DNA from: an archaeon | GTDB lineage: Archaea > Iainarchaeota > Iainarchaeia > Iainarchaeales > JAAZKV01 | Direction: 5' to 3' | DNA length: 64,000 nt | NCBI GenBank assembly: GCA_041661245.1 | Contig: JBAZUY010000001.1 | Location: 64,491-128,490 of the forward strand | Notes under the pieces: generated by a model | Told to the model about the DNA's origin: nothing | What the model saw: only the letters and a program-made list of their open reading frames with translations | Databases searched by the model: none | Position numbers and translations under genes: made by a program | In this document: positions 1-64,000 of the stretch, one piece after another | How the letters are laid out: every line of letters starts with the position of its first letter | How positions within the stretch are numbered: the stretch's first letter is position 1

Positions 1-900
1 GTAACTAAATGTCCTGAATGTGGAAGCGAAAAGATTAGAGTAGACCACGGCAAAGGAGAAGCTGTGTGCATGAACTGCGGATTAATTGTTTCAGAAGACG
101 AAATGATTGACACAGGCAAAGAATGGAGATCATTTGAGGACAGCGAGGATTCATCAAGAGGCGGAAGCCCAATGAAATATGTAAAACTAAACAAAGGTTT
201 AGTTACAATGATTGATAGAAGAGGAACAGATTTACGAGGAAACAAATTATCTTCAAAAGGAAGAGCACAAATGTACCGCTTAATTAAATGGCACAAAAGA
301 GCAAGTGTTTCAAGTTCAATGCAAAGAAACTTATCAATCGCTTTAACAGAAATGAGAAGAGTTGCATCATACTTAAACATCCCGGACACATTAGTTGAAG
401 CAGCAGCATTACTATACAGAAAGACTGTAAAGAAAGGATTAATCAGAGGAAGATTAATCGAAGCAGTTGTTGCAGCAGTATTGTATACAGTTTGTAGAAC
501 ATACCACGTTCCAAGAACTCTTAACGAAATGGCTGAAGCAAGCGGATTAACTAAAAAAGAAATTGGGAGAACATACAGATTTTTAGTTAGAGAACTAAAT
601 TTAGGTGTTCCATTAACAAACCCAATCCACTACATCCCAAGATTCGCATCAGAACTTAACTTGAGCGGAGAAGTTCAAGAAGAAGGAAGAAGAATCTTAG
701 AAGAAGCTATTAAGAAAGGATTAATTTCTGGAAGAGGACCAACAGGAGTTGCAGCAGCAGCAGTTTACATTGCTGGACTTTTGAAGGGAGAAAGAAGAAC
801 TCAAAAAGAAGTTGCAAACGTAGCTGGAGTTACAGAAGTAACAATTAGAAACAGATACAGAGAGCTGAAGAAGAGATTGAACATCGATGTAGCAGCTTAA
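1..900 (+). CDS. tfb: Transcription initiation factor IIB (TFB), 5' end cut by window edge
   Basis: Frame 1 is open from nt 1 (VTKCPECGSEKIRVDHGKGEAVCMNCG zinc ribbon). Two cyclin-like repeats follow (GRLIEAVVAAVLYTVCR, GRGPTGVAAAAVYIAG), as in archaeal TFB. Confidence 0.9.
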   Translation, partial: VTKCPECGSEKIRVDHGKGEAVCMNCGLIVSEDEMIDTGKEWRSFEDSEDSSRGGSPMKYVKLNKGLVTMIDRRGTDLRGNKLSSKGRAQMYRLIKWHKRASVSSSMQRNLSIALTEMRRVASYLNIPDTLVEAAALLYRKTVKKGLIRGRLIEAVVAAVLYTVCRTYHVPRTLNEMAEASGLTKKEIGRTYRFLVRELNLGVPLTNPIHYIPRFASELNLSGEVQEEGRRILEEAIKKGLISGRGPTGVAAAAVYIAGLLKGERRTQKEVANVAGVTEVTIRNRYRELKKRLNIDVAA

Positions 901-914
901 TAAAAAGATTAATT

Positions 915-943
915 GGCGCGCTTTAGGTTAAACTAAAGCCGCC
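915..943 (+). terminator. Imperfect GC-rich hairpin after tfb followed by a T-run
   Basis: ggcgcgctttag-gttaaa-ctaaagccgcc, then acttttatt; lies 15 nt after the TAA. Confidence 0.4.
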
Positions 944-973
944 ACTTTTATTACTACTTCTGGGCGAAATTAA

Positions 974-2098
974 ATGCAAAATTGGACCAATTGGATTTGG
1001 CAAGAAAAAAATTCTATTCAAACAATAAAAGCTCTTGAAGAAAAAATAAATTGGTTCAAACTAAACACATCTAACTCAAAAACAAAACTAAGCATTAAAA
1101 TTACTCCTTATTATTTGAGTCTAATTGATAAAAAAGATAAGAATGACCCTTTGGCAAAAATTGTTGTGCCTTCAGAATTAGAACTAAAAACAAACAATCT
1201 TGAATTAATTAATCCAATTGGAGATGCAGAACAAAATGAAGAAATTAATAACAAAGCAACGGAAATGCTCGTACATAGATACCAAGACAGAGCACTAATT
1301 CTCACTACAGATACTTGCGCAAGTCACTGCAGGTATTGTTTTCGAAGATCGATTGTTTGCAAAGGAAAATTAAAAAACACCAAAAAAGAACTTCAAAAAA
1401 GTATTGGTTATATTAAAAAAAATCCCCACATTAAAGAAGTAATCTTATCTGGTGGAGATCCACTATCCCTTTCAGATAAAAAACTAAAAGAAATTTTACA
1501 AAAACTTTCGAAAATTAAACACGTACGATTAATTCGAATTCACACTCGTTTTCCAGTTTACAACCCTTTTAGAGTAACCCCTAATTTGACTAAATCTTTA
1601 AAATCATCAAAAAAAGAGCTATGGGTAGTTCTGCACATAGCACACCCACGAGAAATAACTTCTGAACTAGAAAATGCAATTAAACTTTTTAGAAAAGCTG
1701 ATATTGCGCTACTTAACCAAACTGTACTTGCGAAAGGAATTAATGATAACCTTGAAATATTAAAAGAACTAAGTTATAGACTAGCAGAAAACCACATCAA
1801 ACCATACTACTTACATTATCCGGATATGGCAATTGGAACAAGTCACTTTAGAATACCCCTAAAACAAGCAATTGAATTACACAAAAATTTGATTGGCCAC
1901 TTGAGTGGCTATTTAGTTCCACAATTAACTTTAGACATCCCAAAAGGCTATGGAAAAATACCTTTGATTCATAATTTTATTAGCGAAATTAAAACTTTAA
2001 ACGAAACTAAATTCATTGAAGTTGAATCGCCACTTGTTAAGGACAAAAACGGAAAGCATAAAAAGAGTTTTTACCAGGAAGTACTTACTTATGATTAA
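974..2098 (+). CDS. KamA-family radical SAM aminomutase (lysine 2,3-aminomutase-like)
   Basis: CASHCRYCFRR (CxxxCxxC) cluster motif, followed by the ILSGGDPL and HIKPYYLH blocks typical of KamA/AblA/EpmB. Confidence 0.8.
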   Translation: MQNWTNWIWQEKNSIQTIKALEEKINWFKLNTSNSKTKLSIKITPYYLSLIDKKDKNDPLAKIVVPSELELKTNNLELINPIGDAEQNEEINNKATEMLVHRYQDRALILTTDTCASHCRYCFRRSIVCKGKLKNTKKELQKSIGYIKKNPHIKEVILSGGDPLSLSDKKLKEILQKLSKIKHVRLIRIHTRFPVYNPFRVTPNLTKSLKSSKKELWVVLHIAHPREITSELENAIKLFRKADIALLNQTVLAKGINDNLEILKELSYRLAENHIKPYYLHYPDMAIGTSHFRIPLKQAIELHKNLIGHLSGYLVPQLTLDIPKGYGKIPLIHNFISEIKTLNETKFIEVESPLVKDKNGKHKKSFYQEVLTYD

Positions 2099-2134
2099 TT
2101 CGTGTAGTAGCTTAATTTGCCGCACACAATTTTG

Positions 2135-2524
2135 ATGGTGAACACTATGGGAAGCTTTGTTGAACTAAATGACACTCTACAAATAACAAGCGAACAAGGT
2201 TTCCCAAGAGAACTTCAATTAGAAAAACACTTAAAAAAACCTTTTACTGCCGAACAATTTAAGGACAAGGTATTTGAATTTTCAAGCAAACCTAAAATTA
2301 GACTCTACCAACAACCACCAGTTCGCAATTTTCTTGTGCAAAACATTAATGGCAAATGGCTTTATTGGGGATTAATCCACATCGTTGAAATTACTCACGA
2401 CATGACTAAGCAAACCACATCAGGAAAATTTAAAATAATTTACATTTACACTCCTGAAGAAATGAAATACGCACACAAATTAATTGACAGAAACAAAGAC
2501 ACTGACTTTTTGAAAGTAATGTGA
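2135..2524 (+). CDS. Hypothetical protein (about 129 aa from first ATG)
   Basis: ORF with coding-like composition directly downstream of the KamA-like gene; no motif recognised. Confidence 0.4.
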   Translation: MVNTMGSFVELNDTLQITSEQGFPRELQLEKHLKKPFTAEQFKDKVFEFSSKPKIRLYQQPPVRNFLVQNINGKWLYWGLIHIVEITHDMTKQTTSGKFKIIYIYTPEEMKYAHKLIDRNKDTDFLKVM

Positions 2525-2591
2525 AGTTTGCAAATCCACCACATTTCTATTTTAAAAAAATTTAACTCATTAAATAAAATAATTATTGAAT

Positions 2592-5048
2592 TTAACTTGT
2601 TCTACAATCTGCAGTGTTAGTAATTCCTTCCCATGCAAGCGGAGGATATCCGATTCCCTCACAAATGTTGCTCCAATTCTTATCAGCACCAAATGTCCAA
2701 GCATCCGTTCCAGTGTATACTGCATGAGTAATTGGGAAGAAAGTACTATCAGTTGTTGAATAGAAAGAATTTGTGACTGGGTCTTGGCCAGTATCTCCAC
2801 CAATTAAACCCCCACTCACATAATAACCATCAACCATAATTGGTCCAGTAGCAAAACAATTTGTAACAGCACCATAACTTCTACCAACTAATCCCCCAAC
2901 TTCAATACTCCCACTTGAAGTACCAGTTGAATAGGAATTTAAAATTGGAGGAGAACCATAACCGTACTGTTGACCTGTAAGCCCGCCAATGTTATATGTT
3001 CCAGAAACACTCGCAGTAGAGTAAGTATTAGAAACTCTTCCAGATGTTTGAGCCCCAATTAACCCACCAACATGCCAAGACCCTGACAACCCAGTAACTA
3101 CCCCAGTACTGTAACAAGCATTAACAACACCATAACTATTAATTCCAATTAATGCACCAGTATCATTAATTCCAGTCACATTAGCATCTACGAGACCAAT
3201 ATTTTTTATTGTACCATATTCATTCACACCAAACAAACCAACAGTATTCTGAGCTCTGTTAATATACAATCCATATATTTTGTGCCCCCCACCATCAAAT
3301 GTTCCTCTAAAACCACTAACTGTTTGAAGAGGCCCAATTGGAGCAAACCCATTTCCATCATTCCAAAAAACTCCGCCCGCATGAGTCGCAGTATACATGT
3401 TTAAATCTGTTGTCAGCAAATAGCTTGCCTGAAGATTTAATTGAATGTCATTCATGTCAAGCACATCATCAATCAAATAAGGGGACAACGCAGTTCCGCT
3501 TCCTCCGCAAATATGCCCAAGCGGACAAGAATCACAAGCATCACCAACACCATCCGAATCAGTATCTTTTTGAGAAGTATTTGGAACAGATAAACAATTA
3601 TCACAAGCATCACCAACACCATCATTATCAGAATCCTCTTGGCCAACATTTGAGACCAAAGCGCAATTGTCTTTTGAATTATTCAAATCATCCAAATCAA
3701 TATCCTCGACAAAAACTGGAAGAGAAGAACCACTCCAACTCCAAGGAATTCCCCAAGCTTGTGAAGAAGTATAAACTGCATGAGATGGAGAATACAAAAC
3801 GCTCTCTGATCCAACGTATGTTCCAAGACCATTATCAAAATCAGTAAAATATGAATTTGTTATTGTACCAACAGGAGTAAGATTTGCCCCTAGTAATCCA
3901 CCATAAGTTGAATTCACTCTAAGCCGACTCGTTGAAAAAGAATTAATTATACTCCCGCTACTTAATCGACCACTAATTCCTCCTCCAGAAGAGCCAGCAT
4001 TTACATCCCCTCGTGAATAAGAATTAATTATTCTCCCAAATACTCCCCCACTAATTCCTCCCGCACTACCCATTCTTGCATTAACATCAACATCCGAATA
4101 ACAATTTAGAATTTCCCCAGATCGTTGCATTCCAACAATTCCACCAACATACTGCGCGCCAATAACTGACCCGCTAACAAAACAATTTTGGAGTTTACCA
4201 TAATTAATGCCCGCGATTGATCCCGCAGTAATTCCTGTAGAATTAACGTTTACATCAATTAGTAAAATATTTTTTATAATACTACTATACCCTGGAGAAC
4301 TAAATAACCCCCTACTATTCCCCGAACCAATTTTTAATCCCATAATTTTATTCCATCTACCATCGAGTCCCCCATTAAATTGATTTGTGCCTGTTCCAAT
4401 CGGCACAAATCCGGCCGCAGTATTAAATGGATCCACATCACAATTAATGTCATTCATAAGAACATAATACCCGTTCAAATCATTCCAAATATTATTCAAA
4501 TCATTACAAGTTTGAATTTTATAAATATTTGAATAAGAAGAATCAGCGAATCTTGCGGTTAAAGGAAGAACTGGATTTCGAGCATTATTGGAATCCGCAT
4601 TCAAAACACATTCTACATTAGTAGTATAGGAATATTTTTTTTCAACCCCATACTTTGAACGAGTATAAACAATTAATTCACATTGCTTTTTTTTACTAGG
4701 AGAATCACAAACACAACCTGTTATTCCATTTAAAGAAAATGTTTTTTGCTCAATTTCTCCAAAATAAATATTATCATAAGGAACTTGCTTTCCGCCAAGA
4801 CTTATTTTTTCTATGGTAAGTGAATCCCCCGTATTATTTCCAAGAACTATTATTGCATTTCCAGAAGCATCCAACACTGAATCAGAAATTGAAATCGAAG
4901 AAGTTTTGTCACCCAAAGTAGACATGTTTGTTGAAGTATCCCCCGTATTTGTATTAGAGGACATTATCCCAACCACTACAAGAGAAAGAACAACTACTAC
5001 CCCAATTATTACAAGATACTCAACTGTACCCTGCCCCCGATTAAACAT
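2592..5048 (-). CDS. Surface adhesin with archaeal class III (pilin-type) signal peptide, two GLUG-motif repeat arrays and two thrombospondin type 3 calcium-binding repeats
   Basis: N-terminus is [29 protein letters not shown]. There are many GG(L/I)(I/V/L)G repeats (GGIVG, GGLLG, GGLIG, GGLTG, GGLVG). [14 protein letters not shown] and [14 protein letters not shown] lie between the two arrays. Confidence 0.75.
3531..3623 (-). repeat. Two copies of a 24-nt identical segment, 69 nt apart, encoding the TSP3 core DGVGDACD
   Basis: atcacaagcatcaccaacaccatc occurs at 3531-3554 and again at 3600-3623. Confidence 0.85.
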
Positions 5049-5141
5049 ACTAAACTAATGTTTCCAGAATATAAAAATCTAATTTTTAGTTAATTTTTTA
5101 AGTAATTAACTTTTATATACTTGGAAAAACACCATAAAGTA

Positions 5142-6098
5142 ATGAAAAATAAAGCACAAGTATTCTCACTAGAACATACCCTCTTACAAGGACATTCTTC
5201 CATTCGGGGGCAAGGAGCAATAGAATATTTACTAATAATCGGCGCTGCAATACTTGTTGTAGCAATAGTTACCCTCGCAATTACCTCTTTACTTGGCCAA
5301 GGCCAAACTCAAACTACAAGCGGAGCAAATGAACAAGGCAGTGCGCTAGGAGGATTAACAAGTCTTGCTTACGTAACAGTGTCTGGAAGTAATTATCAAA
5401 AATCAGATCCGATTGTAACTTCACTTAAATCAATGTGGACACTTAATGATGCAAGTACAATTACTGATTCGGTTGGAGGAATAAATGGAACTTGTGGTAC
5501 TGCATGCCCAACATTAATTAACGGAATATCAGGAAATGCATTTCATTTCACAAGTGGAAACACTGCACCTGAGCAATATATACTAATAGATAATATTCCA
5601 GCACCTAACGAAGTAACATATTCTACATGGTTTAGAACTTCGAGTACTGGGTACATTTCATCATTTCGCACATATAATGACCCAATATCTTTAGATCCGG
5701 ATAATCCAAATCATTGGAGAGGAAGCTTAAGCATCGATGCTTCAAACTATTTATTCTGGGAGGTTGGCTCTTGGACAAGCGCAGAATGTCCTTCCAACTC
5801 CTTGCACCTGCTCAAATCAAAAGAACCGATTACATTTAATGAATGGCACATGGCAACACTCACAGTGGATTATAATCCATTCATTGGAAAATTTTATCTT
5901 GACGGGGAATTACAAGCTACCCACAATGACGGAAAAGCATGCAGCAATAATTCAAACTATTTGTGGTTAGGAAGAAGAAAAATACTCGGGCAAGGAACAC
6001 CAACAAATTTTATTGGAGATATTGATGATTTTGCAATTTGGGATAGACAACTTACAAGCGATGAAATAAAAACACTTTATACTAATGCTAAGAAATAA
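5142..6098 (+). CDS. Class III signal peptide protein fused to a LamG/concanavalin-A-like lectin domain
   Basis: SSIRG/QGAIEYLLIIGAAILVVAIVTLAI pilin-type signal. The C-terminal block WHMATLTVD...LYLDGEL...FIGDIDDFAIWDRQLTSDEI is typical of Laminin_G_3 domains. First ATG is at 5142 (the track ORF starts at TTG 5121). Confidence 0.75.
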   Translation: MKNKAQVFSLEHTLLQGHSSIRGQGAIEYLLIIGAAILVVAIVTLAITSLLGQGQTQTTSGANEQGSALGGLTSLAYVTVSGSNYQKSDPIVTSLKSMWTLNDASTITDSVGGINGTCGTACPTLINGISGNAFHFTSGNTAPEQYILIDNIPAPNEVTYSTWFRTSSTGYISSFRTYNDPISLDPDNPNHWRGSLSIDASNYLFWEVGSWTSAECPSNSLHLLKSKEPITFNEWHMATLTVDYNPFIGKFYLDGELQATHNDGKACSNNSNYLWLGRRKILGQGTPTNFIGDIDDFAIWDRQLTSDEIKTLYTNAKK

Positions 6099-6162
6099 TT
6101 AATTAAAAAAATAAAATAAGCAAATGGTTTTTACCAAATGCTTATTTCAAATATTATCCCAC

Positions 6163-7158
6163 CTACTCGCGAATAGTTTCTTTTATTTTTGTTCCAAAGT
6201 GCATTCCTGCTTCCCCAACTTTAACAAGAACTTTGTCCCCAACTTTGAGGTCAGCTACAGAAATATGCTTTCCATCTTTTTGAATTAATCTAATTGTTTC
6301 AGCGTTTTGAAGAACAACTCCGGATTTATTTCCGTTAATTTCTGCTTCAACTAAAAGCAAAGGTCTTGTTTCAATTTTATTTCTCCCGATAATAATATTT
6401 TTTGCTTCCCCTTTGTAATTAATTGAAAGAGCTTCATCTCCGCTTTTTAATTCCATGGCATATTTTGTTTTTCCTTCGGGCAATAAAATATACGAATGAA
6501 CTGCACCGGCATTAACTCTAAAAGGACGAGTTGCACAATACTCAGCCTCATTTGATTCTGATTGAATTAAGAAAAGCATTTTTGGAGAATTCCCAACAAG
6601 CATTCCTTCCCCAACACTCATTAAATTACAAGTGTCAATGCAAGTTCTTTCTCCAGAACCAAGTACTTTTACTTCGGTAACAGTCGCCTCAACTAAATCA
6701 ACTGTGCCTGCACTTTTTGAAAATTCTTTTACAGCCGCCATAATCTCCGCTCGGTTTTTTGGTTTGATTATTACTCCTTTTACGCCTTGTTCCATCACAG
6801 AAAGCATTGTGGAAATATCTTGAACTCTGCAACCAACATAAACATTTGATGATTTTGAAATTAAATTCTCAAGAGGAATTATTTTCCAATCAGTAACATA
6901 AGCAATTACTGAACTTTTTTTTGCATACTCAAGTGCTTTATTTTCTTCTTCTTTTTTTGTAATTAATTGTTCAAAAATATCTTTTCCCAAAACTCTATCC
7001 CCGTCTTCGGAAATAGTTTCAATTCTCCCGAGTTTATGAACTTGTTCGGTTGTACCTTTTGGAACGATTATTGTTCTTATCCCCGCTTCAAGAGCAGAGG
7101 TAACAAGTTCCTTTTTGTAAGGTCTAATGTCAATGATTAATTCTTTTCCTGTTGTCAT
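6163..7158 (-). CDS. aroB': 3-dehydroquinate synthase II (archaeal type)
   Basis: About 330 aa with N-terminal KELVTSALEAGIRTIIVP. It is adjacent to and co-oriented with the ADH synthase gene, as in the archaeal alternative shikimate entry. Confidence 0.75.
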   Translation of the reverse strand: MTTGKELIIDIRPYKKELVTSALEAGIRTIIVPKGTTEQVHKLGRIETISEDGDRVLGKDIFEQLITKKEEENKALEYAKKSSVIAYVTDWKIIPLENLISKSSNVYVGCRVQDISTMLSVMEQGVKGVIIKPKNRAEIMAAVKEFSKSAGTVDLVEATVTEVKVLGSGERTCIDTCNLMSVGEGMLVGNSPKMLFLIQSESNEAEYCATRPFRVNAGAVHSYILLPEGKTKYAMELKSGDEALSINYKGEAKNIIIGRNKIETRPLLLVEAEINGNKSGVVLQNAETIRLIQKDGKHISVADLKVGDKVLVKVGEAGMHFGTKIKETIRE

Positions 7159-7204
7159 ACAAATATCACCATTCAAAATATTTTTAATTTACTAAGTTAG
7201 CAAA

Positions 7205-8056
7205 CTAATGCGCACTTTTTGCATTTGCTAACTTAGCAGAAACTTTTTCATCCTTAAGATCCGCTTCTTTCATTGCAGCATCCACCGAATAATTCTTGTG
7301 AAGGATTAAAGAAACTGCTTTTATTATTTTTTTTGGCTCTTTATGCTGGAATGCATTTCTACCCATTGCAACTCCTGCTGCGCCAGCATCCATTGCATCT
7401 TTTATCATTACAAGAACATCCTTATCAGTTCCTTTACATCCACCCGCAATAATAACTGGTACTGGACAACCAGCAACTACTTGCTTGAAACTTTCCTTAC
7501 TACCCGTGTAATTTGTTTTAACAATATCTGCTCCAAGTTCTGCCCCAATTCTTGCCGCAAGCTTTACTACTTCCACATCTTTTTCATTTTTTACTTTTTC
7601 TCCTCTTGGGTACATCATCATCAAAAGCGGCATTCCAAATCTTTTACAATCTCTAACAACTTGCCCCGCTTCTTCCATCATTCTCCCCGTGTCAGCTGCA
7701 CCAACGTTAATGTGAATTGAAATCGCATCCGCTCCAAGCGAAACAGCTTCCTCAACAGTCGTAACCATTACTTTGTTTAACGGATCAGGCGAAAGCGAAG
7801 TTCCTGCACTTAAGTGAACAATCAAACCAATATCAGTTCCACCCCCGCGAAAACCGACACCAACAAGTCCTTTATGCATTAAAATTCCATTTGCTCCAGA
7901 TTCAGCAATCGTAGAAACAGTTTCTTTAACATCAATCAAACCTTCAATTGGACCATCACTAATACCATGATCAATTGGGACAATCAACATTTTTTGTGAT
8001 TCTCTCCCCATTATTCTTTGCATTCTAATTCTTTTTCCAATCATCATTCCATCCAT
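7205..8056 (-). CDS. aroA': 2-amino-3,7-dideoxy-D-threo-hept-6-ulosonate (ADH) synthase, DhnA-type class I aldolase family
   Basis: [23 protein letters not shown] (Schiff-base Lys region) and GVAMGRN blocks. ggtga lies 6 nt upstream of ATG 8056, with tataaata further upstream. Confidence 0.75.
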
Positions 8057-8392
8057 TTTTTTCACCAGACCATTTATTTATACACTTTGGAAGAACTAAA
8101 ACCTTCCGGAGCTATATTAAAACAAATTAATTGTTCGAATACGACTCTGGGGATTAGTCCAGAGTCTATTCATAAAAATAGAAATAACCAAAGTAAGAGC
8201 TAGAATTAACACCTGCTGAAACAGCACTCATTGAAACTAACTCATCCATTACTAATAACATTCCTTTCAACCTTTATAAACACTAACAAAAACTACCTGT
8301 AACAAAATATACACCCAAAAGAAGCTTACATATGCCTCCAAATTGCCAAGGACGGAGGCATCTTTATATTCTTAATCGTTTTACATATTGTC

Positions 8393-8689
8393 ATGAAGAC
8401 AGGATTATCAAGTTATTTTGATTCAGCAAAAAGATGTTGCATGTTATGCCACACTTATAGAAACATTAAACCTAGTGAAGAGCAAAAAGAAATGGCAATG
8501 GCTTCAACTAGAAAAGCATATGACACTTTAAGAGAAGCATTTGAAACTTTGAGAGCAGAAGATGCCGAAATGGGCAAACTTGACACAGTTCGAGCAGCAA
8601 AAGTTCTTTGCCTTGATGCAATGGATGCATGCGGAACATGCGATAAGCAAAGAGCAAGAATAAGAGAGATTTTGGTCGATATTAAGTAA
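8393..8689 (+). CDS. Hypothetical small Cys-containing helical protein
   Basis: 98-aa ORF with CCMLC and CGTC motifs; TATA-like ctttatatt lies about 25 nt upstream of the ATG. Confidence 0.4.
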   Translation: MKTGLSSYFDSAKRCCMLCHTYRNIKPSEEQKEMAMASTRKAYDTLREAFETLRAEDAEMGKLDTVRAAKVLCLDAMDACGTCDKQRARIREILVDIK

Positions 8690-8762
8690 ATAAATATTTA
8701 CTAATTAGCCAACTTTTTCTAATTCAAGTATATTTTAATACTAAAATAGACCTAATTCTAAC

Positions 8763-9428
8763 ATGCTAAAACAAGTATTGAAAAGAAGTGCTATTAGAAC
8801 AACTATTAAAGTAAAAAAGGCTATTCAGAAATTTAGAATTGGTTCTTATTTTGCAGGCAAAGCAAGACACCACGAAAGCGCAACAAGATTTGCTTATGCG
8901 GAATTTGGAAGAGGATTACTTTCAAAAATAAAACCAATTATTATTTCAAAAGGAACTCCCATTGGAACAACCCCAAATGGAGCAGGCAAAAGTTTTGTAG
9001 TAATGCCCCTTGGAGGAACTTACGAAGCTGAACAGACAATTGGAGTGATTAAAGGAAGCGAACCCAATCATTTTTCAAGACCACAAGCATGGTTAGGACT
9101 CGGATTTAAAGAAAACGCAGTAATTGTTGAATCAATGCAAACAAGAAAAGAAGCAATACCTGCACTTAATGCATTTAGAAGAGCAACAAAAAAACAAGCA
9201 CTAAATTTTATGTTAAAAGAAGTTGAAGAAAAAGCGCGCGAACTTGGGTTTAGTGAAGTAAAAATCAGAACACCAGAAACCTTATTCTTTTTCCATTTTC
9301 CACACAAAGTTAAATCCCCAACATTAAGTGATAAACAAATACGCGCACAAATGAAAGTGTTGTACGCAAGAGTAGCAAGCGCAGAAGGATACAAACGAGA
9401 AGGAATATTTTACGTTAAAAGATTATGA
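8763..9428 (+). CDS. Hypothetical protein
   Basis: 221-aa ORF with a basic N-terminus. The C-terminal segment ALNFMLKEVEEKARELGFSEVKIRTPE is vaguely acetyltransferase-like, which is not enough for a call. Confidence 0.4.
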   Translation: MLKQVLKRSAIRTTIKVKKAIQKFRIGSYFAGKARHHESATRFAYAEFGRGLLSKIKPIIISKGTPIGTTPNGAGKSFVVMPLGGTYEAEQTIGVIKGSEPNHFSRPQAWLGLGFKENAVIVESMQTRKEAIPALNAFRRATKKQALNFMLKEVEEKARELGFSEVKIRTPETLFFFHFPHKVKSPTLSDKQIRAQMKVLYARVASAEGYKREGIFYVKRL

Positions 9429-9440
9429 CGAGTTGATTAA

Positions 9441-10169
9441 ATGCTAAAAAGAATTACAACCCCAAAATCAAAACTAGTGACTAGTTCTAAAAGAGGATTA
9501 TTTGTTACCGCGAGAACTAGGACCTTTCTTAAAAAACATCCACAAATATTGGGCTTAATAAGAAGAGCAATAAAAGAAAAATTTGATAACACCAAATCAG
9601 TTTCTCAACTAAAAAAAAGAAAAGCAGTTTTCAAATATGACCACACAGGAACTTGGAAGGGAATGGAAAATTATGGGACTTACAGTGTACAAATTGGATC
9701 AAAAAAATGGTTTGTAAAACATGAAGTCGGAGGAGTAGAACACCTTGCAACACTAATTGAAAGATTTAATGCAACAAGGAAAATGATTAAAGGAATGCAA
9801 GGAAAAGTACATGGATTTAATGTACGTTTAATAGAACCTGAACTAATTTATGCTCAATCTCATACCCCTTTAGGAGAAGTATTCCTAGCAACTAAATTTT
9901 TTGAAGAACACAGAGTAAAACTAGTCTCAGACCTGTTTGCTGAAGCGGGACTTGTGAGCAAATTTTCAAAAATCCGTCTAGTAATCCCCCAATATGATAA
10001 AGAAGCACGAGAGTTAGCACTAAAACTAGGAGTTGCTACTGCAAGAATAGAATCCGAAATGGGAGCACAGGTAAAAACTGGAGAAGACCGCCGACCTAAC
10101 CTTTTTTATGAACATAAAACAAATACTATTTGGATATTCGACATGGGCGGATCAACAAAGATGATATAA
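9441..10169 (+). CDS. Hypothetical protein, possibly an atypical kinase-like fold
   Basis: WFVKHE (possible VAIK-like Lys) and GEDRRPNLFYEHKTNTIWIFDMGG (catalytic-loop D..N plus DFG-like DMG). This is a weak pattern match by eye. Confidence 0.35.
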   Translation: MLKRITTPKSKLVTSSKRGLFVTARTRTFLKKHPQILGLIRRAIKEKFDNTKSVSQLKKRKAVFKYDHTGTWKGMENYGTYSVQIGSKKWFVKHEVGGVEHLATLIERFNATRKMIKGMQGKVHGFNVRLIEPELIYAQSHTPLGEVFLATKFFEEHRVKLVSDLFAEAGLVSKFSKIRLVIPQYDKEARELALKLGVATARIESEMGAQVKTGEDRRPNLFYEHKTNTIWIFDMGGSTKMI

Positions 10170-10170
10170 T

Positions 10171-10836
10171 ATGTTAATCGCAGGAATTGATGAAGCTGGA
10201 AGAGGCCCTTGCTTTGGCCCAATGACTATTGGAATAAGCGTAATGGAAAAAGAAACTGAGCCCATTTTGAAAAAACTTGGAGTAAGAGACTCAAAAGAGA
10301 TTTTGCCAAATAAACGAAAAGCATTAATTGAAGGAATTAAAGAAAATTGTGTTGAACACAGAGTACTAATACTTGAACCCGTTGAAATTAATGATTTAAT
10401 GACTCAGTATTCCTTAAATGAAATTGAAGCAATAAAAATCGCGTTACTAATTAATGAACTAAAATCCAAACCGGAAATAGTTTACGTGGATTCCCCTGAT
10501 GCCGTTAAAGGAGCATTTGAGAAACGAATTAGAAAATACTTGGATAAAAAACACGCTGCAATAAAAATTATCGCTGAAAACAAAGCTGATTCAAAATACA
10601 TCGTTGTTGGAGCGGCAAGTATCTTAGCAAAAGTTAAACGAGACGAAGAAATAGAACAACTATCTGAGAAATTCGGAAACATTGGATCAGGTTACCCATC
10701 AGACCCTTACACAAAAAAATTCCTTGCGGAATATGTGGAGAAGAACAGAAAACTTCCCCCCTTTTCAAGAATATTTTGGAGCACATGCACAAAAGCACTG
10801 GAACAAATAGGTTCAACACAGCAGAAATTGTTTTAA
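10171..10836 (+). CDS. rnhB: Ribonuclease HII
   Basis: N-terminal IAGIDEAGRGPCFGPM and DSKEIL, ADSKYIVVGAASILAK blocks. Confidence 0.9.
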   Translation: MLIAGIDEAGRGPCFGPMTIGISVMEKETEPILKKLGVRDSKEILPNKRKALIEGIKENCVEHRVLILEPVEINDLMTQYSLNEIEAIKIALLINELKSKPEIVYVDSPDAVKGAFEKRIRKYLDKKHAAIKIIAENKADSKYIVVGAASILAKVKRDEEIEQLSEKFGNIGSGYPSDPYTKKFLAEYVEKNRKLPPFSRIFWSTCTKALEQIGSTQQKLF

Positions 10837-10842
10837 TTTCTG
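10822..10842 (+). terminator. Perfect 8-bp hairpin spanning the rnhB stop codon
   Basis: cagaaatt-gtttt-aatttctg. Confidence 0.4.
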
Positions 10843-10949
10843 TGTGCAGTCACAACAAAAACTTTTCTAGTTTTTGAATGTCAAAATTCTACGGAATTTT
10901 TCCACAACAAAAACTATTTTGATTAAAAAAGAATAAGGCAAATATTTCT

Positions 10950-11555
10950 TTACTCGTTTTCTTTCATTGCTTCATTAACACTTTCCCCAAGAGAAGGTTT
11001 TGCTTCTTTAGAAGTTTGAACAACAGGAGTATAAGGTTCGCTAGAAACTCCCATGTGAACTTCAGCTTTCTTTTTTGCTTTACCAAAATCTTTTCCAAAG
11101 TACTCAATAAATTTAGTAGTGGTAGTAAGAGTAAAACTTCTTCCTTTAGGATCTTTTTTAATGAATCCCTCATCAAGCAATAATTTTAGATGATCATATG
11201 CTTTGTTGTTTCGATACTTCACTACAACGGATTGTGAAATTGGCTGCTTGTATGCAATAAATGCCAATGTTTTCATTACTCCCCGCGAAAACATGGAGTT
11301 TTGAGCAAATTGTTGAACGTGATCCTCGTAATCCTCTTTAACTCGCATTTGATAACCAACAGGCAACTCAACTATTTCAAGCGCACTTTTTCTAGAATTA
11401 TAAAAACTCATAAGTTCTGTCATCATTGCTTTTGTCTCAAGTCTGGATTGAGTAGCCGCAATATTATTTAGTTCATCAAGAGTAAGTGGCTTTGGGCTCA
11501 TAAAAAGAGCCGCTTCCATTATCTTTTCTTTTTCCAATCTATCCATTAAAAACAC
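10950..11555 (-). CDS. scpB: Segregation and condensation protein B (ScpB)
   Basis: EAALFMSPKPLTLDEL and two winged-helix-like halves (AYKQPISQSVVVKYRN...LLDEGFI). Confidence 0.65.
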   Translation of the reverse strand: MFLMDRLEKEKIMEAALFMSPKPLTLDELNNIAATQSRLETKAMMTELMSFYNSRKSALEIVELPVGYQMRVKEDYEDHVQQFAQNSMFSRGVMKTLAFIAYKQPISQSVVVKYRNNKAYDHLKLLLDEGFIKKDPKGRSFTLTTTTKFIEYFGKDFGKAKKKAEVHMGVSSEPYTPVVQTSKEAKPSLGESVNEAMKENE

Positions 11556-11667
11556 TCAATCAATAACTCAATCAAACTAACTTTAGAAGAAGTTTAAAGT
11601 ATTTAAAGTTAGCCTTCAAACATAAAAAAGAAGCGTTTAATATAACAAAATACAATGTTTTAGTAGT

Positions 11668-12138
11668 ATGGCTAACGGAAAAATGACTTTCGGAGAAGCA
11701 ACCGAAACTGAAAAGGCAGAAATTGAACTAAACTGCGGGTACCCCGTTGGAGACGAAACTGTATTTATGGCTCGAGTGGGAAAAAGACCCGTAGGTTTTG
11801 TTTGGCTTGGGAAAGGAATTTGCAGAAAGATAGTTCTCTCTCCGGAAGCTAGAGGGAATGGAAACTCCGAAAAACTACTCGAATCTGCTTTAAAGTTTTA
11901 CTTTAAAAAACACAAAAATGTAAAACTCACAAGGCTTAGAATAATTTACGAAGGATTACGTAATGGGAAAAAGAGAGAAGGCTCACTTGAAAGATGGGTC
12001 CTTAGGCAAGGCGCAATACAGATGAGGACTAACGAGGGAACACACGCATTTGTCAGACCAAGACAAGGAGAAACAATAATCGCAGCAAAGAAAAGATTCC
12101 TCGCAAAACCCCCTTTAAGAAAATTACGAAGGAAATGA
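11668..12138 (+). CDS. Small GNAT-like acetyltransferase (tentative)
   Basis: IVLSPEARGNGNSEKLLESAL resembles GNAT motif A; basic C-terminal tail. Confidence 0.4.
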   Translation: MANGKMTFGEATETEKAEIELNCGYPVGDETVFMARVGKRPVGFVWLGKGICRKIVLSPEARGNGNSEKLLESALKFYFKKHKNVKLTRLRIIYEGLRNGKKREGSLERWVLRQGAIQMRTNEGTHAFVRPRQGETIIAAKKRFLAKPPLRKLRRK

Positions 12139-12156
12139 AAAATTTGAACTAAAAAA

Positions 12157-12426
12157 TTATTTCTTTTTGATTAAGTTCATTTCTTCCATTTTTTCTGCAA
12201 TCCAAGGAATTGCTAAAAAGAATACCAAAATTGGAACTCCAATATACCAATAACCGTCAACTACAAGCCAAAAACTTGCAATCAAAACAAGGACAATGAT
12301 TGAAATATACTTAAAATAAACAAACTCTATTTCACGAACTGATTCAAGAGCACCTTCTCTTGAAAGAAACTTTTGCTTTAAACCATTTTTTGAACTATTT
12401 TTTGTAACAATCTTTTTAGTAGCCAT
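12157..12426 (-). CDS. Small membrane protein
   Basis: 89 aa with two hydrophobic helices (IIVLVLIASFWLVV, IGVPILVFFLAIPWI). Confidence 0.35.
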   Translation of the reverse strand: MATKKIVTKNSSKNGLKQKFLSREGALESVREIEFVYFKYISIIVLVLIASFWLVVDGYWYIGVPILVFFLAIPWIAEKMEEMNLIKKK

Positions 12427-12480
12427 GAAGAACCAACGCGTTTGTACAATATAAAGATTACTAACTAGGTTCGGACGAAT

Positions 12481-15147
12481 TTACTCAATTAGTAAAGCCG
12501 GTTTTCCAGGGAAAGCATTCTTTGCTTTAGCTTCAGTAGAATCAGAAGCCTTAATTATTTCGATTACCCCAAATTCACTCTCAAGAACTGGTTTTGCTTC
12601 ATTTAGTACCGCAACTTCATCAAACTTTTCAAGCAACACAAAATCGTTAAATTTATTCATTGCAGTTTTAACAAAAATTGGGATTTCCCCACCGTATTTT
12701 CTCAAATCTGGATCTGAAGTAACTGCCTTAATCGCAGCACCAAAATCAGGCCGAGTATTACAAGCTTTCTTTATTACTTCAAGAGCAGTCCATTTCCACT
12801 CGGGTGCAACAAAAATCTTTACTTTTGAAACTTTAGCAATTTTTGCGAGTTCTTTTACTCTAATAATATCCGTTCGAAGATTATCCACGATTACATCAAT
12901 TCTTTCAAGATTTTCATCAATCAAACTCTCATCAAGCACTGGCCACTTTTCAAGGGAAACAAAAGTTTTGTTTCCTATTTTGTGCCACAATTCTTCAGCA
13001 ACATGTGGACAAAATGGAGAAACTAATTTTAGTAATTCTTCAAACGCACTTCTAGGAACACTATCAAATCCGGATAAATAATCAAGGAAAGTTGAAATTG
13101 CTATTACACACTTTGGATAATCAAAAGTATCCACATTCTTTGTAACATCCCGAATTGCAATATTTAATTTACTTAATGTTTTCTTATCAAGCACGCTTTT
13201 GTTAGCAGAAACTTTTTCGCTCACTCTAAAGAACTTATTAATAATTCTAAAAGCCCCGTCAACTCCTTCGTCACTCCACTCCATTTGTTTATCTGGGGAA
13301 GAAACAAACATCAAGAACAATCTTGCAGTATCAATTCCGTATTTATTTGAAATATCAGTTTGGAAAACAACATTTCCTTTTGATTTTGACATTTTTGCCC
13401 CATCTTTGTAAACGATTCCTTGATTGAATAATTTTTGGAAAGGCTCATCAAAATCAACGTAACCCAAATCTTTTAGTGCTTTGATAAAGAAACGAGCATA
13501 CATTAAGTGCATTACCGCGTGCTCTGCTCCCCCAACATATTGATCAACAGGCATCCAATATTTTGCTTTAGCAGGGTCAAAAGGTTGAGTCTTATTTTTG
13601 TTATCAGTGTACCTTAAGAAATACCAGGAAGAATCTACAAATCCGCCCATTGTATCGGTTTCTCTTTTTGCAGCGCCCCCGCACTTTGGACACTTTGTAT
13701 TAACAAAATCTGGATTTGAGTTAAGTGGATTTCCACTAACTTTAAAATCAACTGTTTCGGGCAACAGAACTGGCAAATCTTTCTCAGGAACCATTACTAC
13801 TCCGCACTTTTCGCAGTGAATTGCAGGAATTGGAGTCCCCCAATAACGTTGACGAGAAACAAGCCAATCTCTAATACTATAATTAACAACTTTTTCTCCA
13901 AAATTATTTTCAGCAAGCCAACTTGCCATTTTTGGCAAAGCTTCCCTATTGTTCATTCCTGAAAATTGTTCAGAACCGAACAGAATTCCATCTTCAATAA
14001 ATGCATCCGAGAAATCTCTTGGATTAATTTCTTTTCCATCTTTACTAATAACAAATTTTAATGGAATATTATATTTTCTTGCAAACCTAAAATCTCTTTT
14101 ATCATGTGCATCACACATTACTACCCCTGTTCCATAGAGCAGAGCAAAATTTGAAACATAAACTGGAATTTCTTCCCCATTAGCAGGGTTAATTACATAT
14201 TTTCCTGTAAAAATTCCTTCTTTTTCTTTTTCTTCATTAGTCCGATCTTCTATTTTTTCTTTAACACATTTACTTACAAATTCCTTAACCTCATTTTCAT
14301 ATTTTGTTCCGTTTACTAATTCTCCAACAATTGGACTTTCTGGAGCCACCGCAATAAAAGTAACTGAAAAAATTGTATCGCATCTTGTTGTAAAAGCTTT
14401 AAGAACTTTTGAAGAATCTTTTAATTTAAAATTAATATTTACTCCTTCACTTTTACCAATCCAATTCTTTTGCATAGTCTTAATCTTTTGAGGCCACTCT
14501 ACTTTGTCCAAATCTTCAAGCAATCTATCCGCATACTCGGTTATTTTCAAAAACCATTGTTCCATATCTTTTTGAACAACATCATTATTGCATCTCCAGC
14601 ATTTTCCACTTTCTGCTTCTTCATTAGCAAGAACGGATTGACAAGTTTCACACCAATTAACGGGGGCTTTTTTTCTAAAAGCTAAACCTTTCTCAAAGAG
14701 TTTTACAAAAAAGAATTGATTCCACTTATAATAATCAGGTTCGTGACTTGCAAGAACTCTGTCCCAGTCATAACTATTCCCCATTGCTTTTTGGTATTCC
14801 ATTATTTTCTTTATCGCACCCTCAGTGTAAACTCTTGGATGAATTCCTTCTTTTTTTGCAGCAGTTTCTGCAGGCAACCCAAAAGAATCATAACCCATTG
14901 GGTAAAGTACATTAAAATTATTCATTCTCTTAAATCTTGCAAAAATATCCCCGATAGTAAAGTTTCTAACGTGCCCCATGTGAAGAAAACTAGCACTAGG
15001 GTAAGGATACATTTCTAGAACGTAACACTTTTTCTTTGAAGAATCCTCTTTAGCAGTGAAGATTTTGCTAGTTTCCCACTCAGATTGCCACTTTCTTTCA
15101 ATTGCCAAAAAGTCAATTGCTTTAGTACTTTCTGCTTCAATTACCAT
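12481..15147 (-). CDS. leuS: Leucyl-tRNA synthetase (bacterial-type sequence pattern)
   Basis: YPYPSASFLHMGHVRNFTIGD (HIGH region), PMGYDSFGLPAE, KMSKSKGN. Confidence 0.92.
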   Translation of the reverse strand: MVIEAESTKAIDFLAIERKWQSEWETSKIFTAKEDSSKKKCYVLEMYPYPSASFLHMGHVRNFTIGDIFARFKRMNNFNVLYPMGYDSFGLPAETAAKKEGIHPRVYTEGAIKKIMEYQKAMGNSYDWDRVLASHEPDYYKWNQFFFVKLFEKGLAFRKKAPVNWCETCQSVLANEEAESGKCWRCNNDVVQKDMEQWFLKITEYADRLLEDLDKVEWPQKIKTMQKNWIGKSEGVNINFKLKDSSKVLKAFTTRCDTIFSVTFIAVAPESPIVGELVNGTKYENEVKEFVSKCVKEKIEDRTNEEKEKEGIFTGKYVINPANGEEIPVYVSNFALLYGTGVVMCDAHDKRDFRFARKYNIPLKFVISKDGKEINPRDFSDAFIEDGILFGSEQFSGMNNREALPKMASWLAENNFGEKVVNYSIRDWLVSRQRYWGTPIPAIHCEKCGVVMVPEKDLPVLLPETVDFKVSGNPLNSNPDFVNTKCPKCGGAAKRETDTMGGFVDSSWYFLRYTDNKNKTQPFDPAKAKYWMPVDQYVGGAEHAVMHLMYARFFIKALKDLGYVDFDEPFQKLFNQGIVYKDGAKMSKSKGNVVFQTDISNKYGIDTARLFLMFVSSPDKQMEWSDEGVDGAFRIINKFFRVSEKVSANKSVLDKKTLSKLNIAIRDVTKNVDTFDYPKCVIAISTFLDYLSGFDSVPRSAFEELLKLVSPFCPHVAEELWHKIGNKTFVSLEKWPVLDESLIDENLERIDVIVDNLRTDIIRVKELAKIAKVSKVKIFVAPEWKWTALEVIKKACNTRPDFGAAIKAVTSDPDLRKYGGEIPIFVKTAMNKFNDFVLLEKFDEVAVLNEAKPVLESEFGVIEIIKASDSTEAKAKNAFPGKPALLIE

Positions 15148-15228
15148 AAAAGAATCAGTTTAGAAAGCATTTTTAAGGGTTAAAGTAGGGGACTGAAAAA
15201 AGACTTTTTAGGAGGAACATAACCCTGC

Positions 15229-15873
15229 TTAAAGGCAAGCTTCGAGAACAACAGGTTCGATTGTTGAATTAAAATGTGGTTCTGCCCCAACGGAAACAAT
15301 CAATTTCGCGGACAATTGCTTAGCAATTTCTTTCCCTTTCTCAATCCTAACTAAATGATCTGTTTTGTCAACGAGAACAACAATCTCGCAAGCTTTTTCT
15401 TTTACAGCATTATAATCAAACTTCCAATCACAACAATTATCAAGCGCTGGTCTTGATTTACCATCTTTCAATTTACTCATGGAAGGAGTTGCCACTAAGA
15501 TTAGTTTCTTTATTTTTACTTTAATGACCGGCAACAGTTTGAGTGCTAACACCCCACCTAAGGAATGAGCAACTAAGACAGTATTTTCATTAAATTCACA
15601 ATTCTTCAAAACAAATTCAACCCATTTCCCAATATTTGGTTCGGCAGGATTTGGAAGATCTGGAGCAAAAACAACTTTTTTATTTTTTAACAAAAGCTCC
15701 TTTGTTAACCATGGCCAAAAAACACTTTTAGAATTATCTTTATAGGCATGGAAAAAAACAAACTCGGAATTACCTTCATCAGCACTTTCATTTATTCTAC
15801 GAGGAGGGATTTTATTCATTCTTATCAAATAAATATGCTGAATAAGTATTTTTAAGGATTTATTGAGCCTCAA
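15229..15873 (-). CDS. Alpha/beta serine hydrolase, YdeN/RBBP9-like
   Basis: VAHSLGG nucleophile elbow and an about 190-aa core. The true start is probably the internal ATG (MNKIPP, 15819). Confidence 0.55.
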   Translation of the reverse strand: MRLNKSLKILIQHIYLIRMNKIPPRRINESADEGNSEFVFFHAYKDNSKSVFWPWLTKELLLKNKKVVFAPDLPNPAEPNIGKWVEFVLKNCEFNENTVLVAHSLGGVLALKLLPVIKVKIKKLILVATPSMSKLKDGKSRPALDNCCDWKFDYNAVKEKACEIVVLVDKTDHLVRIEKGKEIAKQLSAKLIVSVGAEPHFNSTIEPVVLEACL

Positions 15874-15921
15874 AAAACACTAAGGAAAAGGATTATATAG
15901 TAAGATTTTCTATTTCATTGC

Positions 15922-16896
15922 ATGGATAATAGACTCCCTGGAATTGCATGGATGTGCGCTTTATTTGTGTGCATTATGATTGGGGCATACTTCTTCGGAC
16001 AAACTGGAATAACTATTCAAAGCATAATGACAATAAACTCTTTTCCCTTACTAAGTGCAATTCTTTCAATTAATTTTTTAGTATTTGTAATTCTTGCATC
16101 TCTTTCACTAGCATTAATTTTAATCATTGGAAAAAAATACACATTCAAGTACGCATTATTGTTTTCAATCACAGGATACTTAATTGGAATAATACTCAGC
16201 ACAATTCTGTTCAAACAATTAGCAAATGTATTCATCCTAATGTGTTTCGGTTTAATTGCAATCCCTGCAGGAATTGTTTACATTAACAAAAGAGAAGAAG
16301 AACTAAAATATTTCAAGAAAATAAGAGCAGCATCAACTGGGGCAGGAAGAATGTTACTAATACTGGGATTAGGATTTTTCTTTACACTTTTATTCATTGG
16401 AATTACAAACCAAGCAAAATTAAAAGAAGAATTTGTTCCAGGTTTTTTACAAGTAACTATTGGAGATGGAGTTACATTAGATGACACTTTCCAAGGCCAA
16501 TTAGTGGATGCATTACTTGGCTCACAAACTCAGATGATTGACACAATACTTGGGTTTGATGAATTCAATTCATTTCAAACAAACAGTGACATTGACGGAT
16601 TAATACTAAAAGCAAAACTTGAGGCAATTAAATCAAACTTAACCAGCCAACAGACAAAAAATATTGCCTTGGCAAAACTCAAAGAACAAAATATTGATTT
16701 AGGAAAAGAATTAATTGCTAAAATTAATTTTATCAAACAAGTTAGTGATTTTGTTTGGGTTCTTTATGCAATAAGTGGCTTTTTACTTTTCACAATAATT
16801 GGAAGTGCAATTATAAAAAACCTAAGTGCAATCTTTTACACAATATTGTTTTTTGCATTTCCTGAGGTGCACATCAAAAAGGGAGAAACCGAATAG
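15922..16896 (+). CDS. Polytopic membrane protein, unknown function
   Basis: Multiple hydrophobic helices flank a soluble loop. Confidence 0.45.
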   Translation: MDNRLPGIAWMCALFVCIMIGAYFFGQTGITIQSIMTINSFPLLSAILSINFLVFVILASLSLALILIIGKKYTFKYALLFSITGYLIGIILSTILFKQLANVFILMCFGLIAIPAGIVYINKREEELKYFKKIRAASTGAGRMLLILGLGFFFTLLFIGITNQAKLKEEFVPGFLQVTIGDGVTLDDTFQGQLVDALLGSQTQMIDTILGFDEFNSFQTNSDIDGLILKAKLEAIKSNLTSQQTKNIALAKLKEQNIDLGKELIAKINFIKQVSDFVWVLYAISGFLLFTIIGSAIIKNLSAIFYTILFFAFPEVHIKKGETE

Positions 16897-16965
16897 AATA
16901 CTAAGGAATAAAAACCCTCAAAGCAACAATACATAATAGGACAATAATAAGGAAGAGAGGCACAT

Positions 16966-17538
16966 ATGGACTCTAGAATAATTTTGGATGAAAAAAGTTT
17001 CAAAGCACTTTCTGCGGATTCAAGAGTGAGCATACTCAAAAACCTCGGGGAAAGAAGAAAGACACTTACTGAACTAAGCCAAAAACTTAATCTTGGAAGT
17101 TCCACAGTAAAAGAACACTGTGACATTTTGGTTAACGCGGAACTAATTAAACAGATTGATGAAGGAAGAAAATGGAAATACTACGAACTTACTTCAAAGG
17201 GAAAACAAATTACTCAACCTAACTTATTTGATGAAGTAAAAGTACTAATTGTATTATGCTTATCCACTCTTGTTGTTGGAGGATTTGTATTCTTTATTTT
17301 AATGAACTTAACAGTAATGCAATCAAGCGCAGACCAATCAATGCGAGCAAATGATTATTCAGCAGGAGAACAACTACTAAAAACCACTATGGCAGCAGGC
17401 AGTGAAATTGCCCCAGTTGCACAAATCCCTCAAGCACCGATAGTTCAAGGAATAAGCTTTGAAATATTTGCAATTAGTGTCATTGTTGCATTAATCTGCG
17501 GAATAATTCTTGGTTGGTATTTTACTAGAAAAAGATAA
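16966..17538 (+). CDS. ArsR-family winged-helix regulator with C-terminal transmembrane helices
   Basis: KALSADSRVSILKNLGERRKTLTELSQKLNLGSSTVKEHCDILVNAELI HTH, followed by two TM segments. Confidence 0.65.
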   Translation: MDSRIILDEKSFKALSADSRVSILKNLGERRKTLTELSQKLNLGSSTVKEHCDILVNAELIKQIDEGRKWKYYELTSKGKQITQPNLFDEVKVLIVLCLSTLVVGGFVFFILMNLTVMQSSADQSMRANDYSAGEQLLKTTMAAGSEIAPVAQIPQAPIVQGISFEIFAISVIVALICGIILGWYFTRKR

Positions 17539-17596
17539 TTAGAAAGCCATTAGCTCGAAATAAAGAGTAAACTAATTAACTCAGAGTTCTATTTTT

Positions 17597-18106
17597 TTAC
17601 TTAAAGAAAGCAGAAATCAATAACAAAATAATTATAACTACTTCAATTCCAATGAGAACCATTGCCAGCCCTCCAAGGGTTTCAATCAACCCTCCCTTAT
17701 ACTTGTCCTCGGACAAAGGATTTTTCAGTTCAACAGAATCATTTTCAAAAACTCGCTTATCGCTAGTTTCTGAAGCACTTTCTTCGCCAACAGGATTCTC
17801 GGCAGCAATATCCACAAGAGTAGTTTTACTATAAGGCAGTACTGGGGCAGCGGCTTTTGATTTTTCGCTCAAAACAACTTTTTTCTTAACAACAACTTTC
17901 TTTACAACTTTTTTCTTCTTTACACTACCTGCAGATTTTTTTTGGACAGATTTTGCTTGAGGCTTAGTTGAATCAGTTTTTGTTTGAACACTAACCACAG
18001 TTGATTTTGTTTGATTCGAAGTGGAATCAGTGGATTTCTTTTTATCCCCAAGTTCAAGTGCTATTTGATTAGCTTCTTTAAGTGCATCATTACTCTCTTC
18101 AGCCAT
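17597..18106 (-). CDS. Low-complexity lysine-rich protein with C-terminal membrane anchor
   Basis: KKKKVVKKVVVKKKVV tract; C-terminal GGLAMVLIGIEVVIIILLLISAFF. Confidence 0.4.
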   Translation of the reverse strand: MAEESNDALKEANQIALELGDKKKSTDSTSNQTKSTVVSVQTKTDSTKPQAKSVQKKSAGSVKKKKVVKKVVVKKKVVLSEKSKAAAPVLPYSKTTLVDIAAENPVGEESASETSDKRVFENDSVELKNPLSEDKYKGGLIETLGGLAMVLIGIEVVIIILLLISAFFK

Positions 18107-18225
18107 AATAAAAATTATGCCATTGCCCCCTTAAATACCTTTTCATTACCCTGCAATTACTTCAAGTTAGGAGGAAAGAATAAAAACCGTTTACCCATTG
18201 ATTTCACTACACCGAGTGAGCAAAA

Positions 18226-19143
18226 ATGACTACTTACGATATTGTAATAATTGGGGCTGGACCTGCAGGACTGACTGCGGGAATTTACTGCGCAAGATAC
18301 GGACTAAAAACAATTATTATTGAAAAAGGACTAATTGGCGGCACAGCAACTTGGGCAAATAGTATTCAAAATTACCCTGGATTTGAAGATATTTCAGGAA
18401 TGGAACTAATGGGGAAATTTAAAGAACAAGCCCAGAAAGCAGGAGTAGAATTTGAGCTAGATTCTGTTAATGAAATTAAGGAAAATAGAACCGAAAAAGA
18501 GGTTATTCTTCAAGGAAAAATAATTACTGCAAAATCAATACTTGTTGCTGTTGGAGCAAAAAGCAAATGGCTAAAAGTTAAAGGAGAAAAAGAATACTTA
18601 AACAAAGGAGTGCATTTTTGTGCAACTTGCGACGGCCCAATGTACAATGGAAAAGAAGTAGCAGTAATTGGAAATGATAACAGAGCTGCTGAAGAAGCCA
18701 TTTATCTTGCAACTGTTACAAAAAAAGTTTATTTAATTAGTTCAAAAAAAGAATTAACTGCAGACAGCACAAAACAAGCTTCGCTTAAAGAAAAAAATGT
18801 GGAAATACTTCTAGGAACAAATGTAACAGGATTTGAAGGAAAACAAATGCTTGAAACAATACTTATAAAAAATTCTGAGGGAAAGGAAAGAAGTATTCCA
18901 GCAAACGGCGCATTCATTTACATTGGCTCTGAACCAAACACGGAGTTTGTTAATGTAAAAAAAGATGAAACCGGAAGAATAATTGTAAACGATGCAATGG
19001 AAACTAGCACAAAAGGAATATTCGCAGCAGGAGATTGTATTAAAAAAGAACTAAACCAAATCGCTACTTGCATTGGAGAAGGGGCAACAGCTGCGCACAC
19101 CGCAGCAAAATATATTCAAAACAAAGATGTTTCAAATAACTAA
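18226..19143 (+). CDS. trxB: Thioredoxin-disulfide reductase
   Basis: YDIVIIGAGPAGLTAGIY FAD motif, CATCDG redox centre, GIFAAGDC. Confidence 0.9.
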   Translation: MTTYDIVIIGAGPAGLTAGIYCARYGLKTIIIEKGLIGGTATWANSIQNYPGFEDISGMELMGKFKEQAQKAGVEFELDSVNEIKENRTEKEVILQGKIITAKSILVAVGAKSKWLKVKGEKEYLNKGVHFCATCDGPMYNGKEVAVIGNDNRAAEEAIYLATVTKKVYLISSKKELTADSTKQASLKEKNVEILLGTNVTGFEGKQMLETILIKNSEGKERSIPANGAFIYIGSEPNTEFVNVKKDETGRIIVNDAMETSTKGIFAAGDCIKKELNQIATCIGEGATAAHTAAKYIQNKDVSNN

Positions 19144-19178
19144 TAATCCAAACAATATTTTACCCGCATTCAAATCAA

Positions 19179-19670
19179 TTAGACTCTTTTTGCAGTAAAA
19201 TCTTTTTCTTTAGGATCATAATCAATTATGACTCCGCGAAGCCCCTTTTCAGTCCGCTTATCCATTAATACATCAACAGAAATCTTCTTTTTTGATTTTG
19301 ATCCTTCCACAGTAGTAATGAACTCTTCAGCAGTTTTTGTATTAGCCCCAACGAAATCAAATTCTCCCATCAAATTATTCACTATTCGCACATACTTTTT
19401 TCCTTTAACTCTCTCTAAAAGCTTTGTTACTGCGTTTTGAGAAAAAGCAACTTTAGGAGCACTCTCGAATTCTTTTATTTTCTTATTAACTTCAATTACT
19501 AGCTGATCAATTTCTTTAGGATTCAAACCGTGTGCTTGACAACCCTCTTCCAATGTTTCATATACTGAAACATGACATCCAATACAATGCAACCCTGCTT
19601 GCGCAAGAACCGGCGCAGCCTCGGGATAATTTGTCATTATGTCCCCCAAAGTATCTTTTTTTGTAATCAT
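19179..19670 (-). CDS. DUF1858 (hybrid-cluster-protein-associated redox disulfide) domain protein with extra C-terminal domain
   Basis: TLGDIMTNYPEAAPVLAQAGLHCIGCHVSVYETLEEGCQAHGL; start taken at MITKKD. Confidence 0.55.
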   Translation of the reverse strand: MITKKDTLGDIMTNYPEAAPVLAQAGLHCIGCHVSVYETLEEGCQAHGLNPKEIDQLVIEVNKKIKEFESAPKVAFSQNAVTKLLERVKGKKYVRIVNNLMGEFDFVGANTKTAEEFITTVEGSKSKKKISVDVLMDKRTEKGLRGVIIDYDPKEKDFTAKRV

Positions 19671-19762
19671 AAAAATCCCCCTAATAACATATGAATTAGT
19701 GTTCATACATGTTTATAATACTTCTCAGCAACGCAGCGGCAGAAACAATATTAAAAACCTAA

Positions 19763-20428
19763 TTAATTAACCCCAATCCTTGGACACAACTTTTTCTTAT
19801 TCAAAAAACACACTTCGCAATTTGGATTTCTTGCAGTGCAAATTGCACGCCCGTGCGAAATTAATAAACCATTAAGTTCATGCCAAACTCTTTTATCAAA
19901 TACTTGCATTAAGTCCTGCTCAATCTTGTTTTGGTTATCAAACTTTGAAAACCCCAATCTTTGAGCTAATCTCCAAACATGAGTATCAACTGCAATCCCA
20001 TTAACAATTCCTTTATTTGCAAGAACCAAGTTTGCTGTTTTCCTTCCGACCCCTGGCAACTCTATTAATTCTTCCATTTTCAAAGGAATTTTCCCTCCAT
20101 ACTTATCTCGAATTATTTTAAAACACTCAATCACTCTTTTTGCTTTCTGCTTGTAATACCCCGTTGGTTTAACTTCCTGCTCAAAAACTTTTAAATTAGC
20201 GCTTGCAAAATCATTCACCCTTTTATATTTCTTAAATAAGATACTTGTAACCTTATTCACTTGAGCATCAGTGCTTTGAGCAGAAAGAATAATTGAACAA
20301 AGCATTTGAGAATCTGTAGAATAATCCAAAAATAACAAAGGCACACTAGAATAATTTTTCTTTAACTCAGAATAAACCTTTTTAGCCCTGCTTTGTATAT
20401 CCACACTCGACATAATCACACACTTCAC
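19763..20428 (-). CDS. nth: Endonuclease III
   Basis: HhH-GPD (LPGVGRKTANLVL...DTHV) and the C-terminal CTARNPNCEVCFLNKKKLC Fe-S motif. Confidence 0.88.
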   Translation of the reverse strand: MKCVIMSSVDIQSRAKKVYSELKKNYSSVPLLFLDYSTDSQMLCSIILSAQSTDAQVNKVTSILFKKYKRVNDFASANLKVFEQEVKPTGYYKQKAKRVIECFKIIRDKYGGKIPLKMEELIELPGVGRKTANLVLANKGIVNGIAVDTHVWRLAQRLGFSKFDNQNKIEQDLMQVFDKRVWHELNGLLISHGRAICTARNPNCEVCFLNKKKLCPRIGVN

Positions 20429-21504
20429 TTAAACTCAAATAACTTTCTTTGAAAACCACTATTTTCATCAAAATTCGAAACCCTTACACCCACTCTTCTA
20501 ACACTTGAAAGAGTCTCATTCAAATATTCCTTTAAAAGATTGTGAACTATCTCTTGCAAATCTTCAATAGAAGAAATTGGTTCAAGTTTTGTTTTTGATT
20601 TAGTCACAGTATCCATCCGATCAGTAACAATTATTAGTGAAACCGTTTTGAATCTTTTTTTAAGTTCCAAAATCTCTTTGTAAAGTAGAACTGAGAGAAA
20701 ATCAATATTTTGAACAACAAACTCATACTCTCTTGAATCCTGTTTTATTGTCATCATCCTTGAGAGTTGTTGTTTTTCCCTATTGACCTCAACGGACCTA
20801 TCATCTTTTCCAAAAGCAAAATCATAAAACTTTACCCCATTTGCTTCACCAAACCAAGAAATTAAATCAACGCGTTGAAACTTTTTAATATCCGCTACAA
20901 GCAAAATATTATGTTTCTTAAACTCCTCTTCAGTTTTTGGTCCAACACCATGCAACGCAGAAACTTTTTGCTTTAAAAGAAATGAATCAACTTCATTTGG
21001 TTTTACTACAGAAAACCCATCAGGTTTTTTCATTGATGCCGCCATTTTTGCAATTACTTTATTTGGAGCTAGTCCAATTGAACATGTCAATCCTAATTCT
21101 GATTTAATTCTTTGTTTAATTTTATTACAAATTTCAATTGCTTTATCATAATCCGAGGGATTAGTTAAATCAAAGTAAGCTTCATCCACAGAAACCTGTT
21201 CAACTTTTTCACAAAAAAAATCCACTATCTCAAACACTTTAGCAGAAATTTCTTCATAATATGGCTTGTCAGCATTAATGAAAACTGTTTCTTTATTTGC
21301 TAGTTTTTGGGCTAACGAAAGAGGCATCCCTGAACTAATCTTTAGTGCTCTTGCCTCATAACTACAAGTGGCAATTGCCCCTGAATTCTCGCGAAGAGAA
21401 GGCATTACTATTACAACCGGCTTTCCTTTAAATTCTGGTTTTCGGATTATCTCCGCTTGCGCATAAAAGTAATCCAAATCAAGTAAAGCAATAATTCGTT
21501 CCAT
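20425..21504 (-). CDS. dinB: Y-family DNA polymerase IV (Dbh/DinB)
   Basis: IALLDLDYFYAQAE, SVDEAYFDL, GIGLAPNKVIAKMAS. There is a 4-nt overlap with nth. Start is taken at MERIIALLD. Confidence 0.85.
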   Translation of the reverse strand: MERIIALLDLDYFYAQAEIIRKPEFKGKPVVIVMPSLRENSGAIATCSYEARALKISSGMPLSLAQKLANKETVFINADKPYYEEISAKVFEIVDFFCEKVEQVSVDEAYFDLTNPSDYDKAIEICNKIKQRIKSELGLTCSIGLAPNKVIAKMAASMKKPDGFSVVKPNEVDSFLLKQKVSALHGVGPKTEEEFKKHNILLVADIKKFQRVDLISWFGEANGVKFYDFAFGKDDRSVEVNREKQQLSRMMTIKQDSREYEFVVQNIDFLSVLLYKEILELKKRFKTVSLIIVTDRMDTVTKSKTKLEPISSIEDLQEIVHNLLKEYLNETLSSVRRVGVRVSNFDENSGFQRKLFEFK

Positions 21505-21571
21505 TTCCCAAAACCCGTACATATTCTTTCCCTTCAACACTTTTTTAATGATTAGCAACTCCTTATTTGTG

Positions 21572-22384
21572 ATGAACAATAAGCAAAAAGAGAGCGCAGT
21601 AAAAGAACTCTACGAAAAATACCCTTACCCATCAAGGGATGACCCTAGTGAAGAGGATGTAAAATATTTTGCTAAATGGGTAGCAAAGATATTTGGAGAG
21701 AATACTACTTTTTGGAAGGATAAAACCGTACTCGAACTTGGGTGCGGGACAGGAGAACTCGCATGCGGTTTAGCCCTTTGTGGAGCAAGCGTAACTGGAA
21801 TTGATTTTAGTTCAACTTCAATAAAACACGCCACTAGTCTTGCAAAAAAACTTGGAGTTGCAAACAAAGCAAAATTTATTGAAAAAAACATTTTAGAAAT
21901 TACTTCGGATGATTTTAATAGAGGAAAATATGATGTTTGCATTGCACTTGGTTCACTCCACCACACAGTTGCCCCACGAAAAGGATTTGAGATACTTTCT
22001 TCAAAAGCAAAACAAAATGGACTTGTTATTGTTGGGTTGTATAACAAATACTCCCGAGCAAGGCAAAGAGTAAGACGAGTAATTCTTAGAGCATTTTGCG
22101 GGAATGATATTGAAAAAAGAATTACTTTTGGAGAGAAATATTTCGGAACAAATGGAAACAAATCCTGGGCAGCAGATAAGTATGGACAAATTCACGAAAG
22201 CTACCACAGTATTTTAGAAGTCTTAAAATGGTTTAAAGAAGAGAATCTTGTTTTTATTGCATCAAAACCAAAATTCAAAATGCCAATAATCGATGAGATT
22301 AAGTGGATGATGGAGAAAAAAGAGGCCTTTTTTGTAATGGTTGGCAAGAAAGAGGACAAGAAGAGAAGCGGGGCAAAGGTTTAA
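21572..22384 (+). CDS. Class I SAM-dependent methyltransferase
   Basis: VLELGCGTGE motif I and DVCIALGSLHH; start taken at ATG 21572. Confidence 0.75.
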   Translation: MNNKQKESAVKELYEKYPYPSRDDPSEEDVKYFAKWVAKIFGENTTFWKDKTVLELGCGTGELACGLALCGASVTGIDFSSTSIKHATSLAKKLGVANKAKFIEKNILEITSDDFNRGKYDVCIALGSLHHTVAPRKGFEILSSKAKQNGLVIVGLYNKYSRARQRVRRVILRAFCGNDIEKRITFGEKYFGTNGNKSWAADKYGQIHESYHSILEVLKWFKEENLVFIASKPKFKMPIIDEIKWMMEKKEAFFVMVGKKEDKKRSGAKV

Positions 22385-22429
22385 AACAACATATGAATGA
22401 AGTTTCATTTATCTTTGAGGTGTTAATTA

Positions 22430-22675
22430 ATGGCTAAAGTAACAGTGTACTCTACAAGCACTTGTCCTTACTGCGTAATGGCAAAGGACTGGTTGAAAGG
22501 AAAAAAAGTAGAATATGAAGATGTTAATGTGGGAATCAACCAAGAAAGAGCTCGCGAAATGATAACAAAAAGCGGACAAATGGGAGTTCCAGTAATTGAC
22601 ATTGACGGGGAAATAATTATTGGGTTTGACAGACCACGAATAGAAACTGCATTAAAAAATAAAAAACTAGTATAA
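22430..22675 (+). CDS. Glutaredoxin-like protein (NrdH/YruB type)
   Basis: VYSTSTCPYCVMAKDWL CPYC redox motif; GVPVIDIDGEIIIGFD. Confidence 0.8.
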   Translation: MAKVTVYSTSTCPYCVMAKDWLKGKKVEYEDVNVGINQERAREMITKSGQMGVPVIDIDGEIIIGFDRPRIETALKNKKLV

Positions 22676-22713
22676 TAAAAATAAATAAGTTAATTTGGAA
22701 TTGCACTCATTCG

Positions 22714-23082
22714 CTAACAAGTAGTGTGGATGAGTGCGTTAACTTTTTCTCCGCGTTTAATATCAGCATTTATTCTATCCACTGCCAAAGGAGAAGGTAA
22801 GATAATTAGAGCCGTTCGTTGTTTTAAAATAGTTTCAGCATCAGGAGCCAATTTCAACAAACTCTCATGCCCAATGCCAATTACAACTTCCCAAGGATTT
22901 CCCCTCAAAAGCTCTTTAGCTTCATCAAGATCAACAAGGTGAATGGACCCATACTTTTTGTTTAATTTATCATAATCTCGTGGAAAAACTCTTCCATCCA
23001 CAAATAGGATATCTCTTAATTCGGTTCCGTCAAAAGAAATTTTTCCCCACTCAAGTCTAAAACTTTGAATCTTTTCTTCCAA
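22714..23082 (-). CDS. Mth938-like (DUF498) domain protein
   Basis: WGKISFDG...EVVIGIGHESLLKL...LIILPSPLAV...ALIHTTC matches the Mth938 family layout. Confidence 0.7.
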   Translation of the reverse strand: MEEKIQSFRLEWGKISFDGTELRDILFVDGRVFPRDYDKLNKKYGSIHLVDLDEAKELLRGNPWEVVIGIGHESLLKLAPDAETILKQRTALIILPSPLAVDRINADIKRGEKVNALIHTTC

Positions 23083-23098
23083 GTATAATCACTTCACT

Positions 23099-23848
23099 TC
23101 AAATTTTTAGTTTTCCTTCAAAAAATTTGAAATAAATCATCAAGACTACTACTAACCCGCCGAGAACTACCCACCATTGTCGAGTTAAATCAACTTCAAT
23201 TAATCTCATGGATTGCATCCCTAGTTCTATGAGCAAAATTACTAACCAAAGTAAAACCGCCCAAAAAATTGCTTTCTTCCACCAGACGTTAACAAACATT
23301 GCTCTACTTCTTGTATGAGAACTTACTTGAGGCATTGGTTCTTCCTCGCCCGATTCATCAATATTTTCTTCGCCAGTTTCTCCCGTTTCATCATCTAAAG
23401 GTTCGCCGAATTCATCAACAGCTCCTTCTTCATTCGCTTCCCCTTCTTCTAAAGGGGCTTCCTCGTTGGAATCAAAATTCTCTTCAACTTGTTTTTTTCC
23501 TTTTTGTAAAGGAACTGGATCTTCAGTATCATCAATACTGTTTTCATCCAAATCAGCTTCCATTTGTTTTCGCTTCAAGTATCTACTTCGTCTTGAATCA
23601 AACTTTCTTTGTGGCTCTTCATCCATTTGATACTTTTGTGCAGGAGGAAGAATTCGTTGCTCAGGTGCAGAAACATAAACTGGTTTTTCAACAATAAAAG
23701 TTTTGATTCTAACAGTTTCTTTCTTTTGCTGAGGGATAACATCTTTCATTCTTGCAAAAAATCCCATCGGTACTTCTTTGACTTTAGTAACAGGTTTTGC
23801 AGCGAAACGCTTCTTAGGCTTACTTTTCTTCTTGGCCATAACTAGCAA
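23099..23848 (-). CDS. Low-complexity protein: basic N-terminus, acidic middle, two C-terminal TM helices
   Basis: KKKSKPKKRFAAKP; EEGEANEEGAVDEFGEPLDDETGETGEENIDESGEEE; WAVLLWLVILLIELG and VVLGGLVVVLMIYF. Confidence 0.4.
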   Translation of the reverse strand: MLVMAKKKSKPKKRFAAKPVTKVKEVPMGFFARMKDVIPQQKKETVRIKTFIVEKPVYVSAPEQRILPPAQKYQMDEEPQRKFDSRRSRYLKRKQMEADLDENSIDDTEDPVPLQKGKKQVEENFDSNEEAPLEEGEANEEGAVDEFGEPLDDETGETGEENIDESGEEEPMPQVSSHTRSRAMFVNVWWKKAIFWAVLLWLVILLIELGMQSMRLIEVDLTRQWWVVLGGLVVVLMIYFKFFEGKLKI

Positions 23849-23913
23849 CTAAAAGGGAAAAACCCCTATTTAATGGTTTCTAGAGGAAAAATTCCAAAAA
23901 TAAGAACTTTGAT

Positions 23914-24705
23914 TTATGCAGCTTCTATCACAACTAGTTGAACAAAGATAGTCCCAAAGAACTCATTTTGGTAAGCAATTACTTTTCCATTATTCATTAA
24001 GAACAAAACTGGAAGAAATGTATCTACAATAGAATCGACTTCACCGCTATTACCAGTCAAGTCACTAAACAAAACTACCCCTTGCGAATCAGCTTTACTT
24101 TTAATTAAATCAAAAACTTCCTGCATTTTTTCTTCAATTGAAGAAGAATCAAAATTAATTTCAATTCGAGGCATGTTTCTTGCAGAGGCTTTTTTTGGGG
24201 TAGTTCTTTGAATAATATCCTCAATACTTGAAACTAATTCATCAAGAGTAATTCTTCCTTCCCTTGCCATTCTATTACTCATTAAATCAGGAACTTCTCC
24301 AAGCATTAAGGCTCTTTGCTCAGGAGTTAATACTGCCACTTCCTCTTTATCATCAAGAGAAGATAAACGCAAATATTTTGATTTAGTTTTAACTAAAATT
24401 GCACAAGCTAAAATTGCATTAGCTGGAACTCTCAAATTATGCCCCGACAAATCATTAATTTTTTTAATATACTTCTCAGTTAATTCAATGACATCAATAT
24501 CCCAAGGATTCATTTTCTCGGATTCAACTAAATCAAGCAAAATTGTTTTCCACGCAGGCTGATCAATAAGATCCACTAAATCCATTTTGGAATAATCTCT
24601 TTCAAATTCTACTTCATTTGAATTAAATTCAGATTCATTTATTTCAACTTCAACAGAAACAGCTTCCGCGACAGAGGAAGAACTTTTTGATAAAGACTTA
24701 GGCAT
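23914..24705 (-). CDS. scpA: Segregation and condensation protein A (kleisin ScpA)
   Basis: MNPWDIDVIELTEKYIKKI block and a C-terminal winged-helix-like end. Confidence 0.6.
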   Translation of the reverse strand: MPKSLSKSSSSVAEAVSVEVEINESEFNSNEVEFERDYSKMDLVDLIDQPAWKTILLDLVESEKMNPWDIDVIELTEKYIKKINDLSGHNLRVPANAILACAILVKTKSKYLRLSSLDDKEEVAVLTPEQRALMLGEVPDLMSNRMAREGRITLDELVSSIEDIIQRTTPKKASARNMPRIEINFDSSSIEEKMQEVFDLIKSKADSQGVVLFSDLTGNSGEVDSIVDTFLPVLFLMNNGKVIAYQNEFFGTIFVQLVVIEAA

Positions 24706-24859
24706 ACTATAAATAAGTGCGAGGATGCTTTTAAACTTTTCTTATGTAGAAGTAAAGAGTTTTGTAATGGAATAACTTTGCAAATTCTCCAAGTAAGCCT
24801 TAAATATCACTTAATCCCTTAACTTTGAAGTAGAAAAAGAAAATATTTTTTTTTGAAAG

Positions 24860-25579
24860 GTGATTGTGTTGGAACGAACTAAAACTGGAATACCAGGCGT
24901 TGATGAATTATTAAATGGAGGAATACCTAAAGGAAGTAATGTTTTAGTTGCAGGGGGAGCAGGAACTGGAAAAACTATTTTTACAACACAATACTTATAC
25001 AATGGAGCTTTACAATACGGCGAACCAGGAGTATTTGTTACACTTGAAGGCAATGTAAGAGATATTGCTTGGAACATGGAATCATTCCAATGGGACATTA
25101 AAAATTTGCAAGACCAAGGAATGTTCACTATTTACCGATTAGGAATGGAATTTATTAAAGATCGAGCAATGCTTGAAGAAAGACTTGATGAACAACTTGC
25201 TGAAATAAAAAAAGAGGTAGAAGAAATTCACGCAAAAAGATTAGTAATTGATTCAACAACTGTTTTTGGAGCATACCTTGAACCAAGTTTATTACGAACT
25301 ACTTTATTCAAATTTTGTGATCAACTAAAAACAATGGGTTGTACAACATTACTCACTTCTGAAACACAACCAACAAAAAATACTTTCTCAGCATTTGGAG
25401 TAGAAGAATTTGTTGTTGACGGAATATTTGCATTATATTTCTCTCCACCAAACAGAAGCTTGTTTGTTAGAAAAATGAGAGGAACAGTACACGACAAAAA
25501 TCCACACCCATTAGAAATTACTAACAAAGGAGTAGTTGTTAACTCAAGAGATAGCATTATTTGGGAATCAATCAAGTGA
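24860..25579 (+). CDS. Single-domain KaiC/RecA-superfamily ATPase
   Basis: TGIPGVDELLNGGIPKGSNVLVAGGAGTGKT (Walker A) and RLVIDS (Walker B). Start codon is uncertain (GTG/TTG after aaggtga). Confidence 0.8.
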   Translation: MIVLERTKTGIPGVDELLNGGIPKGSNVLVAGGAGTGKTIFTTQYLYNGALQYGEPGVFVTLEGNVRDIAWNMESFQWDIKNLQDQGMFTIYRLGMEFIKDRAMLEERLDEQLAEIKKEVEEIHAKRLVIDSTTVFGAYLEPSLLRTTLFKFCDQLKTMGCTTLLTSETQPTKNTFSAFGVEEFVVDGIFALYFSPPNRSLFVRKMRGTVHDKNPHPLEITNKGVVVNSRDSIIWESIK

Positions 25580-25660
25580 TTGCAGGCAATCAAATGATTA
25601 CCAGCATTTAAGGAATCACAAGCAATTAATTAATCAATATTTATAAAAGGGATCGAAATT

Positions 25661-25912
25661 ATGCCACGAGTAAGACCTTTGTTCAGATTAAAAAAAACAA
25701 TCCCTGGACAGACTGTTGCCCACTGGAATGAGCCAAAACATATTGTTAATGGAACTTTTAATCCACAAGAGGGAAAAGTACATCAACTTGCCCCAGGAAC
25801 ATCAAACAAAAAAATGAGAAATCTAACAATGAGAAGAATCCCAGACATTGAAAATATTAAAGCAATTCTAAAAAGAAGAAAGCAACTTGCCAAATCAAGA
25901 AAACAAAATTAA
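25661..25912 (+). CDS. Small basic protein, paralog 1
   Basis: 83 aa. It shares the N-terminal pattern M..(V/L)RP...(L/I)KK.I.G and NP.EG...QLA with the next ORF. Confidence 0.5.
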   Translation: MPRVRPLFRLKKTIPGQTVAHWNEPKHIVNGTFNPQEGKVHQLAPGTSNKKMRNLTMRRIPDIENIKAILKRRKQLAKSRKQN

Positions 25913-25923
25913 CGGTGAATAAA

Positions 25924-26214
25924 ATGGTTTCACTAAGACCCCCATTACTTAAGATAAAAAAGCCAATAGACGGACTAAAGGCCTCTTCCAGAAGAAGCGC
26001 AAGTTCCCCAAACCCTAATGAAGGAATAATTTTTCAGCTCGCAGCAAATGCAGGAAGTAGAAAACTGCAAAGAGCAATTATCCGCACAGAAAAAGCACTT
26101 GAAAAGCACTACCCTGAATTTTCAACTGTGAATGGGCGACAAGTTAGAAATTTACCATCAAATGCAAAGATAAAACTCACAAACAGACTTGCAAGATTAA
26201 AGTCGATTAAGTAA
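25924..26214 (+). CDS. Small basic protein, paralog 2
   Basis: MVSLRPPLLKIKKPIDG...NPNEGIIFQLA aligns with MPRVRPLFRLKKTIPG...NPQEGKVHQLA of the upstream ORF. Confidence 0.5.
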   Translation: MVSLRPPLLKIKKPIDGLKASSRRSASSPNPNEGIIFQLAANAGSRKLQRAIIRTEKALEKHYPEFSTVNGRQVRNLPSNAKIKLTNRLARLKSIK

Positions 26215-26245
26215 ACTTAAAACCCTTTGGAATTACTATTTATTT

Positions 26246-26902
26246 ATGAGACTGACAAAATTCGCACAATCCTGCATAATGCTTGAAGAAGGCAAAACTA
26301 AACTTTTAGTTGATCCGGGCGCTTATCTCCTTGATGAAAAAACAATCAAAGCTTGGGGCAAACCAGATTTTGTTTTAGTAACACACAAACACCAAGATCA
26401 CTTTGATGAAACAGCTGCTAAAAAAATTATTTCCTCAAGAATTAAATTTTATTCAACAAAAGAAGTTGCAAAAACTTACCCATCAATTAAGTTTAGAACT
26501 GTAAATAAAGGACAAAAATTTACTCTTGGGAAATTTACTGTTGAAGTTGTACACGCAGAACATGGATACAACCCACTACTCAAAGGAGAAAAAGAAGTAC
26601 ATGAAGGAATTGGATTCATGATAGACAATGGACTAAGAAAAGTTTATCACACAGGAGACACAATTTGTTTCCCAAACAATTACAAATGTGACGTAATTTG
26701 TTTACCTTACAATAACCACGGCGTTTGTATGGGACCATTTGAAGCAGCACTCTTTGCAAAAGAAACTAATCCAATTTTAGTTTTACCAATGCACGCAGAT
26801 AGTCCAAAATTTCCTGCTGATAATCTAAAATTTGAAGAAGAATTAAAAAAGAATGAATTAAAATATAGATTCTTAAAAATAGGTGAAAGTATCGAACTTT
26901 GA
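26246..26902 (+). CDS. MBL-fold metallo-hydrolase
   Basis: VLVTHKHQDHFD (HxHxDH) and a later HTGDT. Confidence 0.75.
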   Translation: MRLTKFAQSCIMLEEGKTKLLVDPGAYLLDEKTIKAWGKPDFVLVTHKHQDHFDETAAKKIISSRIKFYSTKEVAKTYPSIKFRTVNKGQKFTLGKFTVEVVHAEHGYNPLLKGEKEVHEGIGFMIDNGLRKVYHTGDTICFPNNYKCDVICLPYNNHGVCMGPFEAALFAKETNPILVLPMHADSPKFPADNLKFEEELKKNELKYRFLKIGESIEL

Positions 26903-26959
26903 ATTCAGCACAAGTACCGAACTCTAAGTTCAACACAATCAAAAACTAAAAACTTATTT

Positions 26960-27634
26960 CTAATTCTTCTTTGCAATTTTTGCAATTATATTTTCTGCTG
27001 CGGCAACACTATCTGCAGGAGAAACATTCCCATCATACCTATGCAACAAACCTTTTTTGTCATAGTATTGGATTAATGGAGAAGTTTTTTCTAGGAAAGT
27101 ATCGTATCTTTTTGCAATAGTTTCTGGTTTATCATCATCACGTTGGATTAACTTTGCACCATCATCATCACAAACCCCTACCTGTTTTGGAGGGATAGTT
27201 ACAGTATTGTAAACTTTTTTACATTTCTCGCAAGTCCATCTTGATGAAAGTCTTCTTACTACACTTTCTTTTGAAGACTCAATGTAAATAACTGCGGCCA
27301 ATTTTTGGTTTACTTTAGCAAGAATATCATCAAGCATTGGGGCTTGAGCAAGAGTTCTTGGAAAACCATCAAAAATAACTCCGTTAAATCCTTCTGAAGA
27401 AACTTTTTTCTTTAAGTCCTTTGAAAGCATTTCTCCAACAAGATCATCAGAAACAAGTTTGCCTGAAACCATTATTTCGTTAAGTTTCTTTCCTAAATCT
27501 GAACCGCTTGCAACTTCAGCCCTAAGCAAATCTCCCGTAGAGACTTGATTTAATTTGTACTTATCCATTACAGCTTGTGCAACTGTACCTTTCCCTGCGC
27601 CAGGGGGCCCTAAAAATATTAAGTTCAATGCCAT
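26960..27634 (-). CDS. adk: Adenylate kinase (long, zinc-lid, bacterial-like type)
   Basis: LIFLGPPGAGKGT P-loop, GFPRT, lid CEKC...CDDDG. Confidence 0.9.
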   Translation of the reverse strand: MALNLIFLGPPGAGKGTVAQAVMDKYKLNQVSTGDLLRAEVASGSDLGKKLNEIMVSGKLVSDDLVGEMLSKDLKKKVSSEGFNGVIFDGFPRTLAQAPMLDDILAKVNQKLAAVIYIESSKESVVRRLSSRWTCEKCKKVYNTVTIPPKQVGVCDDDGAKLIQRDDDKPETIAKRYDTFLEKTSPLIQYYDKKGLLHRYDGNVSPADSVAAAENIIAKIAKKN

Positions 27635-27694
27635 TTCTTCTCACCAAAAGAAAATTTGAAGGAATGGTTTTAAAAATCCACTTTGGGGAAGGGG

Positions 27695-28576
27695 TTAGTT
27701 AAGGACTTTAATGTCAAAAACAACTTGCTCCTTTGTTGGAGAAAACTGCCTTACTCTTGCTCTTCGAATAATTTCCACTTTTCTTTTTGCTTTCTTTGCG
27801 GCGTCAAATATTTGTTTCTCAGGAGTAGCAAAATCATCCTTTACTACAATTTCATAAAAATGTATTACCCCTTTTGGTTTAATGCAACTATATGCTTCTG
27901 AAAGAAATTGATACCCCGTATGAGGAAGAGGCATCGCAATTCTGTCAAAGAGTTTTTTGTATTTTTTATAAACTTTCTTTACATCCCCTTTTACAAAAAC
28001 AACTCTTTCATCCCCTTTAGGAGAACCATTATTTATTTTATTAATTACTGCATTTTCTTTTGCATATTTATGCGCAACCGGATTAAGTTCAATTGCAACA
28101 ATCTTTCCTGCTTTGGAATTCTTTGCAAAAACAATTGGGTAAGGGCCAACACCACTAAACCAACAACCAACTACTTCATTTGGCTGAATTAGTGAAGCAA
28201 TTCTACTTCTTTCTCCGCCAAGTCTAGGTGAAAAGAAAACTTTTCCAAGAGGAACTAATAAAGTACAACCACTTTCACGATAAGTTGCAACAGTTTGCTT
28301 TTTTCCAGCAATTACTTTAACTTTTTGAACACGATATTTTCCTTCATGATTACTTTCAATACTACAAACGGTTTCAAACCGAGGATTCATTTCAATTAAA
28401 GTTTCCCCAATCAATTTTTTTCTCTTTGAAAGTTCCCTTGGAATTTCAATTACTGCAATATTCCCAAAAGAATCAAAAGCATTAGTTGCAAAAGGTTTTT
28501 CTTTTTCAGGGAGTTTCAAAAGAAGCGCTTCCCTTAGAGTAGTTGGTTTTTTTTGTTCTAAACTAACTGAATCCAT
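27695..28576 (-). CDS. trm5: tRNA (guanine37-N1)-methyltransferase Trm5 family
   Basis: VFFSPRLGGERSRI and the WFSGVGPY SAM-binding block. Confidence 0.7.
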   Translation of the reverse strand: MDSVSLEQKKPTTLREALLLKLPEKEKPFATNAFDSFGNIAVIEIPRELSKRKKLIGETLIEMNPRFETVCSIESNHEGKYRVQKVKVIAGKKQTVATYRESGCTLLVPLGKVFFSPRLGGERSRIASLIQPNEVVGCWFSGVGPYPIVFAKNSKAGKIVAIELNPVAHKYAKENAVINKINNGSPKGDERVVFVKGDVKKVYKKYKKLFDRIAMPLPHTGYQFLSEAYSCIKPKGVIHFYEIVVKDDFATPEKQIFDAAKKAKRKVEIIRRARVRQFSPTKEQVVFDIKVLN

Positions 28577-28628
28577 ACTTTATTTGCTTAACAAAAAGGG
28601 TTAAATACAAATCCGCCCTAACTTTGGC

Positions 28629-29519
28629 ATGGACACAAGCTTGTTTTACGAGTTCTTTGTTAAACCAATAATAAGCCCCGAAGTACAAGGATACAACCTA
28701 GTAAACACCGCAATTTACATTATCCTGTTGGTTTCAGCCTGTGCATTAATTTACTACCTCTTGCGGAAAAGAATTGAATTTAATTACAAATTTTTTATTG
28801 CACTAATCCCTTACATTTTATTTGGAATTTCTCTAAGAGTAATCATGCACCAAGTAGAAGCAGGAAGTTTATTCATTTACGGATTAACTAAAACAGCTAA
28901 TCCTCTTGAAATTGGATTTTGGTTTTTCACTCCAGGAGTATGGATTTTCACTTTTGTTGTTGTACTAATTGGACTACTCCTTGCAGGCATATTAAAGAAA
29001 AACAAACAATTAGATTACACAGTTTTGTTTACCATTGGAGGATTATTTGCACTTTTCCCAATAGTGTTTAACTTTATTCATTTTAATAATTGGGTAGTTT
29101 TCCTTGAAACAATTGCCCTAATTGCAATTGTATCTTATGGGATATGCAAATTAATTGACAAATATACAAAATACAAAATCTTCTCTGACCCAATTAATTT
29201 ATTTATCGTAACAGGACAAGCAATTGATGGAATTGCAAGCAGTATTGCAATAACTTTTTTTAATTTCTCAGAACAACATGTCGTTTCAAACATGGTAATG
29301 AATATCCATCCAGCTTTATTTGTTCTAATAAAAGTTATACTTTCAATTCTGATTTGTTGGAGCTTGGACGATTATTTGAAGGATGAAAAGAAAGAAGACA
29401 AAAAACACTTAGAAAAGATGAAGAACAAGAAAAATCTCGTGGGTTTTATTAAAGTAATAATTGCAATACTTGGATTTGCTACGGGCCTTGCAAGTTTATT
29501 CAAACTAGGGATAATATAA
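28629..29519 (+). CDS. DUF63-family polytopic membrane protein
   Basis: Seven or more TM helices. The N-terminal FVKPIISPEVQGYNLVNTAIY resembles archaeal DUF63. Confidence 0.5.
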   Translation: MDTSLFYEFFVKPIISPEVQGYNLVNTAIYIILLVSACALIYYLLRKRIEFNYKFFIALIPYILFGISLRVIMHQVEAGSLFIYGLTKTANPLEIGFWFFTPGVWIFTFVVVLIGLLLAGILKKNKQLDYTVLFTIGGLFALFPIVFNFIHFNNWVVFLETIALIAIVSYGICKLIDKYTKYKIFSDPINLFIVTGQAIDGIASSIAITFFNFSEQHVVSNMVMNIHPALFVLIKVILSILICWSLDDYLKDEKKEDKKHLEKMKNKKNLVGFIKVIIAILGFATGLASLFKLGII

Positions 29520-29551
29520 CTTGCTTTTTCAAAGTGAATTATTCAATAAGA

Positions 29552-30067
29552 CTACTGTATTATTCGCGCCTTAATCAGATTTGATGCTACTGAGGAAATA
29601 GTTTGATTGGAAAATCCAAAAGCAGTACCTGAAACTTTCCTAAATTTTACTTTTACCCGAGCGCTAAATTCCCCAAATGTACTTTTTTCAGTTTGGGACA
29701 AAAGAGCCCATAAAATGCATTTAGCAACAAGTGGACGTACTGTGACTCCGACTCTTTGTGCAGGGCTAGAAGCAAATATCTTTTCTCCAGAAAATAGTAA
29801 TTTTAATCTCTTATCAAGCCCAGGGTGTGTGAAAACCGTATCTGCATTAAGTTTTCTTTGCCACACAGGAGAAACAGCTGATTTCTCGATATAAAAACGC
29901 GCTCGCTCGGAGACAAATCCCAAATTTGCAGCTTCATGCAATGGAAGAACATTATCTCGTTGAAATATCTTAGACTTGCCCATACTTGGCTCAGGATCAT
30001 GCTTTGGTCTGCCCCCAACAGTTCTTCCAAAAAAACTATATGATTTCTTCAAAATATATTCCCCCAA
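29552..30067 (-). CDS. Hypothetical protein, paralog of 31281-31751
   Basis: Shares R(D/A)N.LPLH and T(V/T)(R/Q)P(L/I)(V/I)...I..AL blocks with the 156-aa ORF. Confidence 0.45.
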   Translation of the reverse strand: MGEYILKKSYSFFGRTVGGRPKHDPEPSMGKSKIFQRDNVLPLHEAANLGFVSERARFYIEKSAVSPVWQRKLNADTVFTHPGLDKRLKLLFSGEKIFASSPAQRVGVTVRPLVAKCILWALLSQTEKSTFGEFSARVKVKFRKVSGTAFGFSNQTISSVASNLIKARIIQ

Positions 30068-30139
30068 AATACAGGATGCTCAATAGGAGTTACGCGAGCG
30101 AGTATTAAAACCTTTTCAATTATTCAATTTTTGATCAGA

Positions 30140-30919
30140 ATGCTTTATTTAATTGGAATTGGACTAAAACCATCACACTTGACACTTGAAGCACTTGAAT
30201 GCATAAAAAAAAGCGACCAGGCATTCCTTGAAGTCTATACTTCCCAATATAGTGAAGGACTTTTAAAAGAATTAAGAGATTTAACTGGAAAAGACATAAA
30301 AGAAATTAACCGAACAGATGTTGAAGAGAATTTTACTTCCGCACTTACAAGCGCAAACAAAAACAATATTTGCTTACTTGTATTTGGAAACCCCCTAACT
30401 GCAACCACACACATTCAACTCTTGCTTGATGCCAAAGAAGCAGGAATAAAATACAAAGTTATCCCCGGAATTTCAATTACAAATATGATTGCAGAAAGCG
30501 GACTTGATGAATACAAATTTGGACGAACAGTAACCATTTGTTACCACTTGCCAAATTTTGAACCAGATTCATTTTATACCCAAATAAAAGAAAATCAAAA
30601 AATGGGACTACACACACTTTGTTTACTAGATATTAAAAAAGATCAACCACAACAAAGACTAATGAATTCTGTTGAAGCAATAGAAGTACTTGAAAAAATA
30701 ATGCTTAAGAAAAAACAAAAGGATAAATTCTTGTATATTGCACTACTCGGAATGGGATCTGAAAAACAAAAGATTCTCGTTGGAAGAAAAATGATATTCA
30801 CTTCAAAAGAAATTCATGAAGTTTACCCGCAAAGTATGATTATCCCCGGAAAAATGAATGAAAAAGAAAAAGAAATTGTAAAAAAGTTATACGATCCATT
30901 AATTGAATGGAAGGATTAA
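30140..30919 (+). CDS. dph5: Diphthine synthase
   Basis: MLYLIGIGL start, LVFGNPLTATTH and PGISI blocks of the tetrapyrrole-methylase-fold Dph5. Confidence 0.85.
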   Translation: MLYLIGIGLKPSHLTLEALECIKKSDQAFLEVYTSQYSEGLLKELRDLTGKDIKEINRTDVEENFTSALTSANKNNICLLVFGNPLTATTHIQLLLDAKEAGIKYKVIPGISITNMIAESGLDEYKFGRTVTICYHLPNFEPDSFYTQIKENQKMGLHTLCLLDIKKDQPQQRLMNSVEAIEVLEKIMLKKKQKDKFLYIALLGMGSEKQKILVGRKMIFTSKEIHEVYPQSMIIPGKMNEKEKEIVKKLYDPLIEWKD

Positions 30920-30958
30920 AGTAACAGAAGAATTTTGAGAGTAAATGGTGAATCAAAT

Positions 30959-31249
30959 ATGAGTGCAGAAAAAGATTTGATTGAAAAAGTAGAAAAATAC
31001 GAAAAACTCACTGCAAGAGGATTAAAAGAAATTAAAATGAAAAAAAACTTGCCTGAAAAAGACAAACTTATCGCAGAAGATTTCTTACAAATGGCAAAAA
31101 ACTATTATAATGATGCTTTGTTTTTTAAAGAAAAAGGAAACTTACTAACATCGCTCGCAGCATTCTCTTACGCACACGCTTGGCTTGACGCAGGAGTACG
31201 AGCAAGAGTATTTGATGCTACTGACGACCAGTTGTTCACGCTGCCCTAA
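30959..31249 (+). CDS. DUF357 domain protein
   Basis: AEDFLQMAKNYYNDALFFKEKGNLLTSLAAFSYAHAWLDAGVRARVFD. Confidence 0.6.
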   Translation: MSAEKDLIEKVEKYEKLTARGLKEIKMKKNLPEKDKLIAEDFLQMAKNYYNDALFFKEKGNLLTSLAAFSYAHAWLDAGVRARVFDATDDQLFTLP

Positions 31250-31280
31250 ATAATCTTCAATAAATAAAACCAAGTACTAA

Positions 31281-31751
31281 TTAGTTTTTTGAGACCAATT
31301 CTTCAGGACTAAAAACAATTCCCTTATAAAAAAGCGCCCTAAATGCCGCAGAAACAACAAAATTAAGTTTTTTGCCTTTTGGAAATTCATAAGCTTCCCC
31401 ATCCTCTTTAATCATTCTTAGATTTTTTGAGACAAGACTAAAAAGAGCTTCCGAATTTTTTGGTTTTTCTTTAAGTGCAGCAACAATTGCCTGCGCAAGA
31501 ATAATTGGTTGAGTAGTATTAGCTCCTTTGCTAACCTTTCTAGTACGCAACTCGGCAAGATAAATTTCTAATGCTTGCGAAGAAGAGGGTTTAAGAAAAT
31601 AAGAATGTAAAGGCAAATAATTTGCTCGTAAAGGAATTCCTGCTATACGAAGAGCATTTTCTCGCCCAAAAGCCTTACTTACTGCAGGAGAAAATTTTGC
31701 TTGAGCATATTTTCCTTTTACTCTGGCAGCTACCCCTAAACCCATATACAA
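31281..31751 (-). CDS. Hypothetical protein, paralog of 29552-30067
   Basis: See the paralog entry at 29552-30067; no recognised domain. Confidence 0.45.
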   Translation of the reverse strand: MYMGLGVAARVKGKYAQAKFSPAVSKAFGRENALRIAGIPLRANYLPLHSYFLKPSSSQALEIYLAELRTRKVSKGANTTQPIILAQAIVAALKEKPKNSEALFSLVSKNLRMIKEDGEAYEFPKGKKLNFVVSAAFRALFYKGIVFSPEELVSKN

Positions 31752-31886
31752 ATCAATCCCATTAGTTAACTAAAAGAAGCGCCTAGCTTATATTAATAAT
31801 TACCACTTATCCAAAGTAAATCTTTCACTTAACACAAACTAAAACCCCCCAGCAAGTTTTAAATAGCAGAACTTTCTTTATTTGTC

Positions 31887-32435
31887 ATGTCATTATACGG
31901 ACCAAAAATTAGACTTCCAAAAGTAGATATCCCAATCGCTTCAGGCGGAGGGGCATCTTGGAACCTTGAGAAAGAAAAAAAGATTGCAATTTATGCAATT
32001 ATTGCAATCGTAGTTATTGCAATACTTTGGCTAGCAGTACCAGTTATATTCACATTTCTTACAAGCGGACTTGATTCAATGCTTAACCCCGCAGTAACTA
32101 TTAATTGGAGAAATAATCCACTAAATATCACAAATGGGGTAAGAGAGGCTGAACTTGATTTGACTTTAACAAATACCTCCAAAGAAGAACAAACTGAGGT
32201 TAGTTTTAATATTACTACAAACTCAAACGAAATAATAATTTTCTGCCCAAATTCATTATATGATACAAACAAAGGGAGATATGTTCTTGAAAATATTGCA
32301 CCAGGAGATAAACGAAAGATCCCTTGTATTATTAGAAGAAATCCTGATGCTAGTGTATTTAGTGGAAGTTATACTCTTGATGTAATAACTAGTTTAGGGA
32401 ATGTTAAAACTAATTTAGAAATCATTTCAAAATAA
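31887..32435 (+). CDS. N-terminally anchored extracellular protein
   Basis: A single TM helix (IAIYAIIAIVVIAILWLAVPVIFTFL), then a beta-rich domain. Confidence 0.45.
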   Translation: MSLYGPKIRLPKVDIPIASGGGASWNLEKEKKIAIYAIIAIVVIAILWLAVPVIFTFLTSGLDSMLNPAVTINWRNNPLNITNGVREAELDLTLTNTSKEEQTEVSFNITTNSNEIIIFCPNSLYDTNKGRYVLENIAPGDKRKIPCIIRRNPDASVFSGSYTLDVITSLGNVKTNLEIISK

Positions 32436-32482
32436 AAAACATTCGCAAAGTAGATTTAGTTAAAAACAAACAAAGAAAAATT

Positions 32483-33466
32483 CTATTTCTTTGACTTTTT
32501 CTTAACTGGTTTTGCAAGTTCTTTTCCATTCGTTTCCAAATGATGAAGTTTCTTAAGTTCACTCCAAGATCTATAAAAGAAATAACCCACAATTAAGAAA
32601 GTCATAACTGGAGAGATAATTGAAGGAATCTCAAACCCAAAAGCATCAAGAAGCATAATTGCCCCTAAAAAGAAAATAGAATACATTGCCCCATTCTTCA
32701 AATAAGCATATTTCTTTATGTTCTCAATATTACTAATTGTAATTTCTCTCACCACAAATGCACCAAGCCCATTTCCTAAAATTATTAAAGGCACTGCAAG
32801 AGTAAAAGCAAACGCGCCTAAAACACCATCAATAGAAAAAGTTGCATCAATTATTTCCAAATACATTAGCTTACTAACATCCGACATGAAAGCCCCTTTT
32901 GATTTTACTAAGTTATGCTCATGCTTTTCCACATTTTGCTTAAATCCATGCATTATAAAAAAAGCAGTTGAACCAATTACGGCCGCAAGCGCAAGAGAAG
33001 GATTATATTGAAGAGCAAACCAAACAAGGGACGCAAGCAAAACAGAAACTACTGCATAAAACCAAACCCATTGCGCATGGAAAAACCTTTCATGATGATG
33101 CGCATAATTCTTTGGTTCCATAAACAACCAATGAAAAAATAAGAATACTAAAAAAGTTCCAGCCCCCGCTAATAAAAATGGGGCAGCACTTGCAATAGCT
33201 GAAATAACTTTTGGATCAGAACTAAAAGTTGCTGTCAATGCACCAATTGGACCAAGAGAAGGAACTGTTGCCCAAACAATTAACCAAGGCAATAAACCTC
33301 TAACAACAAAAACAGCAATAATTAAACCCCAAAACAAGAACCACTTTCTTGCCCATTTACTCATTCCCTTCAAAACATCCGCATTAATTATTGCATTATC
33401 AACACTATTAATTGTTTCAAATAAACACAAACCGAAAACAACAAGAATTATTGATACAATATCCAT
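32483..33466 (-). CDS. DUF475/TerC-like integral membrane protein
   Basis: FETINSVDNAIINADVL and EIIDATFSIDGVLGAFA repeat motifs. Confidence 0.65.
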   Translation of the reverse strand: MDIVSIILVVFGLCLFETINSVDNAIINADVLKGMSKWARKWFLFWGLIIAVFVVRGLLPWLIVWATVPSLGPIGALTATFSSDPKVISAIASAAPFLLAGAGTFLVFLFFHWLFMEPKNYAHHHERFFHAQWVWFYAVVSVLLASLVWFALQYNPSLALAAVIGSTAFFIMHGFKQNVEKHEHNLVKSKGAFMSDVSKLMYLEIIDATFSIDGVLGAFAFTLAVPLIILGNGLGAFVVREITISNIENIKKYAYLKNGAMYSIFFLGAIMLLDAFGFEIPSIISPVMTFLIVGYFFYRSWSELKKLHHLETNGKELAKPVKKKSKK

Positions 33467-33521
33467 GAAATATTAAGGCAAAGCAAGATTAAAAAAAGAA
33501 CTGTTCTTCCTTCAACTACAA

Positions 33522-33947
33522 ATGGTTACATCAACTGATTATGACAAATACTTAGCAGCAAAAGCCGCAGCATTAATCAGAGAAAATTTTTCTGACCGAG
33601 GAGTAATCAACCTTCTTGTGGTTAGATGGGGCAAAACTAAATCCAAAAGAGTTTTAGGACACATTAAACCCATGGAGAATGTGGAGTACGGTTCAATCAT
33701 TGAAATAAACCCAATGTTAAAGAGCCTTAATGTGCCCGAATACGTACTTGAGTATGTATTAATGCATGAATTAACGCATTATTTCCAAGGATTTGGTTCC
33801 AATCATCAAAGGAAACACAAACACCCACACAAAGGACACATTGTTGAGAAAGAAATGGCAAGACACGGTTGGGACGAAATAACAATCAAATCAGAGAAAT
33901 GGATTAAAGAAAACTGGAAAAATATAGTAATGATGGAAAAGAACTAA
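33522..33947 (+). CDS. Putative zinc metallohydrolase, DUF45/YgjP- or SprT-like
   Basis: RWGKTKSKRVLGHI...IEINPML...EYVLMHELTHY (HExxH). Confidence 0.5.
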   Translation: MVTSTDYDKYLAAKAAALIRENFSDRGVINLLVVRWGKTKSKRVLGHIKPMENVEYGSIIEINPMLKSLNVPEYVLEYVLMHELTHYFQGFGSNHQRKHKHPHKGHIVEKEMARHGWDEITIKSEKWIKENWKNIVMMEKN

Positions 33948-33980
33948 ATTCCAAAGTTTTAATGAAAAAAGTTACGCTAA

Positions 33981-35783
33981 TTATTTAGCGTGGTACTTTT
34001 TCTCTTCAGCAACTTGCTCTTGCAAGTAATCAATATATTCATTCTTTAAACTCTGAACCGTAGCTAGTTTACCAGATCCAAGGAAAGTATAAATATTTTC
34101 AAGGAAAATATTTGAACCCATTACTGAAGGCATTGCAACAAAATCTACTCCTTTATTGTAAAAATCAAGTGCATTTGAGTAATAATGCGCAATAGAAAAA
34201 ATTGGCAAGTTTGGATAAATTGCTCTTGCTTCCCTCACAATTGCAAGCGCTTCTCGGTGATTTAAAATTGTTATAACCATTAACTTTGCGTCCACTAAAT
34301 CTAATCTCTCCCAAAGCGTTTCATTCTCTGAAGAACCATAAACATAAGGCAAACCATCCCTTTGCCCTTGAGCAACTACTTCAGGATCATGATCAACTAC
34401 AAACACTTGATTATTTTTCATGAGAGCTTTTGCTAAACCTCTGCCAACAGTTCCGCCCCCAATAATAATTATGTGATCTTTCAAAACTCTTTTTGCAGGA
34501 ACATTCTCAAGTTCTTCTAGTTTTCTATTAAAAAATTCTTTTCGCATTGCTTTGGGGAGTTTTTTTACTTTATCATAAAGAAATTGTGAAACTCTGCTTG
34601 AAGAAACCATTAAGTAAGGAGTCATAATCATTGAAAGCGCCACTACAGTTATTATAAATGAAAATAAACTTGGAGAGAAAACTGTTTCATTTGCATTCAT
34701 TGCAAGTACTGCTGCAATACCTGCTAATTCAAAACCAAACTCGGAAATACTTGCTAAACCTAAACCAAGTTTTACACCCATCTTGCTTCCATACCCCATT
34801 AATAAGGAAATACCAAAGAATACTACGGGCTTTATTACAAAAACTAATAATAGAATTGCAATAACTAAAAATGGATTTAGTGCAGAAAAACTAAAGCTTA
34901 ATTGGATTCCAAGAGAAACAAAGAAAATTGTTAAGAAGAAATCACGAAGAGCCCTAATCTTTGAAAATATTTCAAGATTATATGGAAGAGTACTTAATGC
35001 AAGTCCTCCAACAAATGCCCCTATTGCAATTGGAATGCCCAAAAGTTCACTTATTCCAATAAACACAAACGCTGTTGCAATACTTGAAAGTAAGAATAAT
35101 TCTTGTTCCTGAACTGCAACCTTAAACAATCTTGGAAACACAACCTTGTTCATAAAGTACGCGATGAGGATTAAGAAAATACTTTTTCCCACAATAGAAA
35201 TCAATAAAGAAACATTTCCCAAATTTGAAATATTTGCAAGAAGCGGAACAAAGAAAATTACCAAAAAATCTTGCAATAGAAGAATTGAAACCATTAATCT
35301 TCCTTGAAGAGTATTTAACTCCCCTGAATCAGAAAGAAGCTTTACCACAATCATTGTTGAAGAGAATGCAATTATTGTCCCAACAAACAATGCTTGTTCA
35401 AATGAAAGCAAATTTGTCGGAACTGTAAAAAGGAATGTGAAAAAGATTACTAAAAGAACTTGGAGAATAGTTGCAAATACTACTGGTTTTCCAACGTTAA
35501 GCAACCGGTGAATATTTGTTTCAATTCCAATGGAAAATAGTAAAAGTGCTGTTCCAAGAAGAGAAAGAAGTTTAACTTCAGGAGTAATTGCTTTAATCCC
35601 AATCTCAAAAGGACTTCCTAAAAAACTCAAATCCATGCTCCCTAAAACCAAAGGTCCTAATAAAACCCCCGCAACAATATAACCAAACAAAGTCGGTTGT
35701 TTTAATTTTTTTAATAATGCACTAACTATTGTCGCGACAATAATTATTTCCGCAATATGCGTGAACAAGAGAACTGCATCCAA
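33981..35783 (-). CDS. Kef-type cation:proton antiporter (CPA2) with C-terminal TrkA-N/RCK domain
   Basis: About 12 TM helices, then the IIIIGGGTVGRGLAKAL Rossmann motif. Confidence 0.8.
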   Translation of the reverse strand: MDAVLLFTHIAEIIIVATIVSALLKKLKQPTLFGYIVAGVLLGPLVLGSMDLSFLGSPFEIGIKAITPEVKLLSLLGTALLLFSIGIETNIHRLLNVGKPVVFATILQVLLVIFFTFLFTVPTNLLSFEQALFVGTIIAFSSTMIVVKLLSDSGELNTLQGRLMVSILLLQDFLVIFFVPLLANISNLGNVSLLISIVGKSIFLILIAYFMNKVVFPRLFKVAVQEQELFLLSSIATAFVFIGISELLGIPIAIGAFVGGLALSTLPYNLEIFSKIRALRDFFLTIFFVSLGIQLSFSFSALNPFLVIAILLLVFVIKPVVFFGISLLMGYGSKMGVKLGLGLASISEFGFELAGIAAVLAMNANETVFSPSLFSFIITVVALSMIMTPYLMVSSSRVSQFLYDKVKKLPKAMRKEFFNRKLEELENVPAKRVLKDHIIIIGGGTVGRGLAKALMKNNQVFVVDHDPEVVAQGQRDGLPYVYGSSENETLWERLDLVDAKLMVITILNHREALAIVREARAIYPNLPIFSIAHYYSNALDFYNKGVDFVAMPSVMGSNIFLENIYTFLGSGKLATVQSLKNEYIDYLQEQVAEEKKYHAK

Positions 35784-35841
35784 ACAAAATCACTCAAAAA
35801 TACTTACAAAATAAGGGTTTTTTGGTTTAAAAGAATTGCTT

Positions 35842-36507
35842 TCAAGCTGTATTAACTAATTCTTCAAGGAGTTTTAAGTTCACTTCTGAAAAGTCTTTAA
35901 TTATCAAATCAGCAGTTCCCTCAAAATCTTTTGGAGCAGTAAGCTCTGTTAAGAGGGCGATAGATTTCATTTCCGCGCGGTTTGCTGCTTCAATTCCATT
36001 TTTTGCATCCTCAAACACAACACACTCACTTGGTTTTGCACCCACTAACTCTGCCGCTTTAAGAAATAAATCAGGATTGGGTTTATGTAAAGCAACATCC
36101 TCAGCAGTAACTAAAGCATCCAAATATTTGCTAACTTTTATTAAATCAAGAATTCTTTTTGCTCGCTCTTTAGTACTAGACGTCGCAACTGCAATCTTCA
36201 CTCCTTTTTGTTTAGCGCAAGAAATTAAAGAGGTAATAGTTTTATTGGGACGCAATTCATTCTCCATAAGAGAGAGCTCAATTTTAAATGACTTTTTTGA
36301 AAACTCAAGAGGGTCAATTTTTGGCAAACTAAACTCTTTTTCCCACTCTTTAAGCTGGTCACGAAGAGACATACCAACAGATTTTTTTCTCTGCTCAGGA
36401 GTTAAAACAACCCCATATTCTTTTAGAAGCACTCCAAAAGATTTGGTAATAAATGGCGGGGAGTTGACAAGCACCCCATCCATATCAAAAATAATCGCTT
36501 TAAGCAT
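35842..36507 (-). CDS. HAD-superfamily hydrolase (beta-phosphoglucomutase-like subfamily IA)
   Basis: MLKAIIFDMDGVLV, ATSS, FEDAKNGIEAA. Confidence 0.75.
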   Translation of the reverse strand: MLKAIIFDMDGVLVNSPPFITKSFGVLLKEYGVVLTPEQRKKSVGMSLRDQLKEWEKEFSLPKIDPLEFSKKSFKIELSLMENELRPNKTITSLISCAKQKGVKIAVATSSTKERAKRILDLIKVSKYLDALVTAEDVALHKPNPDLFLKAAELVGAKPSECVVFEDAKNGIEAANRAEMKSIALLTELTAPKDFEGTADLIIKDFSEVNLKLLEELVNTA

Positions 36508-36535
36508 TTGATCAACTTCCGTTCACAACTCAATC

Positions 36536-37948
36536 TTACTTCACAACAGCTTTAGCAATCGTTGAACCATCTTTGTTATCCACAAGTTCAATTCCTTTAG
36601 ATTTGAGTATTCCGCGTATCTCATCTGCACGCTTCCAATCTTTGGTCTGTTTTGCAATGCTTCTCTCATCAACTAGCTTTTGTTGTTCTTCAGTTATTTC
36701 AAAAAACTTTTCAGAAAAATCAAGAACTCCCATTACTGAATCTATTTTCTTCAAAAAATCAAGAGCTTCAATTGCACCATTTACTCCAAGCGCACCATCA
36801 TCAATTTGTTTATTAACTTTTTTAGCAAAATCAAAAACATACTTCATTGCTTCAGGAACATTCAAATCATTATCCATTGCTTCAGTGAACGCACTAAGTG
36901 CTTCATCAACAAAAATCTTTACAGAGTCATTTGCTTTTGTTTCTTTGATTGATTTTAATCTCTCAATCAAATTTTGTAATCCATCAAGAGTCTTTTGCGC
37001 GTCTTTTACTGATTCAAAAGTGAAATTTAATTGTTGTCTATAATTTGTATTAAGGAAAGTATACCTAATTGCTTTTGGTTTTAATCCTTTGTTCAATAAA
37101 TCTCTCAAAGTAAAAAAGTTTCCAAGAGACTTGGACATTTTTTGCCCTTCAACCATTAAGTGCGCAGTATGCATCCAATAATTAACAAATTTTTTCCCAC
37201 TCGCGGCTTCACTTTGAGCAATTTCATTTTCATGATGAGGAAATTTATTATCAATTCCACCAGTATGCAAATCAAAATGTTCTCCTAAATACTTCATACT
37301 CATCGCAGAACACTCAATGTGCCAACCTGGACGACCTTTCCCTAAAGAAGTTTCCCAAAATACTGGCCCATCATTTTCATCCCAAGCTTTCCATAAAGCA
37401 AAATCTCCAATTCCTTCTTTTTCATACTCATCTTGTTTAATCCTTGCACCAGCTTTTAGTTGAGTTGGATCAATTCCTGCTAGTTTTCCATAATTTGGAA
37501 ATTTTTTAATTGAATAATAAATACTTCCGTCTTCTCCACGATAAGCAATTCCTTTGTCAAGAAGTTTTTGAACAATTGCAACCATTTCAGAAATGTGCTC
37601 AGTTGCAGGGCAATAAATTTCTGCAGGCAAAATATTAAGTGCTGCAACATCTTCCAAAAATGCTTTTTTGTAAACACTAGTATATTCACTCAAAGCCATT
37701 TTTTTCTCAATGCTTCCTTTAATTGTCTTATCATCAACATCAGTATAATTCATTACTTGTTTTACTTTGTACCCCGAAAATATCAAGTAACGCTTAATCA
37801 AATCTTCCCAAGTATAGCACTTCAAATTCCCAATGTGAATATAATTGTAAATTGTTGGACCGCAAGTGTAAAGTCCTACTGCACCTGGCTTGATTGATTT
37901 AAACTCTTCAAGCTTATTTCCAAATGAATTAAAGAATTTTAATACCAT
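36536..37948 (-). CDS. cysS: Cysteinyl-tRNA synthetase
   Basis: CGPTIYNYIHIGN, GWHIECS, KMSKSLGN. Confidence 0.92.
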   Translation of the reverse strand: MVLKFFNSFGNKLEEFKSIKPGAVGLYTCGPTIYNYIHIGNLKCYTWEDLIKRYLIFSGYKVKQVMNYTDVDDKTIKGSIEKKMALSEYTSVYKKAFLEDVAALNILPAEIYCPATEHISEMVAIVQKLLDKGIAYRGEDGSIYYSIKKFPNYGKLAGIDPTQLKAGARIKQDEYEKEGIGDFALWKAWDENDGPVFWETSLGKGRPGWHIECSAMSMKYLGEHFDLHTGGIDNKFPHHENEIAQSEAASGKKFVNYWMHTAHLMVEGQKMSKSLGNFFTLRDLLNKGLKPKAIRYTFLNTNYRQQLNFTFESVKDAQKTLDGLQNLIERLKSIKETKANDSVKIFVDEALSAFTEAMDNDLNVPEAMKYVFDFAKKVNKQIDDGALGVNGAIEALDFLKKIDSVMGVLDFSEKFFEITEEQQKLVDERSIAKQTKDWKRADEIRGILKSKGIELVDNKDGSTIAKAVVK

Positions 37949-38048
37949 AAAAGCACTACCTAAGAACTAACCAAGAGATTATTTAAAGATAAGTTTTTGG
38001 AAACGAAAACAAAAAATACGAAGAACTAGGCAAAGAATCTAAGAAACC

Positions 38049-38279
38049 TTAATCAGAATCAAAATCTTCTTCATCACTGCCGGAAGATGCTTCTTCTTCC
38101 TCTTCTTCCATTTCGAATTCTTTACTTTCAATAAGTTTCAAAGCGCCCTTTTTGTCGGCAATTACAGTGTACTCTAGGTTACATTCAGAGCAAGCAACTG
38201 CATCTCCTTCTTCAAGGTCATCAATATTAACCTCAAATCTTGCCTTACATTCAGTGCATAATTTCTTCATTGAAGCCAT
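38049..38279 (-). CDS. LysW/ArgW-like zinc-ribbon protein with extended acidic C-terminal tail (76 aa from ATG 38279)
   Basis: MASMKKLCTECKARFEVNIDDLEEGDAVACSECNLEYTVI has the LysW layout: CxxC, then E.GD.V.CxxC, then an E-x-x-V beta strand. The tail is EFEMEEEEEEASSGSDEEDFDSD. The upstream part of the 102-aa track ORF overlaps the TATA box and is probably not coding. Confidence 0.6.
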   Translation of the reverse strand: MASMKKLCTECKARFEVNIDDLEEGDAVACSECNLEYTVIADKKGALKLIESKEFEMEEEEEEASSGSDEEDFDSD

Positions 38280-38301
38280 ACTTATTTTCCACCCATTTTC
38301 C

Positions 38302-38309
38302 TTTATAAA
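38302..38309 (-). promoter_or_regulatory. TATA-box-like element for the LysW-like gene
   Basis: tttataaa is centred about 26 nt upstream of ATG 38279. Confidence 0.35.
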
Positions 38310-38417
38310 CCTTTCCAAAATGGTCAAAAAATGCATTAAAATTAGTTTAAATGGCAAAATAAGAGAACGAGCTTAGTTAGGATAAGGGAAAAAGCTTAAT
38401 TTTGCCCCGTGTGGGTA

Positions 38418-38975
38418 CTAAAGAAGAGAAAGGATTATCCCTAAGGTTAAACCATAGAGAATAGTAAGAATAATCCAATTCAAAGCTAACTTTGATCCAG
38501 TTACTCCAAGTACGACTTTAAGCAGTTTATATGATCCTACAAGCCAAGCCACTGTTAGAATTATTGAGAATAATATGAATAAAACTCCTAAAAACATTAA
38601 GAGCCCAGAACTAACCATTGGACCAAAAAGAGCTGTAAGAGCGAAAACCAAAGCCCCAACTAAATTAATCGCCCATAGCTTTCCAACAACTGACAAACAT
38701 TGAGCATAACTTATTCCAATTAAGCGCTTTTTCTTTCTAACATGAACAAATTCAAAAAACCAAACAAATCCTGAAAAAAGCAACCATTCTGCAAAATTCA
38801 ATAATACAAAGTATATGCTCGTGTAAATATTTGCTGAAATAAAGAAAGAGGCAAGAGCCATTAATATTCCGGAAATCAAAACAATTCCAAACGCCCCCTT
38901 AATATCCTCGTTATGGAAAGCATCCTCAAAAGCTTTTGTTGGACTGAATAAAACACTAGCACACATATTTATCAC
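38418..38975 (-). CDS. Polytopic membrane protein (Yip1-domain-like, tentative)
   Basis: N-terminal LFSPTKAFEDAF, then five TM helices. Confidence 0.4.
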   Translation of the reverse strand: MINMCASVLFSPTKAFEDAFHNEDIKGAFGIVLISGILMALASFFISANIYTSIYFVLLNFAEWLLFSGFVWFFEFVHVRKKKRLIGISYAQCLSVVGKLWAINLVGALVFALTALFGPMVSSGLLMFLGVLFILFSIILTVAWLVGSYKLLKVVLGVTGSKLALNWIILTILYGLTLGIILSLL

Positions 38976-39035
38976 TAAATTATCATTTACTATAAGGCAA
39001 TTACTCCTATTTAAAGCTAATTCTTGCCCACCAAA

Positions 39036-39575
39036 TCATAATTCTTTTTTCATTAAACAGTTATCAACATATTTTTCATTAATTAGAGCTGCTTTTTTCA
39101 ATAACCCGTATTTTGAAAATCCAAGTTTTTTATAAAGCAAAATTGCAGGTTTATTTTTTGAATCAACTGCCAAAAGAACAAGTGTTTTGGACCCAGGTAA
39201 ATTCTTCAAAGTGAATTCCATTAAACCAATTCCAATACGATGACGACGATGAGAAGACTCAACAACAAGCGAAGAAATTTCAGCCCTGTGCTTATGTAAA
39301 CCTTTGCCGAAAACTACTTTGACATGCGCAACAATTCTTCCATTTTCTAGTGCAACAAATCGCTTATCAATTCCCTTAATAGTAGCACTTAATTTTTTTT
39401 GAACAGAAGATTTTTTCCAGTGCGGAAACAGAGCATGCACCTCGGAAATAGTGTTCAAATTTAATTCAGAGAGTTCTCCAAATATAATTCCGTCAAGCGA
39501 AGCTTTTGGGGAATTAATTTCATTTTTGGCACCCGCCAAAGGAAGATTATGCCCCAAAGCCATAATTTTAATCAA
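39036..39575 (-). CDS. GNAT-family N-acetyltransferase
   Basis: ISSLVVESSHRRHRIGIGLMEF (motif A) and LLYKKLGFSKYG. Its start overlaps the stop of the upstream protease gene by 4 nt. Confidence 0.7.
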   Translation of the reverse strand: MIKIMALGHNLPLAGAKNEINSPKASLDGIIFGELSELNLNTISEVHALFPHWKKSSVQKKLSATIKGIDKRFVALENGRIVAHVKVVFGKGLHKHRAEISSLVVESSHRRHRIGIGLMEFTLKNLPGSKTLVLLAVDSKNKPAILLYKKLGFSKYGLLKKAALINEKYVDNCLMKKEL

Positions 39576-40018
39576 CTCCTTTGTTTCTTTGCCAAATCAC
39601 TCTTTAGTTGGAGTCTTACTCGTTCGTTAGCATCTTTTGAGTCCCCAACTTTATTACTAGTATGAGTTTTTGAAACATCAATCAAAAAATTATTGTGAAT
39701 AATATCTCTTCCAATTAAAACTGAATAAGGCAAACCTTCTCTATCTTCAATATTTACTCCAGTTTTAATTTTCTTACCTTTAACAATAATAATTGCTTCA
39801 GCAATTGCTCTTCTTGTATAACCCCGAGGAGAAGAAGCACTCTTTATTTTAACACTTGAAATAATTGGTCCAACCCCTGCTTTAGCAGCGGTACGAACAT
39901 CAATACAAGTTCTTGTAGCACCAGTATCAAAAAGAGCTTTTTTTATTATAACTCCTTTCTTCCCCTTTATTCGAACCAAATCAACTAAACCAATTATTTT
40001 TTTTCCTTTGCTCATCAA
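39572..40018 (-). CDS. DUF785 / RimB-like retropepsin-fold protease (family historically named ATP-dependent zinc protease)
   Basis: ALFDTGATRTCID (DTGA), SASSPRGYTRRAI and EDREGLPYSVLIGRDIIHNNFLIDVS match the family usually encoded next to rimK. Confidence 0.7.
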   Translation of the reverse strand: MMSKGKKIIGLVDLVRIKGKKGVIIKKALFDTGATRTCIDVRTAAKAGVGPIISSVKIKSASSPRGYTRRAIAEAIIIVKGKKIKTGVNIEDREGLPYSVLIGRDIIHNNFLIDVSKTHTSNKVGDSKDANERVRLQLKSDLAKKQRS

Positions 40019-40096
40019 ATCAAATCATACTTATAAGGAAAACCGTATTATTAACCCTTTTGGGAAGGTTTTTACAAAAATCAAAAAGCAAAACCT

Positions 40097-40104
40097 TTTA
40101 TAGG
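40097..40104 (+). promoter_or_regulatory. TATA-box-like element for the plus-strand ATP-grasp operon
   Basis: ttttatag lies 27-34 nt upstream of ATG 40131, inside the 112-nt divergent intergenic region. Confidence 0.35.
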
Positions 40105-40130
40105 AATGGATACACAGTAGCATTTGTTAC

Positions 40131-41048
40131 ATGGACATACTAATACTCGCGGAGAAAAAGAAAAATGCTGAAATGTTCGTGAGCGCAATTAAGGCAAAAG
40201 GCCATAATGCAACCTATATTCGCTTGTCCAAAATAATATTAGTCAGCAAACAAAATGAGAGCTTAATAAAATCTAAGGGAGAGGAATTAGCCCCCTATGA
40301 TGCAGTATTTATCCAAGCAAGAACTACCCTTGCCCCATTCATAGAGCCATTACTTGACCAATTAGAATCAGAAGGCTGCTACACCACTTCTAAAAAAGGC
40401 TCGTATTATATTGGAATGAACGAACCATACCAATTTGTAACCCTTTCTGTTGCAAAAGCACCAATACCAAAATCAATTACTTCAGGAAATGCAAAAAACA
40501 TTGAACACTTGTCAAAAAAACTAACTTACCCGTTACTTGCAAAATCCTTTATTGGAAGAACTGTCCAACAAGCAATCGTAGTAAACAACGCAAGAGCGCT
40601 AAATAGTTACATTAAAAGTATAAAAACAGAGATTGACGGATTCATGTTACGCCAATTCTCCAAAGCAGACATCATTTCGAGTGTAATGATTGGAAAAAAA
40701 ATATTCTCGGTGAAAAGAAAATTTACTGACGGAATAACTGCTGAAATTAGCGAAGGAAAAATTTACAAAGTAAGTGAGAGTGAAACAAAAACCATTTTCT
40801 CAGCAGCAAAAGCCTGCGGGTATGATATTGCAAGAGTAGATTTGTGTAAAGGAAAAATTGTGAAAGTTGATCCAATAATACCTTGGACGGATTTTAATAA
40901 GATTTGCTCAGAAAGAATTGAAGATTATGTGGCGGATTTTTTAATTGAACAAGCTATCCAAAATGAAGGAAAAAGAAAAGTTAAATATGATTTCCTAGGA
41001 TTAAGAAAAATATTTGGAAAAACTATTCTTGGGTGGTTATTCAAATGA
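40131..41048 (+). CDS. RimK-like ATP-grasp paralog with degenerate nucleotide-binding motifs
   Basis: Same length and layout as the next gene. However, the glycine-rich loop reads YPLLAKSFIGRTVQQAIVV, the RxN..GG block is missing, and only ARVDL and KVDP remain. Confidence 0.55.
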   Translation: MDILILAEKKKNAEMFVSAIKAKGHNATYIRLSKIILVSKQNESLIKSKGEELAPYDAVFIQARTTLAPFIEPLLDQLESEGCYTTSKKGSYYIGMNEPYQFVTLSVAKAPIPKSITSGNAKNIEHLSKKLTYPLLAKSFIGRTVQQAIVVNNARALNSYIKSIKTEIDGFMLRQFSKADIISSVMIGKKIFSVKRKFTDGITAEISEGKIYKVSESETKTIFSAAKACGYDIARVDLCKGKIVKVDPIIPWTDFNKICSERIEDYVADFLIEQAIQNEGKRKVKYDFLGLRKIFGKTILGWLFK

Positions 41049-41974
41049 CTCCCACAAAAATAATTTTCCCAGAACACACTCAAATACAAAAAGAAAATAA
41101 GAGTCTTTTAATAATCGGGTCAAAAACTTACAAACAATCAACCGTAAACATGCTTCTTGAAGAAGCAAAAAAGAAATTTTCAAATGTAATGTTTGTCCCA
41201 ATCGACAAAATACAAATACTTTCAGTTGAAGGAAAAACTGAACTCATTTACAAGGACAAAAACCTTCTTGAATTTGATGCAATTTACCCAAGACTTTCTT
41301 CAAGAGACTTTTTACTAGGAGAAGCGGTACTGAAAACAATTGAGAATAGCAAAGCATACTGCCCAGTAAATCTATCTGCATACCAAATATCAAATCATAA
41401 ATTTTATACCTCAAAAAAATTATCAAATCAAGGAATACCTGGGATTACAAGTACTTTATTTATTTCCCCAAAATATGCAGATTATGCCGTGGACGAAACA
41501 GGGTATCCTTTTGTAATGAAATTAATCTCAGGATTTGCAGGAAAAGGAGTTGTATTAATTAACTCTAAAGAACAAATGGAAAGCATACTTGAAGCAGTAC
41601 ACCTCTTTGAAGAATTTATTTCAACCCAAAAATTCATTAAGGGAAAAGACTCGGATGTACGATGCTATGTTATTGGAGATTATGTAATTGCAGTAAAAAG
41701 AAAATGTAAAAAAGGAGATTGGAGAGCAAACATTTCAAGAGGAGGAAGTGCAAGTCTAATTAATCCAACTCCCGAAATGCTAAATATTGCAAAAACAAGT
41801 GCAAAAGCACTTGGAATGGATTTGTGCTCAGTAGATTTAATGGAATACAAGAAAAAATGGGTAGTAATAGAAGTAAACTTTATGCCAGGACCTTTTAGAA
41901 AATTCCTCGGAAGCATGATTGCACAACAATGGATAAGATTTTTGTTTGAAAAATCAGGTAAGAACCAAAAATAA
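41045..41974 (+). CDS. RimK/LysX-family ATP-grasp ligase (canonical motifs)
   Basis: YPFVMKLISGFAGKGVVLI, DVRCYVIGDYVIA, WRANISRGGSA, CSVDLME...VIEVNFMPG. ATG 41045 overlaps the upstream TGA (ATGA). Confidence 0.8.
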   Translation: MTPTKIIFPEHTQIQKENKSLLIIGSKTYKQSTVNMLLEEAKKKFSNVMFVPIDKIQILSVEGKTELIYKDKNLLEFDAIYPRLSSRDFLLGEAVLKTIENSKAYCPVNLSAYQISNHKFYTSKKLSNQGIPGITSTLFISPKYADYAVDETGYPFVMKLISGFAGKGVVLINSKEQMESILEAVHLFEEFISTQKFIKGKDSDVRCYVIGDYVIAVKRKCKKGDWRANISRGGSASLINPTPEMLNIAKTSAKALGMDLCSVDLMEYKKKWVVIEVNFMPGPFRKFLGSMIAQQWIRFLFEKSGKNQK

Positions 41975-42036
41975 ACCAAGAGTCAAATAAAAAGCAATAT
42001 TAACTTCGCGTATGCTTACATATTACAGGCGATATT

Positions 42037-43173
42037 ATGCGATTTTTCAATTACACCCTTATTGATCAAAAAATCTGCCAACTAGCCGGCGCTATTGAAA
42101 CTAATCTACTAACTTACATTAACCCTCAAAATCTTGGAGAACAAAAGAAAAAATTCTTTGAATCCTTAAACAAAAATGAACAATATAACCCAGTTTTTAC
42201 TTACGCGTCAAGAAATCCACTTTATACATATTTTGACATGAATCCCAATTTTAAAATATACCAAAATGAATTAAAGGAATTAATTAAAGACCTCGGGGAA
42301 GACTCATTAGGAATAATATTTGAAAAAAAAATAATTGATCTTTTTGAGAGAATGGAACTAGTACGAAGCGTAGGAACCGAAAACTTTGCAGGAAACTCCG
42401 AATCCTATTATGGCACTGTGGACCCCCAAACATTAAGAAGAGCTAAAGAGTTATTGTCAAAAGAAATTGTTCTTGAGGAGAAAAAAATTCACTTTGATGA
42501 AGCGAAAAAAGTAATTGAAGCATTTTTGAAAAAGAAAAAACTCAATTACAAAGTAAAACAACGAGAAACTGAAAACGGAGCAAAATTTTCAGTAAATATA
42601 AGAACAAAAGAAATCTTCATTAACAAGGATGTGTTCTTTTCTGAAAATACACTCCGAAGACTTATTGCTCACGAAATAGAAGGACACGTTTACCGATATG
42701 AAAATGGACTCCTGCAGCCATATGGAATATTTTCAAGAGGATTATCAAAAGAAACACTTGAAACGGAAGAAGGCCTTGCAGTTTATATTGAACAACAACA
42801 AAAAATTAATATTGATGCCCAACTCAAAGAATATGCTGGAAGAGTCATGGCTATTACTACCGCATCAAAGAAAAGTTTCTTTGAAACATTTGAAGAAATG
42901 AACAAATACTTTTCACAAGAAGACTCCTTCACACTCGCGCTCCGAGCAAAAAGAGGAACATGGAAACAAGATGTTGGAAGTGCTTTTACAAAAGATGCAC
43001 TTTACTTAAAAGGGCTGCTATTGGTTGAAGACTTTTTGAAAGACCAAAAAGTTGAAACCCTTTACCACGGAAGATATTCCATAAACGACACCCCATTGGC
43101 TTTGGATATTGCGGGACTTGTAAAACCAGCACATCTGCCAGAGTGCTTAAAGAAAGAGAGCGCGAGAACATGA
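42037..43173 (+). CDS. DUF1704 / MATCAP-like metallocarboxypeptidase (QEGLA-motif family)
   Basis: IAHEIEGHV (HExxxH) followed by ETEEGLAVYIE (EGLA motif); length about 378 aa. Confidence 0.65.
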   Translation: MRFFNYTLIDQKICQLAGAIETNLLTYINPQNLGEQKKKFFESLNKNEQYNPVFTYASRNPLYTYFDMNPNFKIYQNELKELIKDLGEDSLGIIFEKKIIDLFERMELVRSVGTENFAGNSESYYGTVDPQTLRRAKELLSKEIVLEEKKIHFDEAKKVIEAFLKKKKLNYKVKQRETENGAKFSVNIRTKEIFINKDVFFSENTLRRLIAHEIEGHVYRYENGLLQPYGIFSRGLSKETLETEEGLAVYIEQQQKINIDAQLKEYAGRVMAITTASKKSFFETFEEMNKYFSQEDSFTLALRAKRGTWKQDVGSAFTKDALYLKGLLLVEDFLKDQKVETLYHGRYSINDTPLALDIAGLVKPAHLPECLKKESART

Positions 43174-44240
43174 TTTCAATAGATGATTCAACGAAAATCA
43201 AAAACATTAAACCACTTACTCTTCAAGCCCTACAAAAAGTGTTTGACCTCTATGAGATTACCCCGAAAAGCAATGTGCTTTTGTGGAGCAATACAAGCAA
43301 AAATAAGGTTTCTGAAAAACTAGCAAAAACATTTCTCCAAAGACTCAATCAACTCGGGTGCACCACATCTGTAATAATTGAAAAAGAAAAAACAAAACTG
43401 GGCCCAGCATCAAAAAAAACCCAAAAATGTATTCTTTCATTGACCCAGGGGGATATCTTTATTTCAATAGGCGCAGGAAATAGGGGATACGTGGAACAGA
43501 ATGGAAAACATGTTTTAATGAGAAAACTCATGAAAAAACAAGGGTTTAGGATGGTTTCTCTTGGAGGACTGGATTCAATAAAACTGCATAGAATAAATTC
43601 ATTTTTTGAAAGTTTTAATCATAATCAAAAAGAAATTAACTCCCTCAATAAAAAAATCAAAAATCTTTTAGAAAAAACAAAAACAATCAAAATTACTTGC
43701 CCAAAAGGAAGTAACTTAACAATGGAACTTAATAAAAACCCCGTGATTTCAAACGATGGAAACTGGAAAAAATACTCCACAAACTACCCAATAGGCGAAG
43801 TATACACCGCACCGAAAGAAGATTCCTGCAATGGAATTGCATTTGTTTCAAGCGCAAAGGTTTCTGGAAAAACTATTCTGCCCAAAAAACCAATAAAATT
43901 TATTTTTGAAAAAGGCTTACTTAAATCCACAAATAGCAAAGAAATTAACTCAAATCTAAAATATGTGGAGAAATTCAATAAAAAAAATAATATATTAAAT
44001 TGGAAAACCGCACCCCGAACAATTGCTGAGTTTGCTATTGGAACAAATAGAAAAGCAAGTATTGTGGGCGCAATGATTTGTGATGAAAAAACTCTGGGCA
44101 CTTGCCACTTTGCCATAGGAAACAATAAACACCTTGGAGGAAAAACTTACTGCCACGGACACTTTGATAACGTAATAAAAAATCCCACAATATGGTTTGA
44201 TGGAAAAAAAATAATGACAAATGGAAAACTTTTATTTTGA
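43170..44240 (+). CDS. M29-family (AmpS/PepS-like) aminopeptidase
   Basis: YPIGEVYTAP, EFAIGTN, CDEKTLGTCHFAIGNN, HGHFD. ATG 43170 overlaps the upstream TGA (ATGA). Confidence 0.7.
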   Translation: MISIDDSTKIKNIKPLTLQALQKVFDLYEITPKSNVLLWSNTSKNKVSEKLAKTFLQRLNQLGCTTSVIIEKEKTKLGPASKKTQKCILSLTQGDIFISIGAGNRGYVEQNGKHVLMRKLMKKQGFRMVSLGGLDSIKLHRINSFFESFNHNQKEINSLNKKIKNLLEKTKTIKITCPKGSNLTMELNKNPVISNDGNWKKYSTNYPIGEVYTAPKEDSCNGIAFVSSAKVSGKTILPKKPIKFIFEKGLLKSTNSKEINSNLKYVEKFNKKNNILNWKTAPRTIAEFAIGTNRKASIVGAMICDEKTLGTCHFAIGNNKHLGGKTYCHGHFDNVIKNPTIWFDGKKIMTNGKLLF

Positions 44241-44254
44241 ATACAACAACAAAA

Positions 44255-44905
44255 CTAATCCAATAAATATTTTATGTTTTCATAAGTTGTCTCTTTAGGA
44301 GTAAGTACTAAATCTGCTTGGGAATAATCTTGTTCAAAAAAAACATTTGTTTTGATAATTAGGCATTTCATTCCCGCAGCTTTTGCGGCAGTTAAACCCA
44401 AAACTGAATCCTCCAGCACAAGACAATGTTTTGGATTAACTTTAAGTAGTTCAGCAGCTTTCAAGTAAGGATCGGGATTTGGTTTATGTTTCACTGTATC
44501 CTCAAGTCCGACTATTTCATCAAAATAATTTCTTATTCCAAAATCTTCAAGAATTTTAGTTGTAACCTCTCTTTTTGTTGAAGTCGCAATCCCTAACTTA
44601 TATCCCTTTTCTTTCAAAACCTTTGCTAACTCCACTACTTCTCTTACAAGACAATTCTTTGATAAAAGTGAATAATAAAATTCTCTTTGGATTTTTCTAT
44701 ATTCTTCCCAATCCACTGGATACTTTGAGAGTAAAAATTCTTTATAATGATCTGGAGATCTAGCATATATTTGCTTAAAATCAGTTTCATCAAAGTTAAA
44801 TCCAACTTTTTTTAAACCTTGTTTTATGGATTCTTTGTGAATCATCTCAGAGTCAATTAAAACTCCATCTCGATCAAAAATAATAGCTTTAATCATAAAA
44901 GTCAC
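44255..44905 (-). CDS. HAD-superfamily hydrolase (subfamily IA)
   Basis: IKAIIFDRDGVLIDSE, ATST, LEDSVLGLTAAKAAGM. Confidence 0.75.
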   Translation of the reverse strand: MTFMIKAIIFDRDGVLIDSEMIHKESIKQGLKKVGFNFDETDFKQIYARSPDHYKEFLLSKYPVDWEEYRKIQREFYYSLLSKNCLVREVVELAKVLKEKGYKLGIATSTKREVTTKILEDFGIRNYFDEIVGLEDTVKHKPNPDPYLKAAELLKVNPKHCLVLEDSVLGLTAAKAAGMKCLIIKTNVFFEQDYSQADLVLTPKETTYENIKYLLD

Positions 44906-44953
44906 AATAGTTAACTAAAAAACAACTAGTTTTCTTTTTGGATAAACCTTAGA

Positions 44954-44978
44954 CTTTTTCTTTTCGAAAAAGAAAAAG
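44954..44978 (-). terminator. Near-perfect palindrome downstream of tRNA-Leu
   Basis: ctttttcttttc/gaaaaagaaaaag, T-rich on the tRNA strand. Confidence 0.3.
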
Positions 44979-44985
44979 GCTTGGA

Positions 44986-45069
44986 TGCACGGGAACGGAA
45001 TCGAACCGTTGAACGCACTAAGCGACCAGATTTTGAGTCTGGTGGGTTTAACCGCTCCCCAACCCGTGC
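44986..45069 (-). tRNA. tRNA-Leu (anticodon CAA), type II with long variable arm, no encoded CCA
   Basis: Reverse complement is GCACGGG...CCAGA-CTCAAAA-TCTGG...variable arm...GGTTCGATTCC...CCCGTGC-A. The acceptor (7 bp), anticodon and T arms all pair. Confidence 0.9.
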
Positions 45070-45178
45070 AAATTGAATATCAAGAGCTTTGTTCTTGAAT
45101 AAAAAAAATAGATTTCGTTAGTTATTAAATACTGCGTGTTAGGGGCAAAAATAAGGAGATTTGCTTAATTAAACCTTT

Positions 45179-45595
45179 TTACTTAAATTCCAAAATATCC
45201 CTATATTTTACTAACGGAGTATCTTTTGATTTAATAAAAATTGACCCCTCTTCATTAGCCAAAAGCTCTTCAACAGAATTTGAACCCACTTTCAAATCCA
45301 TAATCGTTAATTCTTTCCCATTTAGTTTAGCCTTCATTTTTTTCTTTAATTTACCGCACTCAACAAACCCCAAAACCATTGTAAGAGTCCCAGTATCATA
45401 GACCCCCGAAACTTTGAATCTATTAAATTGTTTTGCTTTTTGTAAAAACACTTCTCCGGAAGTTTCTCTATCCTTCGCACCATTTTTTACATGATTAGGA
45501 ATTAGAACTGAAGAATCCTCTGCCCCGCCAAGAATCATATCCTCTTCGGATTGAACAGAATCATTCTTTTTCTTTAAAAAATCAAACAAACCCAT
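45179..45595 (-). CDS. Hypothetical protein (C-terminal half resembles a translation-factor domain-2-type beta barrel)
   Basis: 138-aa ORF; the GFVECGKLKKKMKAKLNGKELTIMDLKV pattern is only a weak resemblance. Confidence 0.4.
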   Translation of the reverse strand: MGLFDFLKKKNDSVQSEEDMILGGAEDSSVLIPNHVKNGAKDRETSGEVFLQKAKQFNRFKVSGVYDTGTLTMVLGFVECGKLKKKMKAKLNGKELTIMDLKVGSNSVEELLANEEGSIFIKSKDTPLVKYRDILEFK

Positions 45596-45797
45596 AAACT
45601 AAAGATGCTTAGAAACAAATAAAAAGTCTGCCAAAGAGACAAAATACTCCAATTGCTATTTAACAATCAAAACAATGCTTAGGAAATCCTTTTGAGAAAG
45701 CCAACTACATTTATTGAGATAATGCCCACTAAACAGGCAGGATTAAATACTTGAAAAAGTAGAATTACTAATCGACTCTGTGCGAGGTGAAAAATAA

Positions 45798-45872
45798 ATG
45801 GCTCCAAAAAGTAAAGCAAAACCAAAAGCAAAAGCGGCTAAAAAAAGTGGCGGATGTTGCTGCTGCCAATAA
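45798..45872 (+). CDS. Micro-ORF 1: 24-aa polybasic peptide MAPKSKAKPKAKAAKKSGGCCCCQ
   Basis: gaggtga Shine-Dalgarno lies 6 nt upstream of the ATG. The ORF has its own terminator hairpin 19 nt after the stop. It is below the ORF-track size cutoff. Confidence 0.55.
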   Translation: MAPKSKAKPKAKAAKKSGGCCCCQ

Positions 45873-45890
45873 ATAAATTAAATTAATTCG

Positions 45891-45911
45891 CTGGAGTAAA
45901 AAAAACTCCAG
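45891..45911 (+). terminator. Hairpin plus T-run after micro-ORF 1
   Basis: ctggag-taaaaaaaa-ctccag followed by caactattttttt. Confidence 0.5.
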
Positions 45912-46035
45912 CAACTATTTTTTTAAAAAATAATAAACGTGAGAAAAATATCTCTAAAAAAATACCAATGCTTATATATTAGATAAGGACTCTTCTGAAT
46001 AGAACTAATTTTTTTGGTTCAGGGGTGAAATAAAA

Positions 46036-46086
46036 ATGGCAGCAAAAAAGAAAAAAGCAGTTAAGAGAAAAGCTAAGAAAAAATAA
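46036..46086 (+). CDS. Micro-ORF 2: 16-aa polybasic peptide MAAKKKKAVKRKAKKK
   Basis: ggggtga lies 8 nt upstream of the ATG, and TATA-like cttatatatt about 60 nt upstream. A strong terminator hairpin follows 26 nt after the stop. Confidence 0.5.
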   Translation: MAAKKKKAVKRKAKKK

Positions 46087-46112
46087 TTTTCTAGTAAAAC
46101 TATTTTTTGTAA

Positions 46113-46136
46113 GGCGAAAGGATTTTTCCTTTCGCC
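46113..46136 (+). terminator. Perfect 10-bp hairpin after micro-ORF 2
   Basis: ggcgaaagga-tttt-tcctttcgcc. Confidence 0.55.
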
Positions 46137-46324
46137 AAAAATAAAACAGCAAAACAATTTTAACAAACTTCTCCAGTTAATTGCAAATATTGTATTTCAA
46201 CTGCAAAATAAATAAATTAATCAATAAATTTTTTATAATAAAACAAATAATTCATTATTGAAAAAATCTATCTGGTTTAAAATACTTTCATCATTCATTT
46301 ATTTATTGCCTTTAGTGGATTACA

Positions 46325-47749
46325 ATGTTTCAAAAAGAAGAACAAGAAAAAAATCACGATCAAAACTCAGAAAAAAATTCTGTTCAACAGGATTCTGAAA
46401 CTAAAAATGGTAACGGTAACGGACACGACGAAACAAAAGTAAAAACAAAACAACCTTTTGAATCAAAAAAATTCTTATTCGTTTCAATAGATGCACTAAT
46501 CACAGACATCGCATGGCAGGTAAAGAAAGAAGGACATGAGGTAAAATACTATATTGAAGACAAAGGCGAAAATGAAGTTGGGGACGGATTCGTTGAAAAG
46601 GTAACTGACTGGGAAAAAGAAGTTGATTGGGCGGATGTAATTGTTTTTGATGATGTTTTAGGACACGGAAAAAAAGCCAAAGCAATGAGAGATAGAGGAA
46701 AAAAAGTTGTAGGCGGAACACCATATACTGATCGATTAGAGGATGAAAGAGCATTTGGACAAGAAGAATTAGTGAAATACGGAATACCAGTAGCACCATA
46801 CAAAGATTTTACTAAATTTGATGATGCAATTCAATTTGTAAAGGATAACCCTGGAAAATATGTAATAAAACCAAGCGGAGAAGCGCAAAACAACAAAGGA
46901 CTATTGTTTATCGGTGAAGAAGAAGATGGAAAAGATGTTATCCAAGTATTAATGGATTACAAAAGTGCTTGGCAAAAGAAAATACCTGATTTTCAACTCC
47001 AAAAGAAACTCAGCGGAGTAGAAGTTGCGGTAGGAGCATTCTTCAATGGAAAAGAATTCATTTACCCAGTAAACATTAACTTTGAACACAAAAAATTATT
47101 TCCTGGAAACCTTGGACCCTCAACAGGAGAAATGGGAACTACAATGTTCTGGACTGGTCCGAACAAATTATTTAACTCAACTCTAAAAAAGTTCGAACAA
47201 AAGTTTGCAGAAGAAAACTATGTAGGGTATATTGACATTAATTTTATAGTAAACACTAACGGAATATATCCCCTTGAATGGACTTCACGCTTCGGATATC
47301 CAACAATAAGTATCCAGCAGGAATCATTCATTACCCCTATTGGAGAATTTTTATACGATTTAGCAAACGGTAACAACCCAAAACTTAAAGTAAAGAGCGG
47401 ATTCCACATAGGAGTAAGAATAGTAGTACCTCCCTTCCCATTCGATGATGACAAAACTTTTGAAGTAAAGTCAAAAGACTCAATAATATTTTTGAAGAAA
47501 CCAAATTATGAAGGAATACACTTAGAAGATGTAAAAATGGTTAATGATGAATGGCTAGTAACAGGAAACACAGGGGTAATACTAATCGTTTGCGGAAGCG
47601 GACAGACAATGAGACAAGCTCAAAAACAAGCATACAGCCGAATAAAAAATATTCTAATACCCCACATGTACTACCGAACAGATATTGGGGACAGATGGTT
47701 TGAAGACTCGGATAAATTAACTACTTGGGGATATTTAAGAGAAGCTTAA
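46325..47749 (+). CDS. PurD (GAR synthetase)-like ATP-grasp enzyme with low-complexity N-terminal extension
   Basis: KYVIKPSGEAQNNKGLLF and FEHKKLFPGNLGPSTGEMGT parallel the PurD blocks (IKADGLAAGKG, DHKR..DGD.GPNTGGMG). The N-terminal GGREHA motif is absent. No other pur genes are in the window. Confidence 0.6.
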   Translation: MFQKEEQEKNHDQNSEKNSVQQDSETKNGNGNGHDETKVKTKQPFESKKFLFVSIDALITDIAWQVKKEGHEVKYYIEDKGENEVGDGFVEKVTDWEKEVDWADVIVFDDVLGHGKKAKAMRDRGKKVVGGTPYTDRLEDERAFGQEELVKYGIPVAPYKDFTKFDDAIQFVKDNPGKYVIKPSGEAQNNKGLLFIGEEEDGKDVIQVLMDYKSAWQKKIPDFQLQKKLSGVEVAVGAFFNGKEFIYPVNINFEHKKLFPGNLGPSTGEMGTTMFWTGPNKLFNSTLKKFEQKFAEENYVGYIDINFIVNTNGIYPLEWTSRFGYPTISIQQESFITPIGEFLYDLANGNNPKLKVKSGFHIGVRIVVPPFPFDDDKTFEVKSKDSIIFLKKPNYEGIHLEDVKMVNDEWLVTGNTGVILIVCGSGQTMRQAQKQAYSRIKNILIPHMYYRTDIGDRWFEDSDKLTTWGYLREA

Positions 47750-47808
47750 TAATAACTGATTTCAAAAAATGTTTTTTTAACTAGTGCTCGACACGATTTT
47801 TGTGTTAA

Positions 47809-48294
47809 ATGATTGGTATGAATCATGAGAAAGAAAAAGTTATTCAAAAAATAAAGAATACTTACTGTCGAATAATGCCTTCAAAGCTTCACGGCGTTGG
47901 AGTATTTGCGATAAGAGACATCCCAAAAGATATAAATCCATTCGGGATAGAAACAAAACAAAAATGGGTCCGAGTTCACTTAAAAGACCTTGGCGAAATA
48001 CACCCAAACCTTAACGAGATGATAGAAGCATTTTATGTAATAAAAAAAGACGGAAGTGTATGGATAAACTCAGGCGGACTCGGATCAATTGGAATATCCT
48101 TTTACATGAACACTTCAAAAAACCCAAACATGAAAACAATTGATGAAGGATTTACTTTTATTACAAGCAAAGAAATAAAATGCGGGGAAGAGTTGCTCGC
48201 AGATTATGGAGAATTCGACTGGAAATACAAGCAATCCGAGAAAGATAAAACAAAAACTAAATTGATAAAGAAAAACAAAACTAAAGGCAAGTAA
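47809..48294 (+). CDS. SET-domain protein (divergent) with lysine-rich tail
   Basis: LHGVGVFAIRDIPKD, FYMNTSKNPNM (degenerate NHSxxPN), GEELLADYG. Confidence 0.55.
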   Translation: MIGMNHEKEKVIQKIKNTYCRIMPSKLHGVGVFAIRDIPKDINPFGIETKQKWVRVHLKDLGEIHPNLNEMIEAFYVIKKDGSVWINSGGLGSIGISFYMNTSKNPNMKTIDEGFTFITSKEIKCGEELLADYGEFDWKYKQSEKDKTKTKLIKKNKTKGK

Positions 48295-48327
48295 AAAAAT
48301 GGAAGAATTAACTGCGAAGATGATCTT

Positions 48328-48756
48328 ATGAAATATCCCTCAAAAGTAATTAAAATTTCTTACGGCAAAGCACTAGTTGCAACAAAAGATTTACCTGCAG
48401 GGACAGTTGTTCAAAAATTTGAAGGAGAAATAATGACTTACAAAGAAGTTCCCGAGGATATGGTTTGCCATGCGATTTGCGTTGGAGAAGAAAACGAGGA
48501 TAAATGGGTTGTTTCAAAAACAGATGCAATTTATGCCAATCATGCATGCGAACCAAACTGCGAAGTTGGGGATGATTTAAACATCATAACCATAAAAGAA
48601 GTAAAAAAAGACGAAGAACTAACATTTGTTTACAATGAACTTAGTCCTGAAGAACGAGAAGCAGAGTTCTTGTGGGATAAAAAATGGGACTTTGAATGCA
48701 AATGCGGCAGTAAAAACTGCCAAGGAAACATTAACAAATACGTAAAAAGAAAATAA
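48328..48756 (+). CDS. SET-domain protein-lysine methyltransferase with post-SET Cys motif
   Basis: GKALVATKDLPAGTVV, YANHACEPNCEV, DEELTFVYN, CKCGSKNCQG. Confidence 0.85.
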   Translation: MKYPSKVIKISYGKALVATKDLPAGTVVQKFEGEIMTYKEVPEDMVCHAICVGEENEDKWVVSKTDAIYANHACEPNCEVGDDLNIITIKEVKKDEELTFVYNELSPEEREAEFLWDKKWDFECKCGSKNCQGNINKYVKRK

Positions 48757-48917
48757 CTTTGTTAGATATATCAAACGCTATTTCTTTCACAAAAATATAA
48801 GAAAAAGCGCTGAGGCCGAGCGCAGGTTAAAACAACCTGTAGCACAGCTTCGAGGGAAGAACGACGTTTTGCGAGGTTTAAACATGCCCTAAGAATAATA
48901 CTCTCTTTGTCATATAT

Positions 48918-49262
48918 TTAATTGCTTCCTTTAACAAAATTTACTCCATCAAGAATCATTTTTGTTTTTCCAGTATCATCATAAGGCGACTTGTCTATTC
49001 TAAACTTTTTACCGATACCAACAAATTCAATGGACAAATTTCCATCAGCAATGACTACTTGCCCCCCAGAAACTTTTAAGGATGCAATTCCAGAATAACC
49101 ATCGTAACTTCCCGAACCATCTTCATGTATTGTTAAATACTGCCCGTCAGAAGAAGCCCAAACACCAGCATACTCCTTCAAATCATCTGTTAAAGGTTTA
49201 TATTCAATACATCCAATCGATAAACTTAGCAATATAATTAATACAAGAACTGCTATTTTCAT
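48918..49262 (-). CDS. Small secreted protein with lipobox-like signal
   Basis: MKIAVLVLIILLSLSIGC, then a beta-rich domain. Confidence 0.5.
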   Translation of the reverse strand: MKIAVLVLIILLSLSIGCIEYKPLTDDLKEYAGVWASSDGQYLTIHEDGSGSYDGYSGIASLKVSGGQVVIADGNLSIEFVGIGKKFRIDKSPYDDTGKTKMILDGVNFVKGSN

Positions 49263-49290
49263 TTAAACCACATTCCCCTAACTTATTCAT

Positions 49291-50322
49291 TTACTTTGAA
49301 CAAAAAGGCATCCCAAAACTTTTATTAACAATCTGCCCACACAAATTTGTGTCATTTAAATTATAAGCTATATTACCATAACACATATCCCTAGTATCAC
49401 TATGTTCATTAGTTATTTTTTGGCAAATACTTGGATCCAGTTTTGTTTGAGCATACATATCGTAACATTCAAAATCAGTAGCCACACTTTTACACGGCTC
49501 AGGGTATATACACCAAGTTTCATTACGCATTTTTTCGCACAAAACAGTATTTGATTGTTTTATGGCTAAAGAAATTATGCAGTTATAATTATGAACCATA
49601 AGATCTTCAATTTGCTCACACTCCAAAATATTATTATCAAAAACAGCCGAACATGCTTGTTGTGAATCTTTATCAGTATATAGCTGGCACATAGCTTGAT
49701 CCAGTTCGCTTTTACCAACCAAACTATTTCTCAAGAAACTGTCGAGGCAATTTTTATGCAATATTTTTTCTTCTATTTTTGAGCACAATTCGAAAGAAGA
49801 CGTTGATTTTGCAATATTATCAAAACATAAATCCATACTTATTTGTTCAATCGAAGAAATTCCAGAATCTAAATCCATTGCAGAACACAAACTAGAATCT
49901 TTTTTTGCCACAGCAACCTTAAACAAACAAGTATTTCGCATACTTGGAGAAAGAACCTTATCACAATTATTTTCCAGTTTAGATAAAGAGAGTTGATAAT
50001 AACAATAATCACTTGATTTTGGGTTTTCTGTTATTGAGCTGCATAACTCAAGATTATTTGAATCAACCGCCACTCTTGCAATACAATTAGTTGAGTCGTT
50101 ATAAACTTTAGAACACAAAGAAACATCTTTGTTCTTAACAGCCAAGTAAGAATAGCACTCATCCTTAGTGTGTTTTTCATCTAAACCAGCAAAATCGGGT
50201 AATTGCTCACATTGAGCCACATTTAACGGTGGCCAAATCTTTACGCTACAACCAAATAGAAACAAACTTGCAACAACACAAACAACTACAAATAAAAGAT
50301 ACTTCGACTTAACCATGCTCAA
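49291..50322 (-). CDS. Secreted cysteine-rich repeat protein with lipobox-like signal
   Basis: The signal ends LFLFGC. There are at least 8 repeats of roughly 30-35 aa with paired Cys (for example C.Y..LA......LCS.I). Confidence 0.55.
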   Translation of the reverse strand: MSMVKSKYLLFVVVCVVASLFLFGCSVKIWPPLNVAQCEQLPDFAGLDEKHTKDECYSYLAVKNKDVSLCSKVYNDSTNCIARVAVDSNNLELCSSITENPKSSDYCYYQLSLSKLENNCDKVLSPSMRNTCLFKVAVAKKDSSLCSAMDLDSGISSIEQISMDLCFDNIAKSTSSFELCSKIEEKILHKNCLDSFLRNSLVGKSELDQAMCQLYTDKDSQQACSAVFDNNILECEQIEDLMVHNYNCIISLAIKQSNTVLCEKMRNETWCIYPEPCKSVATDFECYDMYAQTKLDPSICQKITNEHSDTRDMCYGNIAYNLNDTNLCGQIVNKSFGMPFCSK

Positions 50323-50402
50323 ATAAAAGTCTTTGTTATTTAAATAACTAACTAAGTGGTTTCAGAATAAATAATAAACCCATAAAGATATTCTTTTTAA
50401 TA

Positions 50403-50486
50403 CGCTGAGGACGAGATTTGAACTCGCGCTCCCTTTCGGGAAATGGATTAGCAATCCATCGCATTGGGCCGCTCTGCCACCTCAGC
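50403..50486 (-). tRNA. tRNA-Ser (anticodon GCT), type II with long variable arm, no encoded CCA
   Basis: Reverse complement is GCTGAGG...ATGGA-TTGCTAA-TCCAT...TTCCCGAAAGGGA variable hairpin...GAGTTCAAATCTC...CCTCAGC-G. Confidence 0.9.
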
Positions 50487-50605
50487 TGAATCTTTTTAAA
50501 ATACAAGTAACTGCTTTGCAGCAACTTAGAACTAAAGAATTTTCCAAGTAAAAGTATTAAAAAGCATGGCTGGAAGGTAAAATAACAAGTAAATATTTAA
50601 CTAAA

Positions 50606-53600
50606 TTATTGCCCCTCTATTGAAATAACTTTTGAAATTATTGGGCAAGTGAATGATTCAAACTCTCCGGGAGAAAGTTTCTTGTTGATATAGTAAGCTA
50701 TGTCTTGAGTAGGATCCATCGTGAACTCAATGTAATGTCCTTGAATAAGTCTAAATGGAATCATGGAATCTATTTCTGAAGAGGACAAATTCAAAGAATC
50801 AGGTAATTTTTCAATAATTTTCACTGATCGAGTTCCTTTTTTGAACGCTTTCATTACAACAACGTTCATTTTTGTTTTTGACTCAAGTACAAGAGTGGAA
50901 CGCACAAATGAAACATTTTGATTCAAAACTTTTGCTTCCTCTACCCCCATAGAACCCAAAACTGAAGAAAAAGTTTCAACAACTGCAGGAGTTGGTTTTT
51001 GTACTGCTTTGCTTGGAGAGGAAGAACTTTGAGGAGAAATTTGGGCAGGAGGAATAATGCTTTTTGCAACACCAACAGGAGGAACTGGGGGCAACACAGG
51101 TTTTGAAGGAACAGGATTTTGAGCAGGTTTTGCAAGCGAAGGATTTAATGGAGAAGGTTTCAGTTTCTTTGCAACCAAAACAAATGCCCCCACTAAAACA
51201 ACACAAAAAATTATTACAACCACTGAAATTATTAGAAGTAAATTACCCGTGTTTGCTGCAGTTTTCAAATCGGAAGGAGGAGAATTTTTGTCAACAAGAG
51301 GAATTGCTTTAGAAGTATTTGTGTCCTTAGGAACAACTGGTTTTTGATCAAAAAGTATTTTTGAAACAACAGGTGAATTAAAGTCACTGATTTTATTCAC
51401 ATCAATTTTTTGGTCAACAAAATAAGTAATACTATCTTTTGGAGAAATAGTGAACTCAATTACTGGATCTCTTTGCCTTACAACAAACTTCAACGGAGAA
51501 CTAATCAAATTAGCATCAATTGCAACACTCTTTGGAACAAACTCCACAACAGTAACTTCTTTTACATTTTTGTCAACAAATGAAAAATTAACCGTAACAA
51601 GAGTCCTTTCTTTTTTAACTCCATTAGAATCCCAAATTTCTAAATTAGAAAGTACTCTGGAGGAAGAAAATGAATTTGCAGTTTGGGAAACAACACTTAT
51701 TTCTACAGGAGTTAAAAGCTGCTGAATGAAAGTATTTTCCTTTACTCCAACAGGATATTGAATAATATTTTTAGCGGTCTCCTCAGTTACACTTCGCTTT
51801 GGTTCAATTAAACCCCCTCCCCCGCCTCCACCAGTATACCCTCCAACAGCAGTTGATGGAGAAGACACTCCGATTGAAAACTCCATATTATTATCTAACG
51901 CATAATCATTTTGGAAAGACCCAATAGAAACTGTAAAAGATTTCATTCCAGTAGAAGTAAGTTTTTGAGTATGCACGGAATAAATTGCACTTGAGTTCTG
52001 GGCTAAAACAACAGAAACCGAATCAAGCACCCCACCTAACGCAAGGCTCTCAAGAACAAGATTAGTACTTATTGCAGGCCCCAAATTTTCAACATTAACA
52101 TCAATCGGCTGGTTTGAATCAAGTAACGCAGGAGAATCAAAAAGTACCGCGGCAACTCTTACAGCATTACCATCAATAGTTATTGAAGAAAAATAATTAT
52201 TATCAAGCGAATTATAATCATTCGAAACAGGCTCTAAACTTGCAATTAACTCGTGAACACCGACTGTCGAAATACTTTTTGTAAAAGAAACATTTCTCAA
52301 ATTAACATCAGTACTAAACACCGCAATATTAGAGTCAACTACTGCCCCATCAACAAAAAGCAAAACATTCAAATCTTTATTAAGATCAACTCCAAAATTC
52401 CTTACATTAACATCCACCCGAAAAGGAGTATTTTTTAGAGCGTGATTTACATCGTACAGAGGCAAGAGACGAGAATAAGAAAAAGAAACTAGTTTAACAT
52501 TATTCCCATCAATAGCCACATACCTAAACGAAGAATTATTATCATTTACATTATAGTCAAAAGAATTCGGAAGCACTACAAAGTTGAAATCTGAATTATA
52601 ATCCAAAATAGTTCTTGAAAAACTAATTATTTTACTTTCCCCAGGAATAAAACTACTCAAGTTTGAGTCAATAATATTTTCATCCAAATACATCAGAGTA
52701 TTCAAATCAACTGTTTGAGTACCCGCATTCAAAACATTAACATCAAAAGTAACTAAATTCCCCAAATATGCAGAAGTGGATTCAATTGATGGCACAATAG
52801 AAACAAGTTTTGAATCAACTAGCTCAACTATAAAATTAAAATCAAACTGATTATCATTCTGTATTAATTCATTAACAAGAGGAAGAACGCCTACAGAAAG
52901 ATTCAATTCAGAATACACTCCAGCAGGCAAAACAAAGTCAAAGACTGCACGTCTAATGGAGTTTGAATCAATAAACAATACATTGGAATCAACAACAACT
53001 CCGTTAAGATATAATAAAACATTTACATCCTTGCTTGTGCCCAAAATATTTTGTATATTTGCATCAGCATAAATTACTTGATCTGTACTCTTCGAGTAAA
53101 CTTCCCCCAAAGCAGAACCATCTAATGTAATTAATCTCGCGCCAAGAACAGCAACATTATTTCCATCAACTGAAAGAGAAAAGGACAAATTATTATCTTC
53201 AGGCCAATAATCTATTAGAGGCGAAGATAAACTCAATAACAAATTTTTATCACCCGCTGAATCAAACACTGTGTTGAGCCGATATGTGCTATTTGAGAAC
53301 GCAGGCAGAGAGAAAGTATTTTGACCCCCCAACTTAACAGAACCATTAAACAAAGTTAAGTTAAAATCCTGAGTCAAATTTGTATCATTAGTTAAATTCA
53401 CATCAAAGAAAAAGTTTTCATCAACTAACGCAAGAGAACTTTTTTTGGAAACGGAATCAATTCTGGAGTTAAATGGTTTTCCTGAAAAGGATAACGCAAA
53501 GTTCTCATCAGTAAATCCATTCGCAAAAGGACTAACTTGGGAAGAAACTCTTACCGCATAAACTCCACTCAAAGGAGCCCTAACTTGTTCAACATTATCA

Positions 53601-55093
53601 ATTAATGAAACAGAGGAAGAAACAACTAAACCGTTTCTGTCAAGCAAATTCAAATCAAGATTTGTTAAAGAAGAACATACCGCACTAATATCACAAAACC
53701 TGTCCCACACCAAAGATACTTTTTCATTTGCGTCCAAATAGGAATAAAATATTAAAGAATTATTTTTGTCAATTGATTTGAAAAGAGTTTTATTACCATC
53801 AATAAATGCTTTATTTAAATCCAAATACCCCCAACCAGAGTACTTATCCCACCCTTGAGCATTAATATCCGTGGCACTATTAATCAAAAGCGCTTTTGAC
53901 TCAAGCCAATTTAAATTAAACCCATCAGTGACTAAAGCAACTGCCCCCGTAACATGCGGCGCAGCCATACTTGTGCCCCCCATTGTTGCAGAAGAGGAAT
54001 TACTAAGAAAATACGCGGAAGCAATTGGATTTCCAGGAGCAGCAATATCTGGTTTTTTTCTTCCATCAAAAGTTGGACCCCTGCTTGAAAAAGAAGAAAT
54101 AGAATCATCCGCTCTTGTAACACTACTATTTGTGTCCATGGACGCAACAGCAATTACATTATAAGTGTCTGAAGGAATTGCAAGAGAGTTTCCATCATCC
54201 AAACAAGCATAATCTGATCCTCCAGGGCCACTATTTCCTGCCGCAAAAACTAATACTTTTTTATAAAAAACAGCTAACGCATCAACGTACCTGGATTCTC
54301 CGGAGTTCCCATCCGATACTGCAAAACCCCCACAATTTTCATTAGGTGTACCCCAAGAACTATTTGCAACATCCGCAGGATAGTTTCGATCCAAGGCAAA
54401 ACAATTTTGAAGATTATCAAGCAAACAATCAACGTCGGGATTTTCAGTAAACCCTTTTCCGTTAATTAAGTGAGTTGTCCCATAGGATACTCCGTGAGAA
54501 ATTAATCCAAAAGCATTCCCCGTCGCAATTCCTGCAACATGAGTACCATGCCCATCAAAATCCGCAGACCCGTAAATATTACAATCAAGATTCTCAATTG
54601 TTTTTCCAGAAAATGCAAAATGCGTAGTTCGTATTCCAGTATCAATAATACAAACACTTGAAGTTGAACCTGTTAAGGAGTTATTATAAAAAGTTGAAGC
54701 ATTAGTTGAAGGAACAGAATATTCTAAGAAAGGAATTGCATGATTAATTGAAAACCCACTTACGGAATCACTCAAAATTAAGTTTACTGCATTACTTTTT
54801 GTTGTAGTAACACTATACAATTTACCGCCAAGAAGTTTATTTGCCCATCCTACGCCGCCCAAAAATTGTTCAACCGAACCAGACCCGCTTGATTCAACAA
54901 GAAAGGAAACTAATTCATCAGAAGAAGGAGAAGAAGCAATTGCTAGCGAGCTCATGGATTTATTTTGCACAGGAACTAAGGAATAATAACCCTTTTTTTC
55001 TTGAGGAGTCATGTTTTCAATTGAAACCGAAAAGGCAAATCCAGAGAAGAACAAAATAGAGAATATTATTAATCCAATAAGAGCAGTTCTCAT
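50606..55093 (-). CDS. Giant membrane-anchored S8 subtilisin-like protease with multiple CARDB-like repeat domains
   Basis: N-terminal signal; catalytic IIDTGI, DGHGTHVAG, GGTSMAAPHVTG. Repeated about 100-aa modules carry V(L/V)L(Y/F)(L/V)(N/D)G..VDSN. Then a GGGGGGG tract, a TM helix, a Pro-rich linker and a C-terminal domain. Confidence 0.85.
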   Translation of the reverse strand: MRTALIGLIIFSILFFSGFAFSVSIENMTPQEKKGYYSLVPVQNKSMSSLAIASSPSSDELVSFLVESSGSGSVEQFLGGVGWANKLLGGKLYSVTTTKSNAVNLILSDSVSGFSINHAIPFLEYSVPSTNASTFYNNSLTGSTSSVCIIDTGIRTTHFAFSGKTIENLDCNIYGSADFDGHGTHVAGIATGNAFGLISHGVSYGTTHLINGKGFTENPDVDCLLDNLQNCFALDRNYPADVANSSWGTPNENCGGFAVSDGNSGESRYVDALAVFYKKVLVFAAGNSGPGGSDYACLDDGNSLAIPSDTYNVIAVASMDTNSSVTRADDSISSFSSRGPTFDGRKKPDIAAPGNPIASAYFLSNSSSATMGGTSMAAPHVTGAVALVTDGFNLNWLESKALLINSATDINAQGWDKYSGWGYLDLNKAFIDGNKTLFKSIDKNNSLIFYSYLDANEKVSLVWDRFCDISAVCSSLTNLDLNLLDRNGLVVSSSVSLIDNVEQVRAPLSGVYAVRVSSQVSPFANGFTDENFALSFSGKPFNSRIDSVSKKSSLALVDENFFFDVNLTNDTNLTQDFNLTLFNGSVKLGGQNTFSLPAFSNSTYRLNTVFDSAGDKNLLLSLSSPLIDYWPEDNNLSFSLSVDGNNVAVLGARLITLDGSALGEVYSKSTDQVIYADANIQNILGTSKDVNVLLYLNGVVVDSNVLFIDSNSIRRAVFDFVLPAGVYSELNLSVGVLPLVNELIQNDNQFDFNFIVELVDSKLVSIVPSIESTSAYLGNLVTFDVNVLNAGTQTVDLNTLMYLDENIIDSNLSSFIPGESKIISFSRTILDYNSDFNFVVLPNSFDYNVNDNNSSFRYVAIDGNNVKLVSFSYSRLLPLYDVNHALKNTPFRVDVNVRNFGVDLNKDLNVLLFVDGAVVDSNIAVFSTDVNLRNVSFTKSISTVGVHELIASLEPVSNDYNSLDNNYFSSITIDGNAVRVAAVLFDSPALLDSNQPIDVNVENLGPAISTNLVLESLALGGVLDSVSVVLAQNSSAIYSVHTQKLTSTGMKSFTVSIGSFQNDYALDNNMEFSIGVSSPSTAVGGYTGGGGGGGLIEPKRSVTEETAKNIIQYPVGVKENTFIQQLLTPVEISVVSQTANSFSSSRVLSNLEIWDSNGVKKERTLVTVNFSFVDKNVKEVTVVEFVPKSVAIDANLISSPLKFVVRQRDPVIEFTISPKDSITYFVDQKIDVNKISDFNSPVVSKILFDQKPVVPKDTNTSKAIPLVDKNSPPSDLKTAANTGNLLLIISVVVIIFCVVLVGAFVLVAKKLKPSPLNPSLAKPAQNPVPSKPVLPPVPPVGVAKSIIPPAQISPQSSSSPSKAVQKPTPAVVETFSSVLGSMGVEEAKVLNQNVSFVRSTLVLESKTKMNVVVMKAFKKGTRSVKIIEKLPDSLNLSSSEIDSMIPFRLIQGHYIEFTMDPTQDIAYYINKKLSPGEFESFTCPIISKVISIEGQ

Positions 55094-55200
55094 GCTTATT
55101 ATTTGGTTAAAAGCCTTATTAAACTTTTTACCCCAACAAGCGAATCATTAAAAATCTAGTTTTTATACTAATTGTGTAGAAAATACAGTATTGATTGATT

Positions 55201-56841
55201 ATGTTTTGGGACAAAGTAAACAATTATTCAAAGCCATTACGGCTCTCAATACTTGAAGGAATGTTTGCTTCACTAATGTTTGGTGGAGGAATGATCTTTA
55301 TTGTTCCTTTTGCAGTATATTTAGGCGCAAATAGTTTTGAAATTGGATTAATTGCAGCACTCCCAGCACTTCTCGCTGCATGGTTTCAATTAGGCACTCT
55401 TGAATTTCTCAAAGTATTCAAAAATAGAAAAAACACAATTATTCCCGCGGTATTTCTTCAATCAATAAGTTGGTTACTAATCGCATTAATTCCATTCATC
55501 TTTCCAACAGACCAAATATTTTGGCTCATCGTAATAACCACCATCGGAACATTAGCTGGATCAATTGGCACTCCTTTGTGGCAAAGCTGGATGAGAAGTT
55601 TAACAGCAACTGAACTAATTGGAGAATATTTTGGAATAAGAAATGCTATCACTGGTGCGATTGTTTTTCTTACAATGCTAGGTTGCGGTTTATTGCTAAA
55701 ATTATTTGAACCAAGTCTGACTTTGTATGCATTTGTTGCAATATTTTTGATTTCATTTATTGGAAGACTTGCATCGTCCATTACTTTCACAAAAATGGAA
55801 GACCCTTGCTGCGAAATAGATGGCACTGAAAAAATATGGCTATTTGATTTCATTAAAGAACTAAGAACAAATAATTTTGGATACTTTGTACTTTTTGGAA
55901 CACTAATGACATTTGCAATATCTTTAGTCGGACCATTCTTTTCACTTTACTTACTGGATAACTTAGCACTGAAATTTGATTATTTTACATACACGATAAT
56001 CATTTGCTCTTCGGCAGTGGCTTCACTAATCTCTATGCCCTATTGGGGAAAAATTATTGACAAATATGGGACTATTAAAACCCTGAAAGCAACTGGACTC
56101 CTTGCAAGCATTTATCCATTAGCACTAATACTAATACATGACCCTTTAGGTTTAACTATTGCGGAATTTTTAAGTGGAATAATATTCAGCGGATTCAATC
56201 TTTGTTTAGCAAGTTTCATTTATGAATCATTCAAAGCAGAAAAAATCATAAAATACGCGAGTTACCAAGCAGCGCTATTTGGAACCGCAACATTTTTTGG
56301 AATAATGCTTAGCGGGTACGTACAAACATTTAACGTTTCTTTTCCAATACTTACAAACACATTTTACATTATCTGCCTTGTGGCAGTTGTGCTAAGACTA
56401 ACTATTTACTCCGCACTCGTTAACAAAATTAAAGATGTTCGTGAAACAAAGCCAATCCAAGAGGACCAGCTCGTTATTGGAGTACTAACATTTGAACCAG
56501 TAAGAGAAACACTATACACAAGTGCATCATTATTATTAGCTACTACTGAACGAGAATTTAATACTACAATTAGAACAATGGAAATCATCAAGGACAAAGG
56601 CGGAAAAGAATTGAAAGAAGGCGCAATTATTGTTGGCAGAATAGGAGTTAATGGGACAAGAAGGATTGTTAAAACTGCAAAACAAGCTGAAGAATTCGCA
56701 GTAGGCGAAATAGAACGAGTAGAAGATATTACACTCACAGGACTTGAAAAAGCTGAAGAAATTACTGTTAAAGGATTAAAGAAAGCAAAGAACCGAATCA
56801 TTAGAGAAAAAGAAAAAAGAAGAGCAAAAGGATTTATCTAA
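55201..56841 (+). CDS. MFS-type transporter with about 130-aa soluble C-terminal extension
   Basis: About 12 TM helices and PYWGKIIDKYG (motif-A-like loop); charged C-terminal tail. Confidence 0.55.
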   Translation: MFWDKVNNYSKPLRLSILEGMFASLMFGGGMIFIVPFAVYLGANSFEIGLIAALPALLAAWFQLGTLEFLKVFKNRKNTIIPAVFLQSISWLLIALIPFIFPTDQIFWLIVITTIGTLAGSIGTPLWQSWMRSLTATELIGEYFGIRNAITGAIVFLTMLGCGLLLKLFEPSLTLYAFVAIFLISFIGRLASSITFTKMEDPCCEIDGTEKIWLFDFIKELRTNNFGYFVLFGTLMTFAISLVGPFFSLYLLDNLALKFDYFTYTIIICSSAVASLISMPYWGKIIDKYGTIKTLKATGLLASIYPLALILIHDPLGLTIAEFLSGIIFSGFNLCLASFIYESFKAEKIIKYASYQAALFGTATFFGIMLSGYVQTFNVSFPILTNTFYIICLVAVVLRLTIYSALVNKIKDVRETKPIQEDQLVIGVLTFEPVRETLYTSASLLLATTEREFNTTIRTMEIIKDKGGKELKEGAIIVGRIGVNGTRRIVKTAKQAEEFAVGEIERVEDITLTGLEKAEEITVKGLKKAKNRIIREKEKRRAKGFI

Positions 56842-56935
56842 TCCTTTTACAAGCAAAAGGATTTATCTAATCCTTTTACAAGCAAAAGGACATAGCAATC
56901 CTTTTACAAGCAAAAGGATTTATCTAACCCTTTTT
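56823..56935. repeat. Tandem 28-29-nt repeat (about 3.8 copies), each copy a hairpin
   Basis: The unit agcaaaaggatttatctaatccttttaca starts at 56823, 56852, 56881 (variant loop cataGCa) and 56909. The first copy contains the last codons and stop of the MFS gene. Confidence 0.85.
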
Positions 56936-56974
56936 AAAAACTAAAACTAATTAGAAACTAATTTGTCAAAAACT

Positions 56975-57367
56975 TTATCTTGGCAAGAAAGTTAATTTCA
57001 AAGTGAACCCTTGACCAGCAATCGCTTTAACAACAGTTCCTGAAATTGGTTTTCTTCCTTCAGTAAAAACATGCAAAGAACCCCAAAGGTCTCCCCCACC
57101 CAACTTGAAGTGGCCAGAAGCACGCATTATTTTAGTATTAGCAAAATCAATTTTCTTAAACTTACTTCCTTCCATTGCATTAACTGTTCCTGAAGTAAGT
57201 ACTCCATCAACATCAACAACATCACATTCAGAAATATTATTCATTTCCATTCCTTGTTTAATGCAAGAAACAATATTGTCCCCCTCATCAAATGACAAAG
57301 TCAAGAACTGTTTCTTGATTGGCTCCTTAATTACTATTGAATCAATACTTTTTGGCATAAACATCAC
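56975..57367 (-). CDS. PPC/DUF296-like domain protein (tentative)
   Basis: About 130 aa. The layout ...GVLTSGTV...ASGHFKLGGGDLWGSLHVF... resembles DUF296. Confidence 0.4.
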   Translation of the reverse strand: MMFMPKSIDSIVIKEPIKKQFLTLSFDEGDNIVSCIKQGMEMNNISECDVVDVDGVLTSGTVNAMEGSKFKKIDFANTKIMRASGHFKLGGGDLWGSLHVFTEGRKPISGTVVKAIAGQGFTLKLTFLPR

Positions 57368-57453
57368 CGATTTCTACTTACGTATACTCTTGCACATAGT
57401 GAAACACAATCGATTTTTAAGGATTGGGTTTGAAGAAAAAGCGAGTCAAGACA

Positions 57454-58731
57454 TCAAAACTTGAATTTTGATCCAGGAAAATCAAAAGTAGCGAAATAAT
57501 CCTTTGTATTCTCAGCCCTTCGGATTAGTTCCACTTTGCCATTCTCTCGCAATAATAATTCAGCACTTCTTAATTTTCCGTTATAATTGAAACCCATCGC
57601 ATACCCATGCGCTCCAGCATTATGAATTGCAATTAAATCCCCTACTTCAATTTTTGGAAGCATTCGATCAATTGCAAACTTATCATTATTCTCGCAAAGA
57701 GAACCAACAAGATCATATTTTTCTGTCCGAGGGGCATTTTCTTTTCCAAGAACTGTAATGTGATGGTATGAACCATAAAGAGCAGGCCTCATTAAATTTG
57801 CCATACACGCATCTACTCCAATATATTCTTTGTAAATATGCTTCTCATGAATTGCGCGAGTGATTAAAAAATCAAAGGGGCCTGTAACCATTCGGCCATT
57901 TTCCATTACTACTTTTAGAGGAGCTAATTTATTTTTCACGATTTTTTCTTCATACATTTTTTTTATTCCATTTGAGACATACTCCAAATCAACTGCTTTT
58001 TGTTCGGGTTTGTAAGGAATTCCAATTCCCCCTCCCAAATTGATAAAATCAAACTTTATTCCAACTTTGTTTGAAATTTCAACTACTAAATCAAATAACA
58101 TTTCAGCAGTTTGAATGAAAGCATCAGATCTTAATTCATTTGAGGCAAGCATTGTATGCAACCCAAATCTCTTTACTCCTTTTTGTTTTGCTATTTTATA
58201 TGCTTCAAATAATTGTTCTCTTGTCAAACCATATTTTGCATCCTGGGGACTACCAATAACATTTCCTTCAGCTGTTGCCCTTAATGGACCGGGATTATAT
58301 CTAAAACAAATAAGCTCAGGAAGTTTACCCCCCAATGCATTTTCCAAATACTCAATATGAGTAATATCGTCAAGATTAATTATTGCACCAAGCATAAACG
58401 CTTTAACAAATTCATCTGCAGGAGTATTATTTGAAGTGAACATTATTTGTTCCCCTTTAAATCCAAGTTTTTCTGCAATCAAAAGTTCAGGAAGAGAACT
58501 GCAATCCACGCCCATCCCTTCTTCTTTTAAAATTGAAATCAAAGTTGGGTTAGGACAAGCCTTAACTGCAAAATAATTCTTAAAACCAGTAATCCAGGAA
58601 AATGAGTTGTATAAATTTTGGGCATTATTTCTAATTCCTTTCTCGCCATATAAGTGAAACGGGGTTGGATAAGTTTTGATTATTTCTTCAATTTGAGATT
58701 TTGTAAAAAATAAATCATTATCATTATTCAT
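57454..58731 (-). CDS. lysA: Diaminopimelate decarboxylase
   Basis: Fold-III PLP decarboxylase blocks (YFAVKACPN, GGGIGIPY, GSLCENND, NAGAHGY) within a dap operon. Confidence 0.8.
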   Translation of the reverse strand: MNNDNDLFFTKSQIEEIIKTYPTPFHLYGEKGIRNNAQNLYNSFSWITGFKNYFAVKACPNPTLISILKEEGMGVDCSSLPELLIAEKLGFKGEQIMFTSNNTPADEFVKAFMLGAIINLDDITHIEYLENALGGKLPELICFRYNPGPLRATAEGNVIGSPQDAKYGLTREQLFEAYKIAKQKGVKRFGLHTMLASNELRSDAFIQTAEMLFDLVVEISNKVGIKFDFINLGGGIGIPYKPEQKAVDLEYVSNGIKKMYEEKIVKNKLAPLKVVMENGRMVTGPFDFLITRAIHEKHIYKEYIGVDACMANLMRPALYGSYHHITVLGKENAPRTEKYDLVGSLCENNDKFAIDRMLPKIEVGDLIAIHNAGAHGYAMGFNYNGKLRSAELLLRENGKVELIRRAENTKDYFATFDFPGSKFKF

Positions 58732-58793
58732 TCAATCAACTCTTTTTTCTAAACTTTTTTTAATAGAATGTCTGTCCAACATATTGAGTGCCG

Positions 58794-60020
58794 CTAAAGC
58801 TTTAAATTATTTTTAATACTTTCAACTGCTTTAATCACATTCTCTCTATGCCCAAAAGCACTTACTCTAAAATATCCTTCCCCGCTTGGACCAAATCCTG
58901 AACCGGGAGTAATTACAACATGCGCTTCAGTTAACATTTTGTCAAACAAATCCCAGGATTTCATTCCATTTGGAGTTTTTACCCACAAGTAAGGAGCATT
59001 AACTCCCCCGGAGACAACTTTGAGTCCTTTTTCTTCAAGACCTTTTTTTATTATTCTTGAGTTTTCCATATAGTACTCAATAATTTCTTTGCACTCTTTT
59101 AGTCCTTCTTTACTTAGAGCCGCTACTCCCCCATCTTGAACAATATTACTTGCTCCATTAAACATAGTTGTTTGCCTTCTATTCCACATTGAATTTAATT
59201 TTCCAATACTAGCATCCTCACACACACAATTCTTTGGAACAATACTCCAACCCAATCTTACCCCAGTAAAACCAGCTGATTTAGAGAAACTATTAATTTC
59301 AATCGCACACTCTTTTGCGCCAGGAATTACATAAATTGTTTTTGGTAAAGTTGAATCAGAAATAAACTCATTATAAGCCGCATCAAAAATTATTACTGAT
59401 TTATTTTTAATTGCATAATCCACAAATTCTTTTAACTGCTCTCTTGTTGCAACAGCCCCAGTTGGATTATTTGGACTGCAAATATAAATTAAATCAACTT
59501 TTTCTGTTGGAAGAGATGGAAAGAAATTATTTTCCAAATTGCACCCCATGTAAACTAATCCATCATAAGTAACCCCTGTATTTTTTCCTGTTCTGCCTGC
59601 AATTACATTAGTATCAACGTATACTGGATATGCGGGGTCTTGAACTGCAACTTTACATTCATTTGAAAAAATTGACTGAATGTTTGCAACATCACACTTT
59701 GCACCATCACTCACAAAAACTTCATCAGGAAGAATTTCTGCACCCAAATCTTTGTAATAACTTACAATTGCTTCTCGAAGATTCTTATTTCCTTGTTCAT
59801 CCCCATAACCAGTATAAGTTTTAACGTTTGAAAGTTTGTCAACGGAAGCGTGAAGCCCTTTAATTATTTCACTTGGCAAAGCTTCAGTTGTATTTCCTAC
59901 CCCTAGTCTTAAAATTTCAATACCTGGATTCTTTTCTGAATAAACTTTTACTCTCCTTGAAATCTCTGGAAATAAATACCCTGCAGAAAGTTTATCATAA
60001 TTAGAATTTATTTTTGCCAT
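58794..60020 (-). CDS. dapL: LL-diaminopimelate aminotransferase
   Basis: INSNYDKLSAGYLFPEISRRV N-terminus and SFSKSAGFTGVRLGW PLP-lysine block. Confidence 0.8.
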   Translation of the reverse strand: MAKINSNYDKLSAGYLFPEISRRVKVYSEKNPGIEILRLGVGNTTEALPSEIIKGLHASVDKLSNVKTYTGYGDEQGNKNLREAIVSYYKDLGAEILPDEVFVSDGAKCDVANIQSIFSNECKVAVQDPAYPVYVDTNVIAGRTGKNTGVTYDGLVYMGCNLENNFFPSLPTEKVDLIYICSPNNPTGAVATREQLKEFVDYAIKNKSVIIFDAAYNEFISDSTLPKTIYVIPGAKECAIEINSFSKSAGFTGVRLGWSIVPKNCVCEDASIGKLNSMWNRRQTTMFNGASNIVQDGGVAALSKEGLKECKEIIEYYMENSRIIKKGLEEKGLKVVSGGVNAPYLWVKTPNGMKSWDLFDKMLTEAHVVITPGSGFGPSGEGYFRVSAFGHRENVIKAVESIKNNLKL

Positions 60021-60051
60021 ATAACTCACCACATCTTCTAATAAATAACGC

Positions 60052-60942
60052 TTATAAAAATCCCATTTCTTTCATTAATTGTTCAACTTTTTTTCGGTTC
60101 TCTGGCCTAAGTTCGCAAATAGGTAAACGATAAATCTCTTTGCACATCCCTTTCATCACAGCCATTGCTTTAATTGGAATTGGATTAGTTTCAATAAAAG
60201 CCATTTTGAAAAACGGCATTAACTTTTCATTCAACTTTTCAGCCAAAGAATAATTTCCTTTTAGGGCCACGGAAGTTAATTCTACTACCTCTTTTGGGAT
60301 AACATTACTTACAACACTAATAATTCCATCTCCGCCTGCTTTGATTACATCAAGAGTAAGCGCATCATCCCCACTAAGTACACAAAAATAATCTGGTTTT
60401 TTTGCAATTACATCCTTGATTTGATTTAAGTCCCCACTTGCTTCTTTCACTGCAACAATATTTGGGCAATCCTTAATCAAACATAATAAAGTATCTGTTT
60501 CTAAATTTACCCCACATCTGCTTTTAATGTTGTAAAGTATTATTGGAAGTCTTGTTGATTCAGCAATTTTTTTGAAGTGACGATACATTCCTTCCTGAGT
60601 TGGTTTGTTGTAGTAAGGGAGAACTTGTAAAATTGCATCCGCCCCAAAATTTTGAGCATGAATAGTCATTTGAACAGCTTCATAATTTGAATTACTCCCA
60701 GTGCCTGCAATAACTGGAACTCTTTTGTTTACTTTTCTCACAGTGAAATCAATCACCGTGTCACTTTCTTCAGGACTAAGCGTTGGAGATTCCCCAGTTG
60801 TTCCGCAAACAACAATCCCTTGCACTCCAGAAGCAATTTGAAATTCAATTAAATTCCCAAGGGCAGTATAATCAATAAGATCATATTCATCAAACGGAGT
60901 AATAATTGCAGTATAAACTCCGCGAAATAATTTTTCAACCAT
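60052..60942 (-). CDS. dapA: 4-hydroxy-tetrahydrodipicolinate synthase
   Basis: GVYTAIITPF, VCGTTGESPTLS, VAVKEASGD (active-site Lys). Confidence 0.88.
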   Translation of the reverse strand: MVEKLFRGVYTAIITPFDEYDLIDYTALGNLIEFQIASGVQGIVVCGTTGESPTLSPEESDTVIDFTVRKVNKRVPVIAGTGSNSNYEAVQMTIHAQNFGADAILQVLPYYNKPTQEGMYRHFKKIAESTRLPIILYNIKSRCGVNLETDTLLCLIKDCPNIVAVKEASGDLNQIKDVIAKKPDYFCVLSGDDALTLDVIKAGGDGIISVVSNVIPKEVVELTSVALKGNYSLAEKLNEKLMPFFKMAFIETNPIPIKAMAVMKGMCKEIYRLPICELRPENRKKVEQLMKEMGFL

Positions 60943-60953
60943 ATTTTACCACT

Positions 60954-61700
60954 TCAATTTTTTATTATTGTTTTCATTAAATCATCAATATTATAAAATC
61001 CTTTTTTTCCATTAATGAACTCTGCCGCAAGTACAGAACCAAATGCAAATCCTTCTCTCCCTCTTGCAATGTGTTTTAGTTCAATTGTATCTACTGGGCA
61101 ATCAAATAAAACAGTGTGAGTTCCTGGAATGCTTCCGCACCTAACACTCGCAACATGTAGTTCTTCCGGATCGGGTTTTCTTTCAGCAAATCTATCTCCA
61201 ACAATTTTCTTTTTCCGAGTCATATTATCTAAAATTATTTTCCCAATTATCTGAGCACTTCCCCCAGGAGAATCTTTTTTCTGATTATGGTGAATCTCAT
61301 AAACTGCAGCATCATACTCAGGAATATTATTCATTACTTTGGCAGTCTCTGCAACTGCGTGGAAAAAAACATTCATCCCAATACTAAAATTTCCACTCCA
61401 AATACAACCAAGTCCATTTGTAATAGATTTCATTTCATTCATCTTATCGTACCACCCAGTAGTACCGACAACTAAGTTCTTGCCAAGTGAAGAAACTTTT
61501 TTTACATTCTCAAAAATAACTGCAGGCGCAGTGAAATCAATACAAACATCCACTCCTGCAAGACTTTGCGCATTAATTTCTTTAAAATCAGAGTCCTGCA
61601 CAACAGGATCAATTTTTACTATGCTATGTCCTCTTGCAAGTGCAACTACTTCCACAGCCTTCCCCATTTTTCCATAACCAATTAAAGCGATTTTCAAAAA
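60954..61700 (-). CDS. dapB: 4-hydroxy-tetrahydrodipicolinate reductase
   Basis: KIALIGYGKMGK Rossmann motif; EIHHNQKKDSPGGSA catalytic block. Start is taken at TTG 61700, preceded by ggtg (the track start is GTG 61709). Confidence 0.85.
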   Translation of the reverse strand, partial: FLKIALIGYGKMGKAVEVVALARGHSIVKIDPVVQDSDFKEINAQSLAGVDVCIDFTAPAVIFENVKKVSSLGKNLVVGTTGWYDKMNEMKSITNGLGCIWSGNFSIGMNVFFHAVAETAKVMNNIPEYDAAVYEIHHNQKKDSPGGSAQIIGKIILDNMTRKKKIVGDRFAERKPDPEELHVASVRCGSIPGTHTVLFDCPVDTIELKHIARGREGFAFGSVLAAEFINGKKGFYNIDDLMKTIIKN

Positions 61701-61801
61701 CAACACCAATAAAGAATACGTAGTCTATGCCACAATTAGTTTATATAATGGGAGCATTTACTACGATATTCGTAATAGTTCTTTCTTTTTTACTCAAACA
61801 A

Positions 61802-62221
61802 TTAATCTTCTTTTAGAACAGGAAATGTTTCTGTTTGAATAACTCCGTCAATTGATCTAATTAATTCGAGAATTTGATTTAATTTATTAAAATCCTCTGC
61901 TTGAACAAAAGCAATTATTGAAAATCTTCCCGTAACTTCAAATACTCTCGAAGCACCGAGTTTAATTATTCGTTCAGAAATCTTTTGAGTAGGAACACTA
62001 GAGGAAGTAGTTATTTCAATTACTGCATTCGTAGCAGACCCTAAATCAATTGTAAATCTTCTAATTATTCTTTTTTCAATCAGTTTTGCAACTCTTTGTC
62101 TAATAGTACCTTCAGAAACACCTAACTCTTTTGCTATTGAAAGAAAAGGAGTTCTTGAATCACTTGAAAGCTTTTGAATAATAGCCCTATCAACTGAATC
62201 CATACTTTCTTTAGCCATCAT
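61802..62221 (-). CDS. Lrp/AsnC-family transcriptional regulator
   Basis: LDSVDRAIIQKLSSDSRTPFLSIAKELGVSEGTIRQRVAKL HTH plus a RAM-like C-terminal domain. Confidence 0.85.
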   Translation of the reverse strand: MMAKESMDSVDRAIIQKLSSDSRTPFLSIAKELGVSEGTIRQRVAKLIEKRIIRRFTIDLGSATNAVIEITTSSSVPTQKISERIIKLGASRVFEVTGRFSIIAFVQAEDFNKLNQILELIRSIDGVIQTETFPVLKED

Positions 62222-62254
62222 AAACCTTTTATACCAAAATGCTGTATTTGCATA

Positions 62255-62437
62255 ATGGAAGAAAGAGCACAAGGGGCAATTGAATACTTATTGTTAATCG
62301 CGGCAGCAGTAGTTGTTGTAGCAGTAGTAGTTGGAATGATGATTGGGCTATTGACAACAGGCGGAGACCAAGCAACAAATGCAGGAAGCGATTATAATGG
62401 ACAGCTTAATGATTTAAATAAATTAAAAAGACCATAA
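62255..62437 (+). CDS. Minimal archaeal pilin-like protein with class III signal peptide
   Basis: MEERA/QGAIEYLLLIAAAVVVVAVVVGMMIG followed by a short polar tail. Confidence 0.65.
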   Translation: MEERAQGAIEYLLLIAAAVVVVAVVVGMMIGLLTTGGDQATNAGSDYNGQLNDLNKLKRP

Positions 62438-62513
62438 ACTAATCCAAACTAATTAAGAAAAGCTAAACGAAAAAACAAATTAAAAAAAATTAACTCTTTT
62501 TAGAATTAATTTT

Positions 62514-64000
62514 TTATTTCTTTTCTTCTTTTGGAACAACTAAATCAATGGACAATTCTTTCAATTGTTTTATAGATACTTCACTTGGAGAGTCATCCAT
62601 TAGTGAAACAGCCGCCTTGTTCTTTGGGAATGCAATTACATCCCTGATACTATCAGATTCATTTAGTAACATTACCATTCTGTCAAGACCAAATGCTAAA
62701 CCACCGTGTGGAGGAGCACCATATTTGAATGCTTCAAGGAAGAAACCAAATTTCTTATTTGCATCTTCATCGCTAAGTCCAATTGCTTTGAATACTCTTG
62801 CTTGAACTTCAGGATTGTGAATTCTTACACTTCCCCCTCCAAGTTCAATTCCATTTAATACTAAATCATAAGCAAGTGCTTTCATCTTTAATGGTTCTGT
62901 TTCCATTAAAGCAATATGTTCTTTTCTTGGAGAAGTAAAAGGATGATGAACAAATGTAACCTTATTATCTTCCTCACTCCATTCAAACATCGGGAAATCT
63001 TTTACCCAAAGCAAATTATAAGTATCTGGTTTAATTAATCCAAGTTGTTTTGCTAATTGAACTCTTAAGAAACCAAGTGCATCATTAACAACTTTTGGTT
63101 TATCGGCAACGATTACAACTAAATCATTTTCTTTAGCTTTAACTCTTTCTTTTAATTTATTCAACAAATCTTCACTGAAATATTTTGCAATTGACCCGTC
63201 AAACTTTCCATTTTGGAATTTCAAGTAAGCCATTCCGTGAGCTTTGTAAATCTTTACAAAATTTTCAGCATCGTTAAGATCCTTTCTTGAGAAAGCAGCC
63301 TGGCCTTCGACATTAATGGCTTTAATTATTCCTTTATTTTCTACAACAGTTTTAAATGCATTAAATTCTCCTTTTGAAAGAATATCAGTTACTTCAACTA
63401 ATTCTAAACCGAATCTTGTATCAGGCCTATCAATACCATACTTTGCAATTGCATCATCATACTGCATTCGAGGAAGTGGAAGTTTAACTTCAATCCCTTT
63501 CATTTCCTTAAAAATTCTCTGAATAAGTTTCTCATTCACATTCATTACATCTTCTTCATCAACAAAACTCATTTCAACATCAATTTGAGTAAACTCAGGT
63601 TGTCTATCTGCCCTTAAATCCTCATCTCTAAAGCATCTTGCAATTTGAAAATATCTATCCATTCCGCCAATCATTAATAATTGTTTAAATAATTGTGGAC
63701 TTTGTGGAAGAGCATAAAAGTTTCCAGGATGAACTCTACTTGGAACCAAATAATCTCTAGCCCCTTCAGGAGTACTTTTTGCAAGAATTGGAGTTTCAAT
63801 TTCTAAAAAATTATTTGCATCAAAAAAATCTCTAATTACTTTTACTAATTTGTGTCTAAAAATCATGTTCTTTTGCAACATTGGATTTCTAAGAGCTAAA
63901 TATCTGTACTTTAACATTAAGTCTTCATTCGTTTCTGTTCGCTGTGTTAAATCAATTGGCAAAGGGGCAGATTTAGTAATTATTTCAACAGTATCTACAT
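62514..64000 (-). CDS. aspS: Aspartyl-tRNA synthetase (bacterial-type with insertion domain), N-terminus beyond window
   Basis: [57 protein letters not shown]. The frame stays open to nt 64000 ([17 protein letters not shown]). Confidence 0.92.

Follow-up and report, generated by a model that had tools for sequence, protein, structure and literature searches.

Two divergently transcribed genes of a small, Iainarchaeota-like DPANN archaeon with a genome of 1.3 Mb, here called ORF A and ORF B, probably encode modular type IV pilins, in which a class III signal and its α1 helix would provide the handle and an adhesive module the cargo. Each predicted protein combines a pilin moiety that is homologous to a filament-forming pilin (in ORF A by fold, by profile and by identity to the stand-alone pilin of a pilus locus; in ORF B by the helix alone) with an independently folded C-terminal module (two GLUG β-helices plus thrombospondin type 3 repeats (TSP3) in ORF A; a LamG domain, residues 77-318, in ORF B). 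Both genes lie outside the pilus loci of the genome, in a neighborhood containing TFB, a KamA-like gene, a 135-aa ORF, DHQ synthase II and ADH synthase.

An earlier interpretation of the window (the whole stretch of 64,000 nucleotides, to which unprefixed coordinates refer), made without database searches and referred to below as the sequence-only reading, had described two divergent ORFs of 818 and 318 amino acids on either side of a 93-nt AT-rich spacer. It had assigned to the larger protein a class III signal and two GLUG arrays separated by two TSP3 repeats, with a 24-nt duplication, and to the smaller a class III signal and a LamG domain. Pfam searches and repeat analysis (ORF A), and PF04021, Laminin_G_3, AF2 and Foldseek (ORF B), confirmed this arrangement, the features of which are as follows:

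2592-5048, minus strand: ORF A, putative modular type IV pilin (class B), 818 aa (ORF, Pfam, AF2, Foldseek)
4959-5048, minus strand: ORF A residues 1-30, leader MFNRG (5 residues), predicted cleavage G5/Q6, hydrophobic α1 helix (PF04021, AF2, paralogues)
4599-4901, minus strand: ORF A residues ~50-150, predicted globular β-sandwich of a pilin, with a conserved NN[ST]G motif and a conserved Cys (AF2, Foldseek, profile)
3819-4535, minus strand: ORF A residues ~172-410, GLUG β-helix module 1 (Pfam Glug, AF2, Foldseek)
3525-3710, minus strand: ORF A residues ~447-507, two TSP3 repeats, putatively Ca-binding (Pfam TSP_3, NCBIfam)
2739-3491, minus strand: ORF A residues ~520-770, GLUG β-helix module 2 (Pfam Glug, AF2)
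5049-5141, no strand: divergent spacer, 93 nt, 18% GC, putative promoter region
5142-6098, plus strand: ORF B, putative modular pilin (class A), 318 aa from ATG (ORF, Pfam, AF2, Foldseek)
5142-5291, plus strand: ORF B residues 1-50, leader MKNKAQVFSLEHTLLQGHSSIRG (23 residues), predicted cleavage G23/Q24, helix QGAIEYLLIIGAAILVVAIV (PF04021, alignment A1)
5370-6095, plus strand: ORF B residues 77-318, LamG/concanavalin A-like jelly roll, putative lectin module (Laminin_G_3, AF2, Foldseek)

Architecture of the two proteins and their gene starts

ORF B consists, in order, of its leader, the α1 helix, a flexible Q/T/G-rich linker and the LamG jelly roll, and has no globular pilin domain. Its signal, reading ...SSIRG followed by QGAIEYLLIIGAAILVVAIV, retains E at +5 and scored 26.9 bits against the Pfam Class_IIIsignal model (PF04021, cut-off 23.7). 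The 20 residues of the helix segment are nearly all invariant among 21 homologues whose sequences otherwise share 30-67% identity (alignment A1), a degree of conservation that would not be expected of a cleaved Sec signal. The leader, at 23 residues, exceeds the usual length in archaeal class III signals; no RNA structure was found in the region encoding it (z = -0.3), although some paralogues differ in this respect. Many genes of the class III family carry tandem, GC-rich, hairpin-forming repeats of a pseudo-cleavage site that are restricted to their leader-coding regions.

The C-terminal domain of ORF B matched Laminin_G_3 (PF13385; 1.7e-17, 64.4 bits, cut-off 27.6), its AF2 model has a pLDDT of mostly 80-98, and Foldseek aligned it with concanavalin A-like lectin jelly rolls (probability 1.0) and with the carbohydrate-binding domain of the arabinanase AbnA. 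Foldseek matches to the lectin-like subdomain of the receptor-binding domains of clostridial neurotoxins were set aside, as they probably reflect the generic concanavalin A-like fold (13-22% identity among the matches listed) and no other toxin parts are present.

In ORF A, the MFNRG leader and α1 helix precede a pilin β-sandwich, the first GLUG β-helix, the two TSP3 repeats and the second GLUG β-helix. Counted from the predicted cleavage site, Q occupies position +1 and E position +5 of the signal, and conservation of the N-terminus extends to 17 paralogues (alignment A3). Its PF04021 score is borderline: 22.1 bits for the whole protein, just under the cut-off of 23.7, and 27.5 bits in a six-frame scan of the genome. 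The AF2 model places a helix at residues 9-30 and the strands of the β-sandwich at residues 52-148 (pLDDT about 85). Foldseek matched this domain to archaeal pilins from solved filaments (8q30 (Aap), 6nav, 6w8x and 8fk7), and a profile of the domain, independent of the structure search, had 8q30_A as its best match (E 0.008); Pfam assigned the class B pilin β-domain to no family except for weak matches to Pilin_N and Arch_flagellin. As modelled, ORF A thus holds a complete, Aap-like archaeal pilin (helix plus β-sandwich) N-terminal to its two β-helices.

The GLUG modules were detected by Pfam Glug (PF07581; 3.4e-16, 58.9 bits, cut-off 20.5) in three stretches and modelled with a pLDDT above 90, and Foldseek matched the first of them to the IgA1 protease β-helix 7uvk (1.3e-5). 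The two modules are 37% identical over 251 aa (E 5e-24) and, judged by their sequences, represent an old internal duplication. Between them, Pfam TSP_3 (PF02412; 1.6e-7, 31.3 bits, cut-off 25) matched two stretches in which the Ca-binding motif DxDxDGxxDxCDxC is readable, and NCBIfam reports an MtsC-type TSP3 stretch in the same region, which has a low pLDDT in the AF2 model built without Ca. The underlying DNA is a tandem repeat of a 69-nt unit (copies at 3525-3593 and 3594-3662, 71% identical), both copies of which contain the exact 24-nt repeat ATCACAAGCATCACCAACACCATC, encoding DGVGDACD in each TSP3 repeat.

Within the spacer, a TATA-like box at 5070-5078, the centre of which lies 26 nt from the ORF A ATG, was assigned to ORF A, and a second at about 5111-5119, about 27 nt from the ATG at 5142, to ORF B. 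These assignments follow the usual archaeal TATA-to-start spacing, and both spacings predict leaderless mRNAs. Two other start codons were considered and rejected. Counted from the TTG at 5121, ORF B would comprise 325 aa; however, this codon abuts the TATA-like box at 5111-5119, and orthologues align from the ATG. For ORF A, the public gene call (P0050, 790 aa) begins at M29 and omits the signal; however, the protein sequence encoded by the 28 codons preceding M29 is conserved in the 17 paralogues. Nor did the divergent pair prove to be a conserved unit: the pairing is retained in the closest relative and absent from the next, where TFB lies directly upstream of the LamG pilin.

Class III signals and the pilus machinery of the host genome

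That both N-termini are class III (prepilin-type) signals, as the sequence-only reading had it, was borne out by the PF04021 matches, with ORF A remaining the borderline case. In both, the charged leader terminates with [KR]-[GA], and the predicted cleavage site is followed by Q at +1, E at +5 and a hydrophobic run of about 20 residues; leader end, Q+1 and E+5 are invariant in alignments A1 and A3, and neither protein sequence contains a second membrane anchor. The same reading depended on a prepilin peptidase and pilus machinery being encoded elsewhere in the genome, and these were found: two Peptidase_A24 genes (candidates C1:517354-518469, which also has an archaeal Arc_PepC domain, and C1:579408-580208), six T2SSE ATPases scoring over the cut-off, and four pilus loci, each comprising an ATPase and two T2SSF platform genes (eight T2SSF domains in total).

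Two of these loci encode small pilins related to ORF A and ORF B. Locus 1 encodes an ATPase, two platform proteins and several small Q(+1) pilins lacking a globular domain, with an A24 peptidase gene alongside; in this operon lies the gene of an 88-aa pilin (C1:516372-516638) that shares 81% identity with the ORF B helix over 42 aa. In locus 2, an ATPase and two platform genes are followed by a stand-alone pilin at C1:258906 (148 aa mature) that matches the ORF A pilin domain with 41% identity over 82 aa, and this gene order (ATPase-platform-platform-pilin) is kept in two further genomes of the genus. As ORF A and ORF B have two distinct invariant helices, which match the stand-alone pilins of separate loci (Epd/Tad-like in locus 1, Aap-like in locus 2), the two proteins are, on this sequence evidence, probably clients of two different pilus machines.

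The proposal that ORF A and ORF B are pilus-displayed adhesins is therefore largely supported by signals, domains, machinery and homology to operon-encoded pilins, from which we infer display itself; the two proteins may occupy the tip or the shaft of the pilus or remain in the membrane, and may have a role in host attachment. In the mechanism that we infer for cleavage, filament incorporation, position in the filament and the ligands of the modules, the precursor would enter the membrane via its hydrophobic helix of about 21 residues, and an archaeal A24 prepilin peptidase would cleave after [KR]-G, leaving Gln at +1. The machine, an ATPase with two TadC-like platform proteins, would then extract the helix from the membrane into a type IV filament, the bulk of which would be the small stand-alone pilin bearing the same helix. 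The LamG lectin of ORF B, or the two Ca-linked GLUG β-helices of ORF A, would thereby be displayed extracellularly to bind glycans or surfaces.

An expanded family and its possible modes of display

ORF A and ORF B are two of at least 35 class III genes in the host genome (about 20-40 such genes; a family of about 35-40), of which about 24 are large and which together occupy about 4% of the genome. The host genome has 21 copies of the ORF A-type pilin domain, compared with 1-25 in genomes of the same genus and 0-1 in other families of the order. The class III family is thus expanded in the host lineage, and being paired does not set ORF A and ORF B apart from the rest.

A single genome with about 24 large cargo pilins is difficult to reconcile with display at pilus tips alone, and bulky cargo of 240-650 aa may block the packing of a pilin in the filament shaft. 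In Sulfolobus, class III-signal sugar-binding proteins are the substrates of the bindosome, for which display at the cell surface has been proposed (PMC3047682, PMC13705601). By analogy, ORF A and ORF B might be cleaved by the peptidase but remain on the cell surface, where, arranged in short pseudopili or in a coat anchored to the membrane, they would form an adhesive or scavenging layer instead of decorating long pili. The number of class III genes, in excess of what tip complexes alone would account for, fits this alternative, as do the location of most of them outside the pilus loci, as with bindosome substrates (PMC13705601), and the flexible linker in place of a globular pilin domain in ORF B. 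The two systems also share non-pilin domains on a conserved class III signal and helix, genes distant from the machinery, and many clients per machine. However, Pfam and NCBIfam detected no substrate-binding-protein domain in ORF A or ORF B, no ABC transporter is encoded beside them, and their cargo consists of lectin and β-helix adhesin modules; moreover, the filament-type pilin domain of ORF A is retained whole and is homologous to a pilus-operon pilin, and both proteins keep E at +5. We therefore consider bindosome-like display unlikely.

It is far less probable still that the N-termini are ordinary Sec signals or uncleaved signal-anchors, which would only target or anchor the proteins and would involve neither prepilin peptidase nor pilus machinery. 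In favour of this are a hydrophobic stretch that would suffice as a transmembrane anchor, the whole-protein PF04021 score of ORF A, which falls marginally short of the cut-off, and the public ORF A call, which does without the signal. Against it, homologues and paralogues invariably show the [KR]-G/Q...E(+5) pattern, small pilins encoded in operons with an A24 peptidase bear the same helix, and the long form of ORF A has both its conserved upstream codons and an appropriately spaced TATA-like box.

Modular pilins, the reading that we prefer, have precedents. In Streptococcus sanguinis, the modular pilins PilB (vWA) and PilC (concanavalin A-like lectin) have been described, and a tip location of PilABC has been modelled (PMC9934059, PMC8179133). 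ORF A and ORF B resemble PilB and PilC in their class III signal, short pilin moiety, grafted adhesive module and retained Glu5, and ORF B shares with PilC the combination of a minimal pilin moiety and a concanavalin A-like/LamG lectin fold. In contrast to PilB and PilC, they are archaeal (Q+1, PF04021-type signal) and without sequence homology to the streptococcal proteins, the cargo of ORF A is two GLUG β-helices joined by TSP3, and such genes number about 20-40 per genome rather than two, with ORF A and ORF B lying outside a pilus operon.

Among archaea, class III-signal binding proteins have been proposed to functionalise type IV filaments (PMC13705601). The type IV filament "system 1", exemplified by Methanococcus maripaludis Epd, has two platform genes, a dedicated class III signal peptidase and Q+1 pilins (PMC13705601, PMC3875500), and occurs in some Nanobdellati (DPANN) (PMC13705601). 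Locus 1 resembles it in gene content (ATPase, two platform genes, small Q(+1) pilins, adjacent A24 peptidase), whereas the genes for cargo pilins of the ORF B type lie at other sites in the host genome. Residues 6-150 of ORF A share the α1 plus β-sandwich fold of the adhesive pilins of Sulfolobus (Aap, 8q30) and S. islandicus LAL14/1 (6nav), with a weak but top-ranked profile similarity to Aap that includes a KN.G..S[IL]..T.I motif; unlike these pilins, which are from a distant phylum and about 17-19% identical, ORF A adds a C-terminal extension of 650 residues.

No close orthologues of ORF A were found, its best matches being bacterial GLUG proteins (26-43% identity over partial length). These surface proteins and the N-terminal β-helix of IgA1 protease (7uvk, 6xja) have the same β-helix fold; however, the bacterial GLUG proteins use Sec signals, T9SS sorting or TPS domains and have no pilin handle, and ORF A lacks the protease domain of IgA1 protease. 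Every GLUG ORF in the host genome carries an ORF A-type pilin domain.

Implications for DPANN archaea

DPANN archaea are believed to rely on contact between cells, and the molecules by which they attach are mostly unknown. ORF A and ORF B provide concrete adhesin candidates: a predicted lectin on one pilin handle and predicted Ca-linked β-helices on another. In a recent census, type IV filament systems were scarce in DPANN (PMC13705601); the host genome has four filament loci and devotes about 4% of its DNA to prepilin-signal proteins. Pilins bearing grafted adhesive modules are an established concept in bacteria and a proposed one in archaea. Points beyond the sequence-only reading are the whole pilin β-sandwich of ORF A, the two helices matching two loci, and the expanded family.

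A broader conjecture, which we regard as doubtful, is that in the host genus or family the pilin module would be a general surface-display scaffold, with at least 20 cargo pilins per ~1-Mb genome sorted by two invariant α1 helices to at least two filament machines, so that the cell would bear adhesive filaments decorated in varying combinations, or else a coat anchored by pilins; in the host genome, the leader repeats would perhaps modulate which members are made or processed. As a natural system, the host genome lends itself to the question of how many types of cargo one pilus machine can export.

Two divergent, probable modular pilins

The sequence-only reading had described ORF A and ORF B as a divergent pair of adhesin-like proteins with pilin-type signals, inferred to be displayed on pili or at their tips and, if the organism is an episymbiont, plausibly serving in host attachment. 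Every element that it described (the open reading frames with their coordinates, class III starts, domains and divergent layout) is present:

2592-5048, minus strand: ORF A, a class B modular pilin of 818 aa; start MFNRG up to the predicted cleavage site, then the class III helix
5049-5141: AT-rich spacer, 93 nt, 18% GC
5142-6098, plus strand: ORF B, a class A modular pilin of 318 aa from the ATG; leader MKNKAQVFSLEHTLLQGHSSIRG, then QGAIEYLLIIGAAILVVAIV

Pfam bore out the GLUG and TSP3 calls on ORF A (Glug, 3.4e-16; TSP_3, 1.6e-7, two stretches) and the LamG call on ORF B (Laminin_G_3, 1.7e-17). The class III (PF04021-type prepilin) signal scored 26.9 bits on ORF B; on ORF A it reached 22.1 bits, under the cut-off of 23.7, in the whole-protein scan and 27.5 bits in a six-frame genome scan. 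The TSP3 repeats are encoded by a 69-nt tandem unit (3525-3593 and 3594-3662), inside which lies the 24-nt exact duplication noticed earlier, and the GLUG modules of ORF A are 37% identical to each other over 251 aa.

Each ATG is preceded by a TATA-like box whose centre lies 26-27 nt away, a spacing usual for archaea, and this box-to-ATG distance predicts leaderless transcripts for both genes. At the closest relative locus (L018) a divergent class B gene is kept beside the LamG pilin, but at the next-closest (L019) the divergent pair is not kept, a 461-aa class B GLUG protein being encoded two genes off, which argues against the adjacency being a conserved unit.

Segments of the AF2 models of ORF A (36-sequence alignment, pLDDT 76.8) and ORF B (21-sequence alignment, pLDDT 78)
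ORF A, residues 9-30: helix
ORF A, residues 52-148: beta-sandwich
ORF A, residues 175-405: first beta-helix
ORF A, residues 416-506: TSP3 segment, low confidence
ORF A, residues 520-765: second beta-helix
ORF B, N-terminus: long helix
ORF B, residues 52-68: Q/T/G-rich linker, low confidence
ORF B, residues 77-318: jelly roll

Using Foldseek, we determined that the ORF A model matches the GLUG-containing beta-helix of IgA1 proteases (7uvk, 1.3e-5), while its first 150 residues match archaeal pilins of solved filaments (8q30 Aap, 6nav, 6w8x and 8fk7; target-normalised TM ~0.42). A sequence profile of the pilin domain (17 paralogues), independent of the Foldseek search, ranked the Aap pilin 8q30_A first among PDB entries (E 0.008). 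Together, these matches indicate that ORF A is a predicted whole archaeal pilin, extended at its C-terminus by 650 residues, a feature absent from the sequence-only reading. No close orthologue of ORF A was found; its cargo resembles bacterial GLUG proteins (26-43% identity). As the public gene call (P0050, 790 aa) starts at M29, it lacks half the pilin helix along with the whole class III signal, and automated annotation would overlook the pilin-type nature of ORF A.

Several GLUG-cargo pilins from different genomes share a cysteine-containing C-terminal motif, W.ICRGA.[LY]PWL[ST]WENRTC (L019:7230-7571, minus strand; C2_282423 in the same genome as ORF A; ORF A residues ~790-818, where it reads ...CRTS), perhaps a conserved element that caps the beta-helix module or forms a disulfide in it.

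The ORF B model is without a pilin globular domain, the lectin fold being joined straight onto the helix. Its Foldseek matches are concanavalin A-like/LamG jelly rolls (13-22% identity among the matches listed), including carbohydrate-binding domain 4 of the arabinanase AbnA, a pentraxin and the lectin-like subdomain in the binding domains of clostridial neurotoxins; we read these as generic fold similarity only. Orthologues of ORF B occur at 67, 57, 52 and 47% identity, and class III-plus-LamG proteins of ~300 aa form a wider family in DPANN metagenomes; both groups share an invariant helix. A 1627-base contig (CAIKVR010000234.1) binned as 'uncultured Bacteroidales bacterium' encodes an archaeal QGAIEYLLIIGA class A pilin helix, in a protein that shares 47% identity with ORF B over 97 residues; the contig probably comes from an archaeon and ended up in a bacterial MAG through mis-binning.

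Pilus machinery in the genome

The source organism belongs to the Iainarchaeota/Diapherotrites group of DPANN archaea; the window, which corresponds to C1:64491-128490, carries an archaeal marker, a TFB gene (1-900), and the relatives of ORF B include Candidatus Iainarchaeum and Candidatus Forterrea sequences. Its assembly comprises 1.31 Mb in five contigs (C1-C5) at 34% GC and is an estimated 86% complete. Nearly all of contig C4 (6712 bases), scanned in 45-nt windows, passes a threshold of 64% GC, against the genome mean of 34%; the contig is probably a mis-binned piece of another organism.

The earlier reading depended on a prepilin peptidase and pilus machinery being encoded in the genome. 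Both are, as we found two Peptidase_A24 proteins (one, C1:517354-518469, also with an archaeal Arc_PepC domain), six ATPases of the T2SSE family that pass the cut-off, and eight T2SSF platform domains (two genes at each of four loci):

C1:512386-522900 (pilus locus 1), C1:254080-259352 (pilus locus 2), C2:175275-178212 and C3:163618-168600: in each, a secretion ATPase with a pair of TadC-like platform genes
C1:531k and C3:41-44k: further ATPases
Window 62255-62437, plus strand: stand-alone class III pilin, 60 aa, MEERA before the predicted cleavage site, then QGAIEYLLLIAAAVVVVAVVVGMM...; PF04021 28.4 bits, without a globular domain

The 60-aa pilin sits between an Lrp/AsnC-like gene and aspartyl-tRNA synthetase, away from the pilus loci. 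This 1.3-Mb genome has four loci of an ATPase and two platform genes; a recent census calls type IV filament systems scarce among DPANN archaea (PMC13705601).

Pilus locus 1 holds genes for an ATPase, two platform proteins, three small Q(+1) pilins, an A24 peptidase and further class III proteins. Across the first 42 mature residues, ORF B and the 88-aa pilin of this locus share 81% identity. At pilus locus 2, where the order ATPase-platform-platform-pilin is kept in two other genomes of the genus, an 881-aa ATPase and two platform proteins accompany a pilin whose mature form has 148 aa; over 82 residues this pilin shares 41% identity with ORF A, the likeness running past the helix into the beta-domain. 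These likenesses suggest that the divergent pair joins one client each of the two systems.

The class III family and its leader repeats

Class III signal sites in this genome number 26 by Pfam scan and 35 by motif scan, with five more found by other means; ~24 of the proteins are large, and the set makes up ~4% of the genome. The class B pilin domain, present on all GLUG ORFs of this genome, has 21 copies here. Elsewhere its copy number is 1-25 in every one of 21 genomes of the same genus and 8-11 in three further genera of the family, against 0-1 in sixteen other families of the order. The cargos behind it vary (GLUG beta-helices, LamG, repeats with a beta-propeller-like look as judged by eye, and other repeats).

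In many class III paralogues, leaders of 14-42 residues are tandem degenerate copies of the cleavage-site region (e.g., ...RAQALASERGQGLSCASAQGLSWTSG directly before QGTIEYL). The 1-5 tandem units of 24-27 nt are in frame, GC-rich within a 34% GC genome and hairpin-forming, each encoding a degenerate site [AG]-Q-[GA]-L-S...:

C1:780099-780194 and C1:699170-699251: leader repeats
C2:126748-126803, C2:198956-199003 and C2:273168-273296: leader repeats
C3:190916-191016, C3:241-406 and C5:4284-4329: leader repeats

Exact or near-exact copies occur in this genome only directly upstream of class III Q+1 codons, and the two longest repeats fold at -50 kcal/mol (z-scores -3.1 and -2.8). The extended leader is absent from ORF A and has only a degenerate form in ORF B (window 5142-5210). 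Leaders in same-genus genomes are mostly short and AT-rich, with a few extended ones; one, MKNKAQGTIEELFRKNFGKKSIA before QGTIEYL, is a visibly duplicated site. Because the leader is predicted to be cleaved off, neutral build-up of in-frame duplications is the simplest explanation, although a regulatory or processing-control role is conceivable.

Proposed filament display and its alternatives

The best-supported reading, which we consider likely, is that ORF A and ORF B are cleaved by peptidase, extracted by a filament machine and show their cargo on filaments or their tip. An A24 peptidase would cut ahead of Q+1, the helix would be pulled from the membrane by the type IV filament machine, and the cargo would be shown along, or at the tip of, filaments made of the matching small pilin. 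Such display would parallel PilB and PilC, the modular pilins of the bacterium Streptococcus sanguinis (PMC9934059, PMC8179133), and fits a recent suggestion that, in archaea, binding proteins with class III signals functionalise type IV filaments (PMC13705601).

The sheer number of class III clients, and their location outside pilus loci, would also suit a bindosome-like or pseudopilus coat on the cell surface, the main rival, which we regard as rather improbable. An ordinary Sec signal or signal-anchor is very unlikely, fitting poorly with both the invariant cleavage motif and the homology with pilins of pilus operons.

Adhesive modules grafted onto pilins are a known arrangement; of moderate note here are the domain fusions, pilin-GLUG-TSP3-GLUG and helix-LamG, together with the lineage-specific expansion.

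Follow-up and report, generated by a model that had tools for sequence, protein, structure and literature searches.

A LysW-like zinc-ribbon protein with an acidic tail as a candidate acceptor for a neighboring RimK-type module in Iainarchaeota

We identified, in the 64 kb stretch of archaeal DNA analyzed here (the window), a gene for a small zinc-ribbon protein with a disordered acidic tail, which profile comparisons and a predicted structure place in the LysW superfamily. On sequence grounds, this protein is not a LysW orthologue. It may instead serve as the acidic-tail acceptor of a neighboring module of writer and eraser enzymes, a reading we hold tentatively and at somewhat less than an even chance. 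Our best single mechanistic guess, plausible on circumstantial grounds, is that it is a substrate of the RimK-type ligase encoded in that module.

The zinc-ribbon gene, its promoter, and its family

The minus-strand open reading frame (ORF) of this gene encodes MASMKKLCTECKARFEVNIDDLEEGDAVACSECNLEYTVIADKKGALKLIESKEFEMEEEEEEASSGSDEEDFDSD. With its stop codon, and with the ATG at MASMKK as its start, the gene specifies a protein of 76 aa that is identical to database protein P0001 (coordinates in Table 1). An alternative start at MKKLC, the only one kept in all homologues, would shorten the gene to 38049–38270 and the protein to 73 aa. A prior sequence-only reading had given the span as 38049–38309; the ORF and the quoted sequence are indeed there, but positions 38280–38309 are promoter and do not code.

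The claim in the same reading that the gene has its own TATA-like box is borne out. The box lies 23–30 nt 5' of the first ATG, a spacing that implies a leaderless or near-leaderless mRNA, and most of the 29 distinct loci that were compared carry the same box 31–38 nt 5' of MKKLC. The 28-nt promoter string occurs once in the window, and a motif common to this promoter and the divergent RimK/retropepsin promoters amounts to a generic TATA followed by GGAA. A sigma-70 and terminator scan of the window was uninformative because the host is an archaeon.

Table 1. Positions of the zinc-ribbon gene and of the features discussed, in window coordinates
Feature	Position	Strand	Basis or remark
LysW-like zinc-ribbon gene with acidic tail	38049–38279	−	Homologues, LysW-type ribbon, AF2 model
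TATA box TTTATAAA, the zinc-ribbon gene's own promoter	38302–38309	−	Position conserved in most of 29 distinct loci
CysRS (cysteinyl-tRNA synthetase), syntenic neighbor	36536–37948	−	In most of the lineages compared, 0.1–4.3 kb away from the zinc-ribbon gene
Yip1-like multi-pass membrane protein, 185 aa	38418–38975	−	Most constant zinc-ribbon neighbor across the phylum
GNAT acetyltransferase	39036–39575	−	Absent from a few sister loci
RimB/DUF785-type retropepsin-like aspartic peptidase	39572–40018	−	PF05618 30.7 bits (cut-off 27); DTG in FDTGATR
RimKlike1, degenerate RimK paralogue	40131–41048	+	TIGR00768 29.1 bits (cut-off 143.4)
RimK2, intact RimK-family alpha-L-glutamate ligase	41033–41974	+	TIGR00768 153.5 bits (cut-off 143.4)
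MATCAP/DUF1704-type metallocarboxypeptidase	42037–43173	+	PF08014 153 bits (cut-off 27); HEIEGH, EEGLA
M29-like aminopeptidase	43143–44240	+	Replaced by a second MATCAP paralogue in many sister genomes
lysA-dapL-dapA-dapB cluster, DAP lysine route (context, outside the zinc-ribbon system)	57454–61709	−	Above curated cut-offs; lysA 57454–58731, dapL 58794–60032, dapA 60052–60942, dapB 60954–61709

The encoded protein consists of a C4 ribbon (CxxC...CxxC), a conserved linker KKGALKLIESKEFEME, and a disordered acidic tail EEEEEASSGSDEEDFDSD. In an AF2 model the protein has five strands, and the pLDDT of the tail is below 50–60. The family comprises 217 relatives at E ≤ 0.01, in which the four Cys and the linker are invariant, so that the gene is not a chance ORF; the 34 close homologues that we aligned are 64–88% identical. 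The family appears to be restricted to Iainarchaeota (DPANN). Automatic pipelines label its members inconsistently, as RpoP, LysW, Trm112, HypF, or "sulfonate ABC transporter". Among window ORFs of at least 40 aa, this protein is the only one with an acid-rich C-terminus, and in 928 kb of related DNA, 54 of 56 acid-tailed ORFs belong to its family, which indicates that acid-tailed proteins are rare there.

The bacterial FYDLN_acid family (PF09538/TIGR02300; function unassigned) likewise has a long, acidic, low-complexity region after its zinc ribbon, and it matches 22 of 62 relatives weakly (window protein, 20.5 bits; cut-off 23.9). The window protein lacks the FYDLN motif, however, and the match is mainly driven by composition. 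FYDLN_acid was rejected along with Brz, RpoP, and other zinc-ribbon labels, all being sub-threshold and generic.

Relation to LysW and to other metal ribbons

The Pfam LysW ribbon (PF21344) is the top Pfam family for the window protein (22.6 bits, under the cut-off of 27) and for 56 of 62 relatives. A Foldseek search with the AF2 model returned LysW of Thermus, Sulfolobus, and Thermococcus at ranks 1–4, 6, and 8. Comparison by hhalign of the zinc-ribbon profile with LysW-like sequences, all of which match NCBIfam LysW models, gave a probability of 99% (E 5e-18), and an exhaustive profile search from the family reached a canonical LysW ending in EDWGE (P0104). The protein further resembles LysW/ArgW (PDB 3wwl, 3vpb_E, and 5k2m) in size, C4 ribbon, and strand order, with an acidic turn that reads EEGD here and ELGE in LysW; in both, the acidic C-terminal tail is flexible and bears an aromatic residue a few positions before its end, and a RimK-family ATP-grasp gene lies nearby. 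The LysW-type layout recognized from the letters alone thus holds.

Orthology to LysW does not. The window protein falls below every curated cut-off (TIGR01206, 13.4 bits against 53.2; NF041070, 25.5 bits against 75), so that the LysW-profile check proposed earlier failed for all curated models. LysW ends in EDWGE, and its invariant terminal Glu carries the substrate; neither the motif nor the fixed Glu occurs in the zinc-ribbon family, in which ED[YF]DSD stands in place of EDWGE and the last residue is variable. The window tail itself ends in EEDFDSD, and by our estimate it is some 10–15 residues longer than that of LysW. The earlier description of the acidic tail as non-canonical was therefore correct. 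When the C-termini of homologues were aligned, as had also been proposed, an aromatic residue 1–5 positions before the end proved common, but the terminal residue was not fixed (D, E, S, or A).

The genetic context also differs. The nearby ligase is RimK-like, whereas that of LysW systems is LysX-like and accompanied by lysZ/Y/J/K partners. Among the larger ORFs of the window (those above listing thresholds of 110–150 aa, save a few), no AA_kinase, Semialdhyde_dh, Aminotran_3, or M20 domain was found, in agreement with the sequence-only statement that no lysZ/lysY/lysJ/lysK-like genes lie nearby. This lack of partner genes, the sub-threshold scores, the missing EDWGE, and the variable C-terminal residue together argue against LysW orthology. 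The genes listed for the more distant loci likewise did not include a lysZ/Y/J/K-type set; an M20 (LysK-type) peptidase is encoded 3–8 kb from the zinc-ribbon homologue in three of them (L023, L024, and L028). The dapB-dapA-dapL-lysA cluster reported at 57.4–61.7 kb is real, each member scoring above its curated cut-off, and the host makes lysine by the DAP route, unlike the LysW/ArgW systems.

These observations bear on whether the protein is a true amino-group carrier. In such a scheme, an ATP-grasp enzyme would couple a metabolite through its amino group to the terminal carboxylate of the tail, the tethered metabolite would be modified, for instance by the GNAT enzyme, and a peptidase would release it, with the MATCAP or M29 enzyme in the role of LysK. 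The LysW-superfamily fold, a C-terminus whose acidic and aromatic residues recall EDWGE, two nearby RimK/LysX-family genes reminiscent of LysX plus ArgX, and nearby peptidases predicted to be able to release a product would all fit, and Streptomyces has recruited amino-group carriers to other chemistry. We nevertheless consider a carrier role improbable: a kinase, reductase, or aminotransferase of LysZ/Y/J type is lacking among the scanned window ORFs and the listed genes of distant loci, lysine is made via DAP, and the last residue is unconserved where LysW has an invariant Glu. In addition, RimK2 resembles RimK far more than it does LysX/ArgX, and one of the two ligase paralogues has lost its catalytic motifs.

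The top PDB sequence matches of the family profile are Dph3/Kti11 (E 5e-4), with a local resemblance around both knuckles (RF.V..DDL.EGD.VA.CP.C.L); the yeast protein has an acidic C-terminus, 39 of 62 relatives give sub-threshold matches to Pfam CSL, and Dph5 is encoded 7 kb from the zinc-ribbon gene. An archaeal Dph3/Kti11 counterpart would be a small CSL-type metal ribbon serving as electron donor to Dph2 and similar radical-SAM enzymes during the synthesis of diphthamide. However, the 50 best Foldseek matches contain no Dph3 structure and have LysW in the top ranks. The N-terminal strands of CSL, including the N-terminal hairpin, are missing, so that the match covers profile positions 21–53 of 55 (PF05207, 20.4 bits; cut-off 29.2), and the first knuckle is CxxC rather than CxC. 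There is no linkage to Dph2 or to the pathway, and the family appears to occur in one phylum only, whereas diphthamide synthesis is known from archaea in general. We therefore rejected this identity, which fold search, domain coverage, and knuckle type make very unlikely indeed.

The neighboring module and its linkage to the zinc-ribbon gene

The ligase that the sequence-only reading called adjacent is not: it starts 1.85 kb away, past the Yip1-like, GNAT, and retropepsin genes, and is divergent from those three. The module has two arms, with the retropepsin and GNAT genes on one side and RimKlike1, RimK2, and the MATCAP-like and M29-like genes on the other. RimKlike1, which overlaps RimK2 by 16 nt, retains the pre-ATP-grasp domain and the fold, with only its Rimk_N domain exceeding its cut-off. 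Its Gly-rich loop, RxNxxRGG, and ExN metal motif are gone, each being replaced in 12 of 12 aligned members. Its homologues come from the same phylum only, and the search found no relatives below 44% identity; as far as the sensitivity of the searches goes, this narrow taxonomic range matches that of the zinc-ribbon family. In RimK2, by contrast, alignment to E. coli RimK shows the Lys, the Gly-rich loop, WRANISRGG, and EVN all present, and the protein scores 120 bits to E. coli RimK against 43–59 bits to LysX/ArgX. The module ligases also give MptN/CofF-type matches and weak TIGR03103 matches. For the peptidases, the MATCAP-like protein does not reach the cut-off of the TIGR02421 equivalog (159 bits; cut-off 338.65), and the retropepsin-like protein is far under the cut-offs of the NCBIfam RloA models.

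The zinc-ribbon gene and the module occur together in all window-clade loci with enough sequence (about 45). This is weak evidence, because the whole region is syntenic, CysRS, KefB, and SprT included. A GTDB scan and a metagenome scan with the RimKlike1 alignment returned the window clade only, all of it syntenic, and conserved linkage was thus rejected as proof. Among 10 more distant lineages, only L023, whose CysRS is 45% identical, has a RimK gene within 10 kb of the zinc-ribbon homologue; there both ligase genes have orthologues 3.5 kb from the homologue, in another arrangement. The question raised earlier, whether long-tailed homologues always neighbor RimK-like genes, is therefore answered in the negative: the association is complete in one syntenic clade and recurs in one of the 10 distant lineages. 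The papers searched included none that ties LysW-like proteins, RimK, or MATCAP together in DPANN archaea.

The steadiest neighbors of the zinc-ribbon gene are the Yip1-like membrane protein and CysRS, and no ATP-grasp gene. A Yip1-like gene lies directly beside the homologue in nine of the 10 distant lineages and throughout the window clade; in L028 the two genes are convergent and hence do not form an operon. Pfam Yip1 (PF04893) matches nine of 17 homologues of the membrane protein (best E 3.4e-7) and gives no score for the window copy. Pairwise phmmer found no match between the window protein and the distant neighbors of ~200 aa; profile–profile comparison was required, in which the window-clade and distant versions aligned at 96% (E 2e-9) by hhalign.

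The tails themselves show no clear tie to the ligase genes. The ribbon is followed by 37–44 residues in RimK-linked lineages and by 33–40 in unlinked ones, a small difference, and the acidic-plus-aromatic C-terminus is present with or without RimK nearby. Whether RimK, GNAT, M29, or another MATCAP copy was present made no clear difference to tail length, acidic runs, or C-terminal type.

A candidate acceptor of a tail-modifying module

If the zinc-ribbon protein is the acceptor, its C4 ribbon would dock on a partner enzyme and present the flexible acidic tail, with its near-terminal aromatic, to the active site; in the window clade, the partner is most likely the neighboring module. RimK2, probably complexed with catalytically degenerate RimKlike1 as its docking subunit, would extend the tail at its C-terminal carboxylate with amino acids that are probably glutamate. 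Shortening the tail again would fall to the RimB-like retropepsin, the MATCAP-like carboxypeptidase(s), and the M29 peptidase.

Several observations point this way. To our knowledge, the sole biochemical role of the LysW fold is ligation by RimK-family ATP-grasp enzymes, and a RimK-family pair is encoded here at the distance given above, one member with every catalytic motif and closer to RimK than to LysX. Of the other module genes, those of the RimB and MATCAP/TMCP families have characterized relatives that act on acidic or polyglutamate protein tails. The gene and the module are found together in the window clade and again in L023, and RimKlike1 shares the family's taxonomic range. Finally, the protein is the sole acid-tailed ORF of the window and such proteins are rare in related DNA, which makes chance proximity to the module unlikely (a rough post hoc estimate is about 0.02–0.05).

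The zinc-ribbon protein could also have nothing to do with the module, as a phylum-specific small acidic protein whose proximity reflects inherited gene order, the main rival reading, which we hold only slightly less probable than the acceptor reading. Candidate docking sites for the tail would then be the basic cytoplasmic loop of the Yip1-like protein or a basic nucleic-acid-binding protein, and the module could make and trim free polyglutamate, an N-acetylated acidic peptide, or another protein. The constancy of the Yip1-like and CysRS neighbors agrees with this, although in L028 the convergent arrangement argues against an operon with the former. Several findings that speak for independence also count directly against the acceptor reading: no RimK gene lies within 10 kb in nine of the 10 distant lineages and the window clade is syntenic; the gene has its own conserved promoter and three genes stand between it and the ligase; and tails are nearly equal in length, and end alike, whether or not RimK is linked. 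The unconserved C-terminal residue is a further difficulty for an acceptor, as the known acceptors of RimK and LysX have Glu as their last residue. Free polyglutamate and modified small molecules are also among the products that RimK enzymes can make, so that the module may need no protein substrate; a GNAT together with a RimK-like ligase resembles known small-molecule routes, of which NAAG synthesis by RIMKLA/B is an example, and the weak TIGR03103 matches fit this. Independence, however, leaves unexplained why a LysW-fold protein is co-located with its only known class of partner enzyme, and why the ligase pair lies near the gene again, differently arranged, in L023.

Acceptors of the kind we propose have parallels elsewhere. 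In the bS6 (RpsF)/RimK/RimB system of bacteria, an acidic C-terminal tail is likewise accompanied by a glutamate ligase of RimK type and a retropepsin-like peptidase of RimB type. The zinc-ribbon protein is unrelated to bS6, and its tail ends in Asp (in D, E, S, or A among relatives); the putative window module adds a degenerate RimK paralogue, a MATCAP-like carboxypeptidase, a GNAT, and an M29 enzyme. Characterized RimB-family members act on acidic or polyglutamate protein tails, and characterized RimB cleaves Glu runs that are at least five to six residues long (PMC11957791); the strongly acidic tail of the window protein includes the run EEEEEE. The eukaryotic tubulin tail cycle (TTL/TTLL, MATCAP/TMCP, and CCP) similarly acts on a disordered acidic tail with Tyr or Phe near its C-terminus, and an ATP-grasp amino-acid ligase and a MATCAP-family metallocarboxypeptidase are encoded together in the window. 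The TMCPs of this family remove terminal Tyr, Glu, and polyglutamate (PMC10499314). The likeness is an analogy only: the ligase is of RimK rather than TTL type, the aromatic is non-terminal, and the tail is borne by a 75-aa zinc ribbon.

An extension of the acceptor reading, which we think unlikely, is a prokaryotic "tail code" in which a LysW-derived mini-protein with a tubulin-like tail would be lengthened by a RimK-type ligase and its pseudo-enzyme and shortened by enzymes of the MATCAP and RimB types. We know of no established RimK protein substrate other than bS6, which archaea lack, and of no substrate for prokaryotic MATCAP/DUF1704 members. If true, the tail code would provide the first natural substrate for both an archaeal RimK and a prokaryotic MATCAP/DUF1704 enzyme, and it would connect amino-group carrier proteins with protein polyglutamylation in evolution.

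If the link to the module is not real, the zinc-ribbon gene still defines a phylum-restricted LysW-like family and is no evidence for an aminoadipate pathway. As it stands beside the module, the protein is a concrete candidate substrate that can be cloned and tested. Should the link be real, the LysW scaffold would have found a further use beyond amino-acid biosynthesis, archaea would possess reversible tail glutamylation and erasers dedicated to it, and MATCAP-type enzymes would have had acidic-tail substrates before tubulin.

A zinc-ribbon protein of the LysW superfamily

The zinc-ribbon gene lies in a minus-strand ORF (38049–38357) with its stop at 38049, and its conserved part starts at ATG 38279 (MASMKK..., 76 aa) or 38270 (MKKLC..., 73 aa). 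The protein MASMKKLCTECKARFEVNIDDLEEGDAVACSECNLEYTVIADKKGALKLIESKEFEMEEEEEEASSGSDEEDFDSD is present exactly as the sequence-only reading gave it, and a database protein of an uncultured archaeon, found on contigs up to 788 kb, matches the 76-aa form exactly. Of 29 distinct loci from relatives, most carry the TATA-like box proposed in that reading at 31–38 nt before the MKKLC codon, which indicates a conserved promoter belonging to the gene itself.

A word-indexed search returned 35 close relatives (64–88% identical) in which four Cys never vary, DLEEGD and NLEYT are shared, and the linker L-I-E-S-K-x-x-E-M is invariant; judged from these alignments, the gene is real and under constraint. A broader family profile collected 217 proteins at E ≤ 0.01, the named ones nearly all from "Candidatus Diapherotrites/Iainarchaeum" archaea. 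The family is narrow: at E ≤ 0.001, 1.84 billion representatives searched exhaustively with HMMER yielded no more than 39 matches. Automatic source names for the relatives conflict (RpoP, Trm112, HypF, "sulfonate ABC transporter", and LysW).

Among Pfam families the LysW ribbon PF21344 scores best with the window protein (22.6 bits; cut-off 27), ahead of the CSL/Dph3 finger and then FYDLN_acid. When relatives were scanned singly, the LysW ribbon matched 56 of 62, with E 3e-7 at best, and CSL matched 39. The AlphaFold model (mean pLDDT 73) has five short strands and a disordered tail. With this model as query, Foldseek ranks 1–4, 6, and 8 were LysW of Thermus, Sulfolobus, and Thermococcus (TM-score 0.55–0.64 per target, 28–31% identity over 46–49 columns), at E-values that are weak (0.02–0.7), as a domain this small leads one to expect. 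In PDB sequence searches Dph3/Kti11 came top (E 5e-4 with a profile) and LysW lower. Despite these matches, a Dph3 identity is unsupported by the fold search, where Dph3 is absent from the top 50, and we regard a Dph3-like role as very improbable.

The exhaustive search also reached one canonical LysW ending in EGEDWGE and a set of CPECE...PLEL proteins, all of which match NCBIfam LysW models. Profile–profile comparison with the CPECE...PLEL set, itself collected with the zinc-ribbon family's own profile, gave 99% probability (E 5e-18, 56 columns). We accordingly place the protein within the LysW superfamily as a remote member, and not as a LysW orthologue. The claim of a LysW-type fold is solid, and the proposed likeness to LysW holds at superfamily level; orthology fails on curated NCBIfam cut-offs (25.5 versus 75 and 13.4 versus 53.2), tail motif, and pathway context.

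As to that context, the window (34% G+C; archaeal genes include TFIIB, Dph5, and class III signal peptide proteins) does carry the reported DAP-route genes lysA, dapL, dapA, and dapB (57454–61709), all above curated cut-offs. Likewise, the larger ORFs (110–150 aa and longer) scanned across the window include no LysZ amino-acid kinase, LysY semialdehyde dehydrogenase, LysJ class III aminotransferase, or LysK M20 family protein.

After the ribbon come the conserved linker and 20–26 mostly acidic residues. This tail is variable, ending in [YF]DSD in most of the 35 close relatives and elsewhere in the family in ...DEDEDYE, ...DEDEDYS, ...FDEFYEE, or ...YYEDDA. Its non-canonical end was correctly noted: the last residue is D, not Glu, in the window protein and most close relatives, and E, S, or A in others. 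What recurs is the acidic run and a Tyr or Phe 1–5 residues before the end, a loose parallel to the Trp of EDWGE in LysW. Given the varying last residue, a carrier role that depends on an invariant terminal Glu and its side chain is unlikely, and a LysW-style metabolite carrier, for all the likeness in fold, appears improbable.

The RimK module

The RimK-type ligase described as adjacent to the zinc-ribbon gene is in fact 1.85 kb and three genes away, within a larger module (table).

Features of the window and of related loci
Feature	Position	Strand	Remarks
Dph5, diphthine synthase	30131-30919	+	TIGR00522 195 bits (cut-off 114.3); ~7 kb from zinc-ribbon gene
HAD-family hydrolase paralogues	35842-36507; 44255-44905	-; -	bracket CysRS/zinc-ribbon/RimK region
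CysRS	36536-37948		downstream of zinc-ribbon gene
TATA box of zinc-ribbon gene	38302-38309		TTTATAAA
Multi-pass membrane protein	38418-38975	-	185 aa; upstream of zinc-ribbon gene
GNAT	39036-39575	-	upstream of zinc-ribbon gene
Retropepsin-like peptidase	39572-40018	-	RimB/DUF785 family; DTG present; upstream of zinc-ribbon gene
RimKlike1, RimK paralogue	40131-41048	+	305 aa; divergent; 16-nt overlap with RimK2 gene
RimK2, intact RimK-family ligase	41033-41974	+	TIGR00768 153.5 bits (cut-off 143.4)
MATCAP/DUF1704 metallocarboxypeptidase	42037-43173	+	HEIEGH and EEGLA
M29-like peptidase	43143-44240	+	divergent group
Second MATCAP, after first	L005, L006, L008, L010, L013-L015, L035, L037, L040, L042, L045, L047, L065		related loci
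474-aa protein	46325-47749	+	weak GARS_A/GARS_C matches; divergent PurD-like ATP-grasp enzyme, few kb from module
Two tandem small SET-domain proteins	47809-48294; 48328-48756	+; +	putative lysine methyltransferases, in a DPANN archaeon
Subtilase (Peptidase_S8) with CARDB domain	50606-55093	-	1495 aa; probably a large surface protease
Lrp/AsnC-type regulator	61802-62272	-	adjoins dapB; best match LysM regulator model, 121.5 bits (cut-off 180); may control DAP lysine genes
RimKlike1/RimK2 pair, distant lineage L023	4782-5621; 5618-6499		second gene called as two pieces; frameshift possible
L023 gene group	1174-6499		M20 peptidase, third RimK-like gene (opposite strand), 509-aa C39-like peptidase, RimKlike1/RimK2 pair
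Acidic ORF, distant lineage L075	9107-9244	+	called, 45 aa, almost wholly acidic (…DEEEEPEELPADDSGDFE); just upstream of Yip1-like gene; one of two acid-tailed non-zinc-ribbon ORFs in 928 kb related DNA

RimK2 scores 120 bits to E. coli RimK versus 43–59 bits to LysX/ArgX. RimKlike1 retains the pre-ATP-grasp domain and the ATP-binding Lys. Every one of its 12 aligned members has lost the Gly-rich loop, RxNxxRGG, and ExN metal site, yet it is well conserved. We take it as a probable non-catalytic subunit, and the tandem overlapping pair points to a heteromeric ligase in which one subunit would be a pseudo-enzyme.

Acidic tails are what the characterised relatives of the module members act on. 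RimK polyglutamylates bS6. RimB stimulates RimK and is itself an endopeptidase that needs at least five to six consecutive Glu (PMC11957791), and tubulin tails lose terminal Tyr, Glu, and polyglutamate to MATCAP/TMCP enzymes (PMC10499314). The module resembles bacterial RimBK with the addition of a pseudo-RimK, a MATCAP-type peptidase, GNAT, and either an M29 peptidase or a second MATCAP. This second MATCAP paralogue (32–36% identical to the first) stands in for the M29-like peptidase in many sister genomes; exopeptidases thus always close the module, though they number one or two and differ in type. We found the combination undescribed in the literature searched.

Linkage across lineages and a candidate substrate

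Among syntenic close relatives (22 GTDB loci and 42 metagenome loci, RimKlike1 at least 47% identical), every long-enough contig has the order MATCAP–RimK2–RimKlike1 <> retropepsin–(GNAT)–membrane protein–zinc ribbon–CysRS. Because KefB, SprT, and TerC share this synteny to the same degree, the linkage says little about function. Ten lineages outside the clade were also compared (eleven loci; CysRS 41–45% identical where found). RimK genes were found within 10 kb of the zinc-ribbon gene in one of these, L023, and in none of the other nine; the survey proposed earlier, of whether a long-tailed homologue always has RimK for a neighbour, therefore yields no such general rule. In L023 the tandem orthologues of RimKlike1 (33%) and RimK2 (38%) are arranged differently, at 3.5 kb from the zinc-ribbon gene and adjoining M20 and C39-like peptidases. 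Directly beside the zinc-ribbon gene in nine of the ten lineages is a ~200-aa multi-pass membrane protein homologous to that of the window (hhalign 96%, E 2e-9); of the 17 proteins in its family, 9 match Pfam Yip1. CysRS lies 0.1–4.3 kb away in seven. In L028, one of these distant lineages, the membrane-protein and zinc-ribbon genes are convergent and hence form no operon.

The zinc-ribbon protein could accordingly be independent of the module, its proximity inherited and its partner perhaps the Yip1-like protein. Retention without nearby RimK in most distant lineages, the gene's own promoter, the varying terminal residue, a tail nearly equal in length in RimK-linked and unlinked lineages, and the ability of RimK enzymes to use free glutamate or cofactors all point this way, and we consider such independence quite possible, if somewhat doubtful. 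In favour of a functional link, acid-tailed ORFs are rare: the zinc-ribbon gene is the only one in the window and accounts for 54 of 56 in 928 kb of related DNA. The ligase pair occurs near it in two different arrangements, RimKlike1 and the zinc-ribbon family have the same narrow taxonomic range at the sensitivity reached, and the other module enzymes fall in tail-trimming families. To our knowledge, ligation by RimK-family enzymes is the only known role of a LysW-type ribbon with tail, and archaea lack bS6, so RimK here would need another acceptor.

The link is attractive and testable, and the evidence for it is circumstantial. Our tentative reading, held at somewhat less than even confidence, is that the zinc-ribbon protein serves as the acidic-tail substrate of the nearby RimK module. 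Although unrelated to bS6, it would then work most nearly as LysW or bS6 does, as a small domain offering an acidic tail to an ATP-grasp enzyme.

What the first reader, a model, noticed from the sequence alone, without database searches (positions are those of the whole stretch)
42037..44240. MATCAP/DUF1704-like carboxypeptidase translationally coupled to an M29 aminopeptidase
SEEN: HEIEGHV plus ETEEGLA (the HExxxH and EGLA signatures of the DUF1704 family) in the first ORF. IGEVYTAP, GTCHFAIGNN and HGHFD in the second. The start and stop overlap as ATGA. ESTABLISHED: the eukaryotic member MATCAP detyrosinates tubulin tails; prokaryotic members are uncharacterised. INFERENCE: paired C- and N-terminal exopeptidases could fully degrade a homopolymeric peptide or reset a tailed protein. 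An archaeal member beside RimK-type ligases would give functional context to the whole family.
Basis: partly seen in the sequence, partly recalled or inferred. Interest (0 to 1): 0.6.

Follow-up and report, generated by a model that had tools for sequence, protein, structure and literature searches.

The report
Archaeal RimK operon ending in MATCAP and M29 peptidases
A tiny DPANN archaeon encodes a relative of the human tubulin-tail-trimming enzyme MATCAP, joined to a second peptidase, at the end of an operon for an amino-acid-adding RimK ligase, so the set probably builds and trims acidic peptide tails, though the molecule it acts on is unknown.

Summary
ORF1 (42037-43173) is a MATCAP/DUF1704 zinc carboxypeptidase: Pfam E 1e-44, HExxxH plus Glu invariant, and the model's best fold match is human MATCAP. 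ORF2 (43170-44240) is a compact peptidase of the M29/NicX clan that keeps all five M29 metal ligands. The ATGA overlap is real.

The two genes end a four-gene operon: a degenerate RimK copy, an intact RimK-family ligase, MATCAP, then M29. This operon diverges from a RimB-like retropepsin and a GNAT gene. The block recurs in about 30 Iainarchaeota genomes.

The M29 gene is not a fixed partner. Its slot holds M29 in 14 clusters, a second MATCAP paralog in 8 and nothing in 5, and never both. Some clusters carry a third ATP-grasp gene.

Across the phylum, 47 of 49 MATCAP-bearing genomes also have RimK. However, the two genes are adjacent only in this family, and most other archaeal MATCAPs sit among housekeeping genes.

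Best reading: an "add and trim" module like Pseudomonas RimK/RimB, in an organism that lacks ribosomal protein bS6, with M29 as an exchangeable clean-up exopeptidase. The substrate and the chemistry are untested. I rate it a new variant of a known kind, of moderate interest.

The parts
42037..43173 (+). MATCAP/DUF1704-family zinc metallocarboxypeptidase (MATCAP1 clade), 378 aa
   Evidence: PF08014 scores 153 bits, E 1.4e-44. H212, E213, H217, E245, R303, K305, R306, K319, D320 and Y323 are invariant in 22 homologues. The AF2 model has pLDDT 90.4. Its best Foldseek hits are human MATCAP 7z5g/7z6s, TM 0.57/0.64.
43170..44240 (+). Compact M29/NicX-clan two-metal peptidase, 356 aa; start overlaps the MATCAP stop (ATGA)
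   Evidence: PF02073 scores 41.2 bits. A profile search hits AmpS 1zjc at 3.7e-13, NicX 7cn3 at 4.6e-13, PepS and AmpT. E210, E287, H313, H331 and D333 are invariant. The model has pLDDT 92.8. Foldseek finds only NicX (TM 0.60) and PepS (0.54).
41045..41974 (+). RimKb: intact RimK-family ATP-grasp ligase; ATG 41045 overlaps the RimKa stop (ATGA)
   Evidence: PF08443 scores 103.7 bits and TIGR00768 153.5 bits, above its 143.4 cut-off. E. coli RimK 5zct/4iwx match at E 7e-34. All ATP-grasp motifs are conserved. The junction is shown.
40131..41048 (+). RimKa: degenerate RimK-like pseudo-ligase; first gene of the + operon
   Evidence: Only the RimK pre-ATP-grasp domain matches (PF18030, 30.9 bits). 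The match to 7qys is E 0.029 but co-linear. It lacks the glycine loop, the WRAN.S.GG block and the E-x-N metal site that all RimKb orthologues keep.
39572..40015 (-). RimB-like retropepsin-type aspartic peptidase, divergently transcribed
   Evidence: PF05618 scores 30.7 bits, and NCBIfam gives weak RloA3/RloA hits. FDTGATR is invariant in 17 orthologues. The N-terminus shows no signal peptide.
39036..39575 (-). GNAT acetyltransferase; start overlaps the retropepsin stop by 4 nt
   Evidence: PF00583 scores 46.7 bits, with a weak rimI-like hit. It is present in most clusters of the family.
38418..38975 (-). Conserved 185-aa hydrophobic protein of unknown family; membership of the module uncertain
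   Evidence: No Pfam hit. It is syntenic in the family. It is also paired with the Zn-ribbon gene in a genome without RimK (G034).
38049..38270 (-). 73-aa Zn-ribbon protein with a long acidic tail ending DFDSD; a candidate substrate only
   Evidence: The C-terminus is conserved as (D/E)YDSD. It ties for the most acidic C-terminus among 1,367 ORFs. Its similarity to LysW (22.7 bits) and to CSL/Dph3 is below threshold. It is also present in genomes lacking RimK.

Best explanation
The two ORFs are the last genes of a four-gene operon: rimKa (pseudo-ligase), rimKb (RimK-family ligase), MATCAP, then an M29-like gene. The operon is transcribed divergently from a RimB-like retropepsin and a GNAT gene. 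I read the whole as a cytoplasmic "add and trim" module for acidic C-terminal peptide tails, working in four steps.

1. RimKb, probably held or targeted by the catalytically dead RimKa, uses ATP to add glutamate-type residues to a free alpha-carboxyl end. This is inferred from family membership.
2. The retropepsin cuts inside such acidic runs, as RimB does. This is inferred by homology.
3. The MATCAP enzyme removes residues one at a time from the C-terminus, as its eukaryotic relatives do on tubulin tails, including deglutamylation. This is inferred from family, intact catalytic residues and fold.
4. The M29-like enzyme is an accessory exopeptidase that breaks the released or free oligopeptides down to amino acids from the other end. 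In sister genomes a second MATCAP paralog fills this job, and in some nothing does. This is inferred from the exchangeable gene slot.

The ATGA overlaps tie expression of RimKa to RimKb and of MATCAP to M29. Family assignments, gene order, conservation and co-occurrence are shown here. The chemistry and the substrate are not. The target cannot be ribosomal protein bS6, which the genome lacks. The nearby acidic-tailed Zn-ribbon protein is only one candidate.
For: - Families and active sites are established.
- The operon has ATGA overlaps at 41045-41048 and 43170-43173, and only a 62-nt gap between RimKb and MATCAP.
- The cluster is conserved in 20 relatives and in 30 species-level genomes down to about 50% MATCAP identity.
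- The RimK-linked MATCAP1 sequences form one clade with 100/100 support.
- In the phylum, 47 of 49 MATCAP-bearing genomes have RimK, against 40 of 166 without MATCAP (odds ratio 74). In family f22 both genes are present though unlinked.
- The RimKa-RimKb pair is the constant core across the order, and the peptidases beside it change. They are retropepsin plus MATCAP here, and an MscS-TM/C39-like peptidase plus an M20 peptidase elsewhere. This fits a ligase-plus-eraser logic.
- Slot-type M29 and the second MATCAP are mutually exclusive and are interleaved on the MATCAP1 tree.
- RimB and RloA cleave poly-Glu tails (PMC11957051). The MATCAP/TMCP enzymes deglutamylate tubulin (PMC10499314).
- A bacterial QEGLA gene sits between an N-formylglutamate amidohydrolase gene and a glutathione-synthetase-like ATP-grasp gene.
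Against:
- The amino acid added by RimKb is not known. It scores below the S6-Glu ligase equivalog cut-off (125.9 against 331).
- Most archaeal MATCAP homologues outside this family are not next to RimK. MATCAP can therefore work without an adjacent ligase.
- All genomes showing adjacency belong to one family (plus G030), so part of the conservation is shared ancestry.
- The M29-like protein lacks the Tyr that aligns with AmpS Tyr355 and is as close to the non-peptidase NicX as to AmpS.
- Distant M29/NicX-like genes sit in ordinary peptidase contexts.
- The candidate substrate, the Zn-ribbon protein, also occurs in genomes without RimK.
Confidence: 0.55

Rival explanations
1. The module makes and recycles a free small peptide or polymer, such as oligo- or poly-alpha-glutamate, possibly N-acetylated by the GNAT, for use as a storage compound, osmolyte or cofactor tail. 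It would not modify a protein. MATCAP and M29 would digest the peptide from its C- and N-terminal ends, and the retropepsin would cut it internally.
For: - RimK-family enzymes include small-molecule ligases. RimKb gives sub-threshold hits to MptN, CofF and LysX.
- RimKb and the GNAT both give weak hits to the N-acetylglutaminylglutamine synthetase model TIGR03103.
- An N-terminal plus a C-terminal exopeptidase suit a free peptide.
- No dedicated protein substrate co-varies with the ligase.
- Other families pair the ligase with a membrane MscS/C39-like protein and an M20 peptidase.
Against: - The characterised relatives of two of the peptidases (RimB, MATCAP/TMCP) act on protein tails.
- An N-acetylated peptide would resist an aminopeptidase.
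- A pseudo-ligase partner suggests targeting to a macromolecule.
- Nothing in the cluster exports or stores a polymer.
Confidence: 0.27
2. MATCAP and the M29-like enzyme are general peptide-scavenging exopeptidases of a host-dependent archaeon. On this reading their position after rimKab is inherited gene order without a functional link.
For: - Stand-alone MATCAPs in other archaea sit among housekeeping genes such as PTH2, RsmB and GMP synthase.
- Distant M29/NicX-like genes lie next to an M24 peptidase or unrelated genes.
- G000 has a second, distant M29-like paralog elsewhere.
- All adjacency comes from one family (plus G030).
Against: - The genes are tightly coupled: ATGA overlaps and a 62-nt gap.
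- The linkage survives to about 50% protein identity while flanking genes vary.
- MATCAP is found almost only in RimK-bearing genomes, even where the two genes are unlinked.
- RimK pairs elsewhere carry other peptidases.
- A bacterial QEGLA gene lies next to an ATP-grasp gene.
Confidence: 0.12
3. The module is a LysW-type amino-group carrier system. The Zn-ribbon protein would be a carrier whose acidic C-terminus receives an amino acid from the RimK/LysX-like ligase, and MATCAP (or M29, or the M20 peptidase in other families) would release the product, as LysK does.
For: - The Zn-ribbon protein gives its best Pfam hit to the LysW globular domain (22.7 bits) and has an acidic tail.
- RimKb hits the LysX model weakly and LysX/ArgX structures.
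- M20 peptidases accompany the ligase pair in other families.
Against: - The LysW hit is below the 27-bit cut-off.
- A profile of the Zn-ribbon family hits Dph3/Kti11 (E 1.3e-3) better than LysW (E 0.88).
- The tail ends in DYDSD, not the EDWGE motif I recall for LysW.
- I saw no LysZ/Y/J-type modifying enzymes in the cluster.
- The Zn-ribbon gene persists in genomes without RimK.
Confidence: 0.06

Closest known systems
Pseudomonas RimK/RimB(/RimA) ribosomal protein S6 glutamylation system
   Same: Both have a RimK-family ATP-grasp ligase next to a cytoplasmic retropepsin-like peptidase with a DTG site. The logic is the same: a ligase adds an acidic tail and a peptidase removes it.
   Different: - The organism is an archaeon without bS6.
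- The ligase comes with a dead paralog.
- Two further exopeptidases (MATCAP, then M29 or a second MATCAP) and a GNAT are added.
- I saw no RimA-type EAL protein in the cluster.
- RimKb does not reach the S6-Glu ligase equivalog score.
Eukaryotic MATCAP1/MATCAP2 (TMCP1/TMCP2, KIAA0895L/KIAA0895) working against TTL/TTLL ligases on tubulin tails
   Same: The protein belongs to the same Pfam family and has the same fold, the same HExxxH plus Glu zinc site and the conserved RAKRG/KD..Y blocks. It is likewise paired with ATP-grasp amino-acid ligases.
   Different: - Identity to human MATCAP is only about 19%.
- I saw no counterpart of the microtubule-binding extensions.
- The ligase is RimK-type rather than TTL-type, although a third ATP-grasp in some clusters gives weak TTL hits.
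- The substrate is unknown.
Bacterial 'flavohemoglobin expression-modulating QEGLA motif protein' (TIGR02421)
   Same: It shares the PF08014 core. In an Aminobacter plasmid the gene lies between an N-formylglutamate amidohydrolase gene and a glutathione-synthetase-like ATP-grasp gene.
   Different: - The bacterial proteins are about 620-660 aa with a long N-terminal extension.
- The window protein scores 159 bits against the 338.65 cut-off.
- The Vibrio example has no ATP-grasp neighbour.
M29 aminopeptidases (AmpS 1zjc, PepS 4icq, AmpT 2ayi) and the M29-fold dioxygenase NicX (7cn3)
   Same: It has the same two-domain fold. Three Glu/Glu/His ligands align with AmpS E253/E319/H348, and the His-x-Asp aligns with NicX H318/D320.
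   Different: - It is about 55 residues shorter than the classical M29 enzymes, which is NicX-sized.
- The AmpS Tyr355 position is Lys in the window protein.
- Unlike NicX it keeps the carboxylate and His ligands: NicX has Phe, His265, Leu and Ser302 at the corresponding places.
- A newer Pfam release files it under PF26233 'NicX' as well as PF02073.
Pseudomonas aeruginosa RloABC system
   Same: Both pair a retropepsin that cleaves poly-Glu with a RimK-like ATP-grasp gene.
   Different: - Rlo peptidases are secreted, and the system has a 7TM-transglutaminase protein.
- Here the peptidases have no signal peptide, and I found no transglutaminase.

Membership tests
MATCAP / DUF1704 (PF08014) | Profile match above Pfam's gathering score over most of the domain | tested here: met
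   153 bits against a cut-off of 27; residues 40-373 match profile positions 3-349 of 365.
MATCAP / DUF1704 (PF08014) | Gluzincin zinc site: HExxxH plus a downstream Glu in the (Q/T)EEGLA motif | tested here: met
   H212, E213, H217 and E245 are invariant in 22 homologues, including the second paralog. They align with the human MATCAP HEIGTH and TEEGLA motifs.
MATCAP / DUF1704 (PF08014) | MATCAP fold | tested here: met
   The model has pLDDT 90.4. Its top five Foldseek hits are human MATCAP chains (E 6e-10, TM 0.57/0.64). The next hits, DUF885 and M32 carboxypeptidases, are at E > 3e-3.
MATCAP / DUF1704 (PF08014) | Carboxypeptidase activity on acidic C-terminal tails | not testable with these tools
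   Needs an enzyme assay.
TIGR02421 QEGLA equivalog (bacterial) | Score above the curated cut-off | tested here: not met
   159 bits against 338.65. The bacterial members seen are 620-660 aa.
Peptidase M29 (PF02073) | Profile match above the gathering score | tested here: met
   41.2 bits against 27, but only residues 155-318 match. A profile of 27 homologues hits AmpS, PepS and AmpT at 3.7e-13 to 1.1e-7.
Peptidase M29 (PF02073) | Five metal ligands (AmpS E253, E319, H348, H381, D383; numbering from my memory of the AmpS structure paper) | tested here: met
   E210, E287, H313, H331 and D333 are invariant. The first three align with the AmpS residues. The last two align with NicX H318/D320.
Peptidase M29 (PF02073) | Active-site Tyr (AmpS Tyr355; recalled from memory) | tested here: not met
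   The aligned position is K320 in the window protein and is variable in the subfamily.
Peptidase M29 (PF02073) | Aminopeptidase activity | not testable with these tools
   Needs an enzyme assay.
NicX-type 2,5-dihydroxypyridine dioxygenase | Fe(II) ligands His265, Ser302, His318, Asp320 | tested here: not met
   His265 aligns with E287 and Ser302 with A315. Only the His-x-Asp is shared. The fold match is TM 0.60.
RimK family (TIGR00768 / PF08443), for the neighbour RimKb | Score above the subfamily cut-off, with intact ATP-grasp motifs | tested here: met
   153.5 bits against 143.4. E. coli RimK matches at E 7e-34. The motifs are conserved in 19 orthologues.
S6--L-glutamate ligase (NF007764 equivalog) | Equivalog score, and presence of the target protein bS6 | tested here: not met
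   125.9 bits against 331. PF01250 is absent from the genome while it is found in all 10 bacterial control genomes.
RimB-type retropepsin (PF05618), for the neighbour | Family match and DTG catalytic motif | tested here: met
   30.7 bits against 27. FDTGATR is invariant.
LysW amino-group carrier protein (PF21344), for the Zn-ribbon neighbour | Family score, and the C-terminal EDWGE-type acceptor motif (motif recalled from memory) | tested here: not met
   22.7 bits against 27. A profile search hits LysW 3wwl at E 0.88 and Dph3/Kti11 at 1.3e-3. The tail ends in DYDSD.

The most novel reading that the evidence does not exclude
These archaea may run a true protein "tail code". On this reading a RimK/pseudo-RimK pair, plus a TTL-like third ligase in some lineages, writes acidic C-terminal tails on one or more proteins, perhaps the acidic-tailed Zn-ribbon protein or a ribosomal protein. 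MATCAP enzymes, a retropepsin and an exchangeable exopeptidase would erase the tails. MATCAP-family carboxypeptidases would then have arisen in prokaryotes as erasers for ATP-grasp tail ligases, and the eukaryotic tubulin tyrosination/glutamylation cycle would descend from, or parallel, such a module.
Probability: 0.2. Interest if true: 0.8.

Novelty: new variant of a known kind. Interest (0 to 1): 0.52.

Why it matters
Prokaryotic MATCAP/DUF1704 proteins have no tested function. The library holds no paper that mentions MATCAP together with RimK. The one paper that mentions MATCAP together with archaea is a general review of microtubule-associated proteins, which I did not open.

This locus places a MATCAP enzyme in one operon with an intact RimK ligase, in an organism that lacks the only known RimK protein target. 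That gives a compact set of genes to express and assay. It also gives a natural experiment: M29 against a second MATCAP in the same slot.

If the add-and-trim reading is right, reversible C-terminal tailing extends to archaea. It would also suggest where the eukaryotic tubulin-tail erasers came from. If it is wrong, the pair is simply a set of peptide-scavenging enzymes of a reduced-genome symbiont.

Tried and rejected
1. ORF2 as a NicX-type dioxygenase. NicX is its best single-sequence PDB hit and best fold hit. I rejected this because the NicX iron ligands His265 and Ser302 are replaced, while all M29 metal ligands are kept.

2. RimK-MATCAP adjacency as a general property of archaeal MATCAPs. 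Only 2-3 of 50 distant loci show it, and their neighbours have no common theme.

3. The Zn-ribbon protein as a dedicated, co-inherited substrate or LysW orthologue. I did not reject it as a substrate, but its presence does not depend on RimK. It scores below the LysW threshold and resembles Dph3/Kti11 more.

4. bS6 as the target. It is absent.

6. Prior literature.
- Iyer et al. 2009 on amidoligases (PMC3268129) is not held.
- Searches for DUF1704, QEGLA, TIGR02421 and MATCAP plus RimK turned up nothing on a prokaryotic function. MATCAP plus archaea returned one general review of microtubule-associated proteins, which I did not open.

7. One literature search was too broad and gave nothing useful.
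Full report
**Observation.**
The ORF at 42037-43173 (+) encodes 378 aa containing AHEIEGHV (residues 211-218) and ETEEGLA (242-248). The next ORF, from ATG 43170 to 44240, encodes 356 aa containing IGEVYTAP, GTCHFAIGNN and HGHFD. The DNA reads gagaacATGAttt, so the start codon at 43170-43172 overlaps the stop codon at 43171-43173. Orthologues start at the same Met.

Profile searches give strong support:
- PF08014 MATCAP scores 153 bits, E 1.4e-44.
- PF02073 Peptidase_M29 scores 41.2 bits, E 1.3e-10, over residues 155-318 only.
- NCBIfam gives TIGR02421 "QEGLA" at 159 bits, below its 338.65 equivalog cut-off.

**The MATCAP-like protein.**
Single-sequence search of the PDB finds only human MATCAP (7z5g, E 1.9e-6), aligned across HEIGTH, TEEGLA and RAKRG. 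In 22 homologues from 33 to 100% identity, these residues are invariant: H212, E213, H217, E245, G246, R303, K305, R306, K319, D320 and Y323. An AlphaFold2 model has mean pLDDT 90.4. Its five best Foldseek hits are human MATCAP chains (E 6e-10, TM 0.57/0.64). DUF885 and M32 carboxypeptidases come far behind. The protein is therefore a MATCAP-family gluzincin with an intact catalytic site. Public records already name its orthologues "DUF1704 domain-containing" or [quoted passage not shown], from Candidatus Diapherotrites/Iainarchaeum archaea.

**The M29-like protein.**
Its best single-sequence PDB hit is not a peptidase. It is the M29-fold dioxygenase NicX (7cn3, E 2.8e-4). A profile of 27 homologues hits AmpS (3.7e-13), NicX (4.6e-13), PepS and AmpT.

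The metal-site alignment favours a peptidase:
- E210, E287, H313, H331 and D333 are invariant.
- The first three align with the AmpS ligands in TEEVFTAP, LGEVAL and CHLAIG.
- NicX has Phe, His265 and Leu at those places, and its Ser302 aligns with Ala.

The site is thus the two-metal peptidase type, not the NicX iron site. The Tyr that I recall as catalytic in AmpS (Tyr355) aligns with Lys. The model has pLDDT 92.8 and matches only NicX (TM 0.60) and PepS (TM 0.54) in the PDB. A newer Pfam release places the subfamily in both PF26233 "NicX" and PF02073. The close subfamily comprises about 35 clusters, essentially all from Iainarchaeota. "M29-clan hydrolase" is safe. "Aminopeptidase" is an inference.

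**Context in the window.**
Upstream on the same strand lie two RimK-like genes.
- RimKb (41045-41974) is a clear RimK-family ligase: PF08443 103.7 bits, TIGR00768 153.5 against 143.4, E. coli RimK E 7e-34.
- RimKa (40131-41048) matches only the pre-ATP-grasp domain. It lacks the glycine loop, the WRAN.S.GG block and the E-x-N metal site that all 19 RimKb orthologues keep. It is a pseudo-ligase.
- RimKa and RimKb also overlap by ATGA.
- RimKb and MATCAP are 62 nt apart.

Divergently transcribed from a 112-nt A/T-rich spacer are four more genes:
- a retropepsin with an invariant DTG (PF05618);
- a GNAT gene whose start overlaps the retropepsin stop;
- a hydrophobic 185-aa protein;
- a 73-aa Zn-ribbon protein with a long acidic tail.

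None of the peptidases has a signal peptide.

**Conservation.**
The whole block recurs in 20 relatives and in 30 species-level genomes, down to about 50% MATCAP identity. Its order is CysRS, Zn-ribbon, membrane protein, GNAT, retropepsin, then on the other strand RimKa, RimKb, MATCAP. The RimK-linked MATCAPs form one clade with 100/100 support.

The gene after MATCAP varies. It is M29 in 14 clusters, a second MATCAP paralog at about 35% identity in 8, and nothing in 5. No cluster has both.
- The second paralog is monophyletic and sister to stand-alone Iainarchaeal MATCAPs.
- The slot state changes at least four times on the MATCAP1 tree. For example, the window (M29) is sister to a genome with MATCAP2.
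- Slot-type M29 orthologues occur only in that slot and are missing from MATCAP2 genomes.
- The ATGA junction is shared by M29-type and MATCAP2-type clusters.
- In five clusters a third, divergent ATP-grasp gene sits between MATCAP and M29. It gives RimK and GSH-synthetase hits and weak TTL hits.

**Wider distribution.**
In 215 genomes of the phylum, PF08014 occurs in 49 and RimK (E <= 1e-15) in 87.
- 47 of the 49 MATCAP genomes have RimK, against 40 of the 166 without MATCAP. The odds ratio is 74 and p is 1e-20, not corrected for phylogeny.
- Close adjacency (under 600 nt) is confined to the window's family plus one other genome. In family f22 both genes are present but unlinked.
- The RimKa-RimKb pair is the constant core across the order. 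In other families it is flanked by an MscS-TM/C39-like peptidase, a third RimK-like gene and an M20 peptidase instead of MATCAP.
- Outside the phylum, only 2-3 of 50 MATCAP loci from Woesearchaeota, Nanoarchaeota and Methanosarcinales have RimK within 8 kb. Their neighbours are housekeeping genes such as PTH2 and RsmB.
- Among bacterial plasmids, an Aminobacter QEGLA gene lies between an N-formylglutamate amidohydrolase gene and a glutathione-synthetase-like ATP-grasp gene. A Vibrio one has no such neighbour.

**Substrate.**
The genome has no bS6, so the known RimK target is excluded.

The Zn-ribbon protein is one candidate, with evidence on both sides.
- For: it ties for the most acidic C-terminus among 1,367 ORFs, and its end (D/E)YDSD is conserved.
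- Against: homologues exist in genomes without RimK, where they still sit beside CysRS or the membrane protein. The adjacency may therefore be inherited gene order.
- Its LysW similarity is below threshold (22.7 against 27 bits).
- A family profile hits Dph3/Kti11 CSL zinc fingers (E 1.3e-3) better than LysW (E 0.88).

Other acidic-tailed proteins include a uL15-like ribosomal protein and a membrane protein ending in KDEEEEY. The target remains open.

**Mechanism.**
Published work shows that RimB and RloA retropepsins cleave poly-Glu tails added by RimK (PMC11957051). It also shows that MATCAP/TMCP enzymes remove C-terminal Tyr and Glu from tubulin tails and deglutamylate them (PMC10499314).

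The best-supported reading combines this with the operon structure, the phyletic co-occurrence and the interchangeable peptidases. It is an add-and-trim module with these roles:
- RimKb, with RimKa as a non-catalytic partner, extends a C-terminus with Glu-type residues.
- The retropepsin cuts within the tail.
- MATCAP trims the tail residue by residue.
- The M29-like enzyme (or MATCAP2) disposes of the released oligopeptides.

Confidence is about 0.55. The main rival is synthesis and recycling of a free oligo-Glu-type peptide (about 0.27). Then come unrelated scavenging peptidases (about 0.12) and a LysW-type carrier system (about 0.06).

**Novelty and limits.**
No held paper links MATCAP or DUF1704 to RimK. 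The only held paper that mentions MATCAP together with archaea is a general review, which I did not open. The eukaryote paper surveyed only eukaryotes. The key comparative paper on amidoligases was not available.

Earlier unchecked notes of this scan describe similar RimK-MATCAP clusters in DPANN and CPR genomes. They agree with my reading but are not independent evidence.

All function is inferred from sequence, structure models and gene context.

I rate this a new variant of the RimK/RimB kind, of moderate interest. The specific "MATCAP plus M29" pairing is a lineage-variable feature, not a defining one.

Noticed in passing
window 38049-38270 (-): The acidic-tailed Zn-ribbon protein resembles the eukaryotic Dph3/Kti11 CSL zinc finger (profile against PDB, E 1.3e-3; [26 protein letters not shown] against CKARFEVNIDDLEEGDAVACSECNL) more than LysW (E 0.88). 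It is conserved across the order, also in genomes without RimK. It may be an archaeal Dph3-like protein.
   Followed up: partly
L052 9128-10063; L058 9138-10124 (also L051, L053, L062): In one subclade a third, apparently intact ATP-grasp gene of about 320 aa sits between MATCAP and M29. It gives RimK and glutathione-synthetase hits and weak TTL hits. In L052 its start overlaps the MATCAP stop by ATGA.
   Followed up: partly
L122 13367-17001; L126 1828-5643: In other Iainarchaeal families the RimKa-RimKb pair is flanked by a membrane protein with MscS-like helices and a C39/phytochelatin-synthase-like peptidase domain, a third RimK-like gene and an M20 peptidase. There is no MATCAP.
   Followed up: partly
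genome C3:101348-101851 (-) and C2:185465-186118 (+), outside the window: A uL15-like ribosomal protein carries an acidic C-terminal extension (...EDDEDLEFESADEEDKE). A membrane protein ends in ...KDEEEEY, like an alpha-tubulin tail. Both are possible tail-enzyme substrates. Neither was examined further.
   Followed up: no
The set is syntenic in several relatives (L013, L017, L022) and lies downstream of the conserved unknown gene at 45179-45595.
   Followed up: no
window 35842-36507 (-) and 44255-44905 (-): Two HAD-superfamily hydrolase-like genes bracket the CysRS-to-M29 block. Only the second was run through Pfam (HAD_2, 124 bits). The first was judged from its translation.
   Followed up: no
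L134 138-1846: A distant M29/NicX-like gene in a metagenome contig overlaps by 4 nt with a downstream M24 peptidase gene. This is another coupled pair of exopeptidases, without RimK or MATCAP.
   Followed up: no
L079, L081, L091, L096, L099, L101, L110, L112: In eight loci of stand-alone MATCAP genes (labelled Woesearchaeota, Nanoarchaeota or Methanosarcinales) a peptidyl-tRNA hydrolase PTH2 gene lies beside MATCAP. In six it follows directly on the same strand.
   Followed up: no
L060 (same MAG as L057): One MAG carries a second MATCAP1-clade gene on another contig with no RimK within 7.8 kb. This could be a strain mixture in the bin or a real duplicated copy.
   Followed up: no
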